Part shown: piece after piece, positions 1 through 64,000 of the stretch
Layout of the letters: every line of letters starts with the position of its first letter
Position numbering within the stretch: position 1 is the stretch's first letter
IMG/VR virus record: IMGVR_UViG_3300028833_000055
Coordinates: 174,446 to 238,445 of that record
Length of the DNA: 64,000 nucleotides
Reading direction: 5' to 3' (one strand)
Source: a virus
Taxonomy: Duplodnaviria > Heunggongvirae > Uroviricota > Caudoviricetes
Translations under genes and position numbers: made by a program
The notes under the pieces: generated by a model
Told to the model about the DNA's origin: nothing
Seen by the model: only the letters and a program-made list of their open reading frames with translations
Database searches by the model: none

Positions 1-12
1 ATTTTTTTAATT

Positions 13-1044
13 ATGGATGATGGTAAAAATTTAAGTTACGAAGAGCAGGTCGCTATGGAATTTAACCTGACTCAAGCTGCTAATGAAAATGAACAGAAGG
101 GACAACCGTCCGATAACATTGTAAAGGATTTGGGTAAAGTGGATATTAGACGAGGAATGTCCGGTAATATCGGTGTTATCGAAGACGATGAGAATTTAAA
201 GAGGATAAACAATGTAATAGGTTTCCTCAATATTCCTCTGGAAGACCTTCCATCGGAGGGAAGATATTACCCCGAAGACATAAGGATAAGTATCCGTGCA
301 GCCCGTGTGGGTGAAATCCGTGAGTTCTCGACGATAGATGAGCATGACCCGAAGGATGTCGCCGACAAGATGACATACATTGTGTCACAATGTTGCAAGG
401 TGTATTATGGAAATGTTCCGGGACACTACAAGGATTTGACTGTCGCCGACAGAATTGTTCTTGTTATCAAGATACGTGAACTTACATTTGTGGATGGTCA
501 GAAGTCGATAAAGATACCAGTACCCGCCGGTGCTTGTAAGACTGTCGGATGCAAGCCTCAGGACTTTATCAATTTCGATTCAACTATGTTCTCGTTCTTG
601 AAACCTAGTGAAGAACTTGAAAAGTATTATGATTCGATAAACCGTTGTTATAGTATTCACACAAAGAGTTTCGGTACAATCACCCTATATATACCGACCA
701 TCGGTGTATGGACAGCGGTTTCCGACTATGTAAAGGGTGAACTTGAAAAGAACAAGAAGATAGACCAGACTATCGCTGAAATGATACCTTTCCTCATAAG
801 GGAATGGAGGGGTCTTGACGAGAAACGCATCTTTAACAAGATTACCGAAATAACTGGATGGGATACGAAGAAATTCAATCTTGTTTACCGCCTTATTGAA
901 AAAATCAATGTGGGTATTGAATTTGAAGTAACAAGTATATGTGAAAATTGTGGAGGTGAGATAAAGGTTCCTATTTCCTTTCCCGAAGGATATAAGTCAA
1001 TATTTGTTCAGACAATTTCAGATTTCGGAGACGAACTTCTATGA
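13..1044 (+). CDS. hypothetical protein, C-terminal CxxC pair
   Basis: 343-aa ORF with an ATG at 13; no family recognised; CENCGG motif near the C-terminus. Confidence 0.5.
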   Translation: MDDGKNLSYEEQVAMEFNLTQAANENEQKGQPSDNIVKDLGKVDIRRGMSGNIGVIEDDENLKRINNVIGFLNIPLEDLPSEGRYYPEDIRISIRAARVGEIREFSTIDEHDPKDVADKMTYIVSQCCKVYYGNVPGHYKDLTVADRIVLVIKIRELTFVDGQKSIKIPVPAGACKTVGCKPQDFINFDSTMFSFLKPSEELEKYYDSINRCYSIHTKSFGTITLYIPTIGVWTAVSDYVKGELEKNKKIDQTIAEMIPFLIREWRGLDEKRIFNKITEITGWDTKKFNLVYRLIEKINVGIEFEVTSICENCGGEIKVPISFPEGYKSIFVQTISDFGDELL

Positions 1045-1060
1045 TAATGTCATTATCGCT

Positions 1061-1294
1061 ATGGAAAATCTCCATATGGATTACAATACGATAATGAACT
1101 TATGGATGTACGATTTTCAGAACATACTGGAAAGATACAGTAAGATGGTTGAAGAAAGGAAGGAAGAGGAGAAGAAACAGAACGAGGAGTACGAGAAAAA
1201 GTACAATCCGGACAAGTTCCTCAGACAAACCGGTGGAAATTCTTCAATACCGAAAATCCCAAATGCTCCGAATTTTTCAAAAGTCAAACTATAA
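1061..1294 (+). CDS. small Lys/Glu-rich hypothetical protein
   Basis: The track ORF 1004..1294 overlaps the upstream stop; the in-frame ATG at 1061 lies just after the upstream TGA (1042-1044); charged low-complexity product. Confidence 0.3.
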   Translation: MENLHMDYNTIMNLWMYDFQNILERYSKMVEERKEEEKKQNEEYEKKYNPDKFLRQTGGNSSIPKIPNAPNFSKVKL

Positions 1295-1311
1295 AAAAAG
1301 AGAAGTGTTAT

Positions 1312-4300
1312 TCACTTCTCTTTTTTTTCGTTATCATTTATATTACCTAAATCGGTTATTATCTTTTCCTTCTTTCTCTTTTCGGAAAGTTTATCCAGTT
1401 TATTTAATATCTTTGAAGTTATTTCATCGACATCTACTTTACCTAAATCTTCAACATACTTTTCTTTGGGTTTCTTATTCTTGTCTCCATATACATTGAC
1501 TTGTATGGATTCATCATCCAATATGGTCGAAAGTTCTTCCTGTTGTTCACCCTTATAAACATTACCTAAATCTTCAGTTTCAGAGTTTGATTTCACTTTC
1601 GGATATATGTTTCCTATCTTGGTTATATAATCACCCAGTGTATCATTGTTCGAAACATTACCTATTTCAGATACTTTCTCACCTTCCGTATTCTTGCTGT
1701 AGATATTTCCGAGTTTTTCAACATATTCCTTTTTCTTTTCGGATTTCGGATAAATGTTTCCTATCTCATCGATATTCTTTGTCTTCTTTTCATCTGTTAA
1801 AACATTTCCTATTTCCTCCGTGATTTTATCATCGGTGGGTTTCGGATAAATGTTTTCAATCTGCTTTGTGTATTCTACCGGAGATTTTTCTTTAGGGTAT
1901 ATGTTTTCTATTTCGGTAACAAGATTCCTCCTTTCGTCATCTGGTTGTATGTCGTCAATATACTCGACCTTATCGAAAGTATCTATATCCGGATATACAT
2001 TTCCTATTTCATTTACCTTCGGTTCAGTAATGTCATCGAGAAGTACATCACCCAAGTCTTCGACATTGGGTAGTGCATCTACATTAGGATACACATTTCC
2101 TATCTCATCCACCTTTGGTTCGGTAATATCGTCCGGAAGTACATCACCCAAGTCTTCGACATTATCCGGAGTATCCATATTCGGATATACATTTCCTATT
2201 TCATTTACTTTCGGTTCTGTAATATCATCGGGAAGTACATCACCCAAGTCTTCTACATTGTCGGGTGTGTCTGTCGGAGGATATACATTTCCTATATTTC
2301 CAACTACAGGGTCTGTTACATCATCCGGAAGTACATCACCCAAATCGGTAATTGGCGGTCTTTGGGGTGTATTCGGAAGTACATCGCCAAGGTCTCTTAC
2401 AACCGGTGAGGTACGGTCCGGTGGAAGTACATCGCCAAGGTCTCTTACAACCGGTGAGGTACGGTCCGGTGGAAGTACATCGCCAAGGTCTCTTACAACC
2501 GGTGAGGTACGGTCCGGTGGAAGTACATCACCGAGATAACCGACTACCAGACTTGTTTGGTCATCGGGCATTATGTCGTCTATATAATTCACCTTATCCG
2601 GTGTCTCTGTCTCTGGATATATGTTTTCAATTTCTTTGGTGGTTGGAACATCATTACCTGGGAACAAGATACTCTTCATTTCCTTGATTGTTTTGTCGTC
2701 ATCAAATACATTTTTACCCGTTGAAGCGAGTATACTGGTTTTAAGATGGGTGAAAATTCTATCAAAGTCTTCCGCTGTCTCTTTCTTGTAATCGAAGTCG
2801 TCATCCTTTATGTTTTTTATTCTTGTTTCGACTCCCGGATTATGGAATGTTTTTGAATCATCTATGATATTCCTTTTCATTTCATCAAAAGGAAGGAAGT
2901 TGATTACACAGTCACTGTATGTGAATGTGAAATTTGTCATTCTCATTTCACCTATTTCGGCGTTGGTAACATTTTCAAATATACTACCGGTTTCCTCCGG
3001 TACTATCTCACAGCCGTAGAATTTGAACTCTATGGCGGACATTGAGTTCAATGCCACCTCGACTATCTTTGGGAAAACTACTTCCGATGCCATTGTTCTC
3101 ATCTGTTTACCAAGGTCGGTCATCATCAGATGAAAGTTACGGATGTCGTGTACGAACACCGAACAGTTGAATCTTCTCAAATTAACCGGAACCCTTTCCC
3201 TACGGTATTGTGCGTCATACACAGCGTTGAAGTATTTGTTGAACATAGACGAGATTTTCAAGTCTATGGATTCATATATGTTTATAGTTATTTTTCTTTC
3301 GTCTCCCGAACCACGAATACTGTCCTTGACGACATAGTTATTTTTATACACCTCATCCAATCCCGTTATGGTTTGTAACAGATATGGGTATTGTGTAGTA
3401 AGTTTAGTCATACCGTTTATGAAACCGAGCATATCATATACCGTCTGCGGTGCTTTCGGTAATTCACTCTTATTTGAATTCTGCTGGGTAAAGTCATCTT
3501 GTATGATGTTTTGTGTGTCTCCGAACAATGTGGCGTCCGGTGCGGCTTCTATACCAATATCTTTAAGTTCCTCATCGGTCCTGATAAGTTCCAGAGTTTG
3601 TTCTATGTCATTAAGTTCGTTGATTGCATCATCGAGATTTATCTGGGCTTGGATACCGGGGTCGTTTGCAAGAGCTTTGTCTGCCTCTTCTTGTTTTTTG
3701 CGTGCTTCCTCTCTTTTTCTTTCCGCTTCCCTGAGCCTTTCCCTTTCCTCTTCGATGTTTTTGTCAAGTTCGGCCATATTTGTATCCGTTCTTATCTCGA
3801 TGTTAGCGGATGTATATGGCTTACAGTCTTCATATGCTTTTTCTGCATTATATTTCTGATTACCTTCTCCCGTGTAAAGTTCTCTATAACCGTCGGCCGC
3901 CGATGCGTCTCCATCCGCTTCTATTTTGACATATGTCACCTTTATGTAATTTTCATCAACATTCGCCAGTTCTTGGACAGCACTCGGATTACCGTAATAT
4001 TTTTTGGCAGTGTTATGAATCTTTTCTTTAAGGTCATACATTTTTTGTACAATCCTGTCATACTCGTCATAACTATGATATGACGCGTCATCATCCGGTT
4101 TCAAATCGGTTATGGCGTTTTCCATCATTATCATATAATCCCTTATTTGATTTCTGACGGCTTCCTCGAATATTTTTCCGTTTTCGTAACTTTTTATAAG
4201 TTCAAGGGATTTTATCCTGTTGTTTATCTGCTCGACTTCATCGTCCGCCTCTTGAAATTCCTTGTCCGCTTTTTTCTTATTCTCTTTTCTTCTTTCCGTC

Positions 4301-5103
4301 TCATCCTTTACCGACTGGTCGTTGGCTATCCTTTCATTCTCCGCCTTGATTGCAGACTGTTTTTCCTGGTCTTGTTCAAGCTGGTTTTTCTTCTTCTTGT
4401 CAACTACACTCATTGAAGAAACATTCGCCATTCCGTCACCGAGTGAATAGTGTCCTCCATCCAAGTCCTGCGGGGTTTTGTCTTTGAGGAGTTTATCCAC
4501 CATATATATGTATTCGGTCGCCCCATATGGAAGACCGTCCACATAGACGTTATGTTGCATACCGTAACCGATTTCCTCACCCATAGGGAAAGGATATGTG
4601 TCCTTTGCGAGAAGTGCGTTTATGTCATAGGTGTTGACCGCCCCACGTATATATTTGGAATAATTGACCCTCAAGCAGTTTTCAATTTCATCGGCTATAT
4701 TCCTGCTGGTCATCGGGCCGTCATCCCTTCTTCTTCCTTCCGCCACACCATCATATTGTCCTATCGTATAGAACAAAGGTGAATTGAGCTTGTCTATTGA
4801 AAGTGTGAACCCGGTGAATATCGGGTCGTCGATGGAATTGTTGTTGTTCTTATATTTTCTTCCGTTCTTGACATATTCACCCCAGAAGTTTTCCCTCGCC
4901 TTATGTGTTCCATATGAAAACATATAGGTGTTTTCCAGATTTGAAAAATCGGGTCTGAAATCTTTGTTGTTCATACGTCTGTATGATTCATCAAGATTTT
5001 GATTACCATCCGGTCTGGTCACAGGTGACGGATAACCTTCCCTTCCGGTAGGGTTTACATATGTTCCGTGATTTGTATCACTGTGTATATATGTGTCGGC
5101 CAT
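1312..5103 (-). CDS. large repeat-containing virion or fibre-like protein
   Basis: 1263-aa ORF; the C-terminal third is a periodic array of ~16-aa [ED][IL]GN[IV]YP(K) units, larger ~32-aa EDLGDVLPDDITEPKVNEIGNVYP units and three exact copies of DLGDVLPPDRTSPVVR; the centre is coiled-coil K/E/R-rich; starts an ATGA-coupled run of large minus-strand genes. Confidence 0.6.
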   Translation of the reverse strand: MADTYIHSDTNHGTYVNPTGREGYPSPVTRPDGNQNLDESYRRMNNKDFRPDFSNLENTYMFSYGTHKARENFWGEYVKNGRKYKNNNNSIDDPIFTGFTLSIDKLNSPLFYTIGQYDGVAEGRRRDDGPMTSRNIADEIENCLRVNYSKYIRGAVNTYDINALLAKDTYPFPMGEEIGYGMQHNVYVDGLPYGATEYIYMVDKLLKDKTPQDLDGGHYSLGDGMANVSSMSVVDKKKKNQLEQDQEKQSAIKAENERIANDQSVKDETERRKENKKKADKEFQEADDEVEQINNRIKSLELIKSYENGKIFEEAVRNQIRDYMIMMENAITDLKPDDDASYHSYDEYDRIVQKMYDLKEKIHNTAKKYYGNPSAVQELANVDENYIKVTYVKIEADGDASAADGYRELYTGEGNQKYNAEKAYEDCKPYTSANIEIRTDTNMAELDKNIEEERERLREAERKREEARKKQEEADKALANDPGIQAQINLDDAINELNDIEQTLELIRTDEELKDIGIEAAPDATLFGDTQNIIQDDFTQQNSNKSELPKAPQTVYDMLGFINGMTKLTTQYPYLLQTITGLDEVYKNNYVVKDSIRGSGDERKITINIYESIDLKISSMFNKYFNAVYDAQYRRERVPVNLRRFNCSVFVHDIRNFHLMMTDLGKQMRTMASEVVFPKIVEVALNSMSAIEFKFYGCEIVPEETGSIFENVTNAEIGEMRMTNFTFTYSDCVINFLPFDEMKRNIIDDSKTFHNPGVETRIKNIKDDDFDYKKETAEDFDRIFTHLKTSILASTGKNVFDDDKTIKEMKSILFPGNDVPTTKEIENIYPETETPDKVNYIDDIMPDDQTSLVVGYLGDVLPPDRTSPVVRDLGDVLPPDRTSPVVRDLGDVLPPDRTSPVVRDLGDVLPNTPQRPPITDLGDVLPDDVTDPVVGNIGNVYPPTDTPDNVEDLGDVLPDDITEPKVNEIGNVYPNMDTPDNVEDLGDVLPDDITEPKVDEIGNVYPNVDALPNVEDLGDVLLDDITEPKVNEIGNVYPDIDTFDKVEYIDDIQPDDERRNLVTEIENIYPKEKSPVEYTKQIENIYPKPTDDKITEEIGNVLTDEKKTKNIDEIGNIYPKSEKKKEYVEKLGNIYSKNTEGEKVSEIGNVSNNDTLGDYITKIGNIYPKVKSNSETEDLGNVYKGEQQEELSTILDDESIQVNVYGDKNKKPKEKYVEDLGKVDVDEITSKILNKLDKLSEKRKKEKIITDLGNINDNEKKEK
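2385..2528 (-). repeat. exact 48-nt x3 tandem repeat inside the fibre-like CDS
   Basis: The unit ggaagtacatcgccaaggtctcttacaaccggtgaggtacggtccggt repeats three times head-to-tail, followed by a diverged fourth copy; each unit encodes the 16-aa DLGDVLPPDRTSPVVR. Confidence 0.85.
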
Positions 5104-5124
5104 ATTGTAGTTCTTTTATATTAT

Positions 5125-6975
5125 TTATTGGTAGTCCATATTATTGAACCACGAACCGGTTGTATTGTCGTATCTGTATTTCTCGTTTATCGCTCTCTTG
5201 GCGAGTTCGTATTCGGATTTTAAATTGGGCTTGTATTCTATTCTGTTCAATACAAGTTCCGTCTGCAAGTTCTTTTTCTTCTTGTTGAATACAATCTTCA
5301 TCTCTGTGACCACATACCATCCGGATAAGGCCCTGTTGAAGACACCCTTCAACGGGTCAAGTCTGTCACCGTATTCGTTTCTTATGGTACCGTCCGTATC
5401 TTGTGTTTCGAAATACAGGATGTCATCGTTCTTCAACATTATTCCGCTACCATATTCATCGGACCAGTTTTCTCTGACTTCCCTTGGTTTTATTTTCATT
5501 GAAGACATAGGGTTCTTGTCGAATATGTCAACCCATATTCTGCTGAACTTTGTTATGCTCGGGTTATAGTTCTGCAAACGGACTTGAAGGCCACATTTCT
5601 TTAGACACCTCATTTGGTAGTCGTTCTGTTGCTGTGCGAAATAGTAATGCTTGAAGGTATTGGTTGTATCGACTTCACCCATAGAAACAAATGACTCCAT
5701 CGCCGCAACATTGTCGGGTGAACTCAAATCCGTTTTGAGATATATGTCATTCGTGGTCTGCACGAGATTTAACGGTATGTATGATGTTGATTTAGGTTGT
5801 TCGGGGAATTCGGCAATCTGTTGTCCGCTTCCATCCCTCTTCAAGTTGTCTATCGGTGCAAGGACAAATTCACAGTTGTTGCATCCCCACTGGCCCGGAT
5901 TGGAGTCGGCGTACGCAAGATGGACACGATATCCGTCATTCAACGATGAACTTCCGTTATTAACCTCCGAATAACACTCTATGAAGTTTGTCCATCCAAC
6001 AAAGTAGTCGTTATTTGTGATGAAATAGTAACTTACTTTTTGCTCACCGTTTGAAAGCTCTTCTGCACCATTTTGTAATACGATTTCATCTTCCGTCTTC
6101 TTTTCTGTCATATAGTCGTATTCGTGTTCGGGTCTTGATGACTGCTGTACATTCGAATATATTATGGCGGGTGTATCAGTCTTACTTCCTCCGTGTGAAA
6201 GAAGAGAATGACATTCTATGAAGTTGAAGACATAGTACTGGTCTATGAAAGCGGTGAAAAATGAATACTGACTATAAAAAGCGTGGTTCGCTATATTTTT
6301 CATAAAGTCAAGCAGGGTTCTGTTCTGTCCGTTGTTCCACTGCATAGTGTCCATATTGTTGTCCTTTATGAAGTTTGTGGCAAATCCGAGACCGGTATAT
6401 ACGGCGAGGTTGAACAACGCTTGTCGTGAATTGTTCGGTGAGTCACACCAGGATTCCTTTCGTGTACCCGCCGGTACCGAAAGTGTTCCCGTTATCTTGT
6501 ATCTCAATGGAGCACCGGTGTTTTGTGACACCATCTGTCCTCCGCTCCTATTCATACTTGTGATTGTAAAATCTTGTCTAATAGGCTTGTAGTACATTTC
6601 ATCACCGTGTCCTCCGATATAGACTTGAATTGTAGAACCTTCCTTCGGAAATGCTGTCGATAGGAAGGAGTTGTCTACATCAAAAAATTCCACCATCATC
6701 GTTGGAAGAAATGACGAATAATCCACATTGAAGTTGATGAGACTCGTCTGTGGTATTCTGAACTCGTTTATTGAAATGAGAGGAAGCCTGAATGATATCC
6801 TTTCCGGATAGCAGTTCGGTCCTCTGTGTTCGGTATCCGATATGTTCATCTCCGTGATGGCGAGTGTCGGTTCAATCAACTGAACGGTGGAAATTTCGTC
6901 ACCGGTCATATCTATATAGTTGTTATTGGTGTCTCCACCTGGAAAAATAATATTTAAAACCTCTTCGTCTGTCAT
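5125..6975 (-). CDS. hypothetical structural protein
   Basis: 616-aa ORF; its start overlaps the upstream stop by 1 nt (ATGA); no NTP-binding motif; sits among large virion-type genes. Confidence 0.5.
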   Translation of the reverse strand: MTDEEVLNIIFPGGDTNNNYIDMTGDEISTVQLIEPTLAITEMNISDTEHRGPNCYPERISFRLPLISINEFRIPQTSLINFNVDYSSFLPTMMVEFFDVDNSFLSTAFPKEGSTIQVYIGGHGDEMYYKPIRQDFTITSMNRSGGQMVSQNTGAPLRYKITGTLSVPAGTRKESWCDSPNNSRQALFNLAVYTGLGFATNFIKDNNMDTMQWNNGQNRTLLDFMKNIANHAFYSQYSFFTAFIDQYYVFNFIECHSLLSHGGSKTDTPAIIYSNVQQSSRPEHEYDYMTEKKTEDEIVLQNGAEELSNGEQKVSYYFITNNDYFVGWTNFIECYSEVNNGSSSLNDGYRVHLAYADSNPGQWGCNNCEFVLAPIDNLKRDGSGQQIAEFPEQPKSTSYIPLNLVQTTNDIYLKTDLSSPDNVAAMESFVSMGEVDTTNTFKHYYFAQQQNDYQMRCLKKCGLQVRLQNYNPSITKFSRIWVDIFDKNPMSSMKIKPREVRENWSDEYGSGIMLKNDDILYFETQDTDGTIRNEYGDRLDPLKGVFNRALSGWYVVTEMKIVFNKKKKNLQTELVLNRIEYKPNLKSEYELAKRAINEKYRYDNTTGSWFNNMDYQ

Positions 6976-9809
6976 TATCTTACTCTGTATCTCTTTCCTT
7001 CTACTAAAATATAGTCTCCCGATTTCACACCGAAATCGTTTACGAACACTCTTCTTCCGTCTTCAAGCTCTACGAGTGTTCCGTTTTCGGTAGTCATAAC
7101 CGGACTTACGACATTATCGTTGTTGGTGTTGTCATATATGTAGTTGCCTTCACTGTCAAGTTCCGGTGGAGTCTTGTCCAGTAAATTCTCATTTGGGTCG
7201 GTGGTCCATTTCGTGTACCAGTAGAAAGCATCATATGCTTTTGGTTTATAACTACCTTTAATTGTATCTTTCATACGTGGTACTCGTTTTTTCTTCATCA
7301 TATTGACACCGCCGTTTCTACGATGACCGGTTTCCGATGCCCTTATTATTCTTTTCTGGGACATTTTTTTCTTTAACTCGCTTTCATAATGACTGTTGAT
7401 GTTGGTATAATAGAAAATCCAGCCGGCGAAATCCGAACCGTCTTCATTTAAAATAGGAGACTGATATGCCACTATTCTTTCACCGCTTTCGACGAGTGCA
7501 TCCATTGCTAAATTCATACGTTTACCATCATCATCATCATCCTTACCATTAAATCCATCTATTTCTTGTTCAAGTGCATTCATTCTTTGTTCATATTCTT
7601 CGGTGTCTTTATAGTATATCGGTGAAATGGTGTTTTCGATGAGTTCTTTGCCCTCTTTACATTTGGTTGAGAATAAGTCCACGAAGTTATCAATAAGGTC
7701 TAAAATCCACTTTATTTTGAGTATATCCATAATTTTATTTATAACATCCTTAATCGTATCTTTGATTCCCTTGATAAAGAATGCTATATTCTTAATCTGA
7801 ACCACTATATCGACACCACACTTTATCACCCTTATGATTTCGTTGAGTACGGTTTTAAACCCCTCGAACCATCTCAGTATCTTATATAAAGGGTTATCAA
7901 AACAAGAACCTACGGAAGTTGGTGCGGGTATCTGTGCCACCGCCATACTCACAGTTACAGTAAGGTTTTTCAAAGTATCCTTTATGGTGTCTATATCCCA
8001 TTCTATTTTGTTACAACAATCGTCTATGTATTTTGAACCCGGAGCATCATCCACATTCCCCGTAAAGAAGTTCTTTATCTCCTTGGCGGCATTTATATAC
8101 TGTTGTTGCATAAAGTCCCATTCACTCTTGATGTCATTGGCGAAGTTTCTTATGTCGTCCTTGAATCTATTCATCTCCATCTTGAGGATTTCCTTCATCT
8201 TCTCGGAAGCCTTGGCTTTCTTCGCTGCAAGTTTCTCCTTTCTCACATCCTTGGCGACACTTCTTCTTGCAGCCCTTACTTCGGGTGGAACGGAACTCAT
8301 ACTCTTTCTCTTCTCCTGTGGGGACTGTCTTCTCATCTTACGGAGTTCGTCTCTTGACTTTTTCTTGTCCTCCTCCGCTTCCTCCTCGATTTCCTTGTAT
8401 CGTTTTGACGGTTCAAACTCCCTTGTCTTGTTTCTTACTTCATTTATAAGCTCCTTTGTACTCTTGAATGACGATTTGATGTCCCCATATGCGGTTTTTG
8501 CATTATTGATTATACCGGTGGCACTGTTCTGCAAATTGTTTCCACTACTCATCAACTGCTGAACGAGTGTAGAACCACTTGAAATCAATACATTTCCATT
8601 GTTCTCCAGTGAATCTATACTGTTGATGTTTCCGATTGTCGATTTTGAGTTTGAAATAAATACATTTCCGTTATCAATGAGTCCGGTCACAATATTTGTA
8701 CCGTCATTGTATAACTGCATAGTGTTATTGTATATTGTCATACCGCTCGCCACCATCGATGAGGCGTTTGAAATAACCGAAGAACCTGTGGATATAAGTG
8801 AACTGGCATTACTCATAACGGAACTTCCGACTGTTTTCGCTTGTGAAACCACATCACTTGTTATACCTCCGATTTTGGATATCATTTCCGACCCCTTGTC
8901 CGTCAATAGTTTCATCTTCGCCCTTCCGAAACTTAGAACCTCCTCCATATTTAATTTCGGAAGTTTGTCCATAGCTACCGTGGCAAGACCTAAACCTGTC
9001 GATATGGCTATAAGTCCTTTTGAAATTTTTACAATATCGAAGTTCTGTATCAAGGCGTTTGCACTATCTATGGTTGATGAAACCAAATTGCCAGCAACTG
9101 TTCCGTCATTATACTTGTCGGACAGATTGTTTAACTTGTCCGAAGCCCTGTTTATAGTTTCCGATGGTTGGGGTGCGAGTATGTATCCGAATGCTTCACT
9201 CAAGGTTTCATTGACCTTGTTCATCTTCTCGACTATTTCGTTGATGACACTTTCCAGTTTTTTCTGTGCCCTGCCGGTGAAGTCCCTTGCATTGCCGATT
9301 GTGGAGTCTATAAACTCATTCGTCTTACCGGAAGTGTCTGTTGTCTTATTCTTCAGTTGTCCACCTATGGAGTTCGGAAGATTCAGGGAATCTATTCCGC
9401 TTTCTAGATAACCGGACAATATCTCCACCCTTTCGGCGTTGTCACTTACCGTTTTAAGAAACTGTTCTCCCCTTTCACCAGCAAGACCGGTTATTTCATG
9501 TCCTTTGGAATCTATAAAACTGGTTGCCGCTGACAATGTATTAGTGATATTGGTTGTGGCGTCCATTATGTACTTCATAGGAAGTTGCAGATATGAATCC
9601 ATAATCATATTCAACCTCATACCCATATTGGATACGTTCGCCACCATAATCGTCACCCTGTCTATGATACGCATAGCGAAGTCTTCGGGTGTAGGTATCA
9701 GATACACTGCATCCGCTATCTTATAGACATACGCCACATTCTTCAAAGCCTTTCTTAAAGGTGCCTTGATGTATTTGTATTGTCCCGACATTGAATCTAC
9801 AAGACCCAT
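6975..9809 (-). CDS. large alpha-helical, coiled-coil protein (tape-measure or internal virion protein candidate)
   Basis: 944-aa ORF; long Ser/Thr/Asn-rich and K/R/E-rich helical segments; precedes the 616-aa gene with a start/stop overlap. Confidence 0.45.
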   Translation of the reverse strand: MGLVDSMSGQYKYIKAPLRKALKNVAYVYKIADAVYLIPTPEDFAMRIIDRVTIMVANVSNMGMRLNMIMDSYLQLPMKYIMDATTNITNTLSAATSFIDSKGHEITGLAGERGEQFLKTVSDNAERVEILSGYLESGIDSLNLPNSIGGQLKNKTTDTSGKTNEFIDSTIGNARDFTGRAQKKLESVINEIVEKMNKVNETLSEAFGYILAPQPSETINRASDKLNNLSDKYNDGTVAGNLVSSTIDSANALIQNFDIVKISKGLIAISTGLGLATVAMDKLPKLNMEEVLSFGRAKMKLLTDKGSEMISKIGGITSDVVSQAKTVGSSVMSNASSLISTGSSVISNASSMVASGMTIYNNTMQLYNDGTNIVTGLIDNGNVFISNSKSTIGNINSIDSLENNGNVLISSGSTLVQQLMSSGNNLQNSATGIINNAKTAYGDIKSSFKSTKELINEVRNKTREFEPSKRYKEIEEEAEEDKKKSRDELRKMRRQSPQEKRKSMSSVPPEVRAARRSVAKDVRKEKLAAKKAKASEKMKEILKMEMNRFKDDIRNFANDIKSEWDFMQQQYINAAKEIKNFFTGNVDDAPGSKYIDDCCNKIEWDIDTIKDTLKNLTVTVSMAVAQIPAPTSVGSCFDNPLYKILRWFEGFKTVLNEIIRVIKCGVDIVVQIKNIAFFIKGIKDTIKDVINKIMDILKIKWILDLIDNFVDLFSTKCKEGKELIENTISPIYYKDTEEYEQRMNALEQEIDGFNGKDDDDDGKRMNLAMDALVESGERIVAYQSPILNEDGSDFAGWIFYYTNINSHYESELKKKMSQKRIIRASETGHRRNGGVNMMKKKRVPRMKDTIKGSYKPKAYDAFYWYTKWTTDPNENLLDKTPPELDSEGNYIYDNTNNDNVVSPVMTTENGTLVELEDGRRVFVNDFGVKSGDYILVEGKRYRVR

Positions 9810-9812
9810 ATA

Positions 9813-18503: not shown

Positions 18504-20345
18504 TTATTGTACGATTTCATAACGGTATTTTTTCTCGTCCGTATTATATTTGAGTTCGAAAACGATAGGTATCATTTGTTTTCCATTATAGAAATATTCA
18601 TCGAAACTGTAGTTTTCACTGTCACTGTTTTCACTGGGTCTTTCAAATAGGAGTTCCATCCTTTCTTCAATGTTTTGTGAACATTCTGTAATTTCAACTC
18701 TCTTCGTTATATTTCTACTTGTTCTTGTTTTTATATCTTCCATACCCTTCATTTCCGAAAGAAGAGAATTTATGTAATATAAGCAGGTGAAATCCATATT
18801 TTCTTTTGATAGAAGTCTTATCAGCAAATAATATGGAAATTCATTTAAAACATAGTCTTTATCAAATTTGCTTTGCGGGTATAAAATTTCAAGTTCATTA
18901 TCCGAGTAGGATGAAAGATGCCCAACTATCTCTTTAAAAAAAGTTTCACTTTCACTTGTTGCATCTACAACATCTTTGGTTATTTGTATGGTGAATCTTT
19001 TGTGTGATAAATTGTTTTCGTTGGTATTTCTCAATCCTACATATGTGCCATATAGATTTGCCGAACCCATACTATCTATTTCTTTCTTTAAATATGAATA
19101 TAATGTTTTCCAGCTGAAGTCTTCATATAATTTATAAGTAGTAGGCAACGGTTCTATGTTTTTTTCGGAATACTTATATAATTTATACTGGTTGTTTTTT
19201 CCTAGTACATAACAGATAGGTTTCAACTGTTTTCCTTCCTTTACATCAAAGTATTCAGGAATTTCTTCCTTATCGAGGAATATATTTAACCTTTCGTACT
19301 TATATCCATGCTCTATGACATCAATCAAAGTACTTGGTATTCTGCTTGTTATTTTCTTTATTTCCGTTAGGTTCTTTTTATCAACAATGGTTGTTTCTTC
19401 ACCTTTCTTATTTTTATAATAGATTCCCTTCAATAGAAAGACAATTAAGATAAGTCCTATCAAGTCCATATTGTCTATTGATAACAATTTGACTATTTCA
19501 TAGTATAGGAATAAATCTTCAAGGTTTTCCTTTTCGTCATATTTAAACGGATAACAAGATTCTATAAGTTCTTTTGTTAACCAAGAATCGAATGTGTCAT
19601 AATCACTCCCTTCATACTCTTTTTCCCATATTTCTTCATATTTATCTTTGAGTTCCAATATGAAATTCAATAGTCTATTTTCATTTATTATTTCAACAAC
19701 AACGGGTGTCATTTTTATAATATGGAGTTTGTCATCTTTGACATGTTCGTTATTGTTTTTTAATATCACATATGTGTTGAATTTTTCTTGTTCGTTATTT
19801 TTTACGGATTTCTCCACTTGTTCCTTTAGTGTTTCATACAGTTTCTTCCAGTCATCACCTTCTATCACCATAGATACAGAAGTATTGTCCTTATCGACCG
19901 AAAGTATACCATTTTCATCTACGATAAGTCCGTCTCCTATCCTAACCACACCAATATCTTTCTTTGATGCGGTTTTGATGGAAATGATACCATCCTTATC
20001 CACATTTATGTTCTTCCCTACACTTACCAGTCCCCTTACGGAATTACCCGCCACAGGTACTGAAATCTTTCCGTCCTTGAGGTTTATGTTGTCTCCGACC
20101 TGTACCAGACCCATTCTGTTATAGTCTGTCTTAGGTATGACCACATTCAAGTCACCCGTACCGGTTACTTCTAGATAGTTGCCCGATATCTTTACTATTC
20201 CGGCCTTATTCTTGCTTGCATAGCTCAAATCCGTTATGTCCTCTATCTTATGTTCGTGTTTCTTCTTTGAAAATTTTTCGTTGAGAGCCTTCAATAGTGT
20301 CTGTAATCCACTTAATGACAAAAACTTGTTGCTGTTACTTTTCAT
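18504..20345 (-). CDS. tail fibre protein
   Basis: 613 aa; N-terminus has four tandem ~20-aa units G[IL]V.[IV][GS].N[IL].V.KDG.IS, typical of phage fibre beta-repeats; a distinct C-terminal domain follows. Confidence 0.55.
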   Translation of the reverse strand: MKSNSNKFLSLSGLQTLLKALNEKFSKKKHEHKIEDITDLSYASKNKAGIVKISGNYLEVTGTGDLNVVIPKTDYNRMGLVQVGDNINLKDGKISVPVAGNSVRGLVSVGKNINVDKDGIISIKTASKKDIGVVRIGDGLIVDENGILSVDKDNTSVSMVIEGDDWKKLYETLKEQVEKSVKNNEQEKFNTYVILKNNNEHVKDDKLHIIKMTPVVVEIINENRLLNFILELKDKYEEIWEKEYEGSDYDTFDSWLTKELIESCYPFKYDEKENLEDLFLYYEIVKLLSIDNMDLIGLILIVFLLKGIYYKNKKGEETTIVDKKNLTEIKKITSRIPSTLIDVIEHGYKYERLNIFLDKEEIPEYFDVKEGKQLKPICYVLGKNNQYKLYKYSEKNIEPLPTTYKLYEDFSWKTLYSYLKKEIDSMGSANLYGTYVGLRNTNENNLSHKRFTIQITKDVVDATSESETFFKEIVGHLSSYSDNELEILYPQSKFDKDYVLNEFPYYLLIRLLSKENMDFTCLYYINSLLSEMKGMEDIKTRTSRNITKRVEITECSQNIEERMELLFERPSENSDSENYSFDEYFYNGKQMIPIVFELKYNTDEKKYRYEIVQ

Positions 20346-20357
20346 ATCTTAATGTTT

Positions 20358-22523
20358 TTAAAGAATGGTTGTATTTATTAATCTTTCTAATTCACGAGTC
20401 GTTATGATATTGTTACTTGAAATTTCTGTTTCAATTTCCGATGTGGAACTGTTTGTTTCGGAAACACTTGAACAGTCGTATTCAAACGAAGGTGTTTCGG
20501 TCTGGTTCATCACTTCGTTGGTGCAGATGATTTCAATGGTCGGCTTCGTCGATATTTCATTACCCTCTATGGTTATGGACTGGTGCCAAGTGCTACCGAT
20601 ATGGCCGGTGTATATGGTGAGGTTGTGTCCGTTGAAATCTATGTAGTCCCTTATCAACAACTTCAGTGTCTGTCCTTTCTTCCATTTTACATCGTTGTCA
20701 TCAACATATATGTTCAGGTTGTTGGTGCAGGGGTCTCCCTTGACATAAAGTATCATAAGGTTTGCACCCTCTTCGAGTGTGGTGTAAAGGTTGAGTTTGG
20801 TGTTCACATCGGTGTGGTTGACGTTGAACTTGTTCTCTATGTTCACCGGACTTGTGAAATCGGGTTCGGGATACATCGCCATCATATTCCTTCTGCTGTC
20901 CACTGTGACAGCCTCCCTTCTAACGGTGATTATCATATTGTAGATGTCATTCAACTTGTATGTCGAGTTCTTCAAGTCGATAGTCACCTTTCCGTCTTCG
21001 TTTGTCACTTGTGTTCCGTATCCTTCGACAACCGATACCGGATTGTTCTGTTCGGCTATATGGTTGTCAACCTTCTGGTTTATGTCGGAGATGAGTCCGT
21101 TCAAGGCGAGCTGGTCGGTAAGTCCGGAACCGTTAAGTCTCACTTCAATGTCCCTTACCCTGTTCTCCACGGAAGACAAGGTGTCAACCCCGTACAGAAG
21201 CACTTCAAGTTCGCTTACACGGTTTTGTAGTCTTGCTATCTCCGTCTGTTGCCTGTTAAAAATATCAATGGTCTGTTGTAATTTTGTCATATCGTCTAAA
21301 TATTCTTGAAATGTCTCTAATAGTTCCGTGTTGAATTCGGTGAGATTTTCGAAATCGGAATCACCCGTTTCAATATATGTGGTACTTGTCGGATATGCGT
21401 CAACCTTTATGTCCACCTTCAAGGCGAATGAGTTTCCGTTCTGCAAGTTCGTGGTCTTATGTTTAGGGTAACGCTGTATGTATCCGGTTGGTATCTGTCC
21501 CCCCGTACTGGTGACTTCCTCCAAAAACAGGATACCGTAAAGGTTCGTCACCGTATTACCAGTACCGTTATCGGTGAAGTCGTAGTATATCAGTATGCAG
21601 TTGAACTCGAAGTCTTCGGCAGAGAGTTCGTTCATACTCATTATGTCATAATATCCTATTCTGTTGTTACGGTAGAATGTGTCCCTGAAATCTATGACAT
21701 ATCCGATGTCTCCACTGTATGTGTTTTCGGGATGTTCGGTGTCATATATGGCGTTTGTCGACAGTCCGTATTCGTTGGTGTCCTGTGTGGTGTCGGTGGA
21801 ACCTATTATTTTCTCCGAGTTCAAGGTGATGTTGCCGCCGTTGTAGTTGTTGTCGGTGATTGTACCGAACCTCACTTCGTAGCTTGCACCGACCGTACTC
21901 GGAATGTGCAGATATAATTCACTGTAAACATCACCGTCTATCTCCACCGAATTTATTATCTCAATGTTTCCGATGTATTTTACGGTTCTTGCATTGACAT
22001 AATCACTATGGTGGAGAGTGTCTCCACTGCTGTAACTCAGGTCGCCGCACTTTTCGTAGTACAGACTTGTTCCGGTTCCTGCATATTCAAATTTTATACC
22101 GTTCACCTTCTGCAACCAGTTGAAGAAAACCCTTTCCGAAGGAGACCTCAGCACACTGTTGTCAAAACCATCATCGTCACCTTCACCGTTCAATATGGCG
22201 GTTTCGTAGTTCATCACATAGTTCTGCAAGTGTTCCGCTAACATCAAGTTGAAATCACCGCCTACATCTTGTCTCGGATAATCGGGAAAACCATACTGGA
22301 TGGGGTCTGAATCTTCACTCGTGGCTTGTTTGAGATATATCAGACTGTCATCGTCATAAACCGTGGAGGTAGTCATATCCTTTAAATTGAGGCAGGCGAA
22401 CCGACTGAATCTGAAGGAATAACTATCATTTGTAAAAACCCTTGCTACATCTCTCTGTGCAGACGGGAATGTATAGAGAGTTCCACCGTTTACTCTTGGT
22501 TTTGTCAATAATGGTGTAACCAT
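20358..22523 (-). CDS. large virion structural protein
   Basis: 721-aa ORF with a central coiled-coil (LQQTIDIFNRQQTEIARLQNRVSELEVLL); first gene after the terminator at 22563-22592. Confidence 0.5.
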   Translation of the reverse strand: MVTPLLTKPRVNGGTLYTFPSAQRDVARVFTNDSYSFRFSRFACLNLKDMTTSTVYDDDSLIYLKQATSEDSDPIQYGFPDYPRQDVGGDFNLMLAEHLQNYVMNYETAILNGEGDDDGFDNSVLRSPSERVFFNWLQKVNGIKFEYAGTGTSLYYEKCGDLSYSSGDTLHHSDYVNARTVKYIGNIEIINSVEIDGDVYSELYLHIPSTVGASYEVRFGTITDNNYNGGNITLNSEKIIGSTDTTQDTNEYGLSTNAIYDTEHPENTYSGDIGYVIDFRDTFYRNNRIGYYDIMSMNELSAEDFEFNCILIYYDFTDNGTGNTVTNLYGILFLEEVTSTGGQIPTGYIQRYPKHKTTNLQNGNSFALKVDIKVDAYPTSTTYIETGDSDFENLTEFNTELLETFQEYLDDMTKLQQTIDIFNRQQTEIARLQNRVSELEVLLYGVDTLSSVENRVRDIEVRLNGSGLTDQLALNGLISDINQKVDNHIAEQNNPVSVVEGYGTQVTNEDGKVTIDLKNSTYKLNDIYNMIITVRREAVTVDSRRNMMAMYPEPDFTSPVNIENKFNVNHTDVNTKLNLYTTLEEGANLMILYVKGDPCTNNLNIYVDDNDVKWKKGQTLKLLIRDYIDFNGHNLTIYTGHIGSTWHQSITIEGNEISTKPTIEIICTNEVMNQTETPSFEYDCSSVSETNSSTSEIETEISSNNIITTRELERLINTTIL

Positions 22524-22562
22524 ATTTTCTTATAAATTAGATTATATTTTATTTATGCAACA

Positions 22563-22592
22563 ATAAAAAAGAGGGAGATTTCTCCCCCTCTT
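22563..22592 (-). terminator. rho-independent terminator
   Basis: GAGGGAGA-ttt-TCTCCCCCTC hairpin; a T-run follows on the minus strand, 3' of the dnaK-like gene. Confidence 0.65.
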
Positions 22593-22613
22593 CCATATTG
22601 TTTTCAAAAAGTT

Positions 22614-24488
22614 TTACTTTTTACCGAAAAAGTCACTGAAGTTCGCTCCAAACGGATTGTTCTGTGGGTTTTCTCCGTTCTGTTTCGAATATATCTCCGT
22701 CCCCGCTTCCATAAGGGATTTGTTAAGGATTTCCATACATGCCTTGCACGAACCGGCGTCTTTTTCCTCGAAGGCGTTTTTCAGAGCGTTGATACCGTTT
22801 TCAATCTCCGTTTTCTTTCCTTCGGAAATCTTGTCACCGTTTTCTTCAAGGAACTTCTCACTCTGGAAAATGGTGTTGTCCGCCATATTCAATGTCTGTA
22901 TCCTTTCGGATTCCTTTTTGTCTGCGTCTGCATTGGCTTCCGCCTCCTCTTTCATACGCTTGATTTCGTCATCGGACAGCCCGGAGTTGGATTCAATTCT
23001 GATGTCCTGTTTCTTTCCCGTACCCTTGTCTATTGCCGATACAGTGAGAATACCGTTTGCATCGATGTCGAAGGTAACTTCAATCTGTGGAACACCACGT
23101 CTTGCCGGAACGATACCGTCAAGGTGAAATCTTCCCAACGACTTGTTGTCCCTTGACATAGGTCTTTCACCCTGCAATACGACTATTTCAACTGAAGGCT
23201 GGTTGTCAACGGCGGTTGTAAATGTCTCGGTTTTCTTTGTCGGGATGGTTGTGTTTGCTTCAATGAGTTTTGTCATTATACCGCCTTCGGTCTCGATACC
23301 GAGTGAAAGAGGTGTGACATCGAGGAGAAGAATATCACCAATTGATTTATCACCAGATAACACGGCACCTTGAAGACATGCACCAAGAGAAACCGCCTCG
23401 TCCGGATTCACACTCTTATTTGGTACTTTTCCGAATGTTTTTTCAATCGCCTGTTGTATAGACGGTATTCTTGTTGAACCACCTACTAGTAAAATTTCAT
23501 CTATGTCTGAATTTGATATTTTTGATTTTCTCAAACACTCTTTACAAGTTTCTATTATCTTGTTTGTCAAACCAAATGACATTTCCTCAAATTTACTTCT
23601 TGTTAGTGTTTTTGTAAAATGAACAGGTACACCATCTATACTTGATATATAAGGAAGATTTATGTCTGTTGTAAGTGAAGATGATAATTCTATCTTTGCT
23701 TTTTCTGCGGCTTCTGTCATTCTTTGTATAGCCATAGTATCTTTGGAAATATCAAAATTAGAATTTTCTTTCTTAAATTCATCTATAATCCAATCAACAA
23801 TTAAATTATCATAATCCTTACCCCCAAGATGCAAGTCTCCATTTGTACCAAGAACCTCCATAACACCAGATGAGATATCGAGCATTGTGAAATCGGATGT
23901 TCCACAACCTATGTCAGCAACAAGAACCTTATACTCCTTTTCCGTATCAAGTTTATAACCGAAACTCAATGCCGCCGCCGTCGGTTCGTTTATAACCCTT
24001 AAAACATTTAGACCGGCAATTTCTCCGGCATCTTTAACCGCTTGTCTTGCACTATCACCATAGTATGCCGGGCATGTTATAACAGCATCTGAAACTTCTT
24101 CGCCAAGATAATCTTCTGCTGTTTTTTTCATCTTTTGAAGAATCATAGCGGATATTTCTTGTGGTGAATATGTTTTTCCGTTTACTTCCACATAAGCCAT
24201 ACCGTTTTTACCCTTTATAACATTATATGAAACTCGTTTTATCTCATCAGTAACATCGTCATATTTTTCACCCATAAAACGTTTTATGAACAAAATTGTT
24301 TCCTTTGGAAACATAACACTTTGACGAAGTGCCGGATTTCCTACTTTTATTTCGTTTTTTGCAAACGAAACGACACTTGGTGTTGTAGAACACCCTTCAT
24401 TGTTAAAAATAACTTTTGGTTTTCCTTGTTCCATTACAGATACACAAGAGAATCCTGTTCCTAAATCTATTCCAAGTATATTCTTCAT
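22614..24488 (-). CDS. dnaK: Hsp70/DnaK-family chaperone, full length
   Basis: N-terminal [15 protein letters not shown]...[17 protein letters not shown] matches the Hsp70 phosphate-1 motif; substrate-binding domain [30 protein letters not shown]; 624 aa covering NBD, SBD and lid. Confidence 0.9.
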
Positions 24489-24519
24489 ATTATTTTGTTT
24501 TTATCTCTTTTAAATATAA

Positions 24520-24560
24520 CAAAAAATCCACAAATATTTGTGGATTTTTTTTTTTTTATT
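24520..24560. terminator. bidirectional terminator
   Basis: ATCCACAAATATTTGTGGAT palindrome flanked by AAAAAA and T13. Confidence 0.7.
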
Positions 24561-24568
24561 ATTATTAT

Positions 24569-25060
24569 TTATTCTTTTTCTTCGTGTTTTTCAGTTTTTT
24601 CCATTTCTGGTTCAAACTCCTTTCTATATTCCTTTTCGTCTTCTTCCTTCATCCTCTTTCTTGCACGTTCTTCCCTTTCCTCCATACTTCTTTCCTTCGC
24701 CCTTTTCTTCTCCTCCTCTTCCTTTTTCAACATAAAGTCGGCTACTATATCATCGGTTACGGGTTCCTTCTTTAATATCTTTATGAACTTGAAGGAACGG
24801 AAACTTCTCCAAGCGAACTTGTCGAGGTCGTAATAGACCATCTGGTATGCTGGTTTCGGACCGCCCGTCCCCTTGATGGGTGGCAGGAAATCGGGATGAA
24901 GTGTTCCGTGTGCCTTTCTTATTGAACCGTCTCTTTTCTGAAACTTGAAAGTAAGAACATTTTCACGGAGAAGTTTTCTCATAATCTTCCTCTCCTTGAG
25001 TACAAGGCTTCCCGAAAGTTTCGCCTCATTGATGTATTCTATGTAATCCAATATTTTCAT
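24569..25060 (-). CDS. small protein, paralogue of 33007..33390, with a K/E/R-rich C-terminal tail
   Basis: Shares DG..R.A.GTL..D.LP...YYDL....(W/F)RSF....IKI with the 127-aa ORF at 33007..33390. Confidence 0.5.
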   Translation of the reverse strand: MKILDYIEYINEAKLSGSLVLKERKIMRKLLRENVLTFKFQKRDGSIRKAHGTLHPDFLPPIKGTGGPKPAYQMVYYDLDKFAWRSFRSFKFIKILKKEPVTDDIVADFMLKKEEEEKKRAKERSMEEREERARKRMKEEDEKEYRKEFEPEMEKTEKHEEKE

Positions 25061-25075
25061 CTTAAGTGTTTTTGT

Positions 25076-25783
25076 TTAATATCGTTTATCGGAATATCTT
25101 TTACACAACCTGAAACGAGTAGAACTTTCAAGTCCATATGAGTCGCTGGTTCTATAAAAATCAAAATGGTTGTCTTCGGGTTTAAAATGATAATCATCAA
25201 GACGTATATTCATACCCGTGTTTACTGTATAATCATTTCCATAATAAGATATTGAATGATAATTGTCAAGATGTTTAAGGGCGGCCAATATTTTTATAGG
25301 TACATCAAATATCTCACATTGTATTATTTTTTTCTTATCGTCATCAACAACACATTTAATATCCTTTTTTAGTTTTTTAAGAGCGTCATCCAACCAACCA
25401 ATTCGAATCAGTTGATATTTTTTAGACATTTCAAACATTTCAAGACACCTCTGAACATCTTCGTTTCCCAAAAAAGGTCTTGAACGCCAAAAGGCGTTAT
25501 TGTCATAACCATATTCAACCAACTCTTTGAGTGGACTATAATCTATATCGGAATCTTCATCGCTTTTTGCAAGAAAATCCATATTTGCAATCTCTATCTT
25601 TCGTTGTTCCTCATCTTTTCCGCCATAGGTTTTACCGGTGTCTATAAATTGAACATTATTTTCTTCAACCCATTTGTCGATTAAATTATCTATACCTCTG
25701 GATATTCGCTCTTTCGGTGTATAATCTTCTTCCCTTTTTATAGCATCGAAATATTCCTTTGTCAAATTAAGCAGTATTCCCAT
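25076..25783 (-). CDS. leader-family protein (MGILLNLTKEYF N-terminus)
   Basis: 235 aa; same N-terminal 12-mer as four other proteins; the rest is unrelated. Confidence 0.55.
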   Translation of the reverse strand: MGILLNLTKEYFDAIKREEDYTPKERISRGIDNLIDKWVEENNVQFIDTGKTYGGKDEEQRKIEIANMDFLAKSDEDSDIDYSPLKELVEYGYDNNAFWRSRPFLGNEDVQRCLEMFEMSKKYQLIRIGWLDDALKKLKKDIKCVVDDDKKKIIQCEIFDVPIKILAALKHLDNYHSISYYGNDYTVNTGMNIRLDDYHFKPEDNHFDFYRTSDSYGLESSTRFRLCKRYSDKRY

Positions 25784-25785
25784 TT

Positions 25786-26382
25786 TTATTTCTTTTTCTT
25801 GTCTTCTTCGACAGTGTTCCTTATCATTCTCATAAGGTCTTTCTGGTTACTCGACTTGTAACCGGTCGTAACTTCCGTAGCTGTGGTGTCATCGACATTC
25901 ATACTGTCCTTTTCGATGGAAATCTTCCTGTACTCCTCCTCTGCGTTGGCCACATAGTTGGTCTGTGTCTTAACGAGGTCTATGAATGTCCTTTGCAAGT
26001 TTCCGACGGCATCGAAAAGTTTAGGGTTGATGTCTCCCATCTCTATATTTTCCATCAGCAGAGATATTGCTCTTTCACTGACTTCCATCTGGTTCATAAT
26101 TTTTCCAAGTGTCATAGAATCCAGGTTTACCTTCGCCTGAACATATTCCGACTTGGATATGAAACCTTCCGACAGATAGAGTCTCAACAGGGATGTCATA
26201 ACCTTCTCGGCCTTCTCTTTTGCTTTCACAAGTGCCGGTGGTTCTCCTTCGGGAACTTTCACGGGTGTCCTGTTGAATGTCAGTGTAGTGGCATCCACGT
26301 CTTTGTTTATGTCTATGTCGTTTTCCAACAGAAGGTCAGATATACTGTCCTTGTAAGGGTTATTTTCAAGATTGTCTTTCAT
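25786..26382 (-). CDS. hypothetical protein
   Basis: 198-aa ORF; predicted helical. Confidence 0.5.
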   Translation of the reverse strand: MKDNLENNPYKDSISDLLLENDIDINKDVDATTLTFNRTPVKVPEGEPPALVKAKEKAEKVMTSLLRLYLSEGFISKSEYVQAKVNLDSMTLGKIMNQMEVSERAISLLMENIEMGDINPKLFDAVGNLQRTFIDLVKTQTNYVANAEEEYRKISIEKDSMNVDDTTATEVTTGYKSSNQKDLMRMIRNTVEEDKKKK

Positions 26383-26388
26383 ATTGTT

Positions 26389-27621
26389 TTAATTTATAAA
26401 AAGATAATATATTCTTACTTCTTCATCTTCACCGACGGTTATTCTTACTTTATATTCTTTATTGTCATAACTCGACAAGTATTGTCCGTATCCATCTTCA
26501 TCCACGCAAAGTTCGGCGAGTTCTTTAAGGTCATAGTACGAAGAGTCCAAATCACCAAAATTAGAAATAAATTCATCGACGACATCATTTATATCATCGA
26601 CCTTCTTTTCTACAAACTCATGTTTTTTGTCGCTTATGTTGAACTTTGGTGAACTATAATCGAGTTCAAAGTATTCATCATCATCTTCGACCACACCGTA
26701 ATCTATAAAGTATTTTACAAGGTCTTCATCGTTGAGTTCTTCGATTATTTTTTCCGCTTCTTCGAGTGAAAGTTCCTCATCGTTCTTCATCATTTCTTCG
26801 GCGAGTTCCTTCTTGACATCTTCTACATCGAACCTCGGTTCGGTATGGTTCGTATTAAAATAATTTGAATTATCATCTATGATGTCATATTCAATCATTT
26901 CGTCATATAACCTACTTTCGTGCTTGCCATTCTCGTTTTCTATGTCGTCACTATAATTTTCATAATCTACCTTGAAAAAATCCTTTAACGAATCCGTATC
27001 AATCCAAGAATCACCGACCACATTTATAAAACGCTTTACTTCCTCGCTGTCCATATTGTCGGAGAATGTGTCTTCTAACATATTCTCACTTTCTTCTATG
27101 GCGGCACTTCTCACCCAATCCTCCTCATATATTTTTATATCACGACTGGTATTGTCGGATTCCACCTTGTATTTCCATTTGTCCGATGAGTCTCCTTCTT
27201 CTATCTCCAATCCTTCATCGATAGGTAATGTGTCTTCCAAATCGGCCGTATATATAGCTTTCAGCGGTTCAAAGTCGACTTCCATCAAATCCACATCCGT
27301 TGTTATCCATTGTGTGATTGCGTCACCAAATTCACCAATGTTTTTTTTCACCTCCTTTAAAGTGGATTCTTTTATATAGTAATACAAATCTTGACCGCTA
27401 TCGTCCTTTGCGATTCCGAAGTATATAGGTTCGTCCATAAAGTTAAAATCCCTTCTTATGAGATGATTTTCATCATCGTCCATAACCATAGCATCTCTCA
27501 TAAAGGGATAGTCGCTATATTTTACTATATATTTCTTACCTTCAATTTTAATGGTGCGACCTTCCTCACCTCTGACATCTTCATCAAAATATTCTTTTGT
27601 AAGACTCAATAAAACACCCAT
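26389..27621 (-). CDS. leader-family protein, highly acidic (MGVLLSLTKEYF N-terminus)
   Basis: 410 aa, very Asp/Glu-rich; shared N-terminal leader. Confidence 0.55.
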   Translation of the reverse strand: MGVLLSLTKEYFDEDVRGEEGRTIKIEGKKYIVKYSDYPFMRDAMVMDDDENHLIRRDFNFMDEPIYFGIAKDDSGQDLYYYIKESTLKEVKKNIGEFGDAITQWITTDVDLMEVDFEPLKAIYTADLEDTLPIDEGLEIEEGDSSDKWKYKVESDNTSRDIKIYEEDWVRSAAIEESENMLEDTFSDNMDSEEVKRFINVVGDSWIDTDSLKDFFKVDYENYSDDIENENGKHESRLYDEMIEYDIIDDNSNYFNTNHTEPRFDVEDVKKELAEEMMKNDEELSLEEAEKIIEELNDEDLVKYFIDYGVVEDDDEYFELDYSSPKFNISDKKHEFVEKKVDDINDVVDEFISNFGDLDSSYYDLKELAELCVDEDGYGQYLSSYDNKEYKVRITVGEDEEVRIYYLFIN

Positions 27622-27660
27622 ATATTCTAATATCTTATTTGATATTTTATTTATGGTTCA

Positions 27661-28128
27661 TTATCTTTTCCCTTGATATATTCCTGTAATGTCTTTCCAT
27701 ACACCGTCTCCGGTGTTTTTGTACATCCTCTGGTTTGTGGAGGGTGAATTGAGGGGACCGAGTTCGGAAATGTATCTTCCCGTTTTTATGTAATCAAATT
27801 CTTGCAGTTCGTCTAAAGGCAGGATATCGTTTCCAGAAAACAAGGCTACTTTCATATCATTGTGATTTTTCTTTATGTACCTTGCATATTCCTTCATTTC
27901 AATCCACCCGTCAAAGTTTCCGTGTCCCATAAAGCAGATGCACGAAACACCTTTGTTCTTGTCTATCAGATAGTCTATGGATGTTTCGTTCAGTTCGTAT
28001 CCGATGTCTTCCCATAGGTGTTTTGAATGACAATCGGGACAATGGAACTTGCAGTTCGATATGTTGACACATAATGTTATCTCATCGGGTATTTCTTCAA
28101 ATACCACTTGTGTATCCGTGTATTTCAT
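27661..28128 (-). CDS. nrdG: anaerobic ribonucleotide reductase activating protein (radical-SAM, small phage-type)
   Basis: 155 aa; Cys cluster CVNISNCKFHCPDCHS near the N-terminus; directly downstream of nrdD. Confidence 0.7.
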   Translation of the reverse strand: MKYTDTQVVFEEIPDEITLCVNISNCKFHCPDCHSKHLWEDIGYELNETSIDYLIDKNKGVSCICFMGHGNFDGWIEMKEYARYIKKNHNDMKVALFSGNDILPLDELQEFDYIKTGRYISELGPLNSPSTNQRMYKNTGDGVWKDITGIYQGKR

Positions 28129-28141
28129 AATCTAAATATAA

Positions 28142-28170
28142 CAAAAAGGAGAGGTCTCCCTCTCCTTTTT
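28142..28170. terminator. hairpin terminator between nrdD and nrdG
   Basis: AGGAGAGG-tctc-CCTCTCCT with T6 on plus and an A/T-run on minus; the nrdD stop codon lies within the T-run. Confidence 0.6.
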
Positions 28171-30368
28171 TATTCAATGTCCTTGTTGTAAAATCTCATA
28201 CTCTCTTCAATCTGTCTCGGTTCGGCGAAGTTCTTTACACGCTTCAAATACCCGATTATTCTTGTGAGCTTATCGACATTCTTGCTTCCACAGTGGGGAC
28301 ATTCGTCCAAGTCGTGTTTTGAAATATACCCGCAGTCGTTGCAAGCGGTATTCCTTACATTGTATGTGAAGTAGTTGCAACCTACCGAAGCGGCGTACTT
28401 CAAGAGTTTTCTGTTCTGTTCCTTGTTCAGATGTTCTGCGAGGTTGATGTGGCAGGCGGAACCACCATCGAGATACTGTACATATTCCTTTCCGTGAAGT
28501 TTCATCTTGTTGAGAACACTCAATGAGTCGTCTTCCGGATTGAAGAAATATGACGAGTACATAATGTGCTTTTTACTTACGAAGTAACCGTCCTTCTTGT
28601 CCCAGTTGTAGTTCTTTACCGAAAGGTTTTCGCCAGGTACGAACTCCGTGTTGAACATACAGTCACGAGTCTTGTCCTTTTTGTTGCAGATGTTTATGGT
28701 TTCAAGTATTATGTTGACGAAATTTCTGTAGTCTTCATTGTCTGAACAATCTATTCCAAGAAATTCAGCGGCATCAGTCAAACCGTTTACACCGACTGTC
28801 AAGTACTGTTTTCTCAGGTTTATGAAACCGGCACGATAGATGTCGAGCATATTTGATTCGTGGAAATCCTTGATGATTGAATTGAAGGCGGTCTGGTACT
28901 TGTGTACGTTTTCCGTAACCTCCGTGATGTTGGATTTGATTTTCTCGATGACTCCTTCTTGAATTTCCTTGTCTTGTTTCGAAATGATGAATTTTTCTCC
29001 GAGTGTGAACTTGTAATTGTTTTCTTCGAAATATTCCATAACCGAATTCTGGATAATTCTGTTCAGGTTGATTGTCATAACCGACTTTGAACCGGTGGCG
29101 ACAGAAGCTGTTCCCATAGAGAACTGGTGTGTATTGTGGTTATGTTCTTCATCATTATCCTTCAAAGAATTTCTAAGTCTGCAACACGAACTCAAACTGT
29201 CCGGTGAATCGGAAAGGTATGTGAAGAAAGAGTGTCCTTCTGCATACATCTCTGCTGTGAAGTCTGCATATTCCTTGTCAACCAAGTCGTTACCATCTGT
29301 AAGACACGCCATTGTCTCAACCGGGAATGTAAGGGTGTATCTGGTTCTTTCATCGTTGAACCACTTCATAAATTTCTTCTGCAACCACGAAAGTGTCTCC
29401 CATTTCGGTGCAGTTCCATCCGGAAATCTGAAATCACCGAATACACCTTCAAAATATCCTTTGTCGAAATAACCCACATTCCAGAATACAGTTTGATAAC
29501 CACGGTTTCCAGCGGGCATATTCATAGAATGTACAACCTGCTGGAAATAGTTTTCAATGACCTTTTCAAGTGTCCTTCCTTTTCTGTTGAGTTCAACCTT
29601 CATATCGAGCTTGTCGAGATAGTCGTCACCATAGTCCTGTCTGATGAAATAGTCGAAGTACATAAGGAACTCGGGTGTCGCTACCGCTCCGGCGAACTGT
29701 GAGGATACGGAGTATACGAGATTGATGAACTCACCGCAGAACGACTTCAAGTCTGTGGGGGCTGTTGATGGACCACCGACACCGGTGAGTCCGTTTGTCA
29801 GGAACGGGTACATAGTTATGGCGACACAATACGGCATACCGGGAATCGCCGTCTCGTCGTGTTTGTACAACCTGTGTGTTTCGAGGTCGTATATGTATCT
29901 GTCTGCAAGTTTCTTGCTGTACATCATCTTTATACGGTCATACAGGAGGTATCTGTTCTGTTTGATGTTTTCCTCTTTGTATAACTCCTGACCCATAGTG
30001 ACCACATTCTTGTTGGAGACATTGGCGTTTGCATCGAACTTTGAACCCGTAGCGGCATTGCTCGCCTTTATGTAGTTCTTTATGTAGTCGGATTTCTTTT
30101 TCTTGAAGTTCATATCGCTGTTGATAGTGTCGTACTTGGATATGTAGGCTCTCGCCACCTTCTTGTTGACCGACATCAAGGCGTCTTCCACAAGTCTCCT
30201 TATTTCGGAGCTCGACATATTTTCATATACGAACAAACTGTCAACGACATTCTTTATCAAGTGTTCGTCTATCTCCTCGTTGATTGACTTGTATGCGTCA
30301 ACAATATCATTGAATACTTTATCAACATTGTATTCCTCAAGTGTACCGTCTGATTTTCTTATATTCAT
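28170..30368 (-). CDS. nrdD: anaerobic ribonucleoside-triphosphate reductase (class III)
   Basis: N-terminal ATP-cone (MNIRKSDGTLEEYNVDKVFNDI); C-terminal Zn-ribbon CNDCGY...CPHCGS and glycyl-radical motif TRIIGYLKRV. Confidence 0.9.
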   Translation of the reverse strand: MNIRKSDGTLEEYNVDKVFNDIVDAYKSINEEIDEHLIKNVVDSLFVYENMSSSEIRRLVEDALMSVNKKVARAYISKYDTINSDMNFKKKKSDYIKNYIKASNAATGSKFDANANVSNKNVVTMGQELYKEENIKQNRYLLYDRIKMMYSKKLADRYIYDLETHRLYKHDETAIPGMPYCVAITMYPFLTNGLTGVGGPSTAPTDLKSFCGEFINLVYSVSSQFAGAVATPEFLMYFDYFIRQDYGDDYLDKLDMKVELNRKGRTLEKVIENYFQQVVHSMNMPAGNRGYQTVFWNVGYFDKGYFEGVFGDFRFPDGTAPKWETLSWLQKKFMKWFNDERTRYTLTFPVETMACLTDGNDLVDKEYADFTAEMYAEGHSFFTYLSDSPDSLSSCCRLRNSLKDNDEEHNHNTHQFSMGTASVATGSKSVMTINLNRIIQNSVMEYFEENNYKFTLGEKFIISKQDKEIQEGVIEKIKSNITEVTENVHKYQTAFNSIIKDFHESNMLDIYRAGFINLRKQYLTVGVNGLTDAAEFLGIDCSDNEDYRNFVNIILETINICNKKDKTRDCMFNTEFVPGENLSVKNYNWDKKDGYFVSKKHIMYSSYFFNPEDDSLSVLNKMKLHGKEYVQYLDGGSACHINLAEHLNKEQNRKLLKYAASVGCNYFTYNVRNTACNDCGYISKHDLDECPHCGSKNVDKLTRIIGYLKRVKNFAEPRQIEESMRFYNKDIE

Positions 30369-30380
30369 GTGTATTTTGTT

Positions 30381-30950
30381 TTATTTTGTTTCTTCTTTTC
30401 CGTCAGGAAAAAGTTCTTGGATAGTATTTATAAAATCGCAAACTTCTTTTTCCGAACACAATCTAGTGTCGTATAAATTGAAATTTTCGAAATCATTTTT
30501 GTCCGCTTGAACTCTCCTTTCTATCGTATCATCTTCCTTACCACCGTTGTATCTTCCGCCTAATCTGCTTATTCTCAATTCAATAGGCATATCGAGATAA
30601 ATTATCTCACAAATATCCGACAAGTTTGGGAGATGGTGTTTCAAGTCGATTATATTGCCTATGCTGACAATACCCACATTGCAGTTGTCGAAATCGTCTT
30701 TGGAGAATCCGTACCACCATCCATTAAAGGATTTTACTGAAAGGAATTTAAAGTCACGTATCATTTCACCCATGACTTCCGGTGAGACAAAATTGTATTC
30801 CGAACCGTTTTCGGTTGGTCTCTTTGGTCTTGTTGTATACTGGATTAGTGGTTTGTATCCTTTCTCGATGAATTTCTGCTGGAGCCAGTCTTTGCCGGAT
30901 GCAGCCGGACCGACGATTAAAATCTTTTTACCTTTTGTGTCCGATTTCAT
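30381..30950 (-). CDS. guanylate kinase-like P-loop nucleoside monophosphate kinase
   Basis: ILIVGPAASGKDWL P-loop followed by QYTTRPKRPTENGSEYNFVS (cf. Gmk ATTRPPR.GE.DG.DYHFVS). Confidence 0.6.
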   Translation of the reverse strand: MKSDTKGKKILIVGPAASGKDWLQQKFIEKGYKPLIQYTTRPKRPTENGSEYNFVSPEVMGEMIRDFKFLSVKSFNGWWYGFSKDDFDNCNVGIVSIGNIIDLKHHLPNLSDICEIIYLDMPIELRISRLGGRYNGGKEDDTIERRVQADKNDFENFNLYDTRLCSEKEVCDFINTIQELFPDGKEETK

Positions 30951-31134
30951 ATACCTTTTTTAAAAAAATGTCCGAGATAGTTTCGTCAATTTCCTTGACT
31001 TTCTTTACAAAATCATCCTCGTTTTCCAGTGATATGTCTATATAGTCACCGTCTTTCAAGAATAATCTTATATCATTATTTATATTAAATCTTATGGCTT
31101 TTATTTTACCATTGGTGTTCTCATCTACAAACAT
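30928..31134 (-). CDS. small hypothetical protein
   Basis: 68-aa ORF overlapping the downstream start by 23 nt. Confidence 0.3.
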   Translation of the reverse strand: MFVDENTNGKIKAIRFNINNDIRLFLKDGDYIDISLENEDDFVKKVKEIDETISDIFLKKVYEIGHKR

Positions 31135-31175
31135 ATAACCCCGCCGTATTTTTCTCTTACACTATTAAACATAAC

Positions 31176-31208
31176 AAAAACCACCGAAAAAAATCGGTGG
31201 TTTTTTAA
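31176..31208. terminator. rho-independent terminator
   Basis: CCACCGA-aaaaaa-TCGGTGG then T6; follows the flotillin gene on the minus strand. Confidence 0.65.
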
Positions 31209-31222
31209 TTTAAGTCAAACTA

Positions 31223-32764
31223 CTATTTCTTTGAAGTACGACTTATTGCGTTTTCAAGAGTTGACTGCTCTACAATCTTCTGCATATCAACACCTGTTGC
31301 GTCTGCAACTGTATCCATAGTCTGCTTGATTACAGCGGGAACCTGTCCGGAAAGCTGTGTGATGCCGTCTCCGTTTCCACCGTAGATACGAACATCCTTG
31401 ATTGAACTGATTGGTTCGGCCACACTCTTGGCGATTTCCGGAAGTTTTTCAAGAACAAGCTGTGCCTTTGCTGCATCACCATACTTCTGGAATGCGTTTG
31501 CTTTCTTTTCCATTGCTTCCGCTTCTGCAATACCCTTCTTTTCGATGGCGGATGCTTCTGCAAGACCTTTCTTTTCGATGGCGTATGCCTCTGCATCGGC
31601 GAGTTTCTTCTTACCGAGTGCTTCCTGTTCCATACGGAACTGTTCCGCTTCGGCCGCCGCCCTTACCGCCTTCGCCTTCTGTTCTGCTTCATAGGCTTCC
31701 GCTTCGGCCTTACGTTTTCTCTGTTCGAGTTCAGCGGATGCCTCTATTTCCTTCTGATACTTTTCTGCATCGGCCTGCTTCTGTACTTCTGCATCGAGTT
31801 TGTTCTTCTGGATTTTAACACGCTGTGCAGTGAGCTCTTCCTCCTTTCTTGCCTTTTCGGTTTCCGCTTCGATTGCGGCGGCGTTGATTTCCTTCTGTTT
31901 TTCCTGTGTCAGGAGCATCTTTGAAGCCTCCGCTTCAACTGTCTTTTCGTTGATGGTCTTCTGCTGTTCCTGCTGCTGAATTTCGTATGCGGCATCGGCC
32001 TTCGCCCTATTGGTGTCTTCTATGACTTTAAGTTCGGCCTTCTTTATTGCAAGGGCGTTGTTCTTCTCCGCTACGATTGTCTCGTTTTCAACACGGGCGT
32101 CATTGGCTTCTTTCTTTGCCTTCGCTTCAGCGATGGCGATGTCTCTTTCGGCCTGAGCCTTGGTGATGGACGCTTCCTTACGGATTTTGTATGTGTTGTC
32201 TGCACCGAGATTTCTTATAAGACCCTCTTCGTCGGTTATGTTCTGGATGTTGCACGAAATCATTTCGATACCGAGCTTGGCCATATCCTTCGCCGCCTTG
32301 GCTGCAATCTGGTCGGAAAAACCGTCACGGTCGATATTCAACGACTTGAGACTTAATGTACCGATGATTTCCCTCATATTACCTTCAAGGGAATCCTTGA
32401 CCTGTGAAGCGATTTCCCTTTCCGTCATATTGAGGAAGTTCTTGGATGCGAGTCTGATACCTTCCGGTGTGTTTATGACCCTAATCTTCGCCACTGCGTC
32501 TACCATAACGGAAATGAAGTCGTTGGTTGGAACCGGTACCGAAGTCTTGATGTCTACCGATGTCTGTCCGAGAAAGACCTTATCCACACGCTCGAGACCC
32601 GGAATACGGAAACCTCCCTTGCCGATAAGTATTCTCGGCTGCTTTGAAATACCCGAGATGATGTAAGCGTCCTTTGGTGGAGCCTTGACATAACATACTG
32701 CGATAAATACCACTAACAATACGACCACTATGGTCGCCAGAATAAGAATACTTTGAATACTCAT
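31223..32764 (-). CDS. SPFH/band-7 flotillin-like membrane protein
   Basis: N-terminal TM helix (ILILATIVVVLLVVFIAVCYV); SPFH core; long Ala/Glu/Lys-rich coiled-coil (EAE/AKA repeats) typical of the flotillin/YqiK family. Confidence 0.8.
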   Translation of the reverse strand: MSIQSILILATIVVVLLVVFIAVCYVKAPPKDAYIISGISKQPRILIGKGGFRIPGLERVDKVFLGQTSVDIKTSVPVPTNDFISVMVDAVAKIRVINTPEGIRLASKNFLNMTEREIASQVKDSLEGNMREIIGTLSLKSLNIDRDGFSDQIAAKAAKDMAKLGIEMISCNIQNITDEEGLIRNLGADNTYKIRKEASITKAQAERDIAIAEAKAKKEANDARVENETIVAEKNNALAIKKAELKVIEDTNRAKADAAYEIQQQEQQKTINEKTVEAEASKMLLTQEKQKEINAAAIEAETEKARKEEELTAQRVKIQKNKLDAEVQKQADAEKYQKEIEASAELEQRKRKAEAEAYEAEQKAKAVRAAAEAEQFRMEQEALGKKKLADAEAYAIEKKGLAEASAIEKKGIAEAEAMEKKANAFQKYGDAAKAQLVLEKLPEIAKSVAEPISSIKDVRIYGGNGDGITQLSGQVPAVIKQTMDTVADATGVDMQKIVEQSTLENAISRTSKK

Positions 32765-32799
32765 AACTTTTTTGATTTATGTAATTAATAATCTATGAA

Positions 32800-33003
32800 T
32801 TAAAGTCCAAATATAGTGACCACAAGCCACAACACACCCACGAACAACGCCGCTTCAAGGATAAATCCGATAAAGGCCCCGAAGAACTGCAACGGAAAAA
32901 GCAGCAGGAATAAAAATCCTTTCAATACGTCTATCAAAGTTCTTCCGAATAAGAAGTAAAGCACTATAAGGATTACCGCTATGGTTATTATGGTCGAAAA
33001 CAT
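32800..33003 (-). CDS. small membrane protein (2 TM)
   Basis: 67 aa, almost entirely hydrophobic. Confidence 0.4.
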   Translation of the reverse strand: MFSTIITIAVILIVLYFLFGRTLIDVLKGFLFLLLFPLQFFGAFIGFILEAALFVGVLWLVVTIFGL

Positions 33004-33006
33004 AAT

Positions 33007-33390
33007 TTACTCTTCTATGGTTACAATTTTAATGAAATTCTCTTTCTTGAATGAACGGAACTGGTTCTTTTCAAGGTCGTAGTAGTTGACGACATTTTCA
33101 TTCTTCTTCACCGTTTTCTTCTTGTGTTTGAAAAGATACGACTTTCCGTCCTCGCTTTCACCGACAAGTTCGATTTTGTTCTCATTCATATACTCTTCCA
33201 TACTTCCGTATTTCTCGGAGACGAGTGTGTCAACGGCGGTTTTTTCGAGTTCAAATTCGTCCGGTTCTCTTTTTGGGAGCAGGTCTTCTCTGAGTGTTCC
33301 CTTCGCTGTTCTTGTTGTTCCGTCAGTTTTCGTATATTCGAAAATGACTACATTGTTCTTCAATGTTTCTTTAAGTTCTTCTGCATTCAT
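33007..33390 (-). CDS. small protein, paralogue of 24569..25060
   Basis: FEYTKTDGTTRTAKGTLREDLLP...NYYDLEKNQFRSFKKENFIKIV parallels FKFQKRDGSIRKAHGTLHPDFLP...VYYDLDKFAWRSFRSFKFIKI. Confidence 0.5.
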   Translation of the reverse strand: MNAEELKETLKNNVVIFEYTKTDGTTRTAKGTLREDLLPKREPDEFELEKTAVDTLVSEKYGSMEEYMNENKIELVGESEDGKSYLFKHKKKTVKKNENVVNYYDLEKNQFRSFKKENFIKIVTIEE

Positions 33391-33395
33391 ATTGT

Positions 33396-33818
33396 CTAAA
33401 CGTTTAAAGTTGAAATTTCTTCTTCTGTTATCTCTTTTAATTTTCTGTCGAGTTCCTCATCGGTATCGAAATAGAATTTTCTTTTTTCACCATCGACGAA
33501 GTGTATTTCCATCACGGGCCTGTTGTACCAGCTGTCCGTCTTTTCATCGTATCTGATACTATCGTTCCAGTCTTTGATAACATCCTCGATATTACGGAAA
33601 TAATTTTCACTATCTGAACGCCACAGCGTTTCCTTCGCCACACACTTGTGCTGGTAGCAACCGAAAAAGATTTTACGGACAAAATCCTCGTCCGGATAAT
33701 TATCCCACGAATGGGGGCGGTATTCCTCTCCTTTCTCTATCTTCTTTATATATTCGTTTGGACACGAATGTGTGTGATAGATGTGTGAAAACTGTTTGAA
33801 TGTTACTTTACTGTTCAT
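33396..33818 (-). CDS. hypothetical protein
   Basis: Track ORF is 33396..33881; the internal ATG at 33818 (MNSKVTF...) removes the overlap with the upstream gene. Confidence 0.4.
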   Translation of the reverse strand: MNSKVTFKQFSHIYHTHSCPNEYIKKIEKGEEYRPHSWDNYPDEDFVRKIFFGCYQHKCVAKETLWRSDSENYFRNIEDVIKDWNDSIRYDEKTDSWYNRPVMEIHFVDGEKRKFYFDTDEELDRKLKEITEEEISTLNV

Positions 33819-33819
33819 A

Positions 33820-34338
33820 TTATTCTTTTTTTGAAATGACTTTCCAATATTTGTTGTGTATCTCTTTACCATCCACATCACCCCACTTGCAAGGCTTTAT
33901 AACTTCGTAGCAGTCAACATCCGACACAAGTTCGTCGATAATTTCGGGATTTTCCTTCAAAGTTATCTGGAACGCCTTGTTTATCATTCTCGCCTGCCAC
34001 ATATTGACAAGTTTTCTCAAACCTATCATTGAGTTGAAGTCACATAATCCTACCCATATCCATCCATATTTGGTTTTCTTGACGGGTATCAACCTATGGT
34101 CGATATGGTAACACAGACGGTGAAACCAGTGCCACTTGTATGTCGCCCGGTATCCGACAAGTATTTCCTTTATACCTCCGTCCCAGAATGTAAGGAAGTC
34201 ATCTCGATAACATCCCCACTTCTCTTTCCCGCATACTCCGACCTTCGCCCATTTTCTCATTCTTGTTTCAAGAATGCTTATGGCGGAGTACAACTGTTTT
34301 CCGTATTTCTCGAACCATTCGTCTCCCCAGCAATGCAT
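33820..34338 (-). CDS. hypothetical Trp/Cys-rich protein
   Basis: 172-aa ORF. Confidence 0.45.
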   Translation of the reverse strand: MHCWGDEWFEKYGKQLYSAISILETRMRKWAKVGVCGKEKWGCYRDDFLTFWDGGIKEILVGYRATYKWHWFHRLCYHIDHRLIPVKKTKYGWIWVGLCDFNSMIGLRKLVNMWQARMINKAFQITLKENPEIIDELVSDVDCYEVIKPCKWGDVDGKEIHNKYWKVISKKE

Positions 34339-34341
34339 AGC

Positions 34342-34740
34342 TTATTTCTCCTTGTTTTTATAGATATGTTGATTTTTGGGTGATTCGTTGCTTTTCTTTA
34401 TTGAGTCTTCAAATCTCTTTTGCAACTCCCACGCCTTTTCTTCGGTATTTTCACAACGGCAGTGGCCTTTTTTGTAGAACAGTCTCAGATGTCCCCCGAA
34501 AGTGATGTAGAACCACATGCCCAGATATTTTACCTGCGGGTAGAAAAATTTCATACCGTTCCCATAAGCGATTTCGTTGAGTCTCCATTCTGCATCTTTC
34601 AATGCCTTGTAGTTCCAGTAACTGCGTTTGAATATGATACGATGAAGAAATCTTATGACCGGAAAGAAAATCAAAAATAAGAAGACCGTAATTCCGGCAA
34701 CCAGTATAATCATTTTTAAACCCATAAGAATAAAATTCAT
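34342..34740 (-). CDS. membrane-anchored hypothetical protein
   Basis: N-terminal TM helix MNFILMGLKMIILVAGITVFLFLIFF; promoter motif 17 nt upstream. Confidence 0.45.
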   Translation of the reverse strand: MNFILMGLKMIILVAGITVFLFLIFFPVIRFLHRIIFKRSYWNYKALKDAEWRLNEIAYGNGMKFFYPQVKYLGMWFYITFGGHLRLFYKKGHCRCENTEEKAWELQKRFEDSIKKSNESPKNQHIYKNKEK

Positions 34741-34756
34741 AATTCAATTTATTTTT

Positions 34757-34780
34757 CACAAAGATACTATTTTATTTTTG
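34757..34780. promoter_or_regulatory. divergent promoter region holding the conserved motif CACAAAGATACTATTTTA and a plus-strand TATTTTTG box
   Basis: Third motif copy serves the minus gene; an overlapping TAnnTTTG match (TATTTTTG, 34773-34780) lies ~38 nt upstream of the plus-strand vWA gene start. Confidence 0.4.
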
Positions 34781-34817
34781 ATATTCATAAATAATTTAAA
34801 CCAATAAAATATTTTTT

Positions 34818-37163
34818 ATGAATTACTTTAAAGATTTTGATTCTTTTGTTTTTCCCAAAGGTTCGTCAATGATAAATGAGGGTCTGATGGACAATGGAAA
34901 AATTATAAGAGAAACATTTATAAAAAAGGGAAGTAGAACAGTTACTGTAACAAAAGAAAACGGTGAAAAGGAAACAGTGACAATAGACCCGAAAGAAATT
35001 GTGGATACCGTTGAAGATGCAATCAAAAGTCTTTCTTTTGATTTCGGTAGTTTTTTTGATTTTGTAAGTGAATTTACAATAATATATTTTTGGTTTGACA
35101 AGCACTGCAAAACAATGTGTGTGGATGACCATATGAACATATATATTAGTGCTCCTTTTGTTAAATTCGGTCTTAAAATGGACAAAAGACTTATTGGTGC
35201 TGTCGTAATGCACGAAATATTACATGTCGCTTTTAATCATTTGGAAAGAGGAAAAAGATGGTTGGTTTCACAGAATAAACCATATAACAAGGAAACCGCA
35301 CACGATAATAATCTTGCTGCCGATATAGAAGTGAATATTGCTTTAACTCAAAAACATATCATATCTTCCAAAGAACTTGTTTCAGAAATAAAGGGTCTTT
35401 ATTTACAAAAGTATAGTAGTAATGTTCCTCCTATGGAAACTGTTCTTGAAGACGAAGACACTATGAAAGAACTTAGACTTATGTCTCCTCTGGATGAAGA
35501 GGAAAAACAACCACCAAAAGAAAATCAAAATGTCAAAACAACAAAAGAATTTGATGAAGGATATGTTGAAATGAAAAACAAGATAGCAGATATTGTCAAC
35601 AAATATGGTCCCGAAAAGGCCATAGAAAAACTTCGTGAAATTGGAGCGGTTTCCGGTGTTGAACCGACGGTTAGTGATGATATAGATTTTGATGATGTTT
35701 TGAGTATGAATTTTATTGTACTTAAAACATTTGAAGAATTTATAAACGAGTCTAACGAAACGGAACAATTTGATGGTTTCTCAACAAAAGAAGATGGTTA
35801 TAGGGAGGCTATTAGAAAATCTCTTGGTGAAATTATGTCATCGTTGAATCAAGATGACATGGAAGGTGAAGATGAAGGTGATGATGGGGATGATTCGGGT
35901 CAAGAAATTGAAAGCGGAATAAATCAAGATGACCTTAAACCAATGAACTTACCTGGTAAAAAAGGAAAAAAATCAAATGGAAAAGGAAAATCACTCCCTT
36001 CAAATGTAAACCAAAGCAGTGATGGTGAAGACACAGAAGGAGATGAAAGTAAAGATTCCAGTGGTAATAGTAATGGTGATAATAAAGAAGGTGAGGAAGG
36101 TAAAGATTCTAGTGGTAATAAAGAAAGTAAGGGAGGTAAAGGTAATTCAAAAGGTGGTATGTTTACAAACGATGGAAACAGCAGTGAAATAGAAGTATCT
36201 TTTGGCGGTTTAAAAACCGGTGAATTTACCGATTCAAAATCAAGTATGGCCAAGTCTTTGAAAGATACAATTAAAGATAGTTATGGAAAAGATTTTGAAA
36301 AAATTATGGATGTTATAAAAGAAAATGAATCCCTTAACACAAATGAGATGGTTGAAAGGAAACGTGAAGCGGCATTTAATTCTCTTTCTTCTGGGGATAA
36401 ATTAAAAATGCTCTGGAAAAATAGTAAGGATAATGAGAAAAAGTACAAAGCGATGTGGAAGAAAATATTAAAAGAGTTCCTTTCTTTAAAGACAAGAAGA
36501 GCGGGTGAAGATGTCAGGGATAATAGAATAAAATGGGGTGAGAAAAGAAGAATGTCAATAGGTATGATATCACCAAAGAATCTTAAAAAAGCACAAGATA
36601 ATCAAGATTTAAACGTATATGTTGATATTTCCGGTTCGGTGGATATGAAACTTTTGGAACTTGTTGCCCAGTCTCTTACAGTATTTTTAAAACAATATAA
36701 GTATTCTGGAATAAATGTTATTCCTTGGGGTACTGATTCAAACGGGTCACATAGAGTGAGTCCTATTTCAAAAATTGGTACAGAAAAAGCGGCTGCCGAA
36801 ATCATATCATACATAGAGGATGGAATTAATACATTGGGTCGAGGTACGGAGCTTCGTGGGGCTTGTGTTCCGGAATTGATTAAAAATATTGAAAGTATTA
36901 GAAAAAGGGAAGAAGCCGATGATATTCAGATAATAATATCAGATGGTGATACTGGTAGCGACCAAAATGGCATTGAAGAGCTTATATATTCCGTTTTGAC
37001 AGCCAATGGAAATCCAAATAGATTGAGTGCCAAAAATGCAAACATAGCAATTAAGAACTGTATATGGATGTTGTACGATTGTCGAGACGAAGAAAGTTGG
37101 AAACAGGCGATAAAAAATGGAAAACTTGTCTTTATATCAAGTAAGAATTTTATTCCAGAATAA
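34818..37163 (+). CDS. vWA-domain protein with an N-terminal HExxH metallopeptidase-like domain (DUF2201/CobT-like)
   Basis: AVVMHEILHVAFNH zincin motif in the N-terminal domain; C-terminal MIDAS YVDISGSVD; central acidic low-complexity DSSGN/KEGEEGK repeats. Confidence 0.7.
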   Translation: MNYFKDFDSFVFPKGSSMINEGLMDNGKIIRETFIKKGSRTVTVTKENGEKETVTIDPKEIVDTVEDAIKSLSFDFGSFFDFVSEFTIIYFWFDKHCKTMCVDDHMNIYISAPFVKFGLKMDKRLIGAVVMHEILHVAFNHLERGKRWLVSQNKPYNKETAHDNNLAADIEVNIALTQKHIISSKELVSEIKGLYLQKYSSNVPPMETVLEDEDTMKELRLMSPLDEEEKQPPKENQNVKTTKEFDEGYVEMKNKIADIVNKYGPEKAIEKLREIGAVSGVEPTVSDDIDFDDVLSMNFIVLKTFEEFINESNETEQFDGFSTKEDGYREAIRKSLGEIMSSLNQDDMEGEDEGDDGDDSGQEIESGINQDDLKPMNLPGKKGKKSNGKGKSLPSNVNQSSDGEDTEGDESKDSSGNSNGDNKEGEEGKDSSGNKESKGGKGNSKGGMFTNDGNSSEIEVSFGGLKTGEFTDSKSSMAKSLKDTIKDSYGKDFEKIMDVIKENESLNTNEMVERKREAAFNSLSSGDKLKMLWKNSKDNEKKYKAMWKKILKEFLSLKTRRAGEDVRDNRIKWGEKRRMSIGMISPKNLKKAQDNQDLNVYVDISGSVDMKLLELVAQSLTVFLKQYKYSGINVIPWGTDSNGSHRVSPISKIGTEKAAAEIISYIEDGINTLGRGTELRGACVPELIKNIESIRKREEADDIQIIISDGDTGSDQNGIEELIYSVLTANGNPNRLSAKNANIAIKNCIWMLYDCRDEESWKQAIKNGKLVFISSKNFIPE

Positions 37164-37200
37164 TTGAATTTCATAAATAATAAAAAACAATTATATCAAA

Positions 37201-39495
37201 ATGAAAAAATTAAATAATATTCTTAATCGTGAAGATTATCTAAATGCTGTAAATGAAGGAAGAATAGGTGATTTTTTGAAGAGAGGTGTTCAAAAAATAA
37301 AAGAATTATTCTTTATTTGTGCAAAAAAGATAAAAAATATCATTACAGTGTTTGACTCAACAGGAAACATACTTCCTGTCACTTCTCCACAATCAATCGC
37401 AGATTATTTTCGTAACAACAAAGATATCACTGTTGTTGGAACAAAATCTATGAATGACGAAATCAAGAAACTCGGTGGAACCGGATGCAATACAGAGATA
37501 AAACCAAAAACAGAGGATTCATATAAAGATGATTCACCAGATGGTGTTGAATATTTTAAATGGATTGAATCTGGGTATAAAGATTCAAATGTGAGAAAGA
37601 ATTTACTCACACTTCAAAAAATATTTGAATCTAGGAATATACCTATGGAAAACATACTAAACGAAGGGTCACTTAGAAAGGAAGACTCTATAAATTATTC
37701 CGGTAAAGAAACCGAAGAGGTTAAAAATTATTCAACTTTAACAACAGAAAAATTTGAAGAACTTCTTACAGAAAGAATAAATTATTATTGTAAGGACGGT
37801 AAAAACAATAACGAAAAATGGCCCGAAGGATTAGGAAATATGTTAGTTTTAGGTGCACCAGGTATTGGTAAATCAACAATACCGGAAGCACTTGTAATGG
37901 CGTTTAACGAAGAAAAATCCGAAGCAGACAGGATAGCGCTTATTTCCGTAAACTGTGCAAACATCAACCCTGGAGACCTTTTAATGCCAAGAATGCCGAG
38001 AAAAAAAGAGATTTATGATTATGTTACTAATAATTATGACGCTCTGAAAGGTGTAGAATTTATGAAAGATTTAAGTCCAGAAAAAAAGCAATTATTAGCA
38101 AAAGAAATAAACAAAACTGGACAATTTGAGGCGGCAAGTGCTCCACAACCTTGGTTACCTTGTTATAGAATTTCAGAAAACAAATCTCTTAATAGAATAT
38201 TAGATGCTGTTGCAAACGGAAACAAGATGTATACGGGTAAAGATGTTGAAGAAGAGGATATGTTTTCCGGTAAGAAATATTTGGAACCCGGTGTTGAAAG
38301 AACGGGTTCCGGTGGTATAATCCTTTTCGATGAGTTCTTACGTTGTGACCCAAGTATTTTTAATGAATTGATGACATTCCTTCTTGATAGAAGACTTCAA
38401 GGTTGGCAACTTGGTTCAAAATGGTTTATTGTAGCTTGTGCAAACAGACCTTGTGATGATTCGAAATCACAAGCAGGCTGGGAAGAAATAAAGGCGGCAC
38501 CAGCACAAGACCGTTGGTGTCAGATTTTCCATCTCGACCCGAATCCGGAAATGTGGAAAAAATGGGCAAGGAAAAAAGGTTTTGATGAAATTTTGTTGGA
38601 CTTTATGTTTGACGAAGACAATAAAAAAGGTGACGAGTTCTTCAATTGGTATAGAGCATCTGACGCAAATAAAGACAGTGAAGGACACAAACCTGTTACA
38701 CCACGTAACTGGGTTAGAGCACAAGGTGCCCTCATAAACTATATGATTGATAATAAAGATAGGTTTGGAAATGATTATAGTATTTCGAAAATGTCTATAA
38801 ATGAAGTGACAGAAGTTTTAAAGGGATATTTTGACGATACATTTATAGTAGAACTTACTACCTGGTTAAAACAAAATTGTAAAGGTTTAAAAATATCAGA
38901 AGTTATAGAAAAACCATTGACAACACCAATGCCTATAGGTGAAAACTTGAATGAAGTTAAAATAATGAAGAGTTTGTTCAAACAAATGGTTAACAGATAT
39001 ACAAAAGGAAAGAGTAAAATCGCTCCAACAGATGAAGAGTTAACAAACATTATGATTTGGATTGGAAGAAATTTCAAGAAGAATATCAATGTTGTTGCAT
39101 CTGAGTTTATGTATAAACTACATTATGGTTTGAAAGATGTTGGTTTTTGGGATTTCCACAAATTCGGTCTTATGTTTATGGCCGCTTTTCCAGAAGAGGA
39201 TTATATGGAAGTTATAGATTATCCGGAATTGAAAAAATGTTTATGCGATAAATCACATGGAGATGGACGCACAGACTTTTTCTTAAACGAAGATGACGAT
39301 ATTCTTGAAAAGGTAAAAGAATTTGCAAAAGAATTCTTCCCTTGGAGATTAAATAAAAATGGAGATTTATTAACCGTATATGAAGAAGAACCTGTTGAAT
39401 ATGATGCTGATAAAATGAAGAGTGAAACTGAAGCCGATTTAAAAGATGACTTTGACGAACTTGAAAATGAAGCAAAAAATAGAGAAAATAAATAA
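37201..39495 (+). CDS. AAA+ ATPase, MoxR/CobS-like (AAA_5) with a long N-terminal extension
   Basis: Walker A LVLGAPGIGKST; Walker B IILFDEF; sensor-1 region VACANRP; adjacent vWA partner gene. Confidence 0.75.
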   Translation: MKKLNNILNREDYLNAVNEGRIGDFLKRGVQKIKELFFICAKKIKNIITVFDSTGNILPVTSPQSIADYFRNNKDITVVGTKSMNDEIKKLGGTGCNTEIKPKTEDSYKDDSPDGVEYFKWIESGYKDSNVRKNLLTLQKIFESRNIPMENILNEGSLRKEDSINYSGKETEEVKNYSTLTTEKFEELLTERINYYCKDGKNNNEKWPEGLGNMLVLGAPGIGKSTIPEALVMAFNEEKSEADRIALISVNCANINPGDLLMPRMPRKKEIYDYVTNNYDALKGVEFMKDLSPEKKQLLAKEINKTGQFEAASAPQPWLPCYRISENKSLNRILDAVANGNKMYTGKDVEEEDMFSGKKYLEPGVERTGSGGIILFDEFLRCDPSIFNELMTFLLDRRLQGWQLGSKWFIVACANRPCDDSKSQAGWEEIKAAPAQDRWCQIFHLDPNPEMWKKWARKKGFDEILLDFMFDEDNKKGDEFFNWYRASDANKDSEGHKPVTPRNWVRAQGALINYMIDNKDRFGNDYSISKMSINEVTEVLKGYFDDTFIVELTTWLKQNCKGLKISEVIEKPLTTPMPIGENLNEVKIMKSLFKQMVNRYTKGKSKIAPTDEELTNIMIWIGRNFKKNINVVASEFMYKLHYGLKDVGFWDFHKFGLMFMAAFPEEDYMEVIDYPELKKCLCDKSHGDGRTDFFLNEDDDILEKVKEFAKEFFPWRLNKNGDLLTVYEEEPVEYDADKMKSETEADLKDDFDELENEAKNRENK

Positions 39496-39505
39496 AAGAA
39501 TAAAC

Positions 39506-39536
39506 AAAAAGGCGGTCAATCGACCGCCTTTTTTTA
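39506..39536. terminator. bidirectional terminator between convergent genes
   Basis: GGCGGTC-aatc-GACCGCC then T7; preceded by an A-run. Confidence 0.75.
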
Positions 39537-40661
39537 TATCATAATAATATCAAGTTCATCATCAGAGAAACACTCTTCTATAATATCACTTTTGAGATAA
39601 TCCTTTCTCTGCAAGTCGTTCAAGTCTTTCACTTTCTCCTTTATCCCGCATTTCTTGACATAGAGTTCCCATAGAAAGACTTTCTTGTGTTTCTTCAGTT
39701 TCTTTATCGCCTCCGCCTTGCCGGCCTTGTCCTTGTCGAATACATACCTGACATTTTCAGACTCGTCGAAATAGTCGTTCATTTTTTTCGCCCCCTGTAA
39801 CGCCACACAGTTATCGAGAGAAAGACTGTCGATAGGACCTTCCACTATGGTTATGGTCTTGTTCATATTGATATTCATAATGTTGAATATACCGGAGATT
39901 TTCTCTATGTTCGCCACGACATTCTCTATTCCGTCTTCCTCCTCTATGTATTTTTCACCGAGTTCTTTTTTCGAAAATAACTTCTCTATGATTTCCAGTG
40001 AAGTTACACCGAACACATCCTTGTACATCCAGGTGAGGTTTCTTGTAAGGTATCTCGGTTTCTGTGACAACGGGTCGAGCTGTCTTATCTGATACCCTAT
40101 TACCCTGTCGTTCTGTGTGGTGTTGAGTATGTACAGTTCCTTTGACGATGGTCTGTATGCAAAACAGTTCCATTTCGAGATGTCTATCTTTCTGCTTTTC
40201 AGATATGTACTGCACTCCTCATTCTTGTACGGTGATACTATCCCCAGTTTTTCAAATAAAATCTTCTTCGGTATGGCGAGTTCCTCTATCACCGAATACA
40301 CCATAGACGATTGTGTCGTGGCGTATCTTTTTTCGAAATGCTTGGCGTTCTGTTGTATTTCACGAACCGCTATCTTGTCGGAAAGGGAAAGTTCCTGTCC
40401 GAATGTCTTAAGAAGAGAGAGAACACCATAGTGTGAACCGCAGTTATAACAGTGGAACTGCATAGAGTTGAAGTAAAGGTTTCCTCTTTTCTTTCTGCTA
40501 TTATGCAGTGAATCACCACACACGGGACACGAAAAAGCGAACCTGTCGTGGTAAACGTCTATCTTTCTCTTGTTATAACTGTCTTTGGAGAATTTCTTGT
40601 CGAGTATCTTCTGAAGTTTCTCCTGTATGACTTGTATCAAATCATAGTCGGAATCGTTCAT
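39534..40661 (-). CDS. DnaG-type DNA primase (zinc finger + TOPRIM)
   Basis: CPVCGDS...HCYNCGSH zinc-binding region at the N-terminus; TOPRIM-like IVEGPIDSLSL and acidic FDKDKAG. Confidence 0.65.
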   Translation of the reverse strand: MNDSDYDLIQVIQEKLQKILDKKFSKDSYNKRKIDVYHDRFAFSCPVCGDSLHNSRKKRGNLYFNSMQFHCYNCGSHYGVLSLLKTFGQELSLSDKIAVREIQQNAKHFEKRYATTQSSMVYSVIEELAIPKKILFEKLGIVSPYKNEECSTYLKSRKIDISKWNCFAYRPSSKELYILNTTQNDRVIGYQIRQLDPLSQKPRYLTRNLTWMYKDVFGVTSLEIIEKLFSKKELGEKYIEEEDGIENVVANIEKISGIFNIMNINMNKTITIVEGPIDSLSLDNCVALQGAKKMNDYFDESENVRYVFDKDKAGKAEAIKKLKKHKKVFLWELYVKKCGIKEKVKDLNDLQRKDYLKSDIIEECFSDDELDIIMI

Positions 40662-40663
40662 AT

Positions 40664-41137
40664 CTATTTGTTTAAAATGTTGATGGCGTCAACGGCCATT
40701 TCCCAGTCAATACCGCTTTCCCAGCTGCTTTCTATTATGTGTCCCTCTTGTGAGGGAAGCATATCGAAAGTGTCATCGTCTATAATTACATAGTTTGTCA
40801 CTTCCGGATGACCGTTGAGCCACATTTGAATTTCATCACCTCTTCCGTATTTGTCGTGGTCGATTAAATTCGGAGTAACCCCAATCGTATATTCGGACAA
40901 CGAATATGGGTTTCCATCGACATAAGGTGTCTCTGGATTCGTGATATACGATAAAGTACTTTCCAGTGTGTTCATCCTCCAAGAAGAGGATATGACTATC
41001 TTCGCCCCCGTTTCTTTGCAGATATGGGCAATCAAATCCATCTTTTTGGGCATAAGCGCCCAGTTGGATAGATTACAAGTAATCACTCCGTCAAAATCCA
41101 AAAATATAACTTTCATTTCTTTTCTCCTCTTGCACAA
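40664..41137 (-). CDS. HAD-superfamily hydrolase-like protein
   Basis: Motif I KVIFLDFDGVIT at the N-terminus; 157 aa. Confidence 0.45.
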   Translation of the reverse strand: MCKRRKEMKVIFLDFDGVITCNLSNWALMPKKMDLIAHICKETGAKIVISSSWRMNTLESTLSYITNPETPYVDGNPYSLSEYTIGVTPNLIDHDKYGRGDEIQMWLNGHPEVTNYVIIDDDTFDMLPSQEGHIIESSWESGIDWEMAVDAINILNK

Positions 41138-41352
41138 AAGAAATCATCAAGCGGGTTCCAAGAATACCAAGAATCTTCACATTGACAAGGACACACTGAA
41201 TCCGGAAATTCCAGACTTCTTCCCTCCACGTCCCCGTCATCATAGGATTCCTTTACGGACGGTCTGTGCTTACAGTCCTTGCATTTGACCACACCGCTTC
41301 CATCTTGAAAACCCTTCTGATAACCTTCATCATATACCATATCCATTACCAT
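41113..41352 (-). CDS. small Cys-rich (zinc-ribbon-like) protein
   Basis: CKDCKH ... CPCQCED. Confidence 0.3.
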   Translation of the reverse strand: MVMDMVYDEGYQKGFQDGSGVVKCKDCKHRPSVKESYDDGDVEGRSLEFPDSVCPCQCEDSWYSWNPLDDFFCARGEKK

Positions 41353-41355
41353 ACA

Positions 41356-41604
41356 CTAAACATTTTCTATAGATACTATGTGCTCTATGTTTATAAGGGT
41401 TTTCTTTTCATAGACATTTGTGGATAATATTATAAAATTGTTATCCAAATCTATTTTTTCCAAGGTTCCTATATAATCGGAACTTTGATATCCGTTTATG
41501 CCTATCAGTGTTCTAACACGGACAGTCTTGTTTAAAAAATAATCCATACTCATATTGTTTAAGTTTAAATTGAATTCCAGATAATATATATTGTGTATAT
41601 GCAA
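41356..41604 (-). CDS. hypothetical small protein
   Basis: 82-aa ORF; the start may be the internal Met (MSMDYF, 41553), avoiding overlap with the upstream gene. Confidence 0.3.
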   Translation of the reverse strand: MHIHNIYYLEFNLNLNNMSMDYFLNKTVRVRTLIGINGYQSSDYIGTLEKIDLDNNFIILSTNVYEKKTLINIEHIVSIENV

Positions 41605-41768
41605 GATACATCGAAAAGTATCGAAAGTATTATGCAGTTTATCATTCCCATTCTTTTGCCTTCTTTCCAGTCCCTTTTATAAAGAGGCATTGTATCTATC
41701 ACTTCGTATGATAGGCACACGGCGGCGACCACATATACTATTGTATAAAATATAGCAGTTCCTATCAT
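41565..41768 (-). CDS. small 2-TM membrane protein (tandem paralogue A)
   Basis: 67 aa; TM - PLYKRDWKEGKRM - TM. Confidence 0.35.
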   Translation of the reverse strand: MIGTAIFYTIVYVVAAVCLSYEVIDTMPLYKRDWKEGKRMGMINCIILSILFDVSCIYTIYIIWNSI

Positions 41769-41776
41769 AATCTATT

Positions 41777-41983
41777 CTAAATTTTAATCCATATTCTAAT
41801 CAGACTGAATATAATACTTGCATAAAAAAGTGTTATGATAAATAAAAAATTTATCACTTCCATTTTACTATCGTTATTCCATTTGTTTTTCAAGAAAGGT
41901 ATCATATTGACAACCGTATAAAATACCAATGACATAACAATCGTTAATATTATCGTGAAAAAAATCGCTATCACCAAAACCAT
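41777..41983 (-). CDS. small 2-TM membrane protein (tandem paralogue B)
   Basis: 68 aa; TM - PFLKNKWNNDSKM - TM; same architecture as the neighbour. Confidence 0.35.
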   Translation of the reverse strand: MVLVIAIFFTIILTIVMSLVFYTVVNMIPFLKNKWNNDSKMEVINFLFIITLFYASIIFSLIRIWIKI

Positions 41984-41986
41984 AAT

Positions 41987-42400
41987 CTATTCTATTTTAG
42001 TTACGTAAATATATTCCGGATGTTCTCCAAACACTATGTGTGTCATATTGCAAATCCAGACTTCATTAAACGCTTCTCTCCACATATCCTTATCTCCTTC
42101 GGATAATTTGGTTTCGTCAACCTGACTGTACATCTTGCCCATCATCTGATTGAAGAACGGACCCATAATATTGTACCAGGCGCCTTCGTCATCGTGTTCC
42201 TTTATGGACATCTTCAACTGGTACTGCTTCGGTTCTTCCGTAGTCAAAGTCAAGATAAGCTCCTTTCTTCCGTCGGCCATATCGTCAAGGACAAATTCAG
42301 TACCGAGAACCATTTCGTTGGCTTCTTTCGGAACACCCGGTATGTCGGCATACCATTTTCCGTCACAATCCTTATAAAATCTTAATCTAATGTTTTCCAT
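41987..42400 (-). CDS. hypothetical protein
   Basis: 137-aa ORF; conserved promoter motif 14 nt upstream. Confidence 0.45.
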   Translation of the reverse strand: MENIRLRFYKDCDGKWYADIPGVPKEANEMVLGTEFVLDDMADGRKELILTLTTEEPKQYQLKMSIKEHDDEGAWYNIMGPFFNQMMGKMYSQVDETKLSEGDKDMWREAFNEVWICNMTHIVFGEHPEYIYVTKIE

Positions 42401-42413
42401 TATATATATTTTT

Positions 42414-42431
42414 TACAAAGATACTATTTTA
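42414..42431 (-). promoter_or_regulatory. conserved promoter-like motif TACAAAGATACTATTTTA
   Basis: Fourth copy. Confidence 0.4.
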
Positions 42432-42456
42432 TTTCGAGATTATCCCTTTGGTCTTG

Positions 42457-42801
42457 TTAAAACATATATTCATCAAGTGAATTTATATATGAACTTTCAC
42501 CGTATTTTTTGATAAGTTCTTTTTCGTCCTTGCCACAATAATATGATTTCTCGTTTTGATATATGTGGAGACGCTCGTTGTCCAAGTTGACATATCTAAA
42601 AACAAATTCTTCAACAAGCACCTTGTCATAAACAAGGTCTCCGTCATCGTCTTCAAAATGAGTATGTGTTGGTTTTCCAATAAAATCTTTGTAAAAAATC
42701 AACGCAATTTTTTTACCCTTGTATGATATTTTTTTAACAAGAACACCTTCAGAGTCAAAACCATCAAACTCTCTACAATATGTAATCCTAATGTTTATCA
42801 T
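42457..42801 (-). CDS. hypothetical protein
   Basis: 114-aa ORF. Confidence 0.4.
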   Translation of the reverse strand: MINIRITYCREFDGFDSEGVLVKKISYKGKKIALIFYKDFIGKPTHTHFEDDDGDLVYDKVLVEEFVFRYVNLDNERLHIYQNEKSYYCGKDEKELIKKYGESSYINSLDEYMF

Positions 42802-42840
42802 AAATTTAATGTTTACAAGACTAAATGGGATAATTCCGTT

Positions 42841-43083
42841 TTATTTTGATATACTGTCATTTATATCCTGCAAAGAGAAGTTTCCGTATTTCTTATGGAG
42901 GATTTCCATAAATTCGTCCTCCTCCTTTTTTATTTCTTTCAGTTTAAGTTGCTCATCCGAAATACTTCCTTGTATCTTCTCCGCTTCCTTTTTGAGGTTC
43001 TCGACATTCACACTTATGGAGCGATACCTGTCTATGAACATTCTTATTTCGAATTTTTCCTCTTCCGTCAAATTTATCTTCAT
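42841..43083 (-). CDS. small coiled-coil protein
   Basis: 80 aa, charged heptad-like. Confidence 0.3.
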   Translation of the reverse strand: MKINLTEEEKFEIRMFIDRYRSISVNVENLKKEAEKIQGSISDEQLKLKEIKKEEDEFMEILHKKYGNFSLQDINDSISK

Positions 43084-43084
43084 A

Positions 43085-43354
43085 CTATTCCTCTATCTTG
43101 GCGAATATGAACGACTCCCTTATACAGTCGTATATGACACCGTTCAGTTTTATTGGAGTGCTTCTTCCAATCGGTTTTATTATTATATCACCGGGTTTGA
43201 GGTGACTGTTCTCGTTCACTTTCAATACCCTTGAAAACCTGTTGTATTTGTCATCCGGTATGTATATTCCGGATTTCGTCTGTTCGTTTACAATATCCTT
43301 TATGATAATGTAGTCGTTCTTTAATTCTATCGGTAAATCGTATTTTTCTTCCAT
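43085..43354 (-). CDS. GroES-like co-chaperonin (Hsp10; analogous in role to T4 gp31)
   Basis: IELKNDYIIIKDIV.EQTKSGIYIPDD...VLKV...LKPGDIII...IKLNGVIYDCIRESFIFAKIE parallels GroES I.PL.DRVLVK..E.E.KT.GGI.LPD...VVAVG...VKVGD.VLF....IDGEEYLI.RESDILAVI; a start at the second Met (43354) is preferred over the track start 43387. Confidence 0.65.
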   Translation of the reverse strand: MEEKYDLPIELKNDYIIIKDIVNEQTKSGIYIPDDKYNRFSRVLKVNENSHLKPGDIIIKPIGRSTPIKLNGVIYDCIRESFIFAKIEE

Positions 43355-43420
43355 ACTATAAAGATAACAAAAAATCAAGAAAACCATAAATATAATGAAA
43401 AATAAAATGAAACGTTAGAG

Positions 43421-44275
43421 ATGGCTTCCAAGAAGAGTGATGTCAAATTCAAATATGTGAATGTTATCCCCCAAGAGGTGAACTCGGGAACATTCTACTG
43501 GAAATACGAGGACGGACATAATCAGTTGTATTTCTCACCGACCGATGACAGAAGGGATATTTTGCGGCTGGATAACATAATATCCGGTGAAAGTGGTTCT
43601 ATGGTTCCGACGAAGAATATCGTTCTTGTCGGAATATATGATGCACCCGATAATACCAATATGATGGACCAGAATACCGGTGAAACCTTTTCGTGGAGTG
43701 ACAGTGACTGGGAAAACTATGTAAAGGATATTACCGAAAGTAGTAAATACGGAAATCTTTCGGAAAAACCTTTCGTAGTAGGAAATGTCGTGGTGTGCGG
43801 TAACAGGGAATTTATATGCAAGTCGTCCAAACCTTCATACGAGACAACCGATTTGCAAGGTATAATTGTCTATATGAGCAAGAACGGTGGAGTGTGTGAA
43901 GATGAAAACGGAAACCCTATCACTGTGAGCAGTGGAATGATACCGGATGATGTTCTGGTTGTAAGGTATGATACTCTCATATGGGAAACTTTCGGTGACA
44001 ACCTTTCACAGGAACTCGCACAGAAGATTGCCGATTTCAATATGGAAATATACGGAAGTGCAACGATAAATGTCGATGCAACTTCCGATGGTGAATATAC
44101 CCTTTCCGTAGTACTCAAAGAACAAAATCCGTTAACACTCTCTGTCAACCAAGATGGTGACGAGGAATTTACATTAAGTGACCCCAATGATGACGGAGAC
44201 CAGATACTGATGTCCGCCAATCAGATAAAGGAAATGTTGAATGAAGCGATACCTAAATGGAGGAATAACTTGTAG
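43421..44275 (+). CDS. hypothetical acidic protein
   Basis: 284-aa ORF. Confidence 0.45.
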   Translation: MASKKSDVKFKYVNVIPQEVNSGTFYWKYEDGHNQLYFSPTDDRRDILRLDNIISGESGSMVPTKNIVLVGIYDAPDNTNMMDQNTGETFSWSDSDWENYVKDITESSKYGNLSEKPFVVGNVVVCGNREFICKSSKPSYETTDLQGIIVYMSKNGGVCEDENGNPITVSSGMIPDDVLVVRYDTLIWETFGDNLSQELAQKIADFNMEIYGSATINVDATSDGEYTLSVVLKEQNPLTLSVNQDGDEEFTLSDPNDDGDQILMSANQIKEMLNEAIPKWRNNL

Positions 44276-45772
44276 TTAAAATACAAGTTTCTTTATCTCA
44301 AACGGAAATCCCGCCATATCATAGAGTTTCAACCGTTCACGGGCGTGGTTCATCTCATAACATCCCTTGTACAAATCGTCTGCGATGTCGTAGATGTTCA
44401 CGAAGTTCTTTCCTATGCTGTCGTTCTTTCTTAATCCACGACCGATACTTTGTAAAACTGTACTCATTGATTTATAACTACTTACAAAAAATACATTGAA
44501 GATATTGTCAATGGATATACCCGTCGAACTTGTTCCGAATGAAGCAACAAGAACGACATCGTTCTTTCTCTCCATCCTGTCCCTGATTTCAGCCCTTACC
44601 TTCTTGTCTATGTCTCCGTCGATATAGTACGCCATCTTGCCGGTATTCTCCTTAATCCACTTGAATATCTTCTTTCCGTATTCCTTGTTCTTGAACAACA
44701 CCATAGTGTTCTTGTCGGTTGCCGCTATGAGTTTCATAATGATTTCAAATCTTTTCTCGGATTCGTTGACGAAATCGTTTTCGAGCTTGTACATCTTGGC
44801 ACCGTTACCGGTTCTGACACACTCCTTCTTGGCGTTCTTGAACAGTTCCTTCTGTTTCTCATTCGTATAGTCGAGACGCACTTGCTTAATCTTGCACTTG
44901 GATATGAAACCCTCCTCCTGAAGTTTGGATGCCGGTATGTCAACCACTATCGGTCCGAAGTTCTTTATAAGGGTGAGTCCGTCTGCATATTTCGTACTCG
45001 GTATGGTTCCCGATATTCCGAAACGATACGGACACTTCAGCATCTCGGAAATCTTGATTTGTGAAGCGGATGTGGCCGTATGCACCTCGTCCGTCAGAAC
45101 ACATCCGAACTTACTGAAATATTCCGGACACTCTTCCCTCAACGACTGGTATGTTCCGATGAATATGTTTGCATCCGGTGTAACCTTGCAACCGGAATAA
45201 ATCTGCTGTATCTTTATCGGGAACTTTCCACCGTTGTATTCCGTAAAGTCACCGGTCGGTTGTAAAACCAGGTCCACCTTCGGTACTACCATACAGACCT
45301 TATCCACACACTTTTTGTAGTAGAGAAGATACATAAACACCATAAACGCTATGAATGTCTTTCCACCGCCGGTGGCGACCTGAATCATACACTTGCGGTT
45401 TCTCAACATATTGTATGCGGCATCAATCTGGTAATATCTCGGTTTCTTCTTGCAGTTTGAGAAAAGGTCGTCCATACAGTTCTTGAAGTCGTCATACTCC
45501 AGTTCCGTATCAAACAGTCTTTCGAGTCCGTCTATCTGACAGTCGAAATGATATTTCTCACAGATGTCAAAGAGATATCCGTATGAGGTGGCGGGAAGGT
45601 ATTTTCCCGTCATAAAATTTATCTTGCCGTTCCAAAGTCCGTTCTTGTATTTCGGATTGAAACGGTAGTTCTGAACCTCCTTGTCAAACGACACCTTTAA
45701 CTGCTCATATTCAGGTGTGGTACAAGAGTCTATTATGAGATATTCACAATCTTCGCTTAAATGCAATATCAT
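44276..45772 (-). CDS. superfamily-2 DEAD/DEAH-box helicase
   Basis: Walker A QVATGGGKTFIA; motif II VLTDEVHTA; C-terminal helicase domain. Confidence 0.8.
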   Translation of the reverse strand: MILHLSEDCEYLIIDSCTTPEYEQLKVSFDKEVQNYRFNPKYKNGLWNGKINFMTGKYLPATSYGYLFDICEKYHFDCQIDGLERLFDTELEYDDFKNCMDDLFSNCKKKPRYYQIDAAYNMLRNRKCMIQVATGGGKTFIAFMVFMYLLYYKKCVDKVCMVVPKVDLVLQPTGDFTEYNGGKFPIKIQQIYSGCKVTPDANIFIGTYQSLREECPEYFSKFGCVLTDEVHTATSASQIKISEMLKCPYRFGISGTIPSTKYADGLTLIKNFGPIVVDIPASKLQEEGFISKCKIKQVRLDYTNEKQKELFKNAKKECVRTGNGAKMYKLENDFVNESEKRFEIIMKLIAATDKNTMVLFKNKEYGKKIFKWIKENTGKMAYYIDGDIDKKVRAEIRDRMERKNDVVLVASFGTSSTGISIDNIFNVFFVSSYKSMSTVLQSIGRGLRKNDSIGKNFVNIYDIADDLYKGCYEMNHARERLKLYDMAGFPFEIKKLVF

Positions 45773-45774
45773 AA

Positions 45775-55500: not shown

Positions 55501-56397
55501 CTTCACGGCTTCAAAGCCCTCTATGCATTGCAAACCAATCTTATTAGCGGACACATCTACATAAGTTACCTTGTATCTTGTGGTTACGGGTTCCGATACA
55601 ACTTCCACCACATCACCGACCGACAAAATCCTTGTGTTCATAATGTCGGCTCTGCTGTCCGTATATTTGAGGTCGAGAAGTGTGTATCTCATAGACTTTC
55701 CGACTTTGGTCGGACTGTCTTCCATCTCACCCTTGACAACGGAGAAATTACCCGTGTATCTCTTCGAGCGTGGAGGGAGTTCCTTTATCTCGTCGTCAAG
55801 AGAGTATCTGATACCGTTGTTTACGAGAGTGTATATGAAGTCTTTGTACTTGATGTCGTTTTTACCCTTGAAGTTTGTGTCGAACACCTTGATTTTCTTC
55901 AAAGTGTCACATTCAAGTATGTACCTTTGAATCATAACCTTCTCGGTTTCATTCGGAACCTGTCCGGTGAAGTCCCAAGTTACATACAACATAGGGTTGA
56001 GCATATCCTCGAAGAACCAGTTTGACTTGAATTCAAAAGTGGTTATATTATTGACCTTCTTTATAGTAGGTGCTTCACTTGGTACCTTGCTCGCTATGAT
56101 TTTACGGTATGAACCGTCGGACAAACGCAGTCTGCTTCCCGATGTACCGTCAACATTGGACATAGTGGTAAGTGTCGCTTCAAGTCTGTCTATCTCGTTT
56201 TTGAGATAACCGAATGAAGGTATCTGGTATGTTATTGAAGTGTCGGTATTGCTCGGGTCGGTTATCGTAAGGACAACGCTGTCCTCGTTTGAAACAACCG
56301 CTTCGTTTATCTTGTCGAGAACCTCCATACTGTTGTTCGTGAGAACCACAGCCTGTTCGAGGAAAGTACTAAGTGAATTTTTTATTTTTGCAGACAT
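52522..56397 (-). CDS. very large virion structural protein (baseplate or fibre candidate)
   Basis: 1291-aa ORF; Ser/Thr/Asn-rich, beta-rich composition; transcribed between phoH and the ClpP-like gene. Confidence 0.55.
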   Translation of the reverse strand: MSAKIKNSLSTFLEQAVVLTNNSMEVLDKINEAVVSNEDSVVLTITDPSNTDTSITYQIPSFGYLKNEIDRLEATLTTMSNVDGTSGSRLRLSDGSYRKIIASKVPSEAPTIKKVNNITTFEFKSNWFFEDMLNPMLYVTWDFTGQVPNETEKVMIQRYILECDTLKKIKVFDTNFKGKNDIKYKDFIYTLVNNGIRYSLDDEIKELPPRSKRYTGNFSVVKGEMEDSPTKVGKSMRYTLLDLKYTDSRADIMNTRILSVGDVVEVVSEPVTTRYKVTYVDVSANKIGLQCIEGFEAVKVGKDTLRISGTQDSTIKADIPIGYGEREVIFMKPIDPDSNMPAASWSAGVGFFTNELTYTDGSGEKKNLQTFYQKNVVDFGQILLSYNEDYYPTVREGIVPNPPKLNYSDGEGDFKIVQINSQLTEGTDTASFRELIASKSNILTAINNNYKEIERQKTLIQTTNFVDGIEKKNANDKLSSLITEQEQLNSNYTSLINTIKSKYTDTVDATPKYRVRGFWDIPEEKISPATGVQRIIKFKIRYRYLNKSGVANKEEEFTYGSNGLKVTGRFSNWNEIETKLRPRIKMGNKWTWEYIDTSNSEAVNINQLDIPIQKGEQVEIQVKSVSEAGFPSNPLQSEWSDPIVIAFSDFAELEADDITSLIKQNDADAAIQNVNSSFKAMNSHVASSFYANDTYYAHNAQVITSGFLTDEQKPITLYDKLQDLQNQITQIIEQINHTAGNLVVTLTTSDTTNTKKYVLTEKGVTYINAGNYTTEVSRMVNKKLGAAGKKNGMIVTKTFYLDITTDVQSGLYLLSKLGGNRNAMVPSSRKENITTVNEYNEFDSPMNYYEIYDNELNPSDTSSIYYKTKGRYDLVPINLTGANELIDYTKVCPNGYQSAQCKGQFVYSRFRDVSDTFDMYANTKLTDINGKEYGNFDESAPFADSEIYITSDSNGGDINLTDTAKKILYGESNASDIWKSELELYNKLSGSDLSDENVASSDILKTYPILYRLPKTWNKKPITYRTLLSEAPTSFKILKRMELNANSSNSTTPTVQNVNLSKMDNMTKKLAQRMVSTKNITGLSKSEVIIPKIQAAFGLSDWGVINQIDLDNEHSEDDGTYITTHKIGYLETDRYLNGEDTCNSYLFLSPINHEQIQVEGDTANSTAVIDSNDSIKVPIVYQYRMTDYNGNIFGKSGLKATDEKVKNTKFANIIGIDIWTDVSSDEPKQYDIVVYSTYGNSSIVDVTNSINTSTQTLVDATRNITTQLDSLVKQSTSTTIVKKNSNLKLKK

Positions 56398-56440
56398 ATT
56401 GTATTTTGTATTTTAAGTTTCTATTATTAAGTTATTTATG

Positions 56441-57157
56441 TTATTGGATTGAATTGTTTGATTCAAAATCCCTTAATTTTTCCAGAATTTTCGGTATGAT
56501 AGGATTCCTTACACAGTCCTCCGGACCAAATTCTATCACACCCACGTAATCCTCGCCCGAGAAAATCTTGGTGATATACTGCAAGGCCGACTGTTGTTTC
56601 TTCTTGTCCGTCCTGAAATCGACCTGCTCGCAGTCACCAAGGAAAATCATTTTTGAATTTTCCCCTATTCTTGTAACGACCGACTTGAATATGTTCATAG
56701 TTATGTTCTGACATTCATCGAGTATGATTACGGAGTTGTCTATCGAAAGACCACGGATATAGGCGAGAGGCAACACTTCTATGTATTTCTCCTCGAAGAG
56801 TCTTTCCGCTACACCCTCCGGTATCATCTTGTTGAGGTTTCCGACATAAGACATTATGAAGGGTTCCATCTTCTGTTCCACATTACCTTTCAAGAAACCT
56901 ATCTCCTCCTCCGGAATTGATGTGACCGACTTGCAGAGTATTATTTTTTTATATCCTTCGTTCAGAAGTCTCAAGGCGGTGTTGAGAGTTACGAAGGTTT
57001 TGCCTGTACCCGCACTACCGGAGCATATTGTAATCTCTTTTTTCCTTATGCTTTTTACGAGTTCCTTCTGTTTTTCAGTCTTGCATTTCAGTTCCTTGAT
57101 AGAAAGAATGTCTTTTATCTCATCTTTCTTTTCGGTTTTCTTAGTTCTGGAAGCCAT
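56441..57157 (-). CDS. phoH: PhoH-family ATPase
   Basis: Walker A CSGSAGTGKTFV; Walker B IILDECQN; LGDCEQVD; 238 aa. Confidence 0.8.
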   Translation of the reverse strand: MASRTKKTEKKDEIKDILSIKELKCKTEKQKELVKSIRKKEITICSGSAGTGKTFVTLNTALRLLNEGYKKIILCKSVTSIPEEEIGFLKGNVEQKMEPFIMSYVGNLNKMIPEGVAERLFEEKYIEVLPLAYIRGLSIDNSVIILDECQNITMNIFKSVVTRIGENSKMIFLGDCEQVDFRTDKKKQQSALQYITKIFSGEDYVGVIEFGPEDCVRNPIIPKILEKLRDFESNNSIQ

Positions 57158-57266
57158 AATAATTTAAGTTTTTTTGTATGGTTAAAACTTTCTTGTTTTT
57201 TTGCTCCTATGATATTTATGAAACACATATCCATAAATAAGATATAAACATTTATATTTAAAATTT

Positions 57267-59303
57267 ATGCATAATATTTTAGATTTTACCGAATACAAGA
57301 ACCAAGTTAGACTTTATGAGGAAAGACTTGTATTGGAACAAATTAAGACGAGACCCATAAACGAGGGAATGATATTATCGACAATCAGGAATAAGATAAA
57401 CGATAAGGCCACAATCTTCACACAGATGGCTCTTTCGGAAGAGATTGAAATGATGAAAAATCTTGAAAAGGAGATTAAAGCCCAGTTTGGAGAATTGGAG
57501 AAGCACTATGATGAGAAGATGAAAAGACTCAAGAACGCCCCCTATTTCGCCAAGTTCAAGAGAGAGAACCCGAAGGCAAAAGAATTTTACAACGGGTTGA
57601 AAACAAGATTCGAGAGAATCGACAAGGCCAATTTCAATTTCATAAAGATAGTTGAAACCAACCAGGTGGATTTGTCTGCGTTTTTGAAGAACGCCACTAT
57701 GGCCGTTTTCGTAAACTTCGGTGTTATGTTCATACCGACAAGAAGTATATTCTTGTTGAAAAAGGCATATAAGTATTTTATCGGAATCATCAAGCAGACC
57801 ATCCATAAGGATATGCTGTACTTTATGTTGAACTTTGATGATTTCAGAAATGCGGTTCTATTGGATTCACAAGATGAATATGTTCAAGATAGTACTCTTG
57901 AAAAAGAAAAGGAGAAAATTGACCAGGCTGAAGAGATTTTGCAAAGTATGTTAACCAATTCCAATATGTCTTCAAGTGACCGTAAAACCCTTCGAGAAAT
58001 CATAGACCAAAAAATTAAAGTTTCTGAAAGGAGAATGAAACTTAATCAAAATAGTAGGTCTTCAATAAATTTCTCGACAAGATATGACAATACATATAAA
58101 AACACCCTTGAACGTCTGAAAACTTTCTCTATAGAAGACGACCAGAAGTATCTCGAAGGAATCAAGAAAGGTATGCAAGGTCTTGCTCTCGATGAAGTTG
58201 ACACAAAATCATTTGTCGAACTCATAATATCCGCCGCCGAAGAATCTGCGTTTGAAGTTTCGAATGCAATTCATACGGAGTTTATAAAACTTGTCGGATT
58301 CTTCTCGCTTATGGAACAGAAAGAACTTATGGATATGTTGAGAAGAGAAAATAACGAATATGAAAAAATAAAGAAGGAAAATCAAGCAAAGAGAGATAAA
58401 GAACTTCAAACTGAAGCAACTGAAAAAAGAGATAAATTTCTTAATTCGGAAGGACCGAAAATATTCAAAGAAATAGTTGAAGATAATAAGGGTAATGGCA
58501 AAAAACAAAGAGATGCATATTTGAAAATAGGAAAAGAAAAAATAAACGACAAAGACACTAATAAGGATTATACTAAAAAAGAAATTTTTGACGGATGGTT
58601 ATCTCATATAGATAAAGATAGTAATACATATAAAAATTGGAACGACAATCATAAAAAAATAAAACCATTACTTAAACTGTATCTGGATAAGGTTCTTCCG
58701 AATGTTGAGGATGATATTAAGGGAGAAAGTTATCTTAAATATGCAAATTTACTTGTGGATTGTCTTCTTCCTTGTAAATTTGAAGGTAAAAAAATGCTTA
58801 TTGAGAGTGATGATAAAACTGATGATAGTGGGGTTAAAGTTAAAATTGATGATAGTAAACGAGTATGTATAACAAGTTCAGACCCAGAGGGAGTTAAAGA
58901 ATTTAAGATGAAATATATTATAGAAAATCAAAAGTGTGGTTTCACAGTTTACAATCTTGAAAACGCCGATGAAAGAAGAGAAAGATTAAAGGAAATTATA
59001 TTAAGTAAAGAACATGGTGAATTTGTATACGGTAAAGTAAGTCACTCAAAGAAAGAGTTATTAATAGAAGCCCTCGATTTAATTTCAAAAAATATTATAA
59101 AAATTGAAAAAGATATAATAAAAGAAGTTTTATGTAATTTACACATAAAATATAAAGAACATAACGTAACCCCATACTATATATTATCTGATAAAGTGTT
59201 TAATCGTGTGAAAGAAGAATTGGAAAAATTGGAAAAAATGAAAAAAGATGACTATACAGATAAACCTACAAATAACCCCGAAAATTTATTAAAATCGGAG
59301 TAA
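57267..59303 (+). CDS. Lys/Glu-rich hypothetical protein
   Basis: 678-aa ORF, predicted helical. Confidence 0.5.
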   Translation: MHNILDFTEYKNQVRLYEERLVLEQIKTRPINEGMILSTIRNKINDKATIFTQMALSEEIEMMKNLEKEIKAQFGELEKHYDEKMKRLKNAPYFAKFKRENPKAKEFYNGLKTRFERIDKANFNFIKIVETNQVDLSAFLKNATMAVFVNFGVMFIPTRSIFLLKKAYKYFIGIIKQTIHKDMLYFMLNFDDFRNAVLLDSQDEYVQDSTLEKEKEKIDQAEEILQSMLTNSNMSSSDRKTLREIIDQKIKVSERRMKLNQNSRSSINFSTRYDNTYKNTLERLKTFSIEDDQKYLEGIKKGMQGLALDEVDTKSFVELIISAAEESAFEVSNAIHTEFIKLVGFFSLMEQKELMDMLRRENNEYEKIKKENQAKRDKELQTEATEKRDKFLNSEGPKIFKEIVEDNKGNGKKQRDAYLKIGKEKINDKDTNKDYTKKEIFDGWLSHIDKDSNTYKNWNDNHKKIKPLLKLYLDKVLPNVEDDIKGESYLKYANLLVDCLLPCKFEGKKMLIESDDKTDDSGVKVKIDDSKRVCITSSDPEGVKEFKMKYIIENQKCGFTVYNLENADERRERLKEIILSKEHGEFVYGKVSHSKKELLIEALDLISKNIIKIEKDIIKEVLCNLHIKYKEHNVTPYYILSDKVFNRVKEELEKLEKMKKDDYTDKPTNNPENLLKSE

Positions 59304-59343
59304 CATTTCGTTTTGACCGAAATACCTCTTTTAATTACATTAA

Positions 59344-59380
59344 ACCCCACCCTGTTGATAGTGGTGGGGTATTTTTTAAT
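59344..59380. terminator. terminator hairpin between convergent genes
   Basis: CCCCACC-ctgttgatagt-GGTGGGG then TATTTTTTAATTT. Confidence 0.6.
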
Positions 59381-59837
59381 TTACCATATAATTTATATAC
59401 CAGTGAGGTTCGGCTTCCCCCGTAGCGAATGCATTCGACAGAAATTCATACTCTGTGTTCATTTTGTCACTGTCATAATATTCCAATGTAAGAAGACTGT
59501 TATCCGTGAACACGACATTTATTTTAAACAAACCGTCAACATCCTCCATATTATCAATACCGGAAATATTTAACAAGTTTATAATAAAACCATCATTTTC
59601 GAAACCGGTGATGGTGTTTTCAAGACAAGCAAATTTTTCCGGTTGTTCTATCATAGCATTTGAAATAAGAAGGATTGTTTCCCAATATTCGATGTCGTTG
59701 TCATATTCGAGTGTAAGGGGTTCTTCCTGTGAATGAAAACCTATTTCAACCACATACTTTCCCATAACTTTTCCAGAAGGGTTTATGTAGTTTACATCCT
59801 CCGTTCTATAATTGGTATTGTCTATCGTGAAAACCAT
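59376..59837 (-). CDS. hypothetical protein
   Basis: 153-aa ORF. Confidence 0.45.
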   Translation of the reverse strand: MVFTIDNTNYRTEDVNYINPSGKVMGKYVVEIGFHSQEEPLTLEYDNDIEYWETILLISNAMIEQPEKFACLENTITGFENDGFIINLLNISGIDNMEDVDGLFKINVVFTDNSLLTLEYYDSDKMNTEYEFLSNAFATGEAEPHWYINYMVN

Positions 59838-59839
59838 AT

Positions 59840-60565
59840 TTATATCTTGAACATTTCTCTTAACTTTGATATGAAACTTCTGTTTCTCATACTGCTGTTA
59901 TAGTATCCCACCCATCTGCAACCCTTCCAGTTGGTCTCGCCACAGGAGCAGTGGTACTCGTCGAAGTTCGGTACTCCCTTTTCACCAACGAAGTTGTAAT
60001 ACAAGTCGTATATTGTTATACCTTCCTCCCTCTGGTACGGGAACTTATGACACATCTCCATAAACTTGTGTTTGTTCATAGGACTCGGTATATGCGGGTT
60101 GAAGAACCGGCAACCCATACCCTTGTTCGGAAATCTTTCAAAACATTTCTTCAATCTTCTCCACCATACCCTTTTCTTGGCCATATTTTCGAAATACGGC
60201 TTCGTCGTCTCGTTGTATATCTTCATATATCTCGGGGTAGTGTCCGACCATTCGGTGTCCTTGGTGATAAACTGGTCGTCACTCCACATTATGAAGTCGT
60301 CCGTCAAGTCCGGAACCTTCTCTATGGCGGTTCTGACCTTGTGGATTATGTTGGCGTCCTTGTCGTGGGAGTATATGTCGTCACCACGTACCCATACTAT
60401 GTCATCACCGAGAGAACTTATTTTTGAAATCTGTGTGACAATTATAATCCTGTTGAGACACTTGAAATATTTTTTGATACTCGCCACTGCGACCTTTATC
60501 TCGAAATTGTTGTTTTCATAACTGTTGGTTCCGAGTGGTATCACAACATCGTGTTTATCTTCCAT
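59840..60565 (-). CDS. hypothetical protein, possible DxD-type glycosyltransferase-like fold
   Basis: The track start at 60613 is a TTG; the ATG at 60565 (MEDKHD) is preferred; WSDDQF is a possible DxD motif; weak. Confidence 0.3.
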   Translation of the reverse strand: MEDKHDVVIPLGTNSYENNNFEIKVAVASIKKYFKCLNRIIIVTQISKISSLGDDIVWVRGDDIYSHDKDANIIHKVRTAIEKVPDLTDDFIMWSDDQFITKDTEWSDTTPRYMKIYNETTKPYFENMAKKRVWWRRLKKCFERFPNKGMGCRFFNPHIPSPMNKHKFMEMCHKFPYQREEGITIYDLYYNFVGEKGVPNFDEYHCSCGETNWKGCRWVGYYNSSMRNRSFISKLREMFKI

Positions 60566-60612
60566 ACTGTCAGTTTTTAAGCATAAATAACTATATAAAA
60601 TATTTATGTTCA

Positions 60613-61617
60613 ATGCAATTATTATCCGGAAGTCTTTATGACTATCTTCTTTTTTATGAATGTGCCGCTAAAGACTGGGCGAGTGCAAAGGGGGTGAATG
60701 AAAAACTGAACATCGTCACCAATAATTCTGGAACTCTGATGGAACACATAAACTGGAGTGTGACGGGAACCACCGTACCGGGCGATTCCGGAGGAAATAC
60801 CAAATGTGGTGTTACTTGGAAGACTTGGGAGTCGTTTTTTAAACAAGAAAACATCAATAAATACGGTCTTTCACGTTTGACTAAAAATGTCAACAGTATG
60901 GACAAGAACGGTTGGGTTTCCTTTATAGACTGGTTCAAGATTTCCGGATGTGCCAACGATGCGTGTACCCTTATGCTTTTCCAGGCAAAATGGGGAGGAT
61001 GGGGTAGTTGCAGACCGACAAGAGACGACTGTCTCGCCTTGTTGAAACAGAAGGCCACGAAACCCGACTATAACTTCAAGACAAATGGTGGTACGCTGGA
61101 AAAGATAGCGGATGCCTCAAACGCTTTTGAAAATCCTATGGATGCATATCAGATAATAAGAAACTGCTATCAAGAGTATATGTACAATCTTTCTGCACCC
61201 GGTATGAAGAATAGAAAATTCAGGGTTGGATGGATGAGAAGGGTTGTTCCTCCATTTCAAGATGATGGATTATATATTGAAACCGGTGGAATAGCAAACT
61301 ATGGAAACGAAAACACCACATTGGATGAGTGGAGGGCTATATGTGCCCAACAAAAGGGAAAGATGAGTGGTTATGTGAAACTGTGCAGCTGGGACAATAT
61401 GCCGTCAAGTCCAGATACATTTGACAACATAGACTTGTCTACTATACCCGATAGTGGTGGAAGTTCAAGCGGAGGTTCAAACGGAAGTTCATCATCCGGT
61501 ACGGCTTCCGGTGGAAACCGTTTCTCGTCCGGAAGAACCGACCCGCATCTTTCCGCTTCAGAGAAGAAAGAGGCCAAACCAGGAACACTTCTCGGTCCAA
61601 GTTTCAATTTAAAGTAA
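60613..61617 (+). CDS. putative peptidoglycan hydrolase (GH108-like N-terminal region) with a Gly/Ser-rich tail
   Basis: VPGDSGGNTKCGVTWKTW resembles the GH108 D.GG.T..GIT core; C-terminal SSGGSNGSSSSGTASGG linker; start moved to the ATG at 60613 to avoid overlap with the divergent gene. Confidence 0.35.
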   Translation: MQLLSGSLYDYLLFYECAAKDWASAKGVNEKLNIVTNNSGTLMEHINWSVTGTTVPGDSGGNTKCGVTWKTWESFFKQENINKYGLSRLTKNVNSMDKNGWVSFIDWFKISGCANDACTLMLFQAKWGGWGSCRPTRDDCLALLKQKATKPDYNFKTNGGTLEKIADASNAFENPMDAYQIIRNCYQEYMYNLSAPGMKNRKFRVGWMRRVVPPFQDDGLYIETGGIANYGNENTTLDEWRAICAQQKGKMSGYVKLCSWDNMPSSPDTFDNIDLSTIPDSGGSSSGGSNGSSSSGTASGGNRFSSGRTDPHLSASEKKEAKPGTLLGPSFNLK

Positions 61618-61623
61618 TGATAT

Positions 61624-62640
61624 ATGGGAACAACCAATTACGATTTACCTAAATTCTATCACGCTTATGGTGGTGAACGTGGAGACAACAAATATAACCA
61701 GCAACCCGGTGACCAGCTTCAACAGCAAGGAAAAAGGGGAGAGGTCATAATAGGAAAAAGTTATATCAATAGTGACTCCCCTTGGACATACATTATGAGA
61801 TATAATGGTGGATTAGATATGTGTAAAAAAGCAGCCGAGATTGGAGGAAAACTAGCGAGTTCCCAGCTGGTCGGTTATGCTTGGGATAATAGGGATACTC
61901 TTTATAACCAGTTGAAAGCAAATAATTGGGATGTTGATAAGTTTTTAAATTCGGGTGTAATGGTCGATACCGACTGTTCTGCGTTTGCATATACGGTTTG
62001 GTGTTGTCTTATTCCGGAATTAAGAATAGGAAATAATGGTATCGGTTGGATTCCATCCTCACAAAATACAGATGATACATTTTTAAAAAGCGGAAAATTT
62101 TCCAAGATTACAAATCCGGATGCTTTGAATAATCCTAAAACATGGAGAATAGGAGATGTTCTTAGGAAAAGTGGTCATGTCGCTTCCGTATTTTGTACGG
62201 AAACAGATTATCCGGCCGGTAGTGGTTATCTTATTGAAGGTGGTAGTAGTGGTGGTAGTGATGAAGGTGGAGGAAGTCTTTCCACTACCAATACTTATAG
62301 CGGTGGTAGTTCCACTTATGACCCTCTTGAACAACACTACGGTGGTAACGGTCAACCGAACAAAGTTACAAGACTTTCCAAAGCAAGAAACAGACTATCG
62401 GGTAGCGACCCAAATGTAAACACCGCCCGTAAGGATGATTTCAGCAGACTGGCAGACACTTTGATAGACGCCACACCTTCACTCGGAAGGAATATTCACA
62501 AGTCACAGGAAATGTATGACTCTTGCATATTGAAGGGAGACCAGACTTCAAAGAAAGTCATAAGGGGGAACGGGGGAAGTCCGACAGCACCATCGGAGGA
62601 CGGTACTTCACAAGATACCAATAAACAAAATGCCGAATAA
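61624..62640 (+). CDS. NlpC/P60-family peptidoglycan endopeptidase with a Gly/Ser-rich linker
   Basis: Catalytic Cys motif VDTDCSAFAYTVW (cf. DCSG[LF]V) and downstream SGHVASVF His motif; followed by GGSSGGSDEGGGS. Confidence 0.55.
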   Translation: MGTTNYDLPKFYHAYGGERGDNKYNQQPGDQLQQQGKRGEVIIGKSYINSDSPWTYIMRYNGGLDMCKKAAEIGGKLASSQLVGYAWDNRDTLYNQLKANNWDVDKFLNSGVMVDTDCSAFAYTVWCCLIPELRIGNNGIGWIPSSQNTDDTFLKSGKFSKITNPDALNNPKTWRIGDVLRKSGHVASVFCTETDYPAGSGYLIEGGSSGGSDEGGGSLSTTNTYSGGSSTYDPLEQHYGGNGQPNKVTRLSKARNRLSGSDPNVNTARKDDFSRLADTLIDATPSLGRNIHKSQEMYDSCILKGDQTSKKVIRGNGGSPTAPSEDGTSQDTNKQNAE

Positions 62641-62672
62641 AAAGAGAGAAGGTTTCCTTCTCTCTTTTATTT
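62641..62672. terminator. bidirectional terminator
   Basis: AGAGAGAAGG-tttcc-TTCTCTCT with T-runs on both strands between convergent genes. Confidence 0.7.
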
Positions 62673-63584
62673 TGTGTTATCCATTGTATCTTTATCTGCA
62701 ATCACAGTGAGAATTTCCCTATGATAATTGGATTTATCTTTATATTCTATTTCTCCGAATATTTCCACGGCATCCGCCGGTATGGGACATTTTGTCGTTA
62801 TACCATATTCACATCTTGTGTCACCATAGAATATTGTTGATTTGGAAAGTTTTTCAACTTCAATACGAAGGAGACAATAGCGTCCGTCCGATGATGTAGT
62901 GTTTGCTTTAAATAACTGCCATCCTAAAATGGATGCTTCTATTTTAGTGATATTTTCCTTTATCAGATGAACTTTCGGTTTATATTTTAAAAATGTATTC
63001 TCACTTCTCGGTTCAATTCCCTCTTTTAAAATGGAGGAAACACGACCTATCGGTGTCCAGTGATATATGTATTTTGATGAAAAAACCGTTTTTGATATTT
63101 CTTTTGGGAACGACGGGTCGAATGTCATAACCCTACAATTGGTTTTATGAATTACAAACACATCGGATATGTCCGCATATTCCCATCCGAAGGATTCCAT
63201 TTCCTCTTTAATGATTTCGGTATTTTTTGCCATATCAACATAAAGTATGGCAATTCTGTTCCTGTTGTATAATTTTTCTGATTTGATTTGCCAAGACTTG
63301 AATCCAAGTTTTTTCAATTCAACTTTCAATTCGATGATACTCAAAGTCTTGTCAATATCTTCGGTCACCAATTCCCTCTCTTCATAATCCGAATATGAAT
63401 CATAGTGCTTTATTTGAAAAAACGCTCTCATATCGTTTGTTATCGAAACGATGTCCTTTTTGGAAATCGAATCGATATCAAAAAAATCATCAACCTTGAT
63501 TTTTTTATCGACAGAAAGAACTATATCATTTTCATCATTCTTTCGTTTGTTTTTAAATTCCTCAAATTCTTCAATATGTTTCAT
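62667..63584 (-). CDS. hypothetical protein
   Basis: 305-aa ORF. Confidence 0.45.
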   Translation of the reverse strand: MKHIEEFEEFKNKRKNDENDIVLSVDKKIKVDDFFDIDSISKKDIVSITNDMRAFFQIKHYDSYSDYEERELVTEDIDKTLSIIELKVELKKLGFKSWQIKSEKLYNRNRIAILYVDMAKNTEIIKEEMESFGWEYADISDVFVIHKTNCRVMTFDPSFPKEISKTVFSSKYIYHWTPIGRVSSILKEGIEPRSENTFLKYKPKVHLIKENITKIEASILGWQLFKANTTSSDGRYCLLRIEVEKLSKSTIFYGDTRCEYGITTKCPIPADAVEIFGEIEYKDKSNYHREILTVIADKDTMDNTK

Positions 63585-63585
63585 A

Positions 63586-63957
63586 TTACATAAGCTGTTT
63601 CGAAACTTCTATCTTATTCCTTATGGCGAAACCGAGATTGTCGAGTGTCTTTATCGACTCCTCGAAGAAACTTATCTGAAATGTGAGCATCTTGATTTGA
63701 AGTTTCAGTTCGGAACAATCCGCCTGTATGAACAACTGCTTCTCGCTTCCACTCAACTTGATATCGTAGCTCGTGGTGTATTCACGGAACCTGCTTGCAC
63801 ACTGCTTGTCGAACATCTCCTGTCTCTTTTCGAGAAGGATACGGTATTCACAGATTTTCTCGACACACATCTGCCGGTATGAAAGCTGGTAGACTTGTGC
63901 TTCGTTCAATTTGGTTGTGTCTCCGGATGACTTCACGAGTTTCTTTATATCCTCCAC
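63586..63957 (-). CDS. hypothetical coiled-coil protein
   Basis: 123-aa ORF; start/stop abuts the downstream gene. Confidence 0.4.
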   Translation of the reverse strand: MEDIKKLVKSSGDTTKLNEAQVYQLSYRQMCVEKICEYRILLEKRQEMFDKQCASRFREYTTSYDIKLSGSEKQLFIQADCSELKLQIKMLTFQISFFEESIKTLDNLGFAIRNKIEVSKQLM

Positions 63958-64000
63958 CCATTTGGTTCTTTCATCCTTGAAACGCTTTTCAAGTTCTACA

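What the first reader, a model, noticed from the sequence alone, without database searches (positions are those of the whole stretch)
22614..24488. Phage-encoded full-length Hsp70/DnaK
A complete DnaK (NBD + SBD + lid, 624 aa) is encoded between the structural and leader-protein genes, with its own terminator. No DnaJ or GrpE is visible in the window. Phage-encoded Hsp70s are rare. Together with the GroES-like gene and the ClpP-like protease it suggests the phage brings its own folding machinery, perhaps for the very large repeat proteins.
Basis: partly seen in the sequence, partly recalled or inferred. Interest (0 to 1): 0.6.

Follow-up and report, generated by a model that had tools for sequence, protein, structure and literature searches.

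The report
Huge-phage DnaK chaperone, lineage-specific variant
The window really does encode a complete, selectively maintained DnaK/Hsp70 chaperone; it is an old, fixed gene of a whole clade of huge gut/rumen phages that has drifted into a distinctive, cysteine-rich form with no partner genes found nearby, although phage DnaKs as such are neither rare nor unreported.

Summary
Observation confirmed. ORF 22614-24488 (-) encodes a 624-aa full-length Hsp70 that passes two NCBIfam DnaK equivalog cut-offs and is followed by a conserved terminator hairpin. None of the 60 window genes, nor any six-frame ORF, is a DnaJ or GrpE. It is phage DNA, not host DNA: relatives down to 63-70% identity sit in the same order (NrdD/G...WYL_2-DnaK-ORF721...gp32) on viral contigs of 200-412 kb, including three retrieved independently through the neighbouring gene. 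The clade is monophyletic (100% bootstrap), near but outside Bacteroidota (57-62% identity), and under strong purifying selection (dN/dS 0.01-0.12). Catalytic, allosteric and J-domain-contact residues are invariant. Clade-fixed changes: G12/F13, C142/Y146 and C197 around the ATP site; altered GrpE-related elements (R34, K55, K294); Glu at arch position 404 in the window's subgroup; two CxxC pairs; loss of the acidic DVDFEEVK tail. Other huge phages carry canonical DnaKs with DnaJ and often GrpE nearby, so "rare" is wrong, and moraphage DnaKs are published. dnaK shares an upstream motif with nrdG and the GroES-like gene, not the T4-late-like CATAAATA motif. Verdict: a real, functional, lineage-specific variant of a known chaperone; clients, partners and biochemistry are inferred only.

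The parts
22614..24488 (-). dnaK coding sequence, 624 aa plus stop codon
   Evidence: ORF; Pfam HSP70 full length; NCBIfam DnaK equivalogs passed; dN/dS 0.014-0.12 against clade members
23340..24488 (-). Nucleotide-binding domain (about aa 1-383). D8, T11, K70 (window K69), E171, D194, T199 and D201 are intact. Clade-fixed changes are G12, F13, C139 (E. coli V142), Y143 (F146), C195 (G197), C318 (A323), S34 (R34), L54 (K55) and V289 (K294)
   Evidence: Alignment to E. coli DnaK structures; 120 clade sequences against 80 Bacteroidota sequences; AF2 secondary structure
22974..23339 (-). Interdomain linker (ILLLDVTPL) and beta-sandwich substrate-binding domain (about aa 384-505). The pocket residues and A429 are kept. 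Arch position 404 is Glu
   Evidence: the review states that DnaKs have Met or Leu at 404
22680..22973 (-). Helical lid (about aa 506-603) carrying the clade-specific C581-x-x-C584 pair
22614..22679 (-). Disordered C-terminal tail (aa 604-624, ...[14 protein letters not shown]). It lacks the DVDFEEVK motif found in nearly all of the 80 Bacteroidota DnaKs
22567..22594 (-). Intrinsic-terminator-like hairpin (12 bp stem, 5 G-C pairs, T-run) 20 nt after the dnaK stop codon. It is conserved in relatives and separates dnaK from ORF721
24511..24524 (-). Upstream motif TTTTGTTATATTTA, a candidate promoter element 23 nt before the ATG. Exact copies also precede nrdG (28133-28146) and ORF327 (17424-17437), and near-copies precede the GroES-like gene
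   Evidence: 11 matches at up to 2 mismatches against 3.0 expected, reached by 0 of 100 shuffles; conserved upstream of dnaK in L084, L087, L088 and L105-L110
24521..24550 (.). Perfect palindromic hairpin between the WYL_2 gene and dnaK. It looks like a bidirectional terminator, and its T-run overlaps the dnaK upstream motif
20358..22523 (-). ORF721, the conserved downstream neighbour. It is a clade-specific protein (alpha/beta domain, coiled coil, beta-sandwich) with its own CATAAATA late-type motif at 22550-22557. Context only; no functional link to dnaK has been shown
   Evidence: 714 relatives with no Pfam domain; AF2 pLDDT 73.6; no fold match; motif; pairing with HSP70 kept at 33-36% identity
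43085..43387 (-). GroES/Cpn10-like co-chaperonin gene (100 aa) with near-copies of the dnaK-type upstream motif at 43359-43372 and 43387-43400. Context only
   Evidence: Cpn10 25.4 bits against cut-off 21.1; phrog_3188 E=7.8e-10; motif

Best explanation
Shown. The gene encodes a catalytically competent, DnaK-type Hsp70 that is a vertically inherited, positionally fixed gene of a diverse clade of huge (200-412 kb) phages from animal gut and rumen metagenomes. It derives from the Bacteroidota DnaK lineage but was acquired long ago, not from a present-day host.

Inferred mechanism. It runs the normal Hsp70 cycle: ATP binding opens the substrate-binding domain, and J-protein- and client-triggered hydrolysis closes the lid. 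Every side chain known to sense or hydrolyse ATP and to relay allostery is kept. So are all J-domain contact residues, so it most probably recruits a J-domain protein, either the host's DnaJ or one encoded elsewhere in the unseen genome.

More speculative. Three GrpE-related elements are altered: R34 in the GrpE-binding loop, the K55 partner of the K55-E267 cleft salt bridge, and K294 in the GrpE signature motif. The acidic tail is lost, and no grpE or dnaJ lies nearby. Together these suggest an Hsp70 tuned towards faster intrinsic nucleotide exchange and a narrower set of phage clients, as in specialised Hsp70s.

Timing (inferred). It is transcribed as its own unit from the motif class shared with nrdG and the GroES-like gene. 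That points to early or middle expression, ahead of the genes preceded by the late-type CATAAATA motif.

The confidence given applies to the shown part (a functional DnaK-type Hsp70 that is an old, vertically inherited gene of this phage clade). I put use of a J-protein at about 0.6, relaxed GrpE dependence at about 0.3, and early/middle expression at about 0.5.
For: Identity and integrity. All of D8, T11, K70, E171, D194, T199, D201, P143, D148, R151, R167, N170, T173, L390-D393 and D477 are 98-100% conserved in 120 clade sequences; Q378 and P419 are kept. The substituted positions T12, N13 and G197 contact ATP only through backbone amides, while the side-chain gamma-phosphate sensors are T11 and K70 (PMC12406271).

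Selection: dN/dS is 0.014 (dS 0.10) against L001 and 0.08-0.12 against L084, L085 and L088. DnaK is the best-conserved gene of its neighbourhood across the clade.

Viral and vertical: synteny is conserved in L001-003, L084-088, L101-110 and L181-183. It is also conserved in 3 of 3 loci retrieved through the neighbouring ORF721 family at 33-36% identity. The clade is monophyletic at 100% bootstrap, Bacteroidota are monophyletic without it at 80%, and the two together are separated from Firmicutes and Proteobacteria at 84%. Within-clade identity (minimum 63%, mean 70%) is lower than within the sampled Bacteroidota (minimum 67%, mean 76%).

GrpE-related changes: read against PMC8215388. That review states that the K55-E267 and R56-E264 bridges are absent from HscA, which has 700-fold faster ADP release, places the GrpE signature at residues 290-295, and notes that NEF-independent tuning suits Hsp70s with few clients.

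Contrast set: about 20 other IMG/VR huge contigs, plus Lak-A2 and Lak-B4, have DnaJ and mostly GrpE within 10 kb of a canonical DnaK. None of the 18 loci of the window's clade compared in that table does.

Transcription unit and motif class.
Against: No biochemical or expression data exist for any member; every functional step is inferred from sequence. Only 64 kb of a genome that is probably over 300 kb was seen, and relatives were read to only +/-10 kb, so a DnaJ or GrpE elsewhere in these genomes is not excluded. The IMG/VR DnaJ scan listed only the best 80 of at least 366 hits. R56-E264 is retained, K55 is still K or R in about 46% of the clade, and the GrpE signature loop is not deleted, so loss of GrpE dependence is far from proven. 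The role of R34 in GrpE binding rests on my recollection of the loop 28-33 literature. The tree is neighbour-joining with a simple distance correction, so placement outside Bacteroidota could partly reflect long-branch attraction of a fast-evolving viral gene. Assignment to early/middle expression rests on analogy (CATAAATA against the T4 late TATAAATA, from memory) and on co-membership with nrdG. G197C puts a side chain into a glycine-rich phosphate loop and might impair ATPase activity.
Confidence: 0.8

Rival explanations
1. Recently captured host gene (an ordinary auxiliary or 'moron' gene): the phage picked up dnaK from its current Bacteroidales host, as proposed for moraphage DnaKs nested in Flavobacteriaceae.
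For: The nearest cellular relatives are all Bacteroidota, many of them rumen or gut Bacteroidales. There is published precedent in moraphages.
Against: Best identity to any of 185,579 GTDB species representatives is only 62%, while viral relatives reach 63-87%. The clade is monophyletic at 100%, and Bacteroidota are monophyletic without it at 80%. Synteny is fixed across members as divergent as 63%. There are 32 clade-fixed replacements at sites that are at least 95% conserved in Bacteroidota.
Confidence: 0.04
2. Host DNA in a prophage flank, or a chimeric assembly: the dnaK segment is bacterial sequence joined to phage sequence.
For: Several 'phage' database records with dnaK are evidently contaminated host DNA. 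P0058 is a chimeric bacterial-NBD plus window-type-SBD protein on a 3-kb contig.
Against: The same gene order appears on many independent assemblies from ENA, JGI, Logan and IMG/VR. GC content shows no discontinuity at the gene. The flanks are phage genes (gp32-like, NrdD/G, UvsW-like, UvsY-like, primase, baseplate-like) and none of the genes with an assignable family is a bacterial housekeeping gene. The phage-specific upstream motif and the terminator are conserved.
Confidence: 0.01
3. Pseudo-chaperone or decoy: an Hsp70 with crippled or altered ATPase activity that titrates host DnaJ, GrpE or client-like defence sensors, rather than folding proteins. Host DnaJ is needed for the anti-phage sensor bNACHT25, as cited.
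For: Both classical Hsp70 ATP-site signature patterns fail in 120 of 120 clade members against 80/80 and 64/80 matches in Bacteroidota (patterns recalled from PROSITE). C197 lies in the phosphate-2 loop. The client-interacting acidic tail is lost. J-contact residues are perfectly kept while GrpE-related ones are not. No partner genes lie nearby.
Against: Every side chain required for hydrolysis and allostery is invariant, and the substituted loop positions act through backbone amides. Purifying selection acts on the NBD, SBD and lid alike. The substrate pocket is intact. A simple J-protein sponge would not need all of this.
Confidence: 0.08
4. Replication or remodelling chaperone rather than virion-assembly chaperone: the protein is a working Hsp70 whose clients are replication or nucleotide-metabolism complexes, in the way lambda needs DnaK/DnaJ/GrpE to release DnaB (from my own knowledge). 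One candidate client set is the oxygen-sensitive NrdD/NrdG system.
For: The gene sits inside the replication and nucleotide-metabolism block (NrdD/G, guanylate kinase, gp32-like) in every relative. It shares its upstream motif with nrdG and the gp32-adjacent gene, not with the genes carrying the late motif.
Against: Gene position and promoter class are weak predictors of clients. The GroES-like gene, classically a capsid-folding helper in T4 (from my own knowledge), shares the same motif class. An early-made chaperone can still serve late proteins.
Confidence: 0.15

Closest known systems
Bacterial DnaK of Bacteroidota (the canonical DnaK/DnaJ/GrpE system)
   Same: Same full architecture and length. 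Identity is 57-62%. Catalytic, allosteric, linker, pocket and J-contact residues are identical. It shares Bacteroidota traits: C320 (E. coli numbering), N481, A/S414, and the deletion of E. coli residues 208-211.
   Different: There are 32 clade-fixed replacements at sites that are at least 95% conserved in Bacteroidota, including G12, F13, C142, Y146, C197, C323 and C584. R34 is lost. K55 is L or R in 116 of 120 clade members. K294 is V. Position 404 is Glu in the window's subgroup. The DVDFEEVK tail is absent. Mean cysteine count is 9.2 against 2.7. It is encoded by a phage, and no dnaJ or grpE was found nearby.
Moraphage DnaK/DnaJ (Arch Virol 2025, PMC12619734)
   Same: A DnaK encoded by large phages predicted to infect Bacteroidota. 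The function there is equally uncharacterised.
   Different: Moraphage DnaKs are present in only 8 of 25 genomes, nest within Flavobacteriaceae (recent transfer) and co-occur with DnaJ. Here the gene is a syntenic gene of the clade (present in every locus examined), branches outside sampled Bacteroidota, and has no DnaJ within reach.
DnaK with adjacent DnaJ (and often GrpE) in other huge phages: Lak megaphages, the LR7565xx genomes of Al-Shayeb et al., and IMG/VR contigs of 130-385 kb
   Same: Huge phages that carry a full-length DnaK. Lak-A2 shares G12 and C197, and LR756504 shares G12/F13 and has S197. Both group with the window clade at 82% bootstrap.
   Different: These keep the canonical T12-N13, R34, V142/F146 and, mostly, G197, and they keep the acidic ...F/YEEVK tail. 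About 20 contigs have class-A DnaJ plus GrpE within 10 kb, and Lak has DnaJ about 200 bp downstream. Identity to the window is only 50-58%.
Specialised bacterial Hsp70s HscA and HscC
   Same: A working analogy only. These are Hsp70s with altered cleft salt bridges and GrpE elements, a non-canonical arch residue, no GrpE requirement and few clients (PMC8215388).
   Different: It is not a member: the HscA models score below cut-off (540.8 against 620; 536.6 against 708.55). The GrpE signature loop is not deleted, R56-E264 is retained, and the best matches are DnaK equivalogs.
Phage strategies that borrow host chaperones: T4 gp31 (a GroES analogue) and the RB43 J-domain protein Rki
   Same: Phage-encoded components that plug into host chaperone machines. 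The window also has a GroES-like gene. Jumbo-phage Hsp10, DnaJ and MoxR-vWA are discussed in PMC7824862, and Rki is cited.
   Different: In those cases the phage supplies the co-chaperone and uses the host ATPase. Here, for Hsp70, the phage supplies the ATPase itself and apparently not the co-chaperones.

Membership tests
DnaK-type Hsp70 (PF00012; NCBIfam DnaK equivalogs) | Full-length match to the family profile above the curated cut-off | tested here: met
   PF00012 760 bits, profile positions 1-598 of 599. NF001413 854 against 648; TIGR02350 829.1 against 822.55, a marginal pass. Two other clade-specific DnaK equivalogs (NF009947, NF009946) are not reached.
DnaK-type Hsp70 | Catalytic and gamma-phosphate-sensing side chains (D8, T11, K70, E171, D194, T199, D201) | tested here: met
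   All present in the window and in 119-120 of 120 clade sequences. Roles as given in PMC12406271.
DnaK-type Hsp70 | Classical Hsp70 signature patterns 1 and 2 over the two phosphate-binding loops (PROSITE PS00297 and PS00329, patterns recalled from memory) | tested here: not met
   Pattern 1 matches 0 of 120 clade members against 80 of 80 Bacteroidota. Pattern 2 matches 0 of 120 against 64 of 80. Pattern 3 matches the window. The failures are due to G12, A190 and C195 (window numbering). These are diagnostic patterns, not mechanistic requirements: the affected positions bind phosphate through the backbone.
DnaK-type Hsp70 | Hydrophobic interdomain linker (VLLLD) and allosteric relay (P143, D148, R151, K155) | tested here: met
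   ILLLD in the window. L391, L392 and D393 are present in 120 of 120. P143, D148 and R151 are present in 120 of 120.
DnaK-type Hsp70 | J-domain contact residues (R167, N170, T173, Q378, L391, P419, D477) | tested here: met
   All conserved. The contacts are as listed in PMC8215388. Actual binding to any J-protein was not tested.
DnaK-type Hsp70 (as opposed to HscA/HscC-type) | Two salt bridges closing the nucleotide cleft (K55-E267, R56-E264) and GrpE-related elements (loop 28-34, signature 290-295) | tested here: inconclusive
   R56 and E264 are kept. K55 is L in the window and in 65 of 120, R in 51 and K in 4. R34 becomes S, A or T in the clade (119 of 120; 99% R in Bacteroidota). The loop 290-295 is present but K294 is V in 116 of 120. 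The kinetic consequence cannot be tested here.
DnaK-type Hsp70 | Substrate arch M/L404 plus A429 and the hydrophobic pocket | tested here: inconclusive
   A429, F426, V436, I438 and Q433 are kept. Position 404 is Glu in the window and in 48 of 120, and M or L in the rest. The review states that DnaKs have Met or Leu there.
DnaK-type Hsp70 | Conserved acidic C-terminal tail motif (D-V/A-D/E-F/Y-E-E-V) | tested here: not met
   Absent from all clade members inspected. Present in nearly all of the 80 Bacteroidota DnaKs and in nearly all other viral DnaKs.
DnaK/DnaJ/GrpE chaperone system | Cognate DnaJ and GrpE encoded by the same genome | tested here: inconclusive
   None in the 64-kb window or within +/-10 kb in the 18 clade loci compared. 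None of the top 80 IMG/VR DnaJ hits falls on a clade contig. The complete genome was not available.
HscA (Fe-S assembly Hsp70) | Score above the HscA model cut-offs | tested here: not met
   NF003520 540.8 against 620; TIGR01991 536.6 against 708.55.
Jug (jumbo gut) phages, Sci Adv 2026 (PMC12880540) | Genome of 360-402 kb, 27-30% GC, about 89-91% coding, standard code, nrdD commonly split by inteins or homing endonucleases, NrdG as a core gene | tested here: inconclusive
   Standard code and NrdG are present. Relatives have intein- or HEG-split nrdD and contigs up to 377-412 kb. But the window has 38.6% GC, about 97% coding density and an intact nrdD. Clade GC spans 26-39%. No Jug sequence was available for direct comparison. 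The paper mentions ruminant-gut relatives and never mentions DnaK.

The most novel reading that the evidence does not exclude
The clade's DnaK is a distinct, phage-specific Hsp70 subfamily that works without a nucleotide-exchange factor. Its ADP release is intrinsically faster because the K55 bridge, R34 and K294 are altered. It is dedicated to a small set of phage clients, and it is regulated through its clade-fixed cysteines: C139 and C195 flanking the ATP site, and the two helix-borne CxxC pairs at 315/318 and 581/584. These could act as a redox or metal switch suited to anaerobic gut hosts. Exchange of whole NBD modules at the linker, as seen in L266, would then be a way for these phages to re-tune the motor while keeping the client-binding half.
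Probability: 0.2. Interest if true: 0.7.

Novelty: new variant of a known kind. Interest (0 to 1): 0.45.

Why it matters
Hsp70 is among the best-understood molecular machines, and yet no bacteriophage-encoded Hsp70 has been characterised functionally as far as the literature searched here shows. This clade offers a natural experiment. An Hsp70 has been kept under strong selection for a long time inside viral genomes. Its motor and J-protein interface are untouched, while its GrpE-related elements, substrate arch, tail and cysteine content have been reshaped. The contrast with other huge phages, which carry canonical DnaK together with DnaJ and GrpE, gives two alternative viral solutions that can be compared directly at the bench. 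The phages concerned are abundant in animal guts and rumen, and possibly related to the prevalent human Jug phages, whose description does not mention the gene. Understanding why they need their own Hsp70 bears on how huge phages build large virions or run replication in Bacteroidota hosts. If instead the protein behaves like host DnaK, the finding reduces to one more auxiliary gene of huge phages.

Tried and rejected
1. Near-identical DNA search of window 18000-30000 against 50,697 phage records found no match, so the genome is not in that collection.

2. Supplementary tables of the Jug paper, which might list DnaK or DnaJ, are not held. The Al-Shayeb 2020 paper, the HPGC preprint and the Jug main text contain no mention of DnaK, Hsp70 or chaperones.

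3. ORF721, the conserved neighbour, was examined as a possible partner or client. It has no Pfam, PHROG or PDB sequence match. The AF2 model is of moderate quality, and Foldseek against the PDB gave nothing (best E=0.12, TM below 0.1). Its function stays unknown.

4. The 1291-aa gene next to the ClpP-like gene has no PDB sequence match, so the 'portal then protease' reading could not be tested.

5. Rfam search of the 575-nt insertion that splits Lak-B4 dnaK found no family at E<=0.01, so the intron idea is unconfirmed.

6. I scanned IMG/VR with a DnaJ alignment, hoping to hit a contig of the window's clade. None appeared among the best 80 of at least 366 hits. This is uninformative as a negative.

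7. P0058 (bacterial-type NBD plus window-type SBD on a 3-kb contig, with a garbled C-terminus) was judged a probable assembly chimera and excluded from the analyses.

8. A CIRCE-type heat-shock operator or an RNA thermometer upstream of dnaK was considered. None is visible in the 80-nt leader, and no Rfam family occurs in the window.

9. Stop-codon recoding as in Lak phages was considered and rejected: 60 genes, about 97% coding and all three stop codons in use under code 11.

10. The cap-limited search of 1.84 billion representatives was not used, because it would add no context or names.
Full report
**1. The observation**

- It matches Pfam HSP70 end to end (profile positions 1-598 of 599, E=1.4e-228).
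- It passes two NCBIfam DnaK equivalog cut-offs: NF001413 at 854 against 648, and TIGR02350 at 829.1 against 822.55. It falls below the HscA cut-offs.
- PHROGs already holds a family for such proteins (phrog_22485, function 'unknown', E=4.5e-219).
- The best solved-structure matches are full-length E. coli DnaK chains (E about 1e-185).
- An AlphaFold2 model reproduces the canonical layout: actin-like NBD, linker, beta-sandwich SBD, helical lid and disordered tail (mean pLDDT 74.7 from a shallow alignment).
- A 12-bp-stem hairpin with a T-run lies 20 nt after the stop codon (22594-22567). A second, perfectly palindromic hairpin lies upstream (24521-24550). The gene therefore looks like a self-contained transcription unit.

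**2. Phage or host?**

The window has 60 densely packed genes under the standard code (about 97% coding; TAA 37, TAG 6, TGA 5 among the larger genes). It has no tRNA and no Rfam family. The genes with an assignable function are typical of large T4-like or huge phages:
- gp32-like SSB, UvsW-like helicase, UvsY-like protein, primase;
- NrdD/NrdG, guanylate kinase, PhoH;
- baseplate-hub-like protein, GroES-like protein, ClpP-like protease;
- a DUF2201 metallopeptidase-like gene followed by an AAA_5 ATPase gene.

The rest are ORFans.

A 99.7% identical DnaK lies on three other assemblies, two of which are IMG/VR viral contigs. Relatives at 85, 78, 77, 72, 70 and 69% identity lie on contigs up to 377 kb in the same order: NrdD/NrdG ... 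WYL_2 - DnaK - a 640-760-aa ORFan ... gp32. IMG/VR holds clade members on contigs up to 411,604 bp.

All of those were retrieved through DnaK itself. As an unbiased test I therefore retrieved loci through the neighbouring ORF721 family at only 33-36% identity. All three carried an HSP70 gene immediately upstream in the same synteny. Host DNA, a prophage flank and misassembly are thereby excluded as explanations.

**3. Origin**

Among one genome for each of 185,579 bacterial and archaeal species, the best matches are all Bacteroidota, many of them rumen or gut Bacteroidales, but at only 58-62% identity. The scan is pattern-seeded and therefore biased, so I built a tree that also included Firmicutes and Proteobacteria DnaKs recovered from host-contaminated 'phage' records. 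It is a neighbour-joining tree of 59 sequences and 617 columns with 100 bootstraps.
- The window's clade is monophyletic (100%).
- Bacteroidota are monophyletic without any viral sequence (80%).
- Viral plus Bacteroidota sequences separate from the outgroups (84%).
- The window clade groups with Lak-A2 and LR756504 (82%).
- Sequence diversity inside the phage clade (minimum 63%, mean 70% identity) exceeds that of the sampled phylum Bacteroidota (minimum 67%, mean 76%).

The gene is therefore an old resident of this viral lineage with Bacteroidota affinity. That differs from the moraphage DnaKs, which nest inside Flavobacteriaceae (PMC12619734). The method is simple and long-branch attraction cannot be excluded. 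The deep placement, and any single origin shared with Lak phages, are provisional.

**4. Is it functional?**

Selection says yes.
- Against the closest relative, 9.4% of synonymous sites differ but only two amino acids change (dN/dS 0.014).
- Against relatives at 70-85% identity, dN/dS is 0.08-0.12.
- Across the clade DnaK is the best-conserved gene of its neighbourhood: 69-72% where neighbours fall to 33-66% or become undetectable.

I compared 120 clade sequences with 80 Bacteroidota sequences, using E. coli numbering. Conserved in 98-100% of the clade are:
- the catalytic and sensing residues D8, T11, K70, E171, D194, T199 and D201;
- the allosteric relay P143, D148 and R151;
- the linker L390-D393;
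- the substrate pocket F426, A429, Q433, V436 and I438;
- the J-domain contacts R167, N170, T173, Q378, L391, P419 and D477.

**5. What is different**

Thirty-two positions that are at least 95% conserved in Bacteroidota are replaced clade-wide.

(a) Around the ATP site: T12G and N13F in the phosphate-1 loop, G197C in the phosphate-2 loop, V142C and F146Y next to P143, and T60M with N61F/Y.
- As a result, both classical Hsp70 signature patterns fail in 0 of 120 clade members, against 80/80 and 64/80 matches in Bacteroidota (patterns recalled from PROSITE).
- According to PMC12406271, T12, N13, G197, G198 and T199 touch the phosphates only through backbone amides. The side chains that sense the gamma-phosphate are T11 and K70. 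The changes are therefore compatible with activity, though they may tune it.

(b) GrpE-related elements.
- R34 is replaced by S, A or T in the clade (119 of 120; 99% R in Bacteroidota).
- K55, the partner in the K55-E267 cleft salt bridge, is L in the window and in 65 of 120, R in 51 and K in 4.
- K294, in the 'GrpE signature' 290-295, is V in 116 of 120.
- R56-E264 is retained, and the signature loop is not deleted.
- The review PMC8215388 reports that HscA lacks both bridges and releases ADP 700-fold faster. It also notes that exchange-factor-independent tuning would suit Hsp70s with few clients.

(c) The substrate arch residue 404 is Glu in the window and in 48 of 120. DnaKs have Met or Leu there.

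(d) The acidic C-terminal DVDFEEVK motif is present in nearly all of the 80 Bacteroidota DnaKs and in nearly all other viral DnaKs. In this clade it is replaced by an NPF...F/M-type tail. The tail is reported to aid client handling.

(e) Cysteines: mean 9.2 per protein against 2.7 in Bacteroidota and 1 in E. coli. The clade-fixed cysteines are C139, C195, C318 and C581; C584 is present in 89%. C318 forms a CxxC with the pre-existing C315, and C581/C584 form a second CxxC in the lid. I have no explanation for this. The tools gave no coordinates to measure distances.

**6. Co-chaperones**

No gene of the window, and no six-frame ORF, is a J-domain protein or a GrpE. None lies within +/-10 kb in the 18 loci of the clade compared.

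By contrast, about 20 other IMG/VR contigs of 130-385 kb carry a complete class-A DnaJ and GrpE within 10 kb of a canonical DnaK (T12-N13, R34, V142/F146, G197, FEEVK tail). These sit among typical huge-phage genes such as T4-type RNA ligase, dCMP deaminase, RNR small subunit and a NUMOD3 endonuclease. Lak-A2 and Lak-B4 have DnaJ about 200 bp downstream of DnaK.

Two viral solutions therefore exist: the whole triad, or DnaK alone in a modified form. Whether the window's clade encodes partners elsewhere in its roughly 300-400 kb genome is unknown. A DnaJ scan of IMG/VR put none of its best 80 hits on clade contigs, but at least 366 hits exist.

**7. Expression class**

Two upstream motifs are over-represented in the window.
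- CATAAATA occurs 14 times against 4.4 expected, a count reached by none of 100 shuffles. It resembles the T4 late promoter TATAAATA (my own knowledge). It precedes ORF721, the 1291-aa gene, the DUF2201/AAA_5 pair and others.
- TTTTGTTATATTTA occurs 11 times at up to 2 mismatches against 3.0 expected, again reached by none of 100 shuffles. It precedes dnaK, nrdG, the gene next to gp32 and a small gene upstream of guanylate kinase. Near-copies precede the GroES-like gene.

The dnaK copy is conserved in distant clade members. It is displaced only where a GIY-YIG homing-endonuclease gene has inserted immediately upstream. The terminator followed by CATAAATA before ORF721 is conserved throughout.

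I infer that dnaK is expressed with the nucleotide-metabolism genes, before the late genes. This is an inference by association, not a measurement.

**8. Literature and novelty**
- Phage DnaK is not new as a category. Moraphages were described in 2025.
- 'DnaK chaperones' are named among the abundant ATPase proteins found in a mobilome survey that included huge phages (PMC8297831).
- The 2021 comparative survey of jumbo phages lists Hsp10, Hsp20, Hsp60, DnaJ and MoxR-vWA but no phage Hsp70 (PMC7824862).
- The Jug phage paper does not mention DnaK. Its genome size, standard code, split nrdD genes, Bacteroides/Phocaeicola hosts and ruminant relatives resemble this clade. The window's 38.6% GC and about 97% coding density do not fit Jug proper, at 27-30% GC and about 89-91% coding, so I do not file the window as a Jug phage.

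The observations that I did not find in the papers consulted are these:
- the gene is fixed in position across a deep clade;
- it has a coherent signature set;
- that signature goes with the absence of neighbouring co-chaperones.

**9. Verdict**

Its claim of rarity is wrong, and its 'folding machinery for giant repeat proteins' idea is untested.

The best-supported explanation is a working DnaK-type Hsp70, inherited vertically in a huge-phage clade, that engages a J-protein through an unchanged interface. More speculatively, it has been re-tuned in nucleotide exchange, substrate arch, tail and cysteine content for a phage-specific task.

Novelty: a new variant of a known kind. Interest: moderate (0.45).

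Noticed in passing
L266 6056-7927 (ENA ERZ28613383, STEW19-1 scaffold_2883): A clade dnaK in perfect synteny is a domain mosaic. Its SBD and lid are 85-93% identical to clade members. Its NBD is only 46-63% identical to anything held (motifs DLGSTLSE, ITVPAFFN, DYGGSTLDFS; T11S, D148N, N170A). The breakpoint falls at the conserved linker. This suggests exchange of whole NBD modules by recombination.
   Followed up: partly
L095 5595-6169 (Prevotella phage Lak-B4, MK250023): The Lak-B dnaK is split by a 575-nt insertion exactly inside the phosphate-2 loop (DLGC | GTEDV), with a frame change. This looks like an intron or mobile insertion at a conserved catalytic site. No Rfam family matched.
   Followed up: partly
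window 34818-37163 (+) and 37201-39495 (+): A 781-aa protein with a DUF2201 putative metallopeptidase domain is followed by a 764-aa AAA_5 (MoxR/dynein-type) ATPase. Each is preceded by the late-type CATAAATA motif. The pair resembles the peptidase-vWA plus MoxR chaperone pair described for some jumbo phages. It may be a further assembly-chaperone system in this phage.
   Followed up: no
window 25076-25783 (-), 26389-27621 (-), 49037-49789 (+): Three otherwise unrelated proteins begin with the same 13-residue leader MG[IV]LL[NS]LTKEYF, and the leader also occurs in relatives L084 and L102. It could be a shared targeting or processing signal.
   Followed up: partly
window-wide; for example 22550-22557, 56433-56440, 34786-34793 (CATAAATA) and 17424-17437, 24511-24524, 28133-28146 (TTTTGTTATATTTA): Two statistically enriched upstream motif classes partition the genes. 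One is T4-late-like and sits before large or uncharacterised genes. The other sits before dnaK, nrdG and other nucleotide-metabolism genes and is usually fused to the T-run of an upstream terminator hairpin.
   Followed up: partly
L001 9163-9999, L085 9163-9996, L181-L183 about 9058-9999; L001 1-2788, L084 2430-5801, L086 about 800-5850: In several sister genomes a GIY-YIG (SegE-like) homing-endonuclease gene is inserted directly upstream of dnaK, displacing its upstream motif. In several, nrdD carries an intein or is split by HNH or GIY-YIG genes. The window has neither.
   Followed up: partly
P0058 (JGI, 3,024-bp contig): A 620-aa Hsp70 with a bacterial-type NBD (DLGTTNS, FGGGTFD), a short segment like P0014, and then an SBD and lid identical to the window's. 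It is most likely a metagenome assembly chimera across conserved dnaK segments.
   Followed up: partly
window against L001 (ENA ERZ27257207 k141_2503702): Mosaic relatedness between near-identical phages: DnaK 99.7%, WYL_2 98% and ORF180 99%, but gp32 81%, ORF721 83% and ORF194 79%. This indicates recent recombination among co-circulating relatives.
   Followed up: no
window 31223-32764 (-) and 51763-52512 (-): A 513-aa SPFH/Band-7 plus flotillin-domain protein is encoded by the phage. The ClpP-like protein 19 kb away has a weak NfeD N-terminal-domain hit (24.9 bits against cut-off 40). NfeD proteases are usual partners of SPFH proteins (my own knowledge). The ClpP-like protein matches phage 'ATP-dependent protease' (1.7e-50) better than head-maturation proteases (about 1e-28).
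   Followed up: no
window 24569-25060 (-) and 33007-33390 (-): The window has two WYL_2 (Sm-like SH3 barrel) genes. The one immediately upstream of dnaK keeps that position throughout the clade.
   Followed up: no
L092 (LR756504, 636 kb) and L094 (Lak-A2): Parts of the clade's ATP-site signature recur in other huge phages. LR756504 has G12-F13 and S197, and Lak-A2 has G12 and C197. Both keep the acidic tail, and Lak keeps an adjacent DnaJ. This reflects either shared ancestry (82% bootstrap) or convergence of the two phosphate loops.
   Followed up: partly

Follow-up and report, generated by a model that had tools for sequence, protein, structure and literature searches.

Gene pair and its boundaries

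The window (the whole 64,000-nt stretch of DNA that was analysed, from an uncultured huge phage) contains two large plus-strand genes of 781 and 764 aa. Both flanking genes (34342-34740 and 39534-40661) lie on the minus strand, and the open reading frame coordinates agree in this with the initial annotation. The pair forms a plus-strand unit within a minus-strand replication block, and both GC skew and AT skew change sign across 34-40 kb. The locus is made up of the following features:

34741-34817, no strand: AT-rich divergent intergenic region of 77 nt between the minus-strand gene at 34342-34740 and gene 1
34786-34794, plus strand: CATAAATAA box, a putative late promoter of the T4 type (-10 'TATA box' variant), 24 nt ahead of the start codon of gene 1
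34818-37163, plus strand: gene 1, open reading frame of 781 aa; zincin (DUF2201_N), helical region, disordered linker, helical bundle and vWA (DUF2201-like)
37172-37180, plus strand: second CATAAATAA box, within the gap between the two genes and 21 nt ahead of the start codon of gene 2
37201-39495, plus strand: gene 2, open reading frame of 764 aa; MoxR-class AAA+ ATPase (AAA_5) whose N-terminal and C-terminal regions are specific to the lineage
39506-39533, no strand: bidirectional intrinsic terminator, AAAAAGGCGGTC-aatc-GACCGCCTTTTT, common to gene 2 and the convergent gp61-like primase gene

The 77-nt region had been described as a divergent promoter region; it is real and carries the conserved promoter-like box, but neither a convincing sigma-70 site nor a Shine-Dalgarno sequence was found in 34741-34817. 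The gap between gene 1 and gene 2 is 37 nt. The strong bidirectional terminator noted earlier was confirmed as a hairpin whose 12-bp stem is perfect and has an A-run on one side and a T-run on the other (folding energy -19.1 kcal/mol, z = -6.2; equalled by 0 of 200 shuffles), and hairpins of different sequence stand at the same position in the related contigs L001 and L002.

Adjacency, order and synteny of the pair are identical in four independent related contigs (33-58% identity). The pair is not the accessory island it had been taken for, but a vertically inherited core block, with perfect synteny throughout the related huge-phage contigs examined. Lak, PTm1 and PAU-type phages, which have been placed in or near group 2.2 (PMC7824862), have genes in common with the window.

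Domain organization of the two proteins

Gene 1 was divided as follows:

35094-35492, plus strand: zincin core (DUF2201_N), aa 93-225
35853-36218, plus strand: disordered linker rich in acidic residues, G, S, K and N, aa 346-467, pLDDT below 50
36606-37160, plus strand: vWA domain with complete MIDAS, aa 597-781

The zincin motif, MIDAS motif and acidic spacer reported initially were all located, and gene 1 had rightly been assigned as a zincin and vWA/MIDAS protein, with gene 2 as its MoxR-type AAA_5 ATPase partner. DUF2201_N, which Pfam classes among putative metallopeptidases, scored 28.2 bits in gene 1 (Pfam cutoff 23.2) and was above cutoff in 22 of 22 family members. The zincin core is the most conserved part of the protein (mean identity 62%, 26 invariant columns), with HEILH at aa 132-136 and with H132-E133-x-x-H136, H141, D169 and E171 invariant in the 22 sequences. 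The 122-residue linker (G24 S18 D16 K15 E14 N12) holds the short conserved motifs LKPMNLP (aa 373-379) and LPxN (aa 393-396). Model confidence is low in the segment before the vWA domain. In that domain DISGSVD occupies aa 603-609 and each MIDAS residue (D603-x-S605-x-S607, T677, D709) is invariant; it was not detected by the Pfam DUF2201 model, and its fold matches included the vWA domain of NorD. Gene 1 is regarded as the putative adaptor/protease subunit of the pair.

Gene 2 was divided as follows:

37201-37836, plus strand: N-terminal extension preceding the ATPase core, aa 1-212
37837-38610, plus strand: AAA+ core with Walker A, Walker B, sensor-1 and DRW, aa 213-470
37987-38298, plus strand: insert of roughly 100 aa between strand 2 and Walker B, aa 263-366
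38611-39492, plus strand: lid and C-terminal part with the 'TPRNW' motif, C-terminal helical domain and acidic tail

AAA_5 scored 28.2 bits (cutoff 22). Walker A is GAPGIGKST (aa 218-226, G218-T226, with K224), Walker B is IILFDE (aa 373-378, with D377-E378), sensor-1 is N415, and R438 within the 'DRW' motif occupies the arginine-finger position. These elements are invariant in the gene 2 family, as is the TPRNW motif (P501, R502 and W504) at the sensor-2 position. The insert has an invariant P315..W318-L-P320 motif and a long beta-hairpin at its end. The C-terminal helical domain (to about aa 644) is common to gene 2 and the LR756500 and phrog_1297 ATPases, and the acidic tail (aa 731-764) is variable. 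The predicted model resembles McrB, MCM and NorQ rings (TMt 0.53 against the NorQ hexamer).

The N-terminal extension, measured at 212 aa, had been singled out as unusual. Identity over aa 1-70 is 56%, on par with the ATPase core, and R10, E19, G20, K43, G55, P59, V60 and Q64 are invariant; this segment folds with low confidence, model confidence being low for the first 60 residues. A search of 1.84 billion representatives returned 35 hits and no relatives beyond the N-termini of this ATPase family. By this search the extension is genuinely lineage-restricted, although the Lak megaphages also have it, at the N-terminus of their ATPase.

Relationship to known pairs

From its domains and motifs the pair is very probably an AAA+ machine with two components, of the phage 'MoxR ATPase plus metallopeptidase-vWA' type. 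It can be assigned with high confidence to the same family as N4 gp24/gp25, phrog_1297/phrog_1314 and Atu_ph07 ASV44729/ASV44728, here in an enlarged form common to Lak-type megaphages. Matches to PHROGs were obtained at E 6e-15 (phrog_1314) and E 7e-25 (phrog_1297). In hhalign comparisons the S-TIM5 pair gave 95% and 98.4% probability, the LR756500 pair 92.7% across the vWA region and 99.3% across aa 209-644 of gene 2, and the Lak-C1 ATPase 99.2% against gene 2, N-terminal region included. Single N4 gp24/gp25 sequences matched weakly (61% and 49%), and the N4 link is a transitive one via Pfam, PHROGs and intermediate phages.

The module was found by tblastn in 351 phage records and is often mislabelled "HNH endonuclease" in deposited genomes, including the RefSeq entry for N4 gp25. 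DUF2201_N plus DUF2201 (VWA-like) beside a MoxR-like ATPase is its standard architecture in N4 gp24/gp25, Atu_ph07, S-TIM5 and LR756500. The peptidase-vWA fusion is common to the whole known module and is therefore canonical, not unusual as first thought; the pair has already been described for group 2.2 jumbo phages (Iyer et al. 2021, PMC7824862).

The Atu_ph07 pair (ASV44729.1/ASV44728.2; Iyer et al. 2021, Viruses 13:63, PMC7824862) likewise consists of adjacent genes for an AAA_5 ATPase and a zincin (DUF2201_N)-vWA fusion with the zincin N-terminal, comes from the same phage group (group 2.2), and has the same proposed role, virion assembly with proteolysis. Compared with its proteins (429 and 417 aa), those described here are about twice as long and the gene order is inverted, with the vWA protein first; the ATPase differs by the N-terminal extension, the pre-Walker B insert and a longer C-terminus, and the vWA protein by the disordered linker, extra helices and a vWA domain that escapes the Pfam model. 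Coliphage N4 gp24 (ATPase) and gp25 (vWFA), both from the 14-gene core of N4-like phages (PMC4193335), are also adjacent and have PHROG 1297 and 1314, DUF2201_N and AAA_5 in common with the pair. They are very distant, compact (352 and 380 aa) and ordered ATPase then vWA.

The closest deposited relatives are the pairs of LR756500.1 (a 564-aa AAA_5 ATPase and a 491-aa DUF2201_N+DUF2201 protein) and Lak-C1 (a 928-aa ATPase, with TAG read as Gln, and an 851-aa DUF2201_N-like protein), in both of which, unlike here, the ATPase gene comes first. The Lak ATPase has the N-terminal motif region and 'WLP' insert of gene 2; in Lak the two genes are separated by about 1 kb and have in-frame TAG codons. 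Neither the insert nor the long linker is present in LR756500.

Among cellular systems, NorQ/NorD, CbbQ/CbbO, RavA/ViaA and Rea1/Midasin have ATPases of the AAA_5/MoxR type, like gene 2. Bacterial MoxR-vWA partners have an N-terminal domain, a disordered linker and a C-terminal vWA with a DxSxS-T-D MIDAS, the layout of gene 1, which mirrors NorD; in NorD the linker is remodelled by NorQ and the target is bound by the MIDAS (PMC9976466, PMC13036017). Unlike gene 1, none of the partners in these four systems has a zincin domain; the systems act on respiratory or carbon-fixation enzymes or ribosomal assembly factors as clients, and no sequence-level family tie to the pair extends beyond the superfamily. 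The cited viral precedent, Acidianus two-tailed virus ATV p618 (MoxR-like) and p892 (vWA), is implicated in the development of the virion, at its tails (PMC7824862, PMC7159879); this pair, from an archaeal virus and without a peptidase domain, is likened to the present one by description.

Promoter-like boxes, genomic context and proposed role

At the five loci examined the CATAAATAA box precedes both pair genes in every case (10 of 10 genes), and it is kept ahead of the homologues of both genes in L001, L002, L006 and L007. It was observed 9 times against 1.6 expected, a count reached in 0 of 100 shuffles; for CATAAATA, 13 of 14 sites are sense-oriented and no more than 60 nt ahead of a start codon, in a window that is 97% coding. 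In sequence the box is similar to TATAAATA, the T4 late promoter, and to ATAAATA, the late motif of jumbo phage CBB (PMC5259590); in T4 relatives the -13 position of late promoters varies (PMC2988020). It also stands at a homologue of annotated neck proteins and at the head of an operon encoding an endolysin-like protein, and is absent from the flanking genes for primase, UvsW, WYL_2, guanylate kinase, Cpn10 and Hsp70. The 'late' label of the CATAAATA box is based on T4-motif likeness and a few annotated co-regulated genes, and some non-structural genes are also driven by T4 late promoters. T4 early and middle transcripts are all of one polarity and late transcripts may be of either (PMC2988020), which is consistent with a plus-strand pair inside a minus-strand replication block. 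This distribution bears on the timing of the pair and is the new evidence of this analysis.

The pair of the huge phage LR756500.1 is part of a neck/terminase operon, 21 nt downstream of a neck-protein homologue and upstream of the terminase genes. Together with the boxes, this location favours a late, morphogenetic chaperone-protease role. Judged from the motif, the pair may in this phage lineage be transcribed late from T4-type late promoters and would then most likely act in virion morphogenesis, a tentative reading held at slightly less than even confidence. A role as ordinary virion assembly chaperones had been raised at the outset; the context does favour morphogenesis, and the functions given to the homologues are proposed ones.

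Against the morphogenetic reading, N4 gp24/gp25 are middle transcripts (PMC4193335), and nucleotide-metabolism or replication genes, not structural ones, stand beside the pair in several phages: dCTP deaminase in N4; DNA polymerase I, glutaredoxin and RnlA in Atu_ph07; ThyX and Hsp20 in S-TIM5; dUTPase and thymidylate synthase in RG-2014; and NrdD, guanylate kinase, the gp61-like primase, UvsW and gp32 in this lineage. The same facts would suit a replication-phase or host-takeover machine that works on cytoplasmic proteins of host or phage during the middle phase, for instance by degrading or remodelling host factors or by clearing replicating DNA of proteins. That account is unlikely, as the late-type box is on both pair genes and absent from the surrounding replication genes, the pair is on the strand opposite to them, the LR756500.1 pair sits between neck and terminase genes, and core conservation across phages of Proteobacteria, Cyanobacteria and Bacteroidota speaks against a host-specific target.

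A maturase or activase, inserting metal into or reactivating a phage enzyme (NrdD, deaminase, ThyX) with HExxH handling metal and not acting as a protease, would match the function of most characterised MoxR-vWA pairs (PMC9976466, PMC13036017, PMC7159879), the recurrent nucleotide-metabolism neighbours and the NorD layout of gene 1. It is nevertheless improbable: no one enzyme is consistently adjacent across lineages, the invariant E133 is a signature of catalysis more than of metal storage, the domain's Pfam class is peptidase-like, and the late-promoter and neck/terminase contexts do not fit. Marginally less probable still is the defence or conflict link first proposed, in which the pair would sense or neutralise host defence like the MoxR-vWA ternary conflict systems. 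Couples of this kind do form the core of conflict systems in bacteria, occasionally together with peptidase effectors (PMC7159879), and the ATPase has a lineage-specific N-terminal domain; yet no known defence system was matched above noise in PADLOC, none of the third components (VMAP, iSTAND or FtsH) stands next to the pair, perfect synteny and vertical inheritance differ from the patchy distribution typical of conflict genes, and the pair is core in all N4-like phages (PMC4193335). The suggested likeness to CobS/CobT cobaltochelatase subunits, as in cyanophage cobS, comes from the shared AAA_5/vWA pairing and is effectively refuted by family searches: neither Pfam nor NCBIfam gave a hit to a CobS or CobT model, gene 1 has a zincin domain absent from CobT, and the nearest relatives are DUF2201 pairs.

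For the favoured late, morphogenetic role, a mechanism was drawn up by analogy with NorQ/NorD, CbbQ/CbbO and Rea1. Gene 2 would form a hexameric ring, on which one copy of gene 1 may dock via its vWA domain and the conserved basic segment before it. The MIDAS metal would grip an acidic side chain of a client protein, and ATP hydrolysis would pull or twist the long disordered linker, so that the client might be remodelled and offered to the tethered zincin active site for cleavage. The putative site of action is virion morphogenesis, that is neck, head or tail assembly with proteolytic maturation, as proposed for the jumbo-phage pair by Iyer et al. 2021 (PMC7824862). Identity, mechanism and late morphogenetic role taken as a whole are given an even chance. 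The pair is a distant, double-sized, order-swapped version of a known phage module and not a new kind of system; the lineage-specific N-terminal domain of gene 2 probably adds client or partner recognition.

Layout and synteny of the unit

The window derives from an uncultured huge phage, and two of its plus-strand genes, designated gene 1 and gene 2 and separated by 37 nt, very probably encode a phage machine composed of a MoxR ATPase and a zincin-vWA protein. The unit and its boundaries are arranged as follows:

34342-34740, minus strand: ORF flanking the unit on the gene 1 side
34818-37163, plus strand: gene 1, ORF of 781 aa
37201-39495, plus strand: gene 2, ORF of 764 aa
39506-39533, shared: terminator hairpin, perfect 12-bp stem with an A-run and a T-run on its sides
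39534-40661, minus strand: ORF flanking the unit on the gene 2 side (convergent primase gene)

The sign of both GC and AT skew reverses over 34-40 kb of the window, in line with the strand switch at these genes. The hairpin at 39506-39533, common to gene 2 and the convergent primase gene, was predicted by folding at -19.1 kcal/mol (z = -6.2), and hairpins of different sequence were located at the same position in related contigs. A sigma-70 promoter scan of the divergent region upstream of gene 1 returned no convincing site.

The pair was found adjacent, in identical order and strand, in four independent related metagenomic contigs (L001, 387 kb; L002/L003; L006, 260 kb; L007, 117 kb) whose proteins are 33-58% identical to those of the window, with adjacency kept at each of L001, L002, L003, L006 and L007. 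One side of the pair is always occupied by NrdD, guanylate kinase and WYL_2 genes on the minus strand, and the other by a convergent gene for a 373-aa Toprim protein, related by tblastn to primase-type genes of T4-like phages, followed by Cpn10 and UvsW. From this fixed synteny the pair was concluded to be a vertically inherited core block and not a mobile accessory island. The term "island" used in the initial annotation, taken as an accessory element, was therefore not borne out by the fixed position and synteny in the four related contigs, and a mobile or accessory defence island was rejected on the basis of perfect synteny and vertical inheritance.

The junction between WYL_2 and gene 1 is the variable point of the otherwise fixed block. 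In the window it is filled by three small minus-strand ORFs (161, 172 and 132 aa; 33396-34740), none with a family match and the 132-aa ORF with an N-terminal hydrophobic segment; in L001 and L007 WYL_2 adjoins gene 1 directly, and in L006 one 122-aa ORF lies in between. The NrdD gene also varies, being intein-free in the window, lengthened to 1136 aa by a LAGLIDADG-domain intein in L001 (505-3915) and L007 (3059-6469), and accompanied in L006 (428-3311) by a separate intein-like ORF. The full-length Hsp70/DnaK of the window, and a Cpn10/GroES-like gene near the pair in L001, L006 and L007, indicate several phage-owned chaperone systems. HAD_SAK_2 domains also occur in the "Swiss Army Knife" proteins of RNA repair.

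Other annotated genes of the window
16371-17354, minus strand: T4 gp32-like ssDNA-binding protein (E 2e-10)
22614-24488, minus strand: Hsp70/DnaK, 624 aa (Pfam HSP70, E 1e-228; phrog_22485)
28170-30368, minus strand: NrdD, 732 aa
31223-32764, minus strand: flotillin/SPFH (Band_7 + Flot) protein, 513 aa, with N-terminal membrane anchor
32800-33003: small hydrophobic ORF adjoining the flotillin/SPFH gene
33007-33390, minus strand: WYL_2 (Sm-like SH3) protein, flanking the unit
40664-41137, minus strand: HAD_SAK_2 phosphatase-like protein (E 7e-22), flanking the unit
48156-49037, plus strand: DUF285 repeat protein (E 9e-66)
61624-62640, plus strand: endolysin-like-domain protein (E 5e-18)

Domain architecture of the two proteins

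Gene 1 matched Pfam DUF2201_N (PF13203) over aa 94-188 at 28.2 bits (curated gathering threshold, 23.2 bits), and the model was matched by 22 of 22 family members scanned. Residues H132, E133, H136, H141, D169 and E171 are invariant in an alignment of 22 gene 1 sequences (33-75% identity); the HEILH motif lies at aa 132-136, and this HExxH aligns with the equivalent motif in the S-TIM5 and Lak proteins. An inactive pseudo-peptidase appears improbable from the invariance of HExxH, and this reading was rejected. A complete MIDAS (DxSxS...T...D) is formed by D603, S605, S607, T677 and D709, all invariant in the 22 sequences, with DISGSVD at aa 603-609. Neither the VWA nor the DUF2201 (PF09967) model was matched in a Pfam scan of gene 1 (E <= 1), and PF00092 was weakly matched by 5 of 22 relatives (best E 0.0017). 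The family profile was in MIDAS register with TRAP and integrin I-domains, its match to PDB sequences being marginal (TRAP vWA, E 0.06), and gene 1 aa 546-712 aligned with aa 300-444 of the LR756500 protein (hhalign, 92.7%, E 4e-7), in which the DUF2201 domain spans aa 345-478 (E 3e-18).

The AlphaFold2 model of gene 1 (mean pLDDT 69) was divided into four predicted parts:

aa 27-345: confidently modelled N-terminal alpha/beta and helical region
aa 346-467: predicted disordered linker
aa 476-555: predicted helical bundle
aa 597-775: predicted Rossmann-like domain

The vWA region is modelled with a Rossmann-like vWA fold. The linker (window 35853-36218) comprises 122 residues and is rich in G, S, D, K, E and N. 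Its short motifs LKPMNLP (aa 373-379), LPxN (aa 393-396) and T467-G468 are fully or almost fully invariant at 33-75% identity, the rest being poorly conserved, and these motifs could be docking or cleavage sites.

Gene 2 matched AAA_5 (PF07728) at 28.2 bits against a cutoff of 22. The match spans only aa 365-400, its shortness being due to an insert of roughly 100 aa (aa 263-366) that lies between strand 2 and Walker B and is missing from the LR756500 ATPase. Walker A is GAPGIGKST (aa 218-226) and Walker B is IILFDE (aa 373-378). In 34 gene 2 sequences (33-86% identity), G218-x-x-G-x-G-K224-S and D377-E378 are invariant or nearly so, as are N415 ("ACxNRP"), D437-R438-W ("DRW") and P501-R502 ("TPRNW"); N415, R438 and P501-R502 are taken here to be the sensor-1, arginine-finger ("DRF"-like) and sensor-2 ("SPR"-like) positions, respectively. 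The AF2 model of gene 2 (mean pLDDT 75.8) gave McrB, MCM, NorQ (TMt 0.53) and sigma-54 activators as best Foldseek matches, and the gene 2 profile matched PDB sequences marginally (FlrC AAA+, E 0.011). In the model Walker B is preceded by a long hairpin (aa 341-368) and strand 4 by a short hairpin (aa 402-408), and on this modelled structure gene 2 is placed in the AAA+ clade with beta-hairpin inserts (helix-2 insert/pre-sensor-1 hairpin). The quoted motifs of both genes were all found and the initial domain reading, zincin-vWA plus MoxR-type AAA_5, was correct; of the HMM matches that it anticipated, AAA_5 and DUF2201_N scored above cutoff and VWA was unmatched on the window protein itself.

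The ATPase core of gene 2 is preceded by an N-terminal region of 212 residues, the first 70 of which are about as conserved as the core (56% vs 60%) and are modelled with low confidence. When 1.84 billion representative proteins were searched exhaustively by phmmer for this N-terminal region, only 35 matches were obtained, all starting at residue 1-2 and all being ~680-790-aa proteins of the gene 2 family or fragments of these.

Relatives in other phages and the putative late-type promoter box

Near-identical DNA searches of 34000-40000 against 50,697 phage records gave no match. A tblastn search of gene 1 against the same records (E <= 1e-3) was also empty, so cultured relatives were reached via profiles. 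PHROGs assigned gene 1 to phrog_1314 (E 6e-15) and gene 2 to phrog_1297 (E 7e-25). In its compact canonical form this pair comprises a MoxR-like ATPase (330-560 aa) and, directly after it, a DUF2201_N + DUF2201 (VWA-like) protein (380-490 aa); this form is carried by cyanophage S-TIM5, the 462-kb huge phage LR756500.1, Agrobacterium phage Atu_ph07 (ASV44729.1 and ASV44728.2) and coliphage N4 (gp24 and gp25). By tblastn the LR756500 DUF2201 protein was found in 351 deposited phage genomes, namely N4-like podophages, 350-kb enterobacterial jumbo phages, Pseudomonas and Vibrio phages, and cyanophages. In profile-profile comparisons the gene 1 zincin matched the S-TIM5 protein (95% probability, E 3e-8), and gene 2 matched the S-TIM5 MoxR-like ATPase (98.4%, E 5e-15) and, over aa 209-644, the LR756500 ATPase (99.3%, E 4e-20). 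Direct comparison with the single N4 sequences was weak (61% and 49%), and the relationship to N4 is therefore transitive. The fused peptidase, described initially as unusual, proved to be the normal state of the known pair in S-TIM5, LR756500, Atu_ph07 and N4.

The MoxR plus metallopeptidase-vWA pair has already been described, with a proposed role in virion assembly with proteolytic processing, and group 2.2 of that study takes in Lak-B8, Tenacibaculum PTm1 and Atu_ph07 (Iyer et al. 2021, PMC7824862). The 14 core genes that N4-like phages share include gp24 and gp25 of N4, which are expressed from middle transcripts (PMC4193335, PMC2784036). Literature searches found no experimental study of any family member. 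An "HNH endonuclease" label is attached to phrog_1314 in PHROGs and in many deposited genomes, including gp25 of the N4 RefSeq record NC_008720.1; judged by the Pfam and profile evidence this is evidently a propagated mis-annotation, and phrog_1314-type genes should be relabelled. We know of no family member that has been assayed for peptidase activity.

Compared with the canonical pair, both window proteins are about twice as long, and the vWA protein comes first in the window whereas the ATPase comes first in N4, Atu_ph07, S-TIM5, LR756500 and Lak. An additional N-terminal subdomain is present in gene 1, where the zincin core is also separated from the vWA domain by about 360 residues that include the 122-aa disordered linker, and gene 2 has a longer C-terminus than the canonical form. 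These differences in order and size are of arrangement and not of domain content. Stop-codon recoding has been reported for Lak phages, and consistent with this the homologue of gene 2 in phage Lak-C1 (L005, MK250029.1; 6272-9058), which is broken up by in-frame TAG codons when translated with code 11, gives an uninterrupted ORF of 928 aa once TAG is read as Gln; no recoding is needed for gene 1 or gene 2 in the window lineage. The Lak-C1 ATPase aligned with gene 2 residues 17-469 (99.2%, E 2e-19, profile-profile), an alignment that takes in the N-terminal motif and the "WLP" insert, and is followed by an 851-aa DUF2201_N-like protein. Since the Lak-C1 ATPase is likewise long at 928 aa, enlargement of gene 2 is not unique to the window lineage. 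Homologues are carried by metagenomic contigs as long as about 400 kb; through other genes the window is distantly connected with the LR7565xx huge phages, with Lak megaphages and with Bacteroidota phages of the PAU, PTm1 and MaF61 types, and the lack of Shine-Dalgarno sequences fits Bacteroidota-type hosts.

One 12-mer, TTCATAAATAAT, lies ahead of both start codons. The 12-mer as a whole is not significantly enriched (3 sites vs 1.75 expected), but its 8-9-mer core is, CATAAATAA being observed 9 times against 1.6 expected, a count reached in 0 of 100 shuffles; this core is read as a regulatory motif. The box, CATAAATA(A/T), lies just upstream of genes with no -35 element, and in sequence it looks like the T4 late promoter TATAAATA with C at -13. 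T4 late promoters have no -35 element, and relatives of T4 differ from one another at the -13 position; late transcripts of T4 can run in either polarity, whereas all its early and middle transcripts are of one (PMC2988020). Of 14 CATAAATA sites in the 97%-coding window, 13 are sense-oriented and <=60 nt upstream of a start codon.

CATAAATA(A/T) sites in the window
minus strand: 11782, 13065, 15037, 22557, 27655, 56440, 57220, 60608
plus strand: 34786, 37172, 43385, 57232, 60582

In the window and four related loci CATAAATAA stands 20-37 nt upstream of both genes of the pair (10 of 10 genes), and the neighbouring primase, UvsW, WYL_2, guanylate kinase, Cpn10 and Hsp70 genes are without the box. 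The box-headed gene at 9813-11750 has homologues annotated as neck proteins in Tenacibaculum and Chryseobacterium phages, that at 60613-61617 leads an operon containing the endolysin-like-domain protein, and operons for large Ig-domain proteins begin with the box in L002 and L006. The putative CATAAATA regulon consists mostly of uncharacterised large proteins; tblastn of gene 57267-59303 gave no match, and most box-headed genes have no family in Pfam or PHROGs, so a class was assigned only to the neck-protein homologue and the endolysin-linked operon. The plus-strand "island" inside the minus-strand replication block is, on these sequence grounds, best read as a putative late transcription unit.

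In LR756500.1 the canonical pair occupies an operon-like order in which a terminator hairpin and a AATAAATA box are followed by a homologue of the window's neck-protein gene (E 6e-74). The AAA_5 ATPase comes next after 21 nt, and the DUF2201 protein after a further 6 nt; downstream of the pair lie a gene weakly resembling TerS and a fragment of TerL.

Possible function of the pair

NorQ/NorD is among the best-studied MoxR-vWA pairs. NorD has an N-terminal specificity domain and a disordered linker that is remodelled by the ring; its vWA domain, at the C-terminus, contacts the target through its MIDAS and sends a finger into the pore (PMC9976466, PMC13036017). By analogy, gene 2 would form a hexamer, and one gene 1 molecule would dock on this ring via its vWA domain and the conserved basic segment that precedes this domain (aa 561-596). 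The MIDAS metal of gene 1 may then capture an acidic residue of a client protein, and ATP hydrolysis would pull on the disordered linker so that the client is remodelled and presented to the tethered zincin site. Both the late-type promoters and the location beside neck and terminase genes favour virion proteins as clients, which accords with the proposal of Iyer et al., and a late morphogenetic role of the pair is held tentatively, at slightly less than an even prospect.

A replication-phase or host-directed role is unlikely, and draws on the neighbours of the pair, which are nucleotide-metabolism or replication genes in N4, Atu_ph07, S-TIM5, RG-2014 and the window lineage, and on N4 gp24 and gp25 being middle genes, which counts against late timing. 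T4 late promoters also drive some non-structural genes, a further point against the late-timing argument. A counter-defence function is very improbable, PADLOC, Pfam and NCBIfam giving it no support (in PADLOC-DB gene 1 had no match and gene 2 only a 14-bit P-loop match to RtcR/PspF, E 0.004). The CobS/CobT likeness suggested in the initial annotation is also remote, and a CobS/CobT cobaltochelatase was rejected, since no CobS or CobT model was matched in Pfam (E <= 1) or NCBIfam; a maturase is likewise very improbable.

The MoxR plus zincin-vWA pair recurs in the largest known phages. What is new here is an enlarged, order-swapped variant shared with Lak-type megaphages, together with promoter and operon evidence on function, namely the T4-late-type promoter box conserved upstream of each gene of the pair and the neck/terminase operon context in a related huge phage. 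Variant, box and context together provide independent support for a late morphogenetic chaperone-protease role. A more speculative and rather unlikely reading is that the module, in the window as in N4-like and jumbo phages, represents an uncharacterised class of split ATP-dependent metalloprotease, in which a MoxR ring would power a MIDAS-guided zincin. In function this would be a two-polypeptide counterpart of FtsH or Lon that captures its substrates through a metal. In the Lak-type megaphage lineage the ATPase would have acquired a further N-terminal domain for recognising clients or partners, and the protease a long, disordered tether bearing motifs, gains that could allow the module to work with the phage Hsp70/Cpn10 chaperones in assembling an exceptionally large virion. 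If such ATP-coupled, MIDAS-guided proteolysis is true, the pair would be a new type of two-component AAA+ protease, and a conserved step in the building of large virions would be explained.
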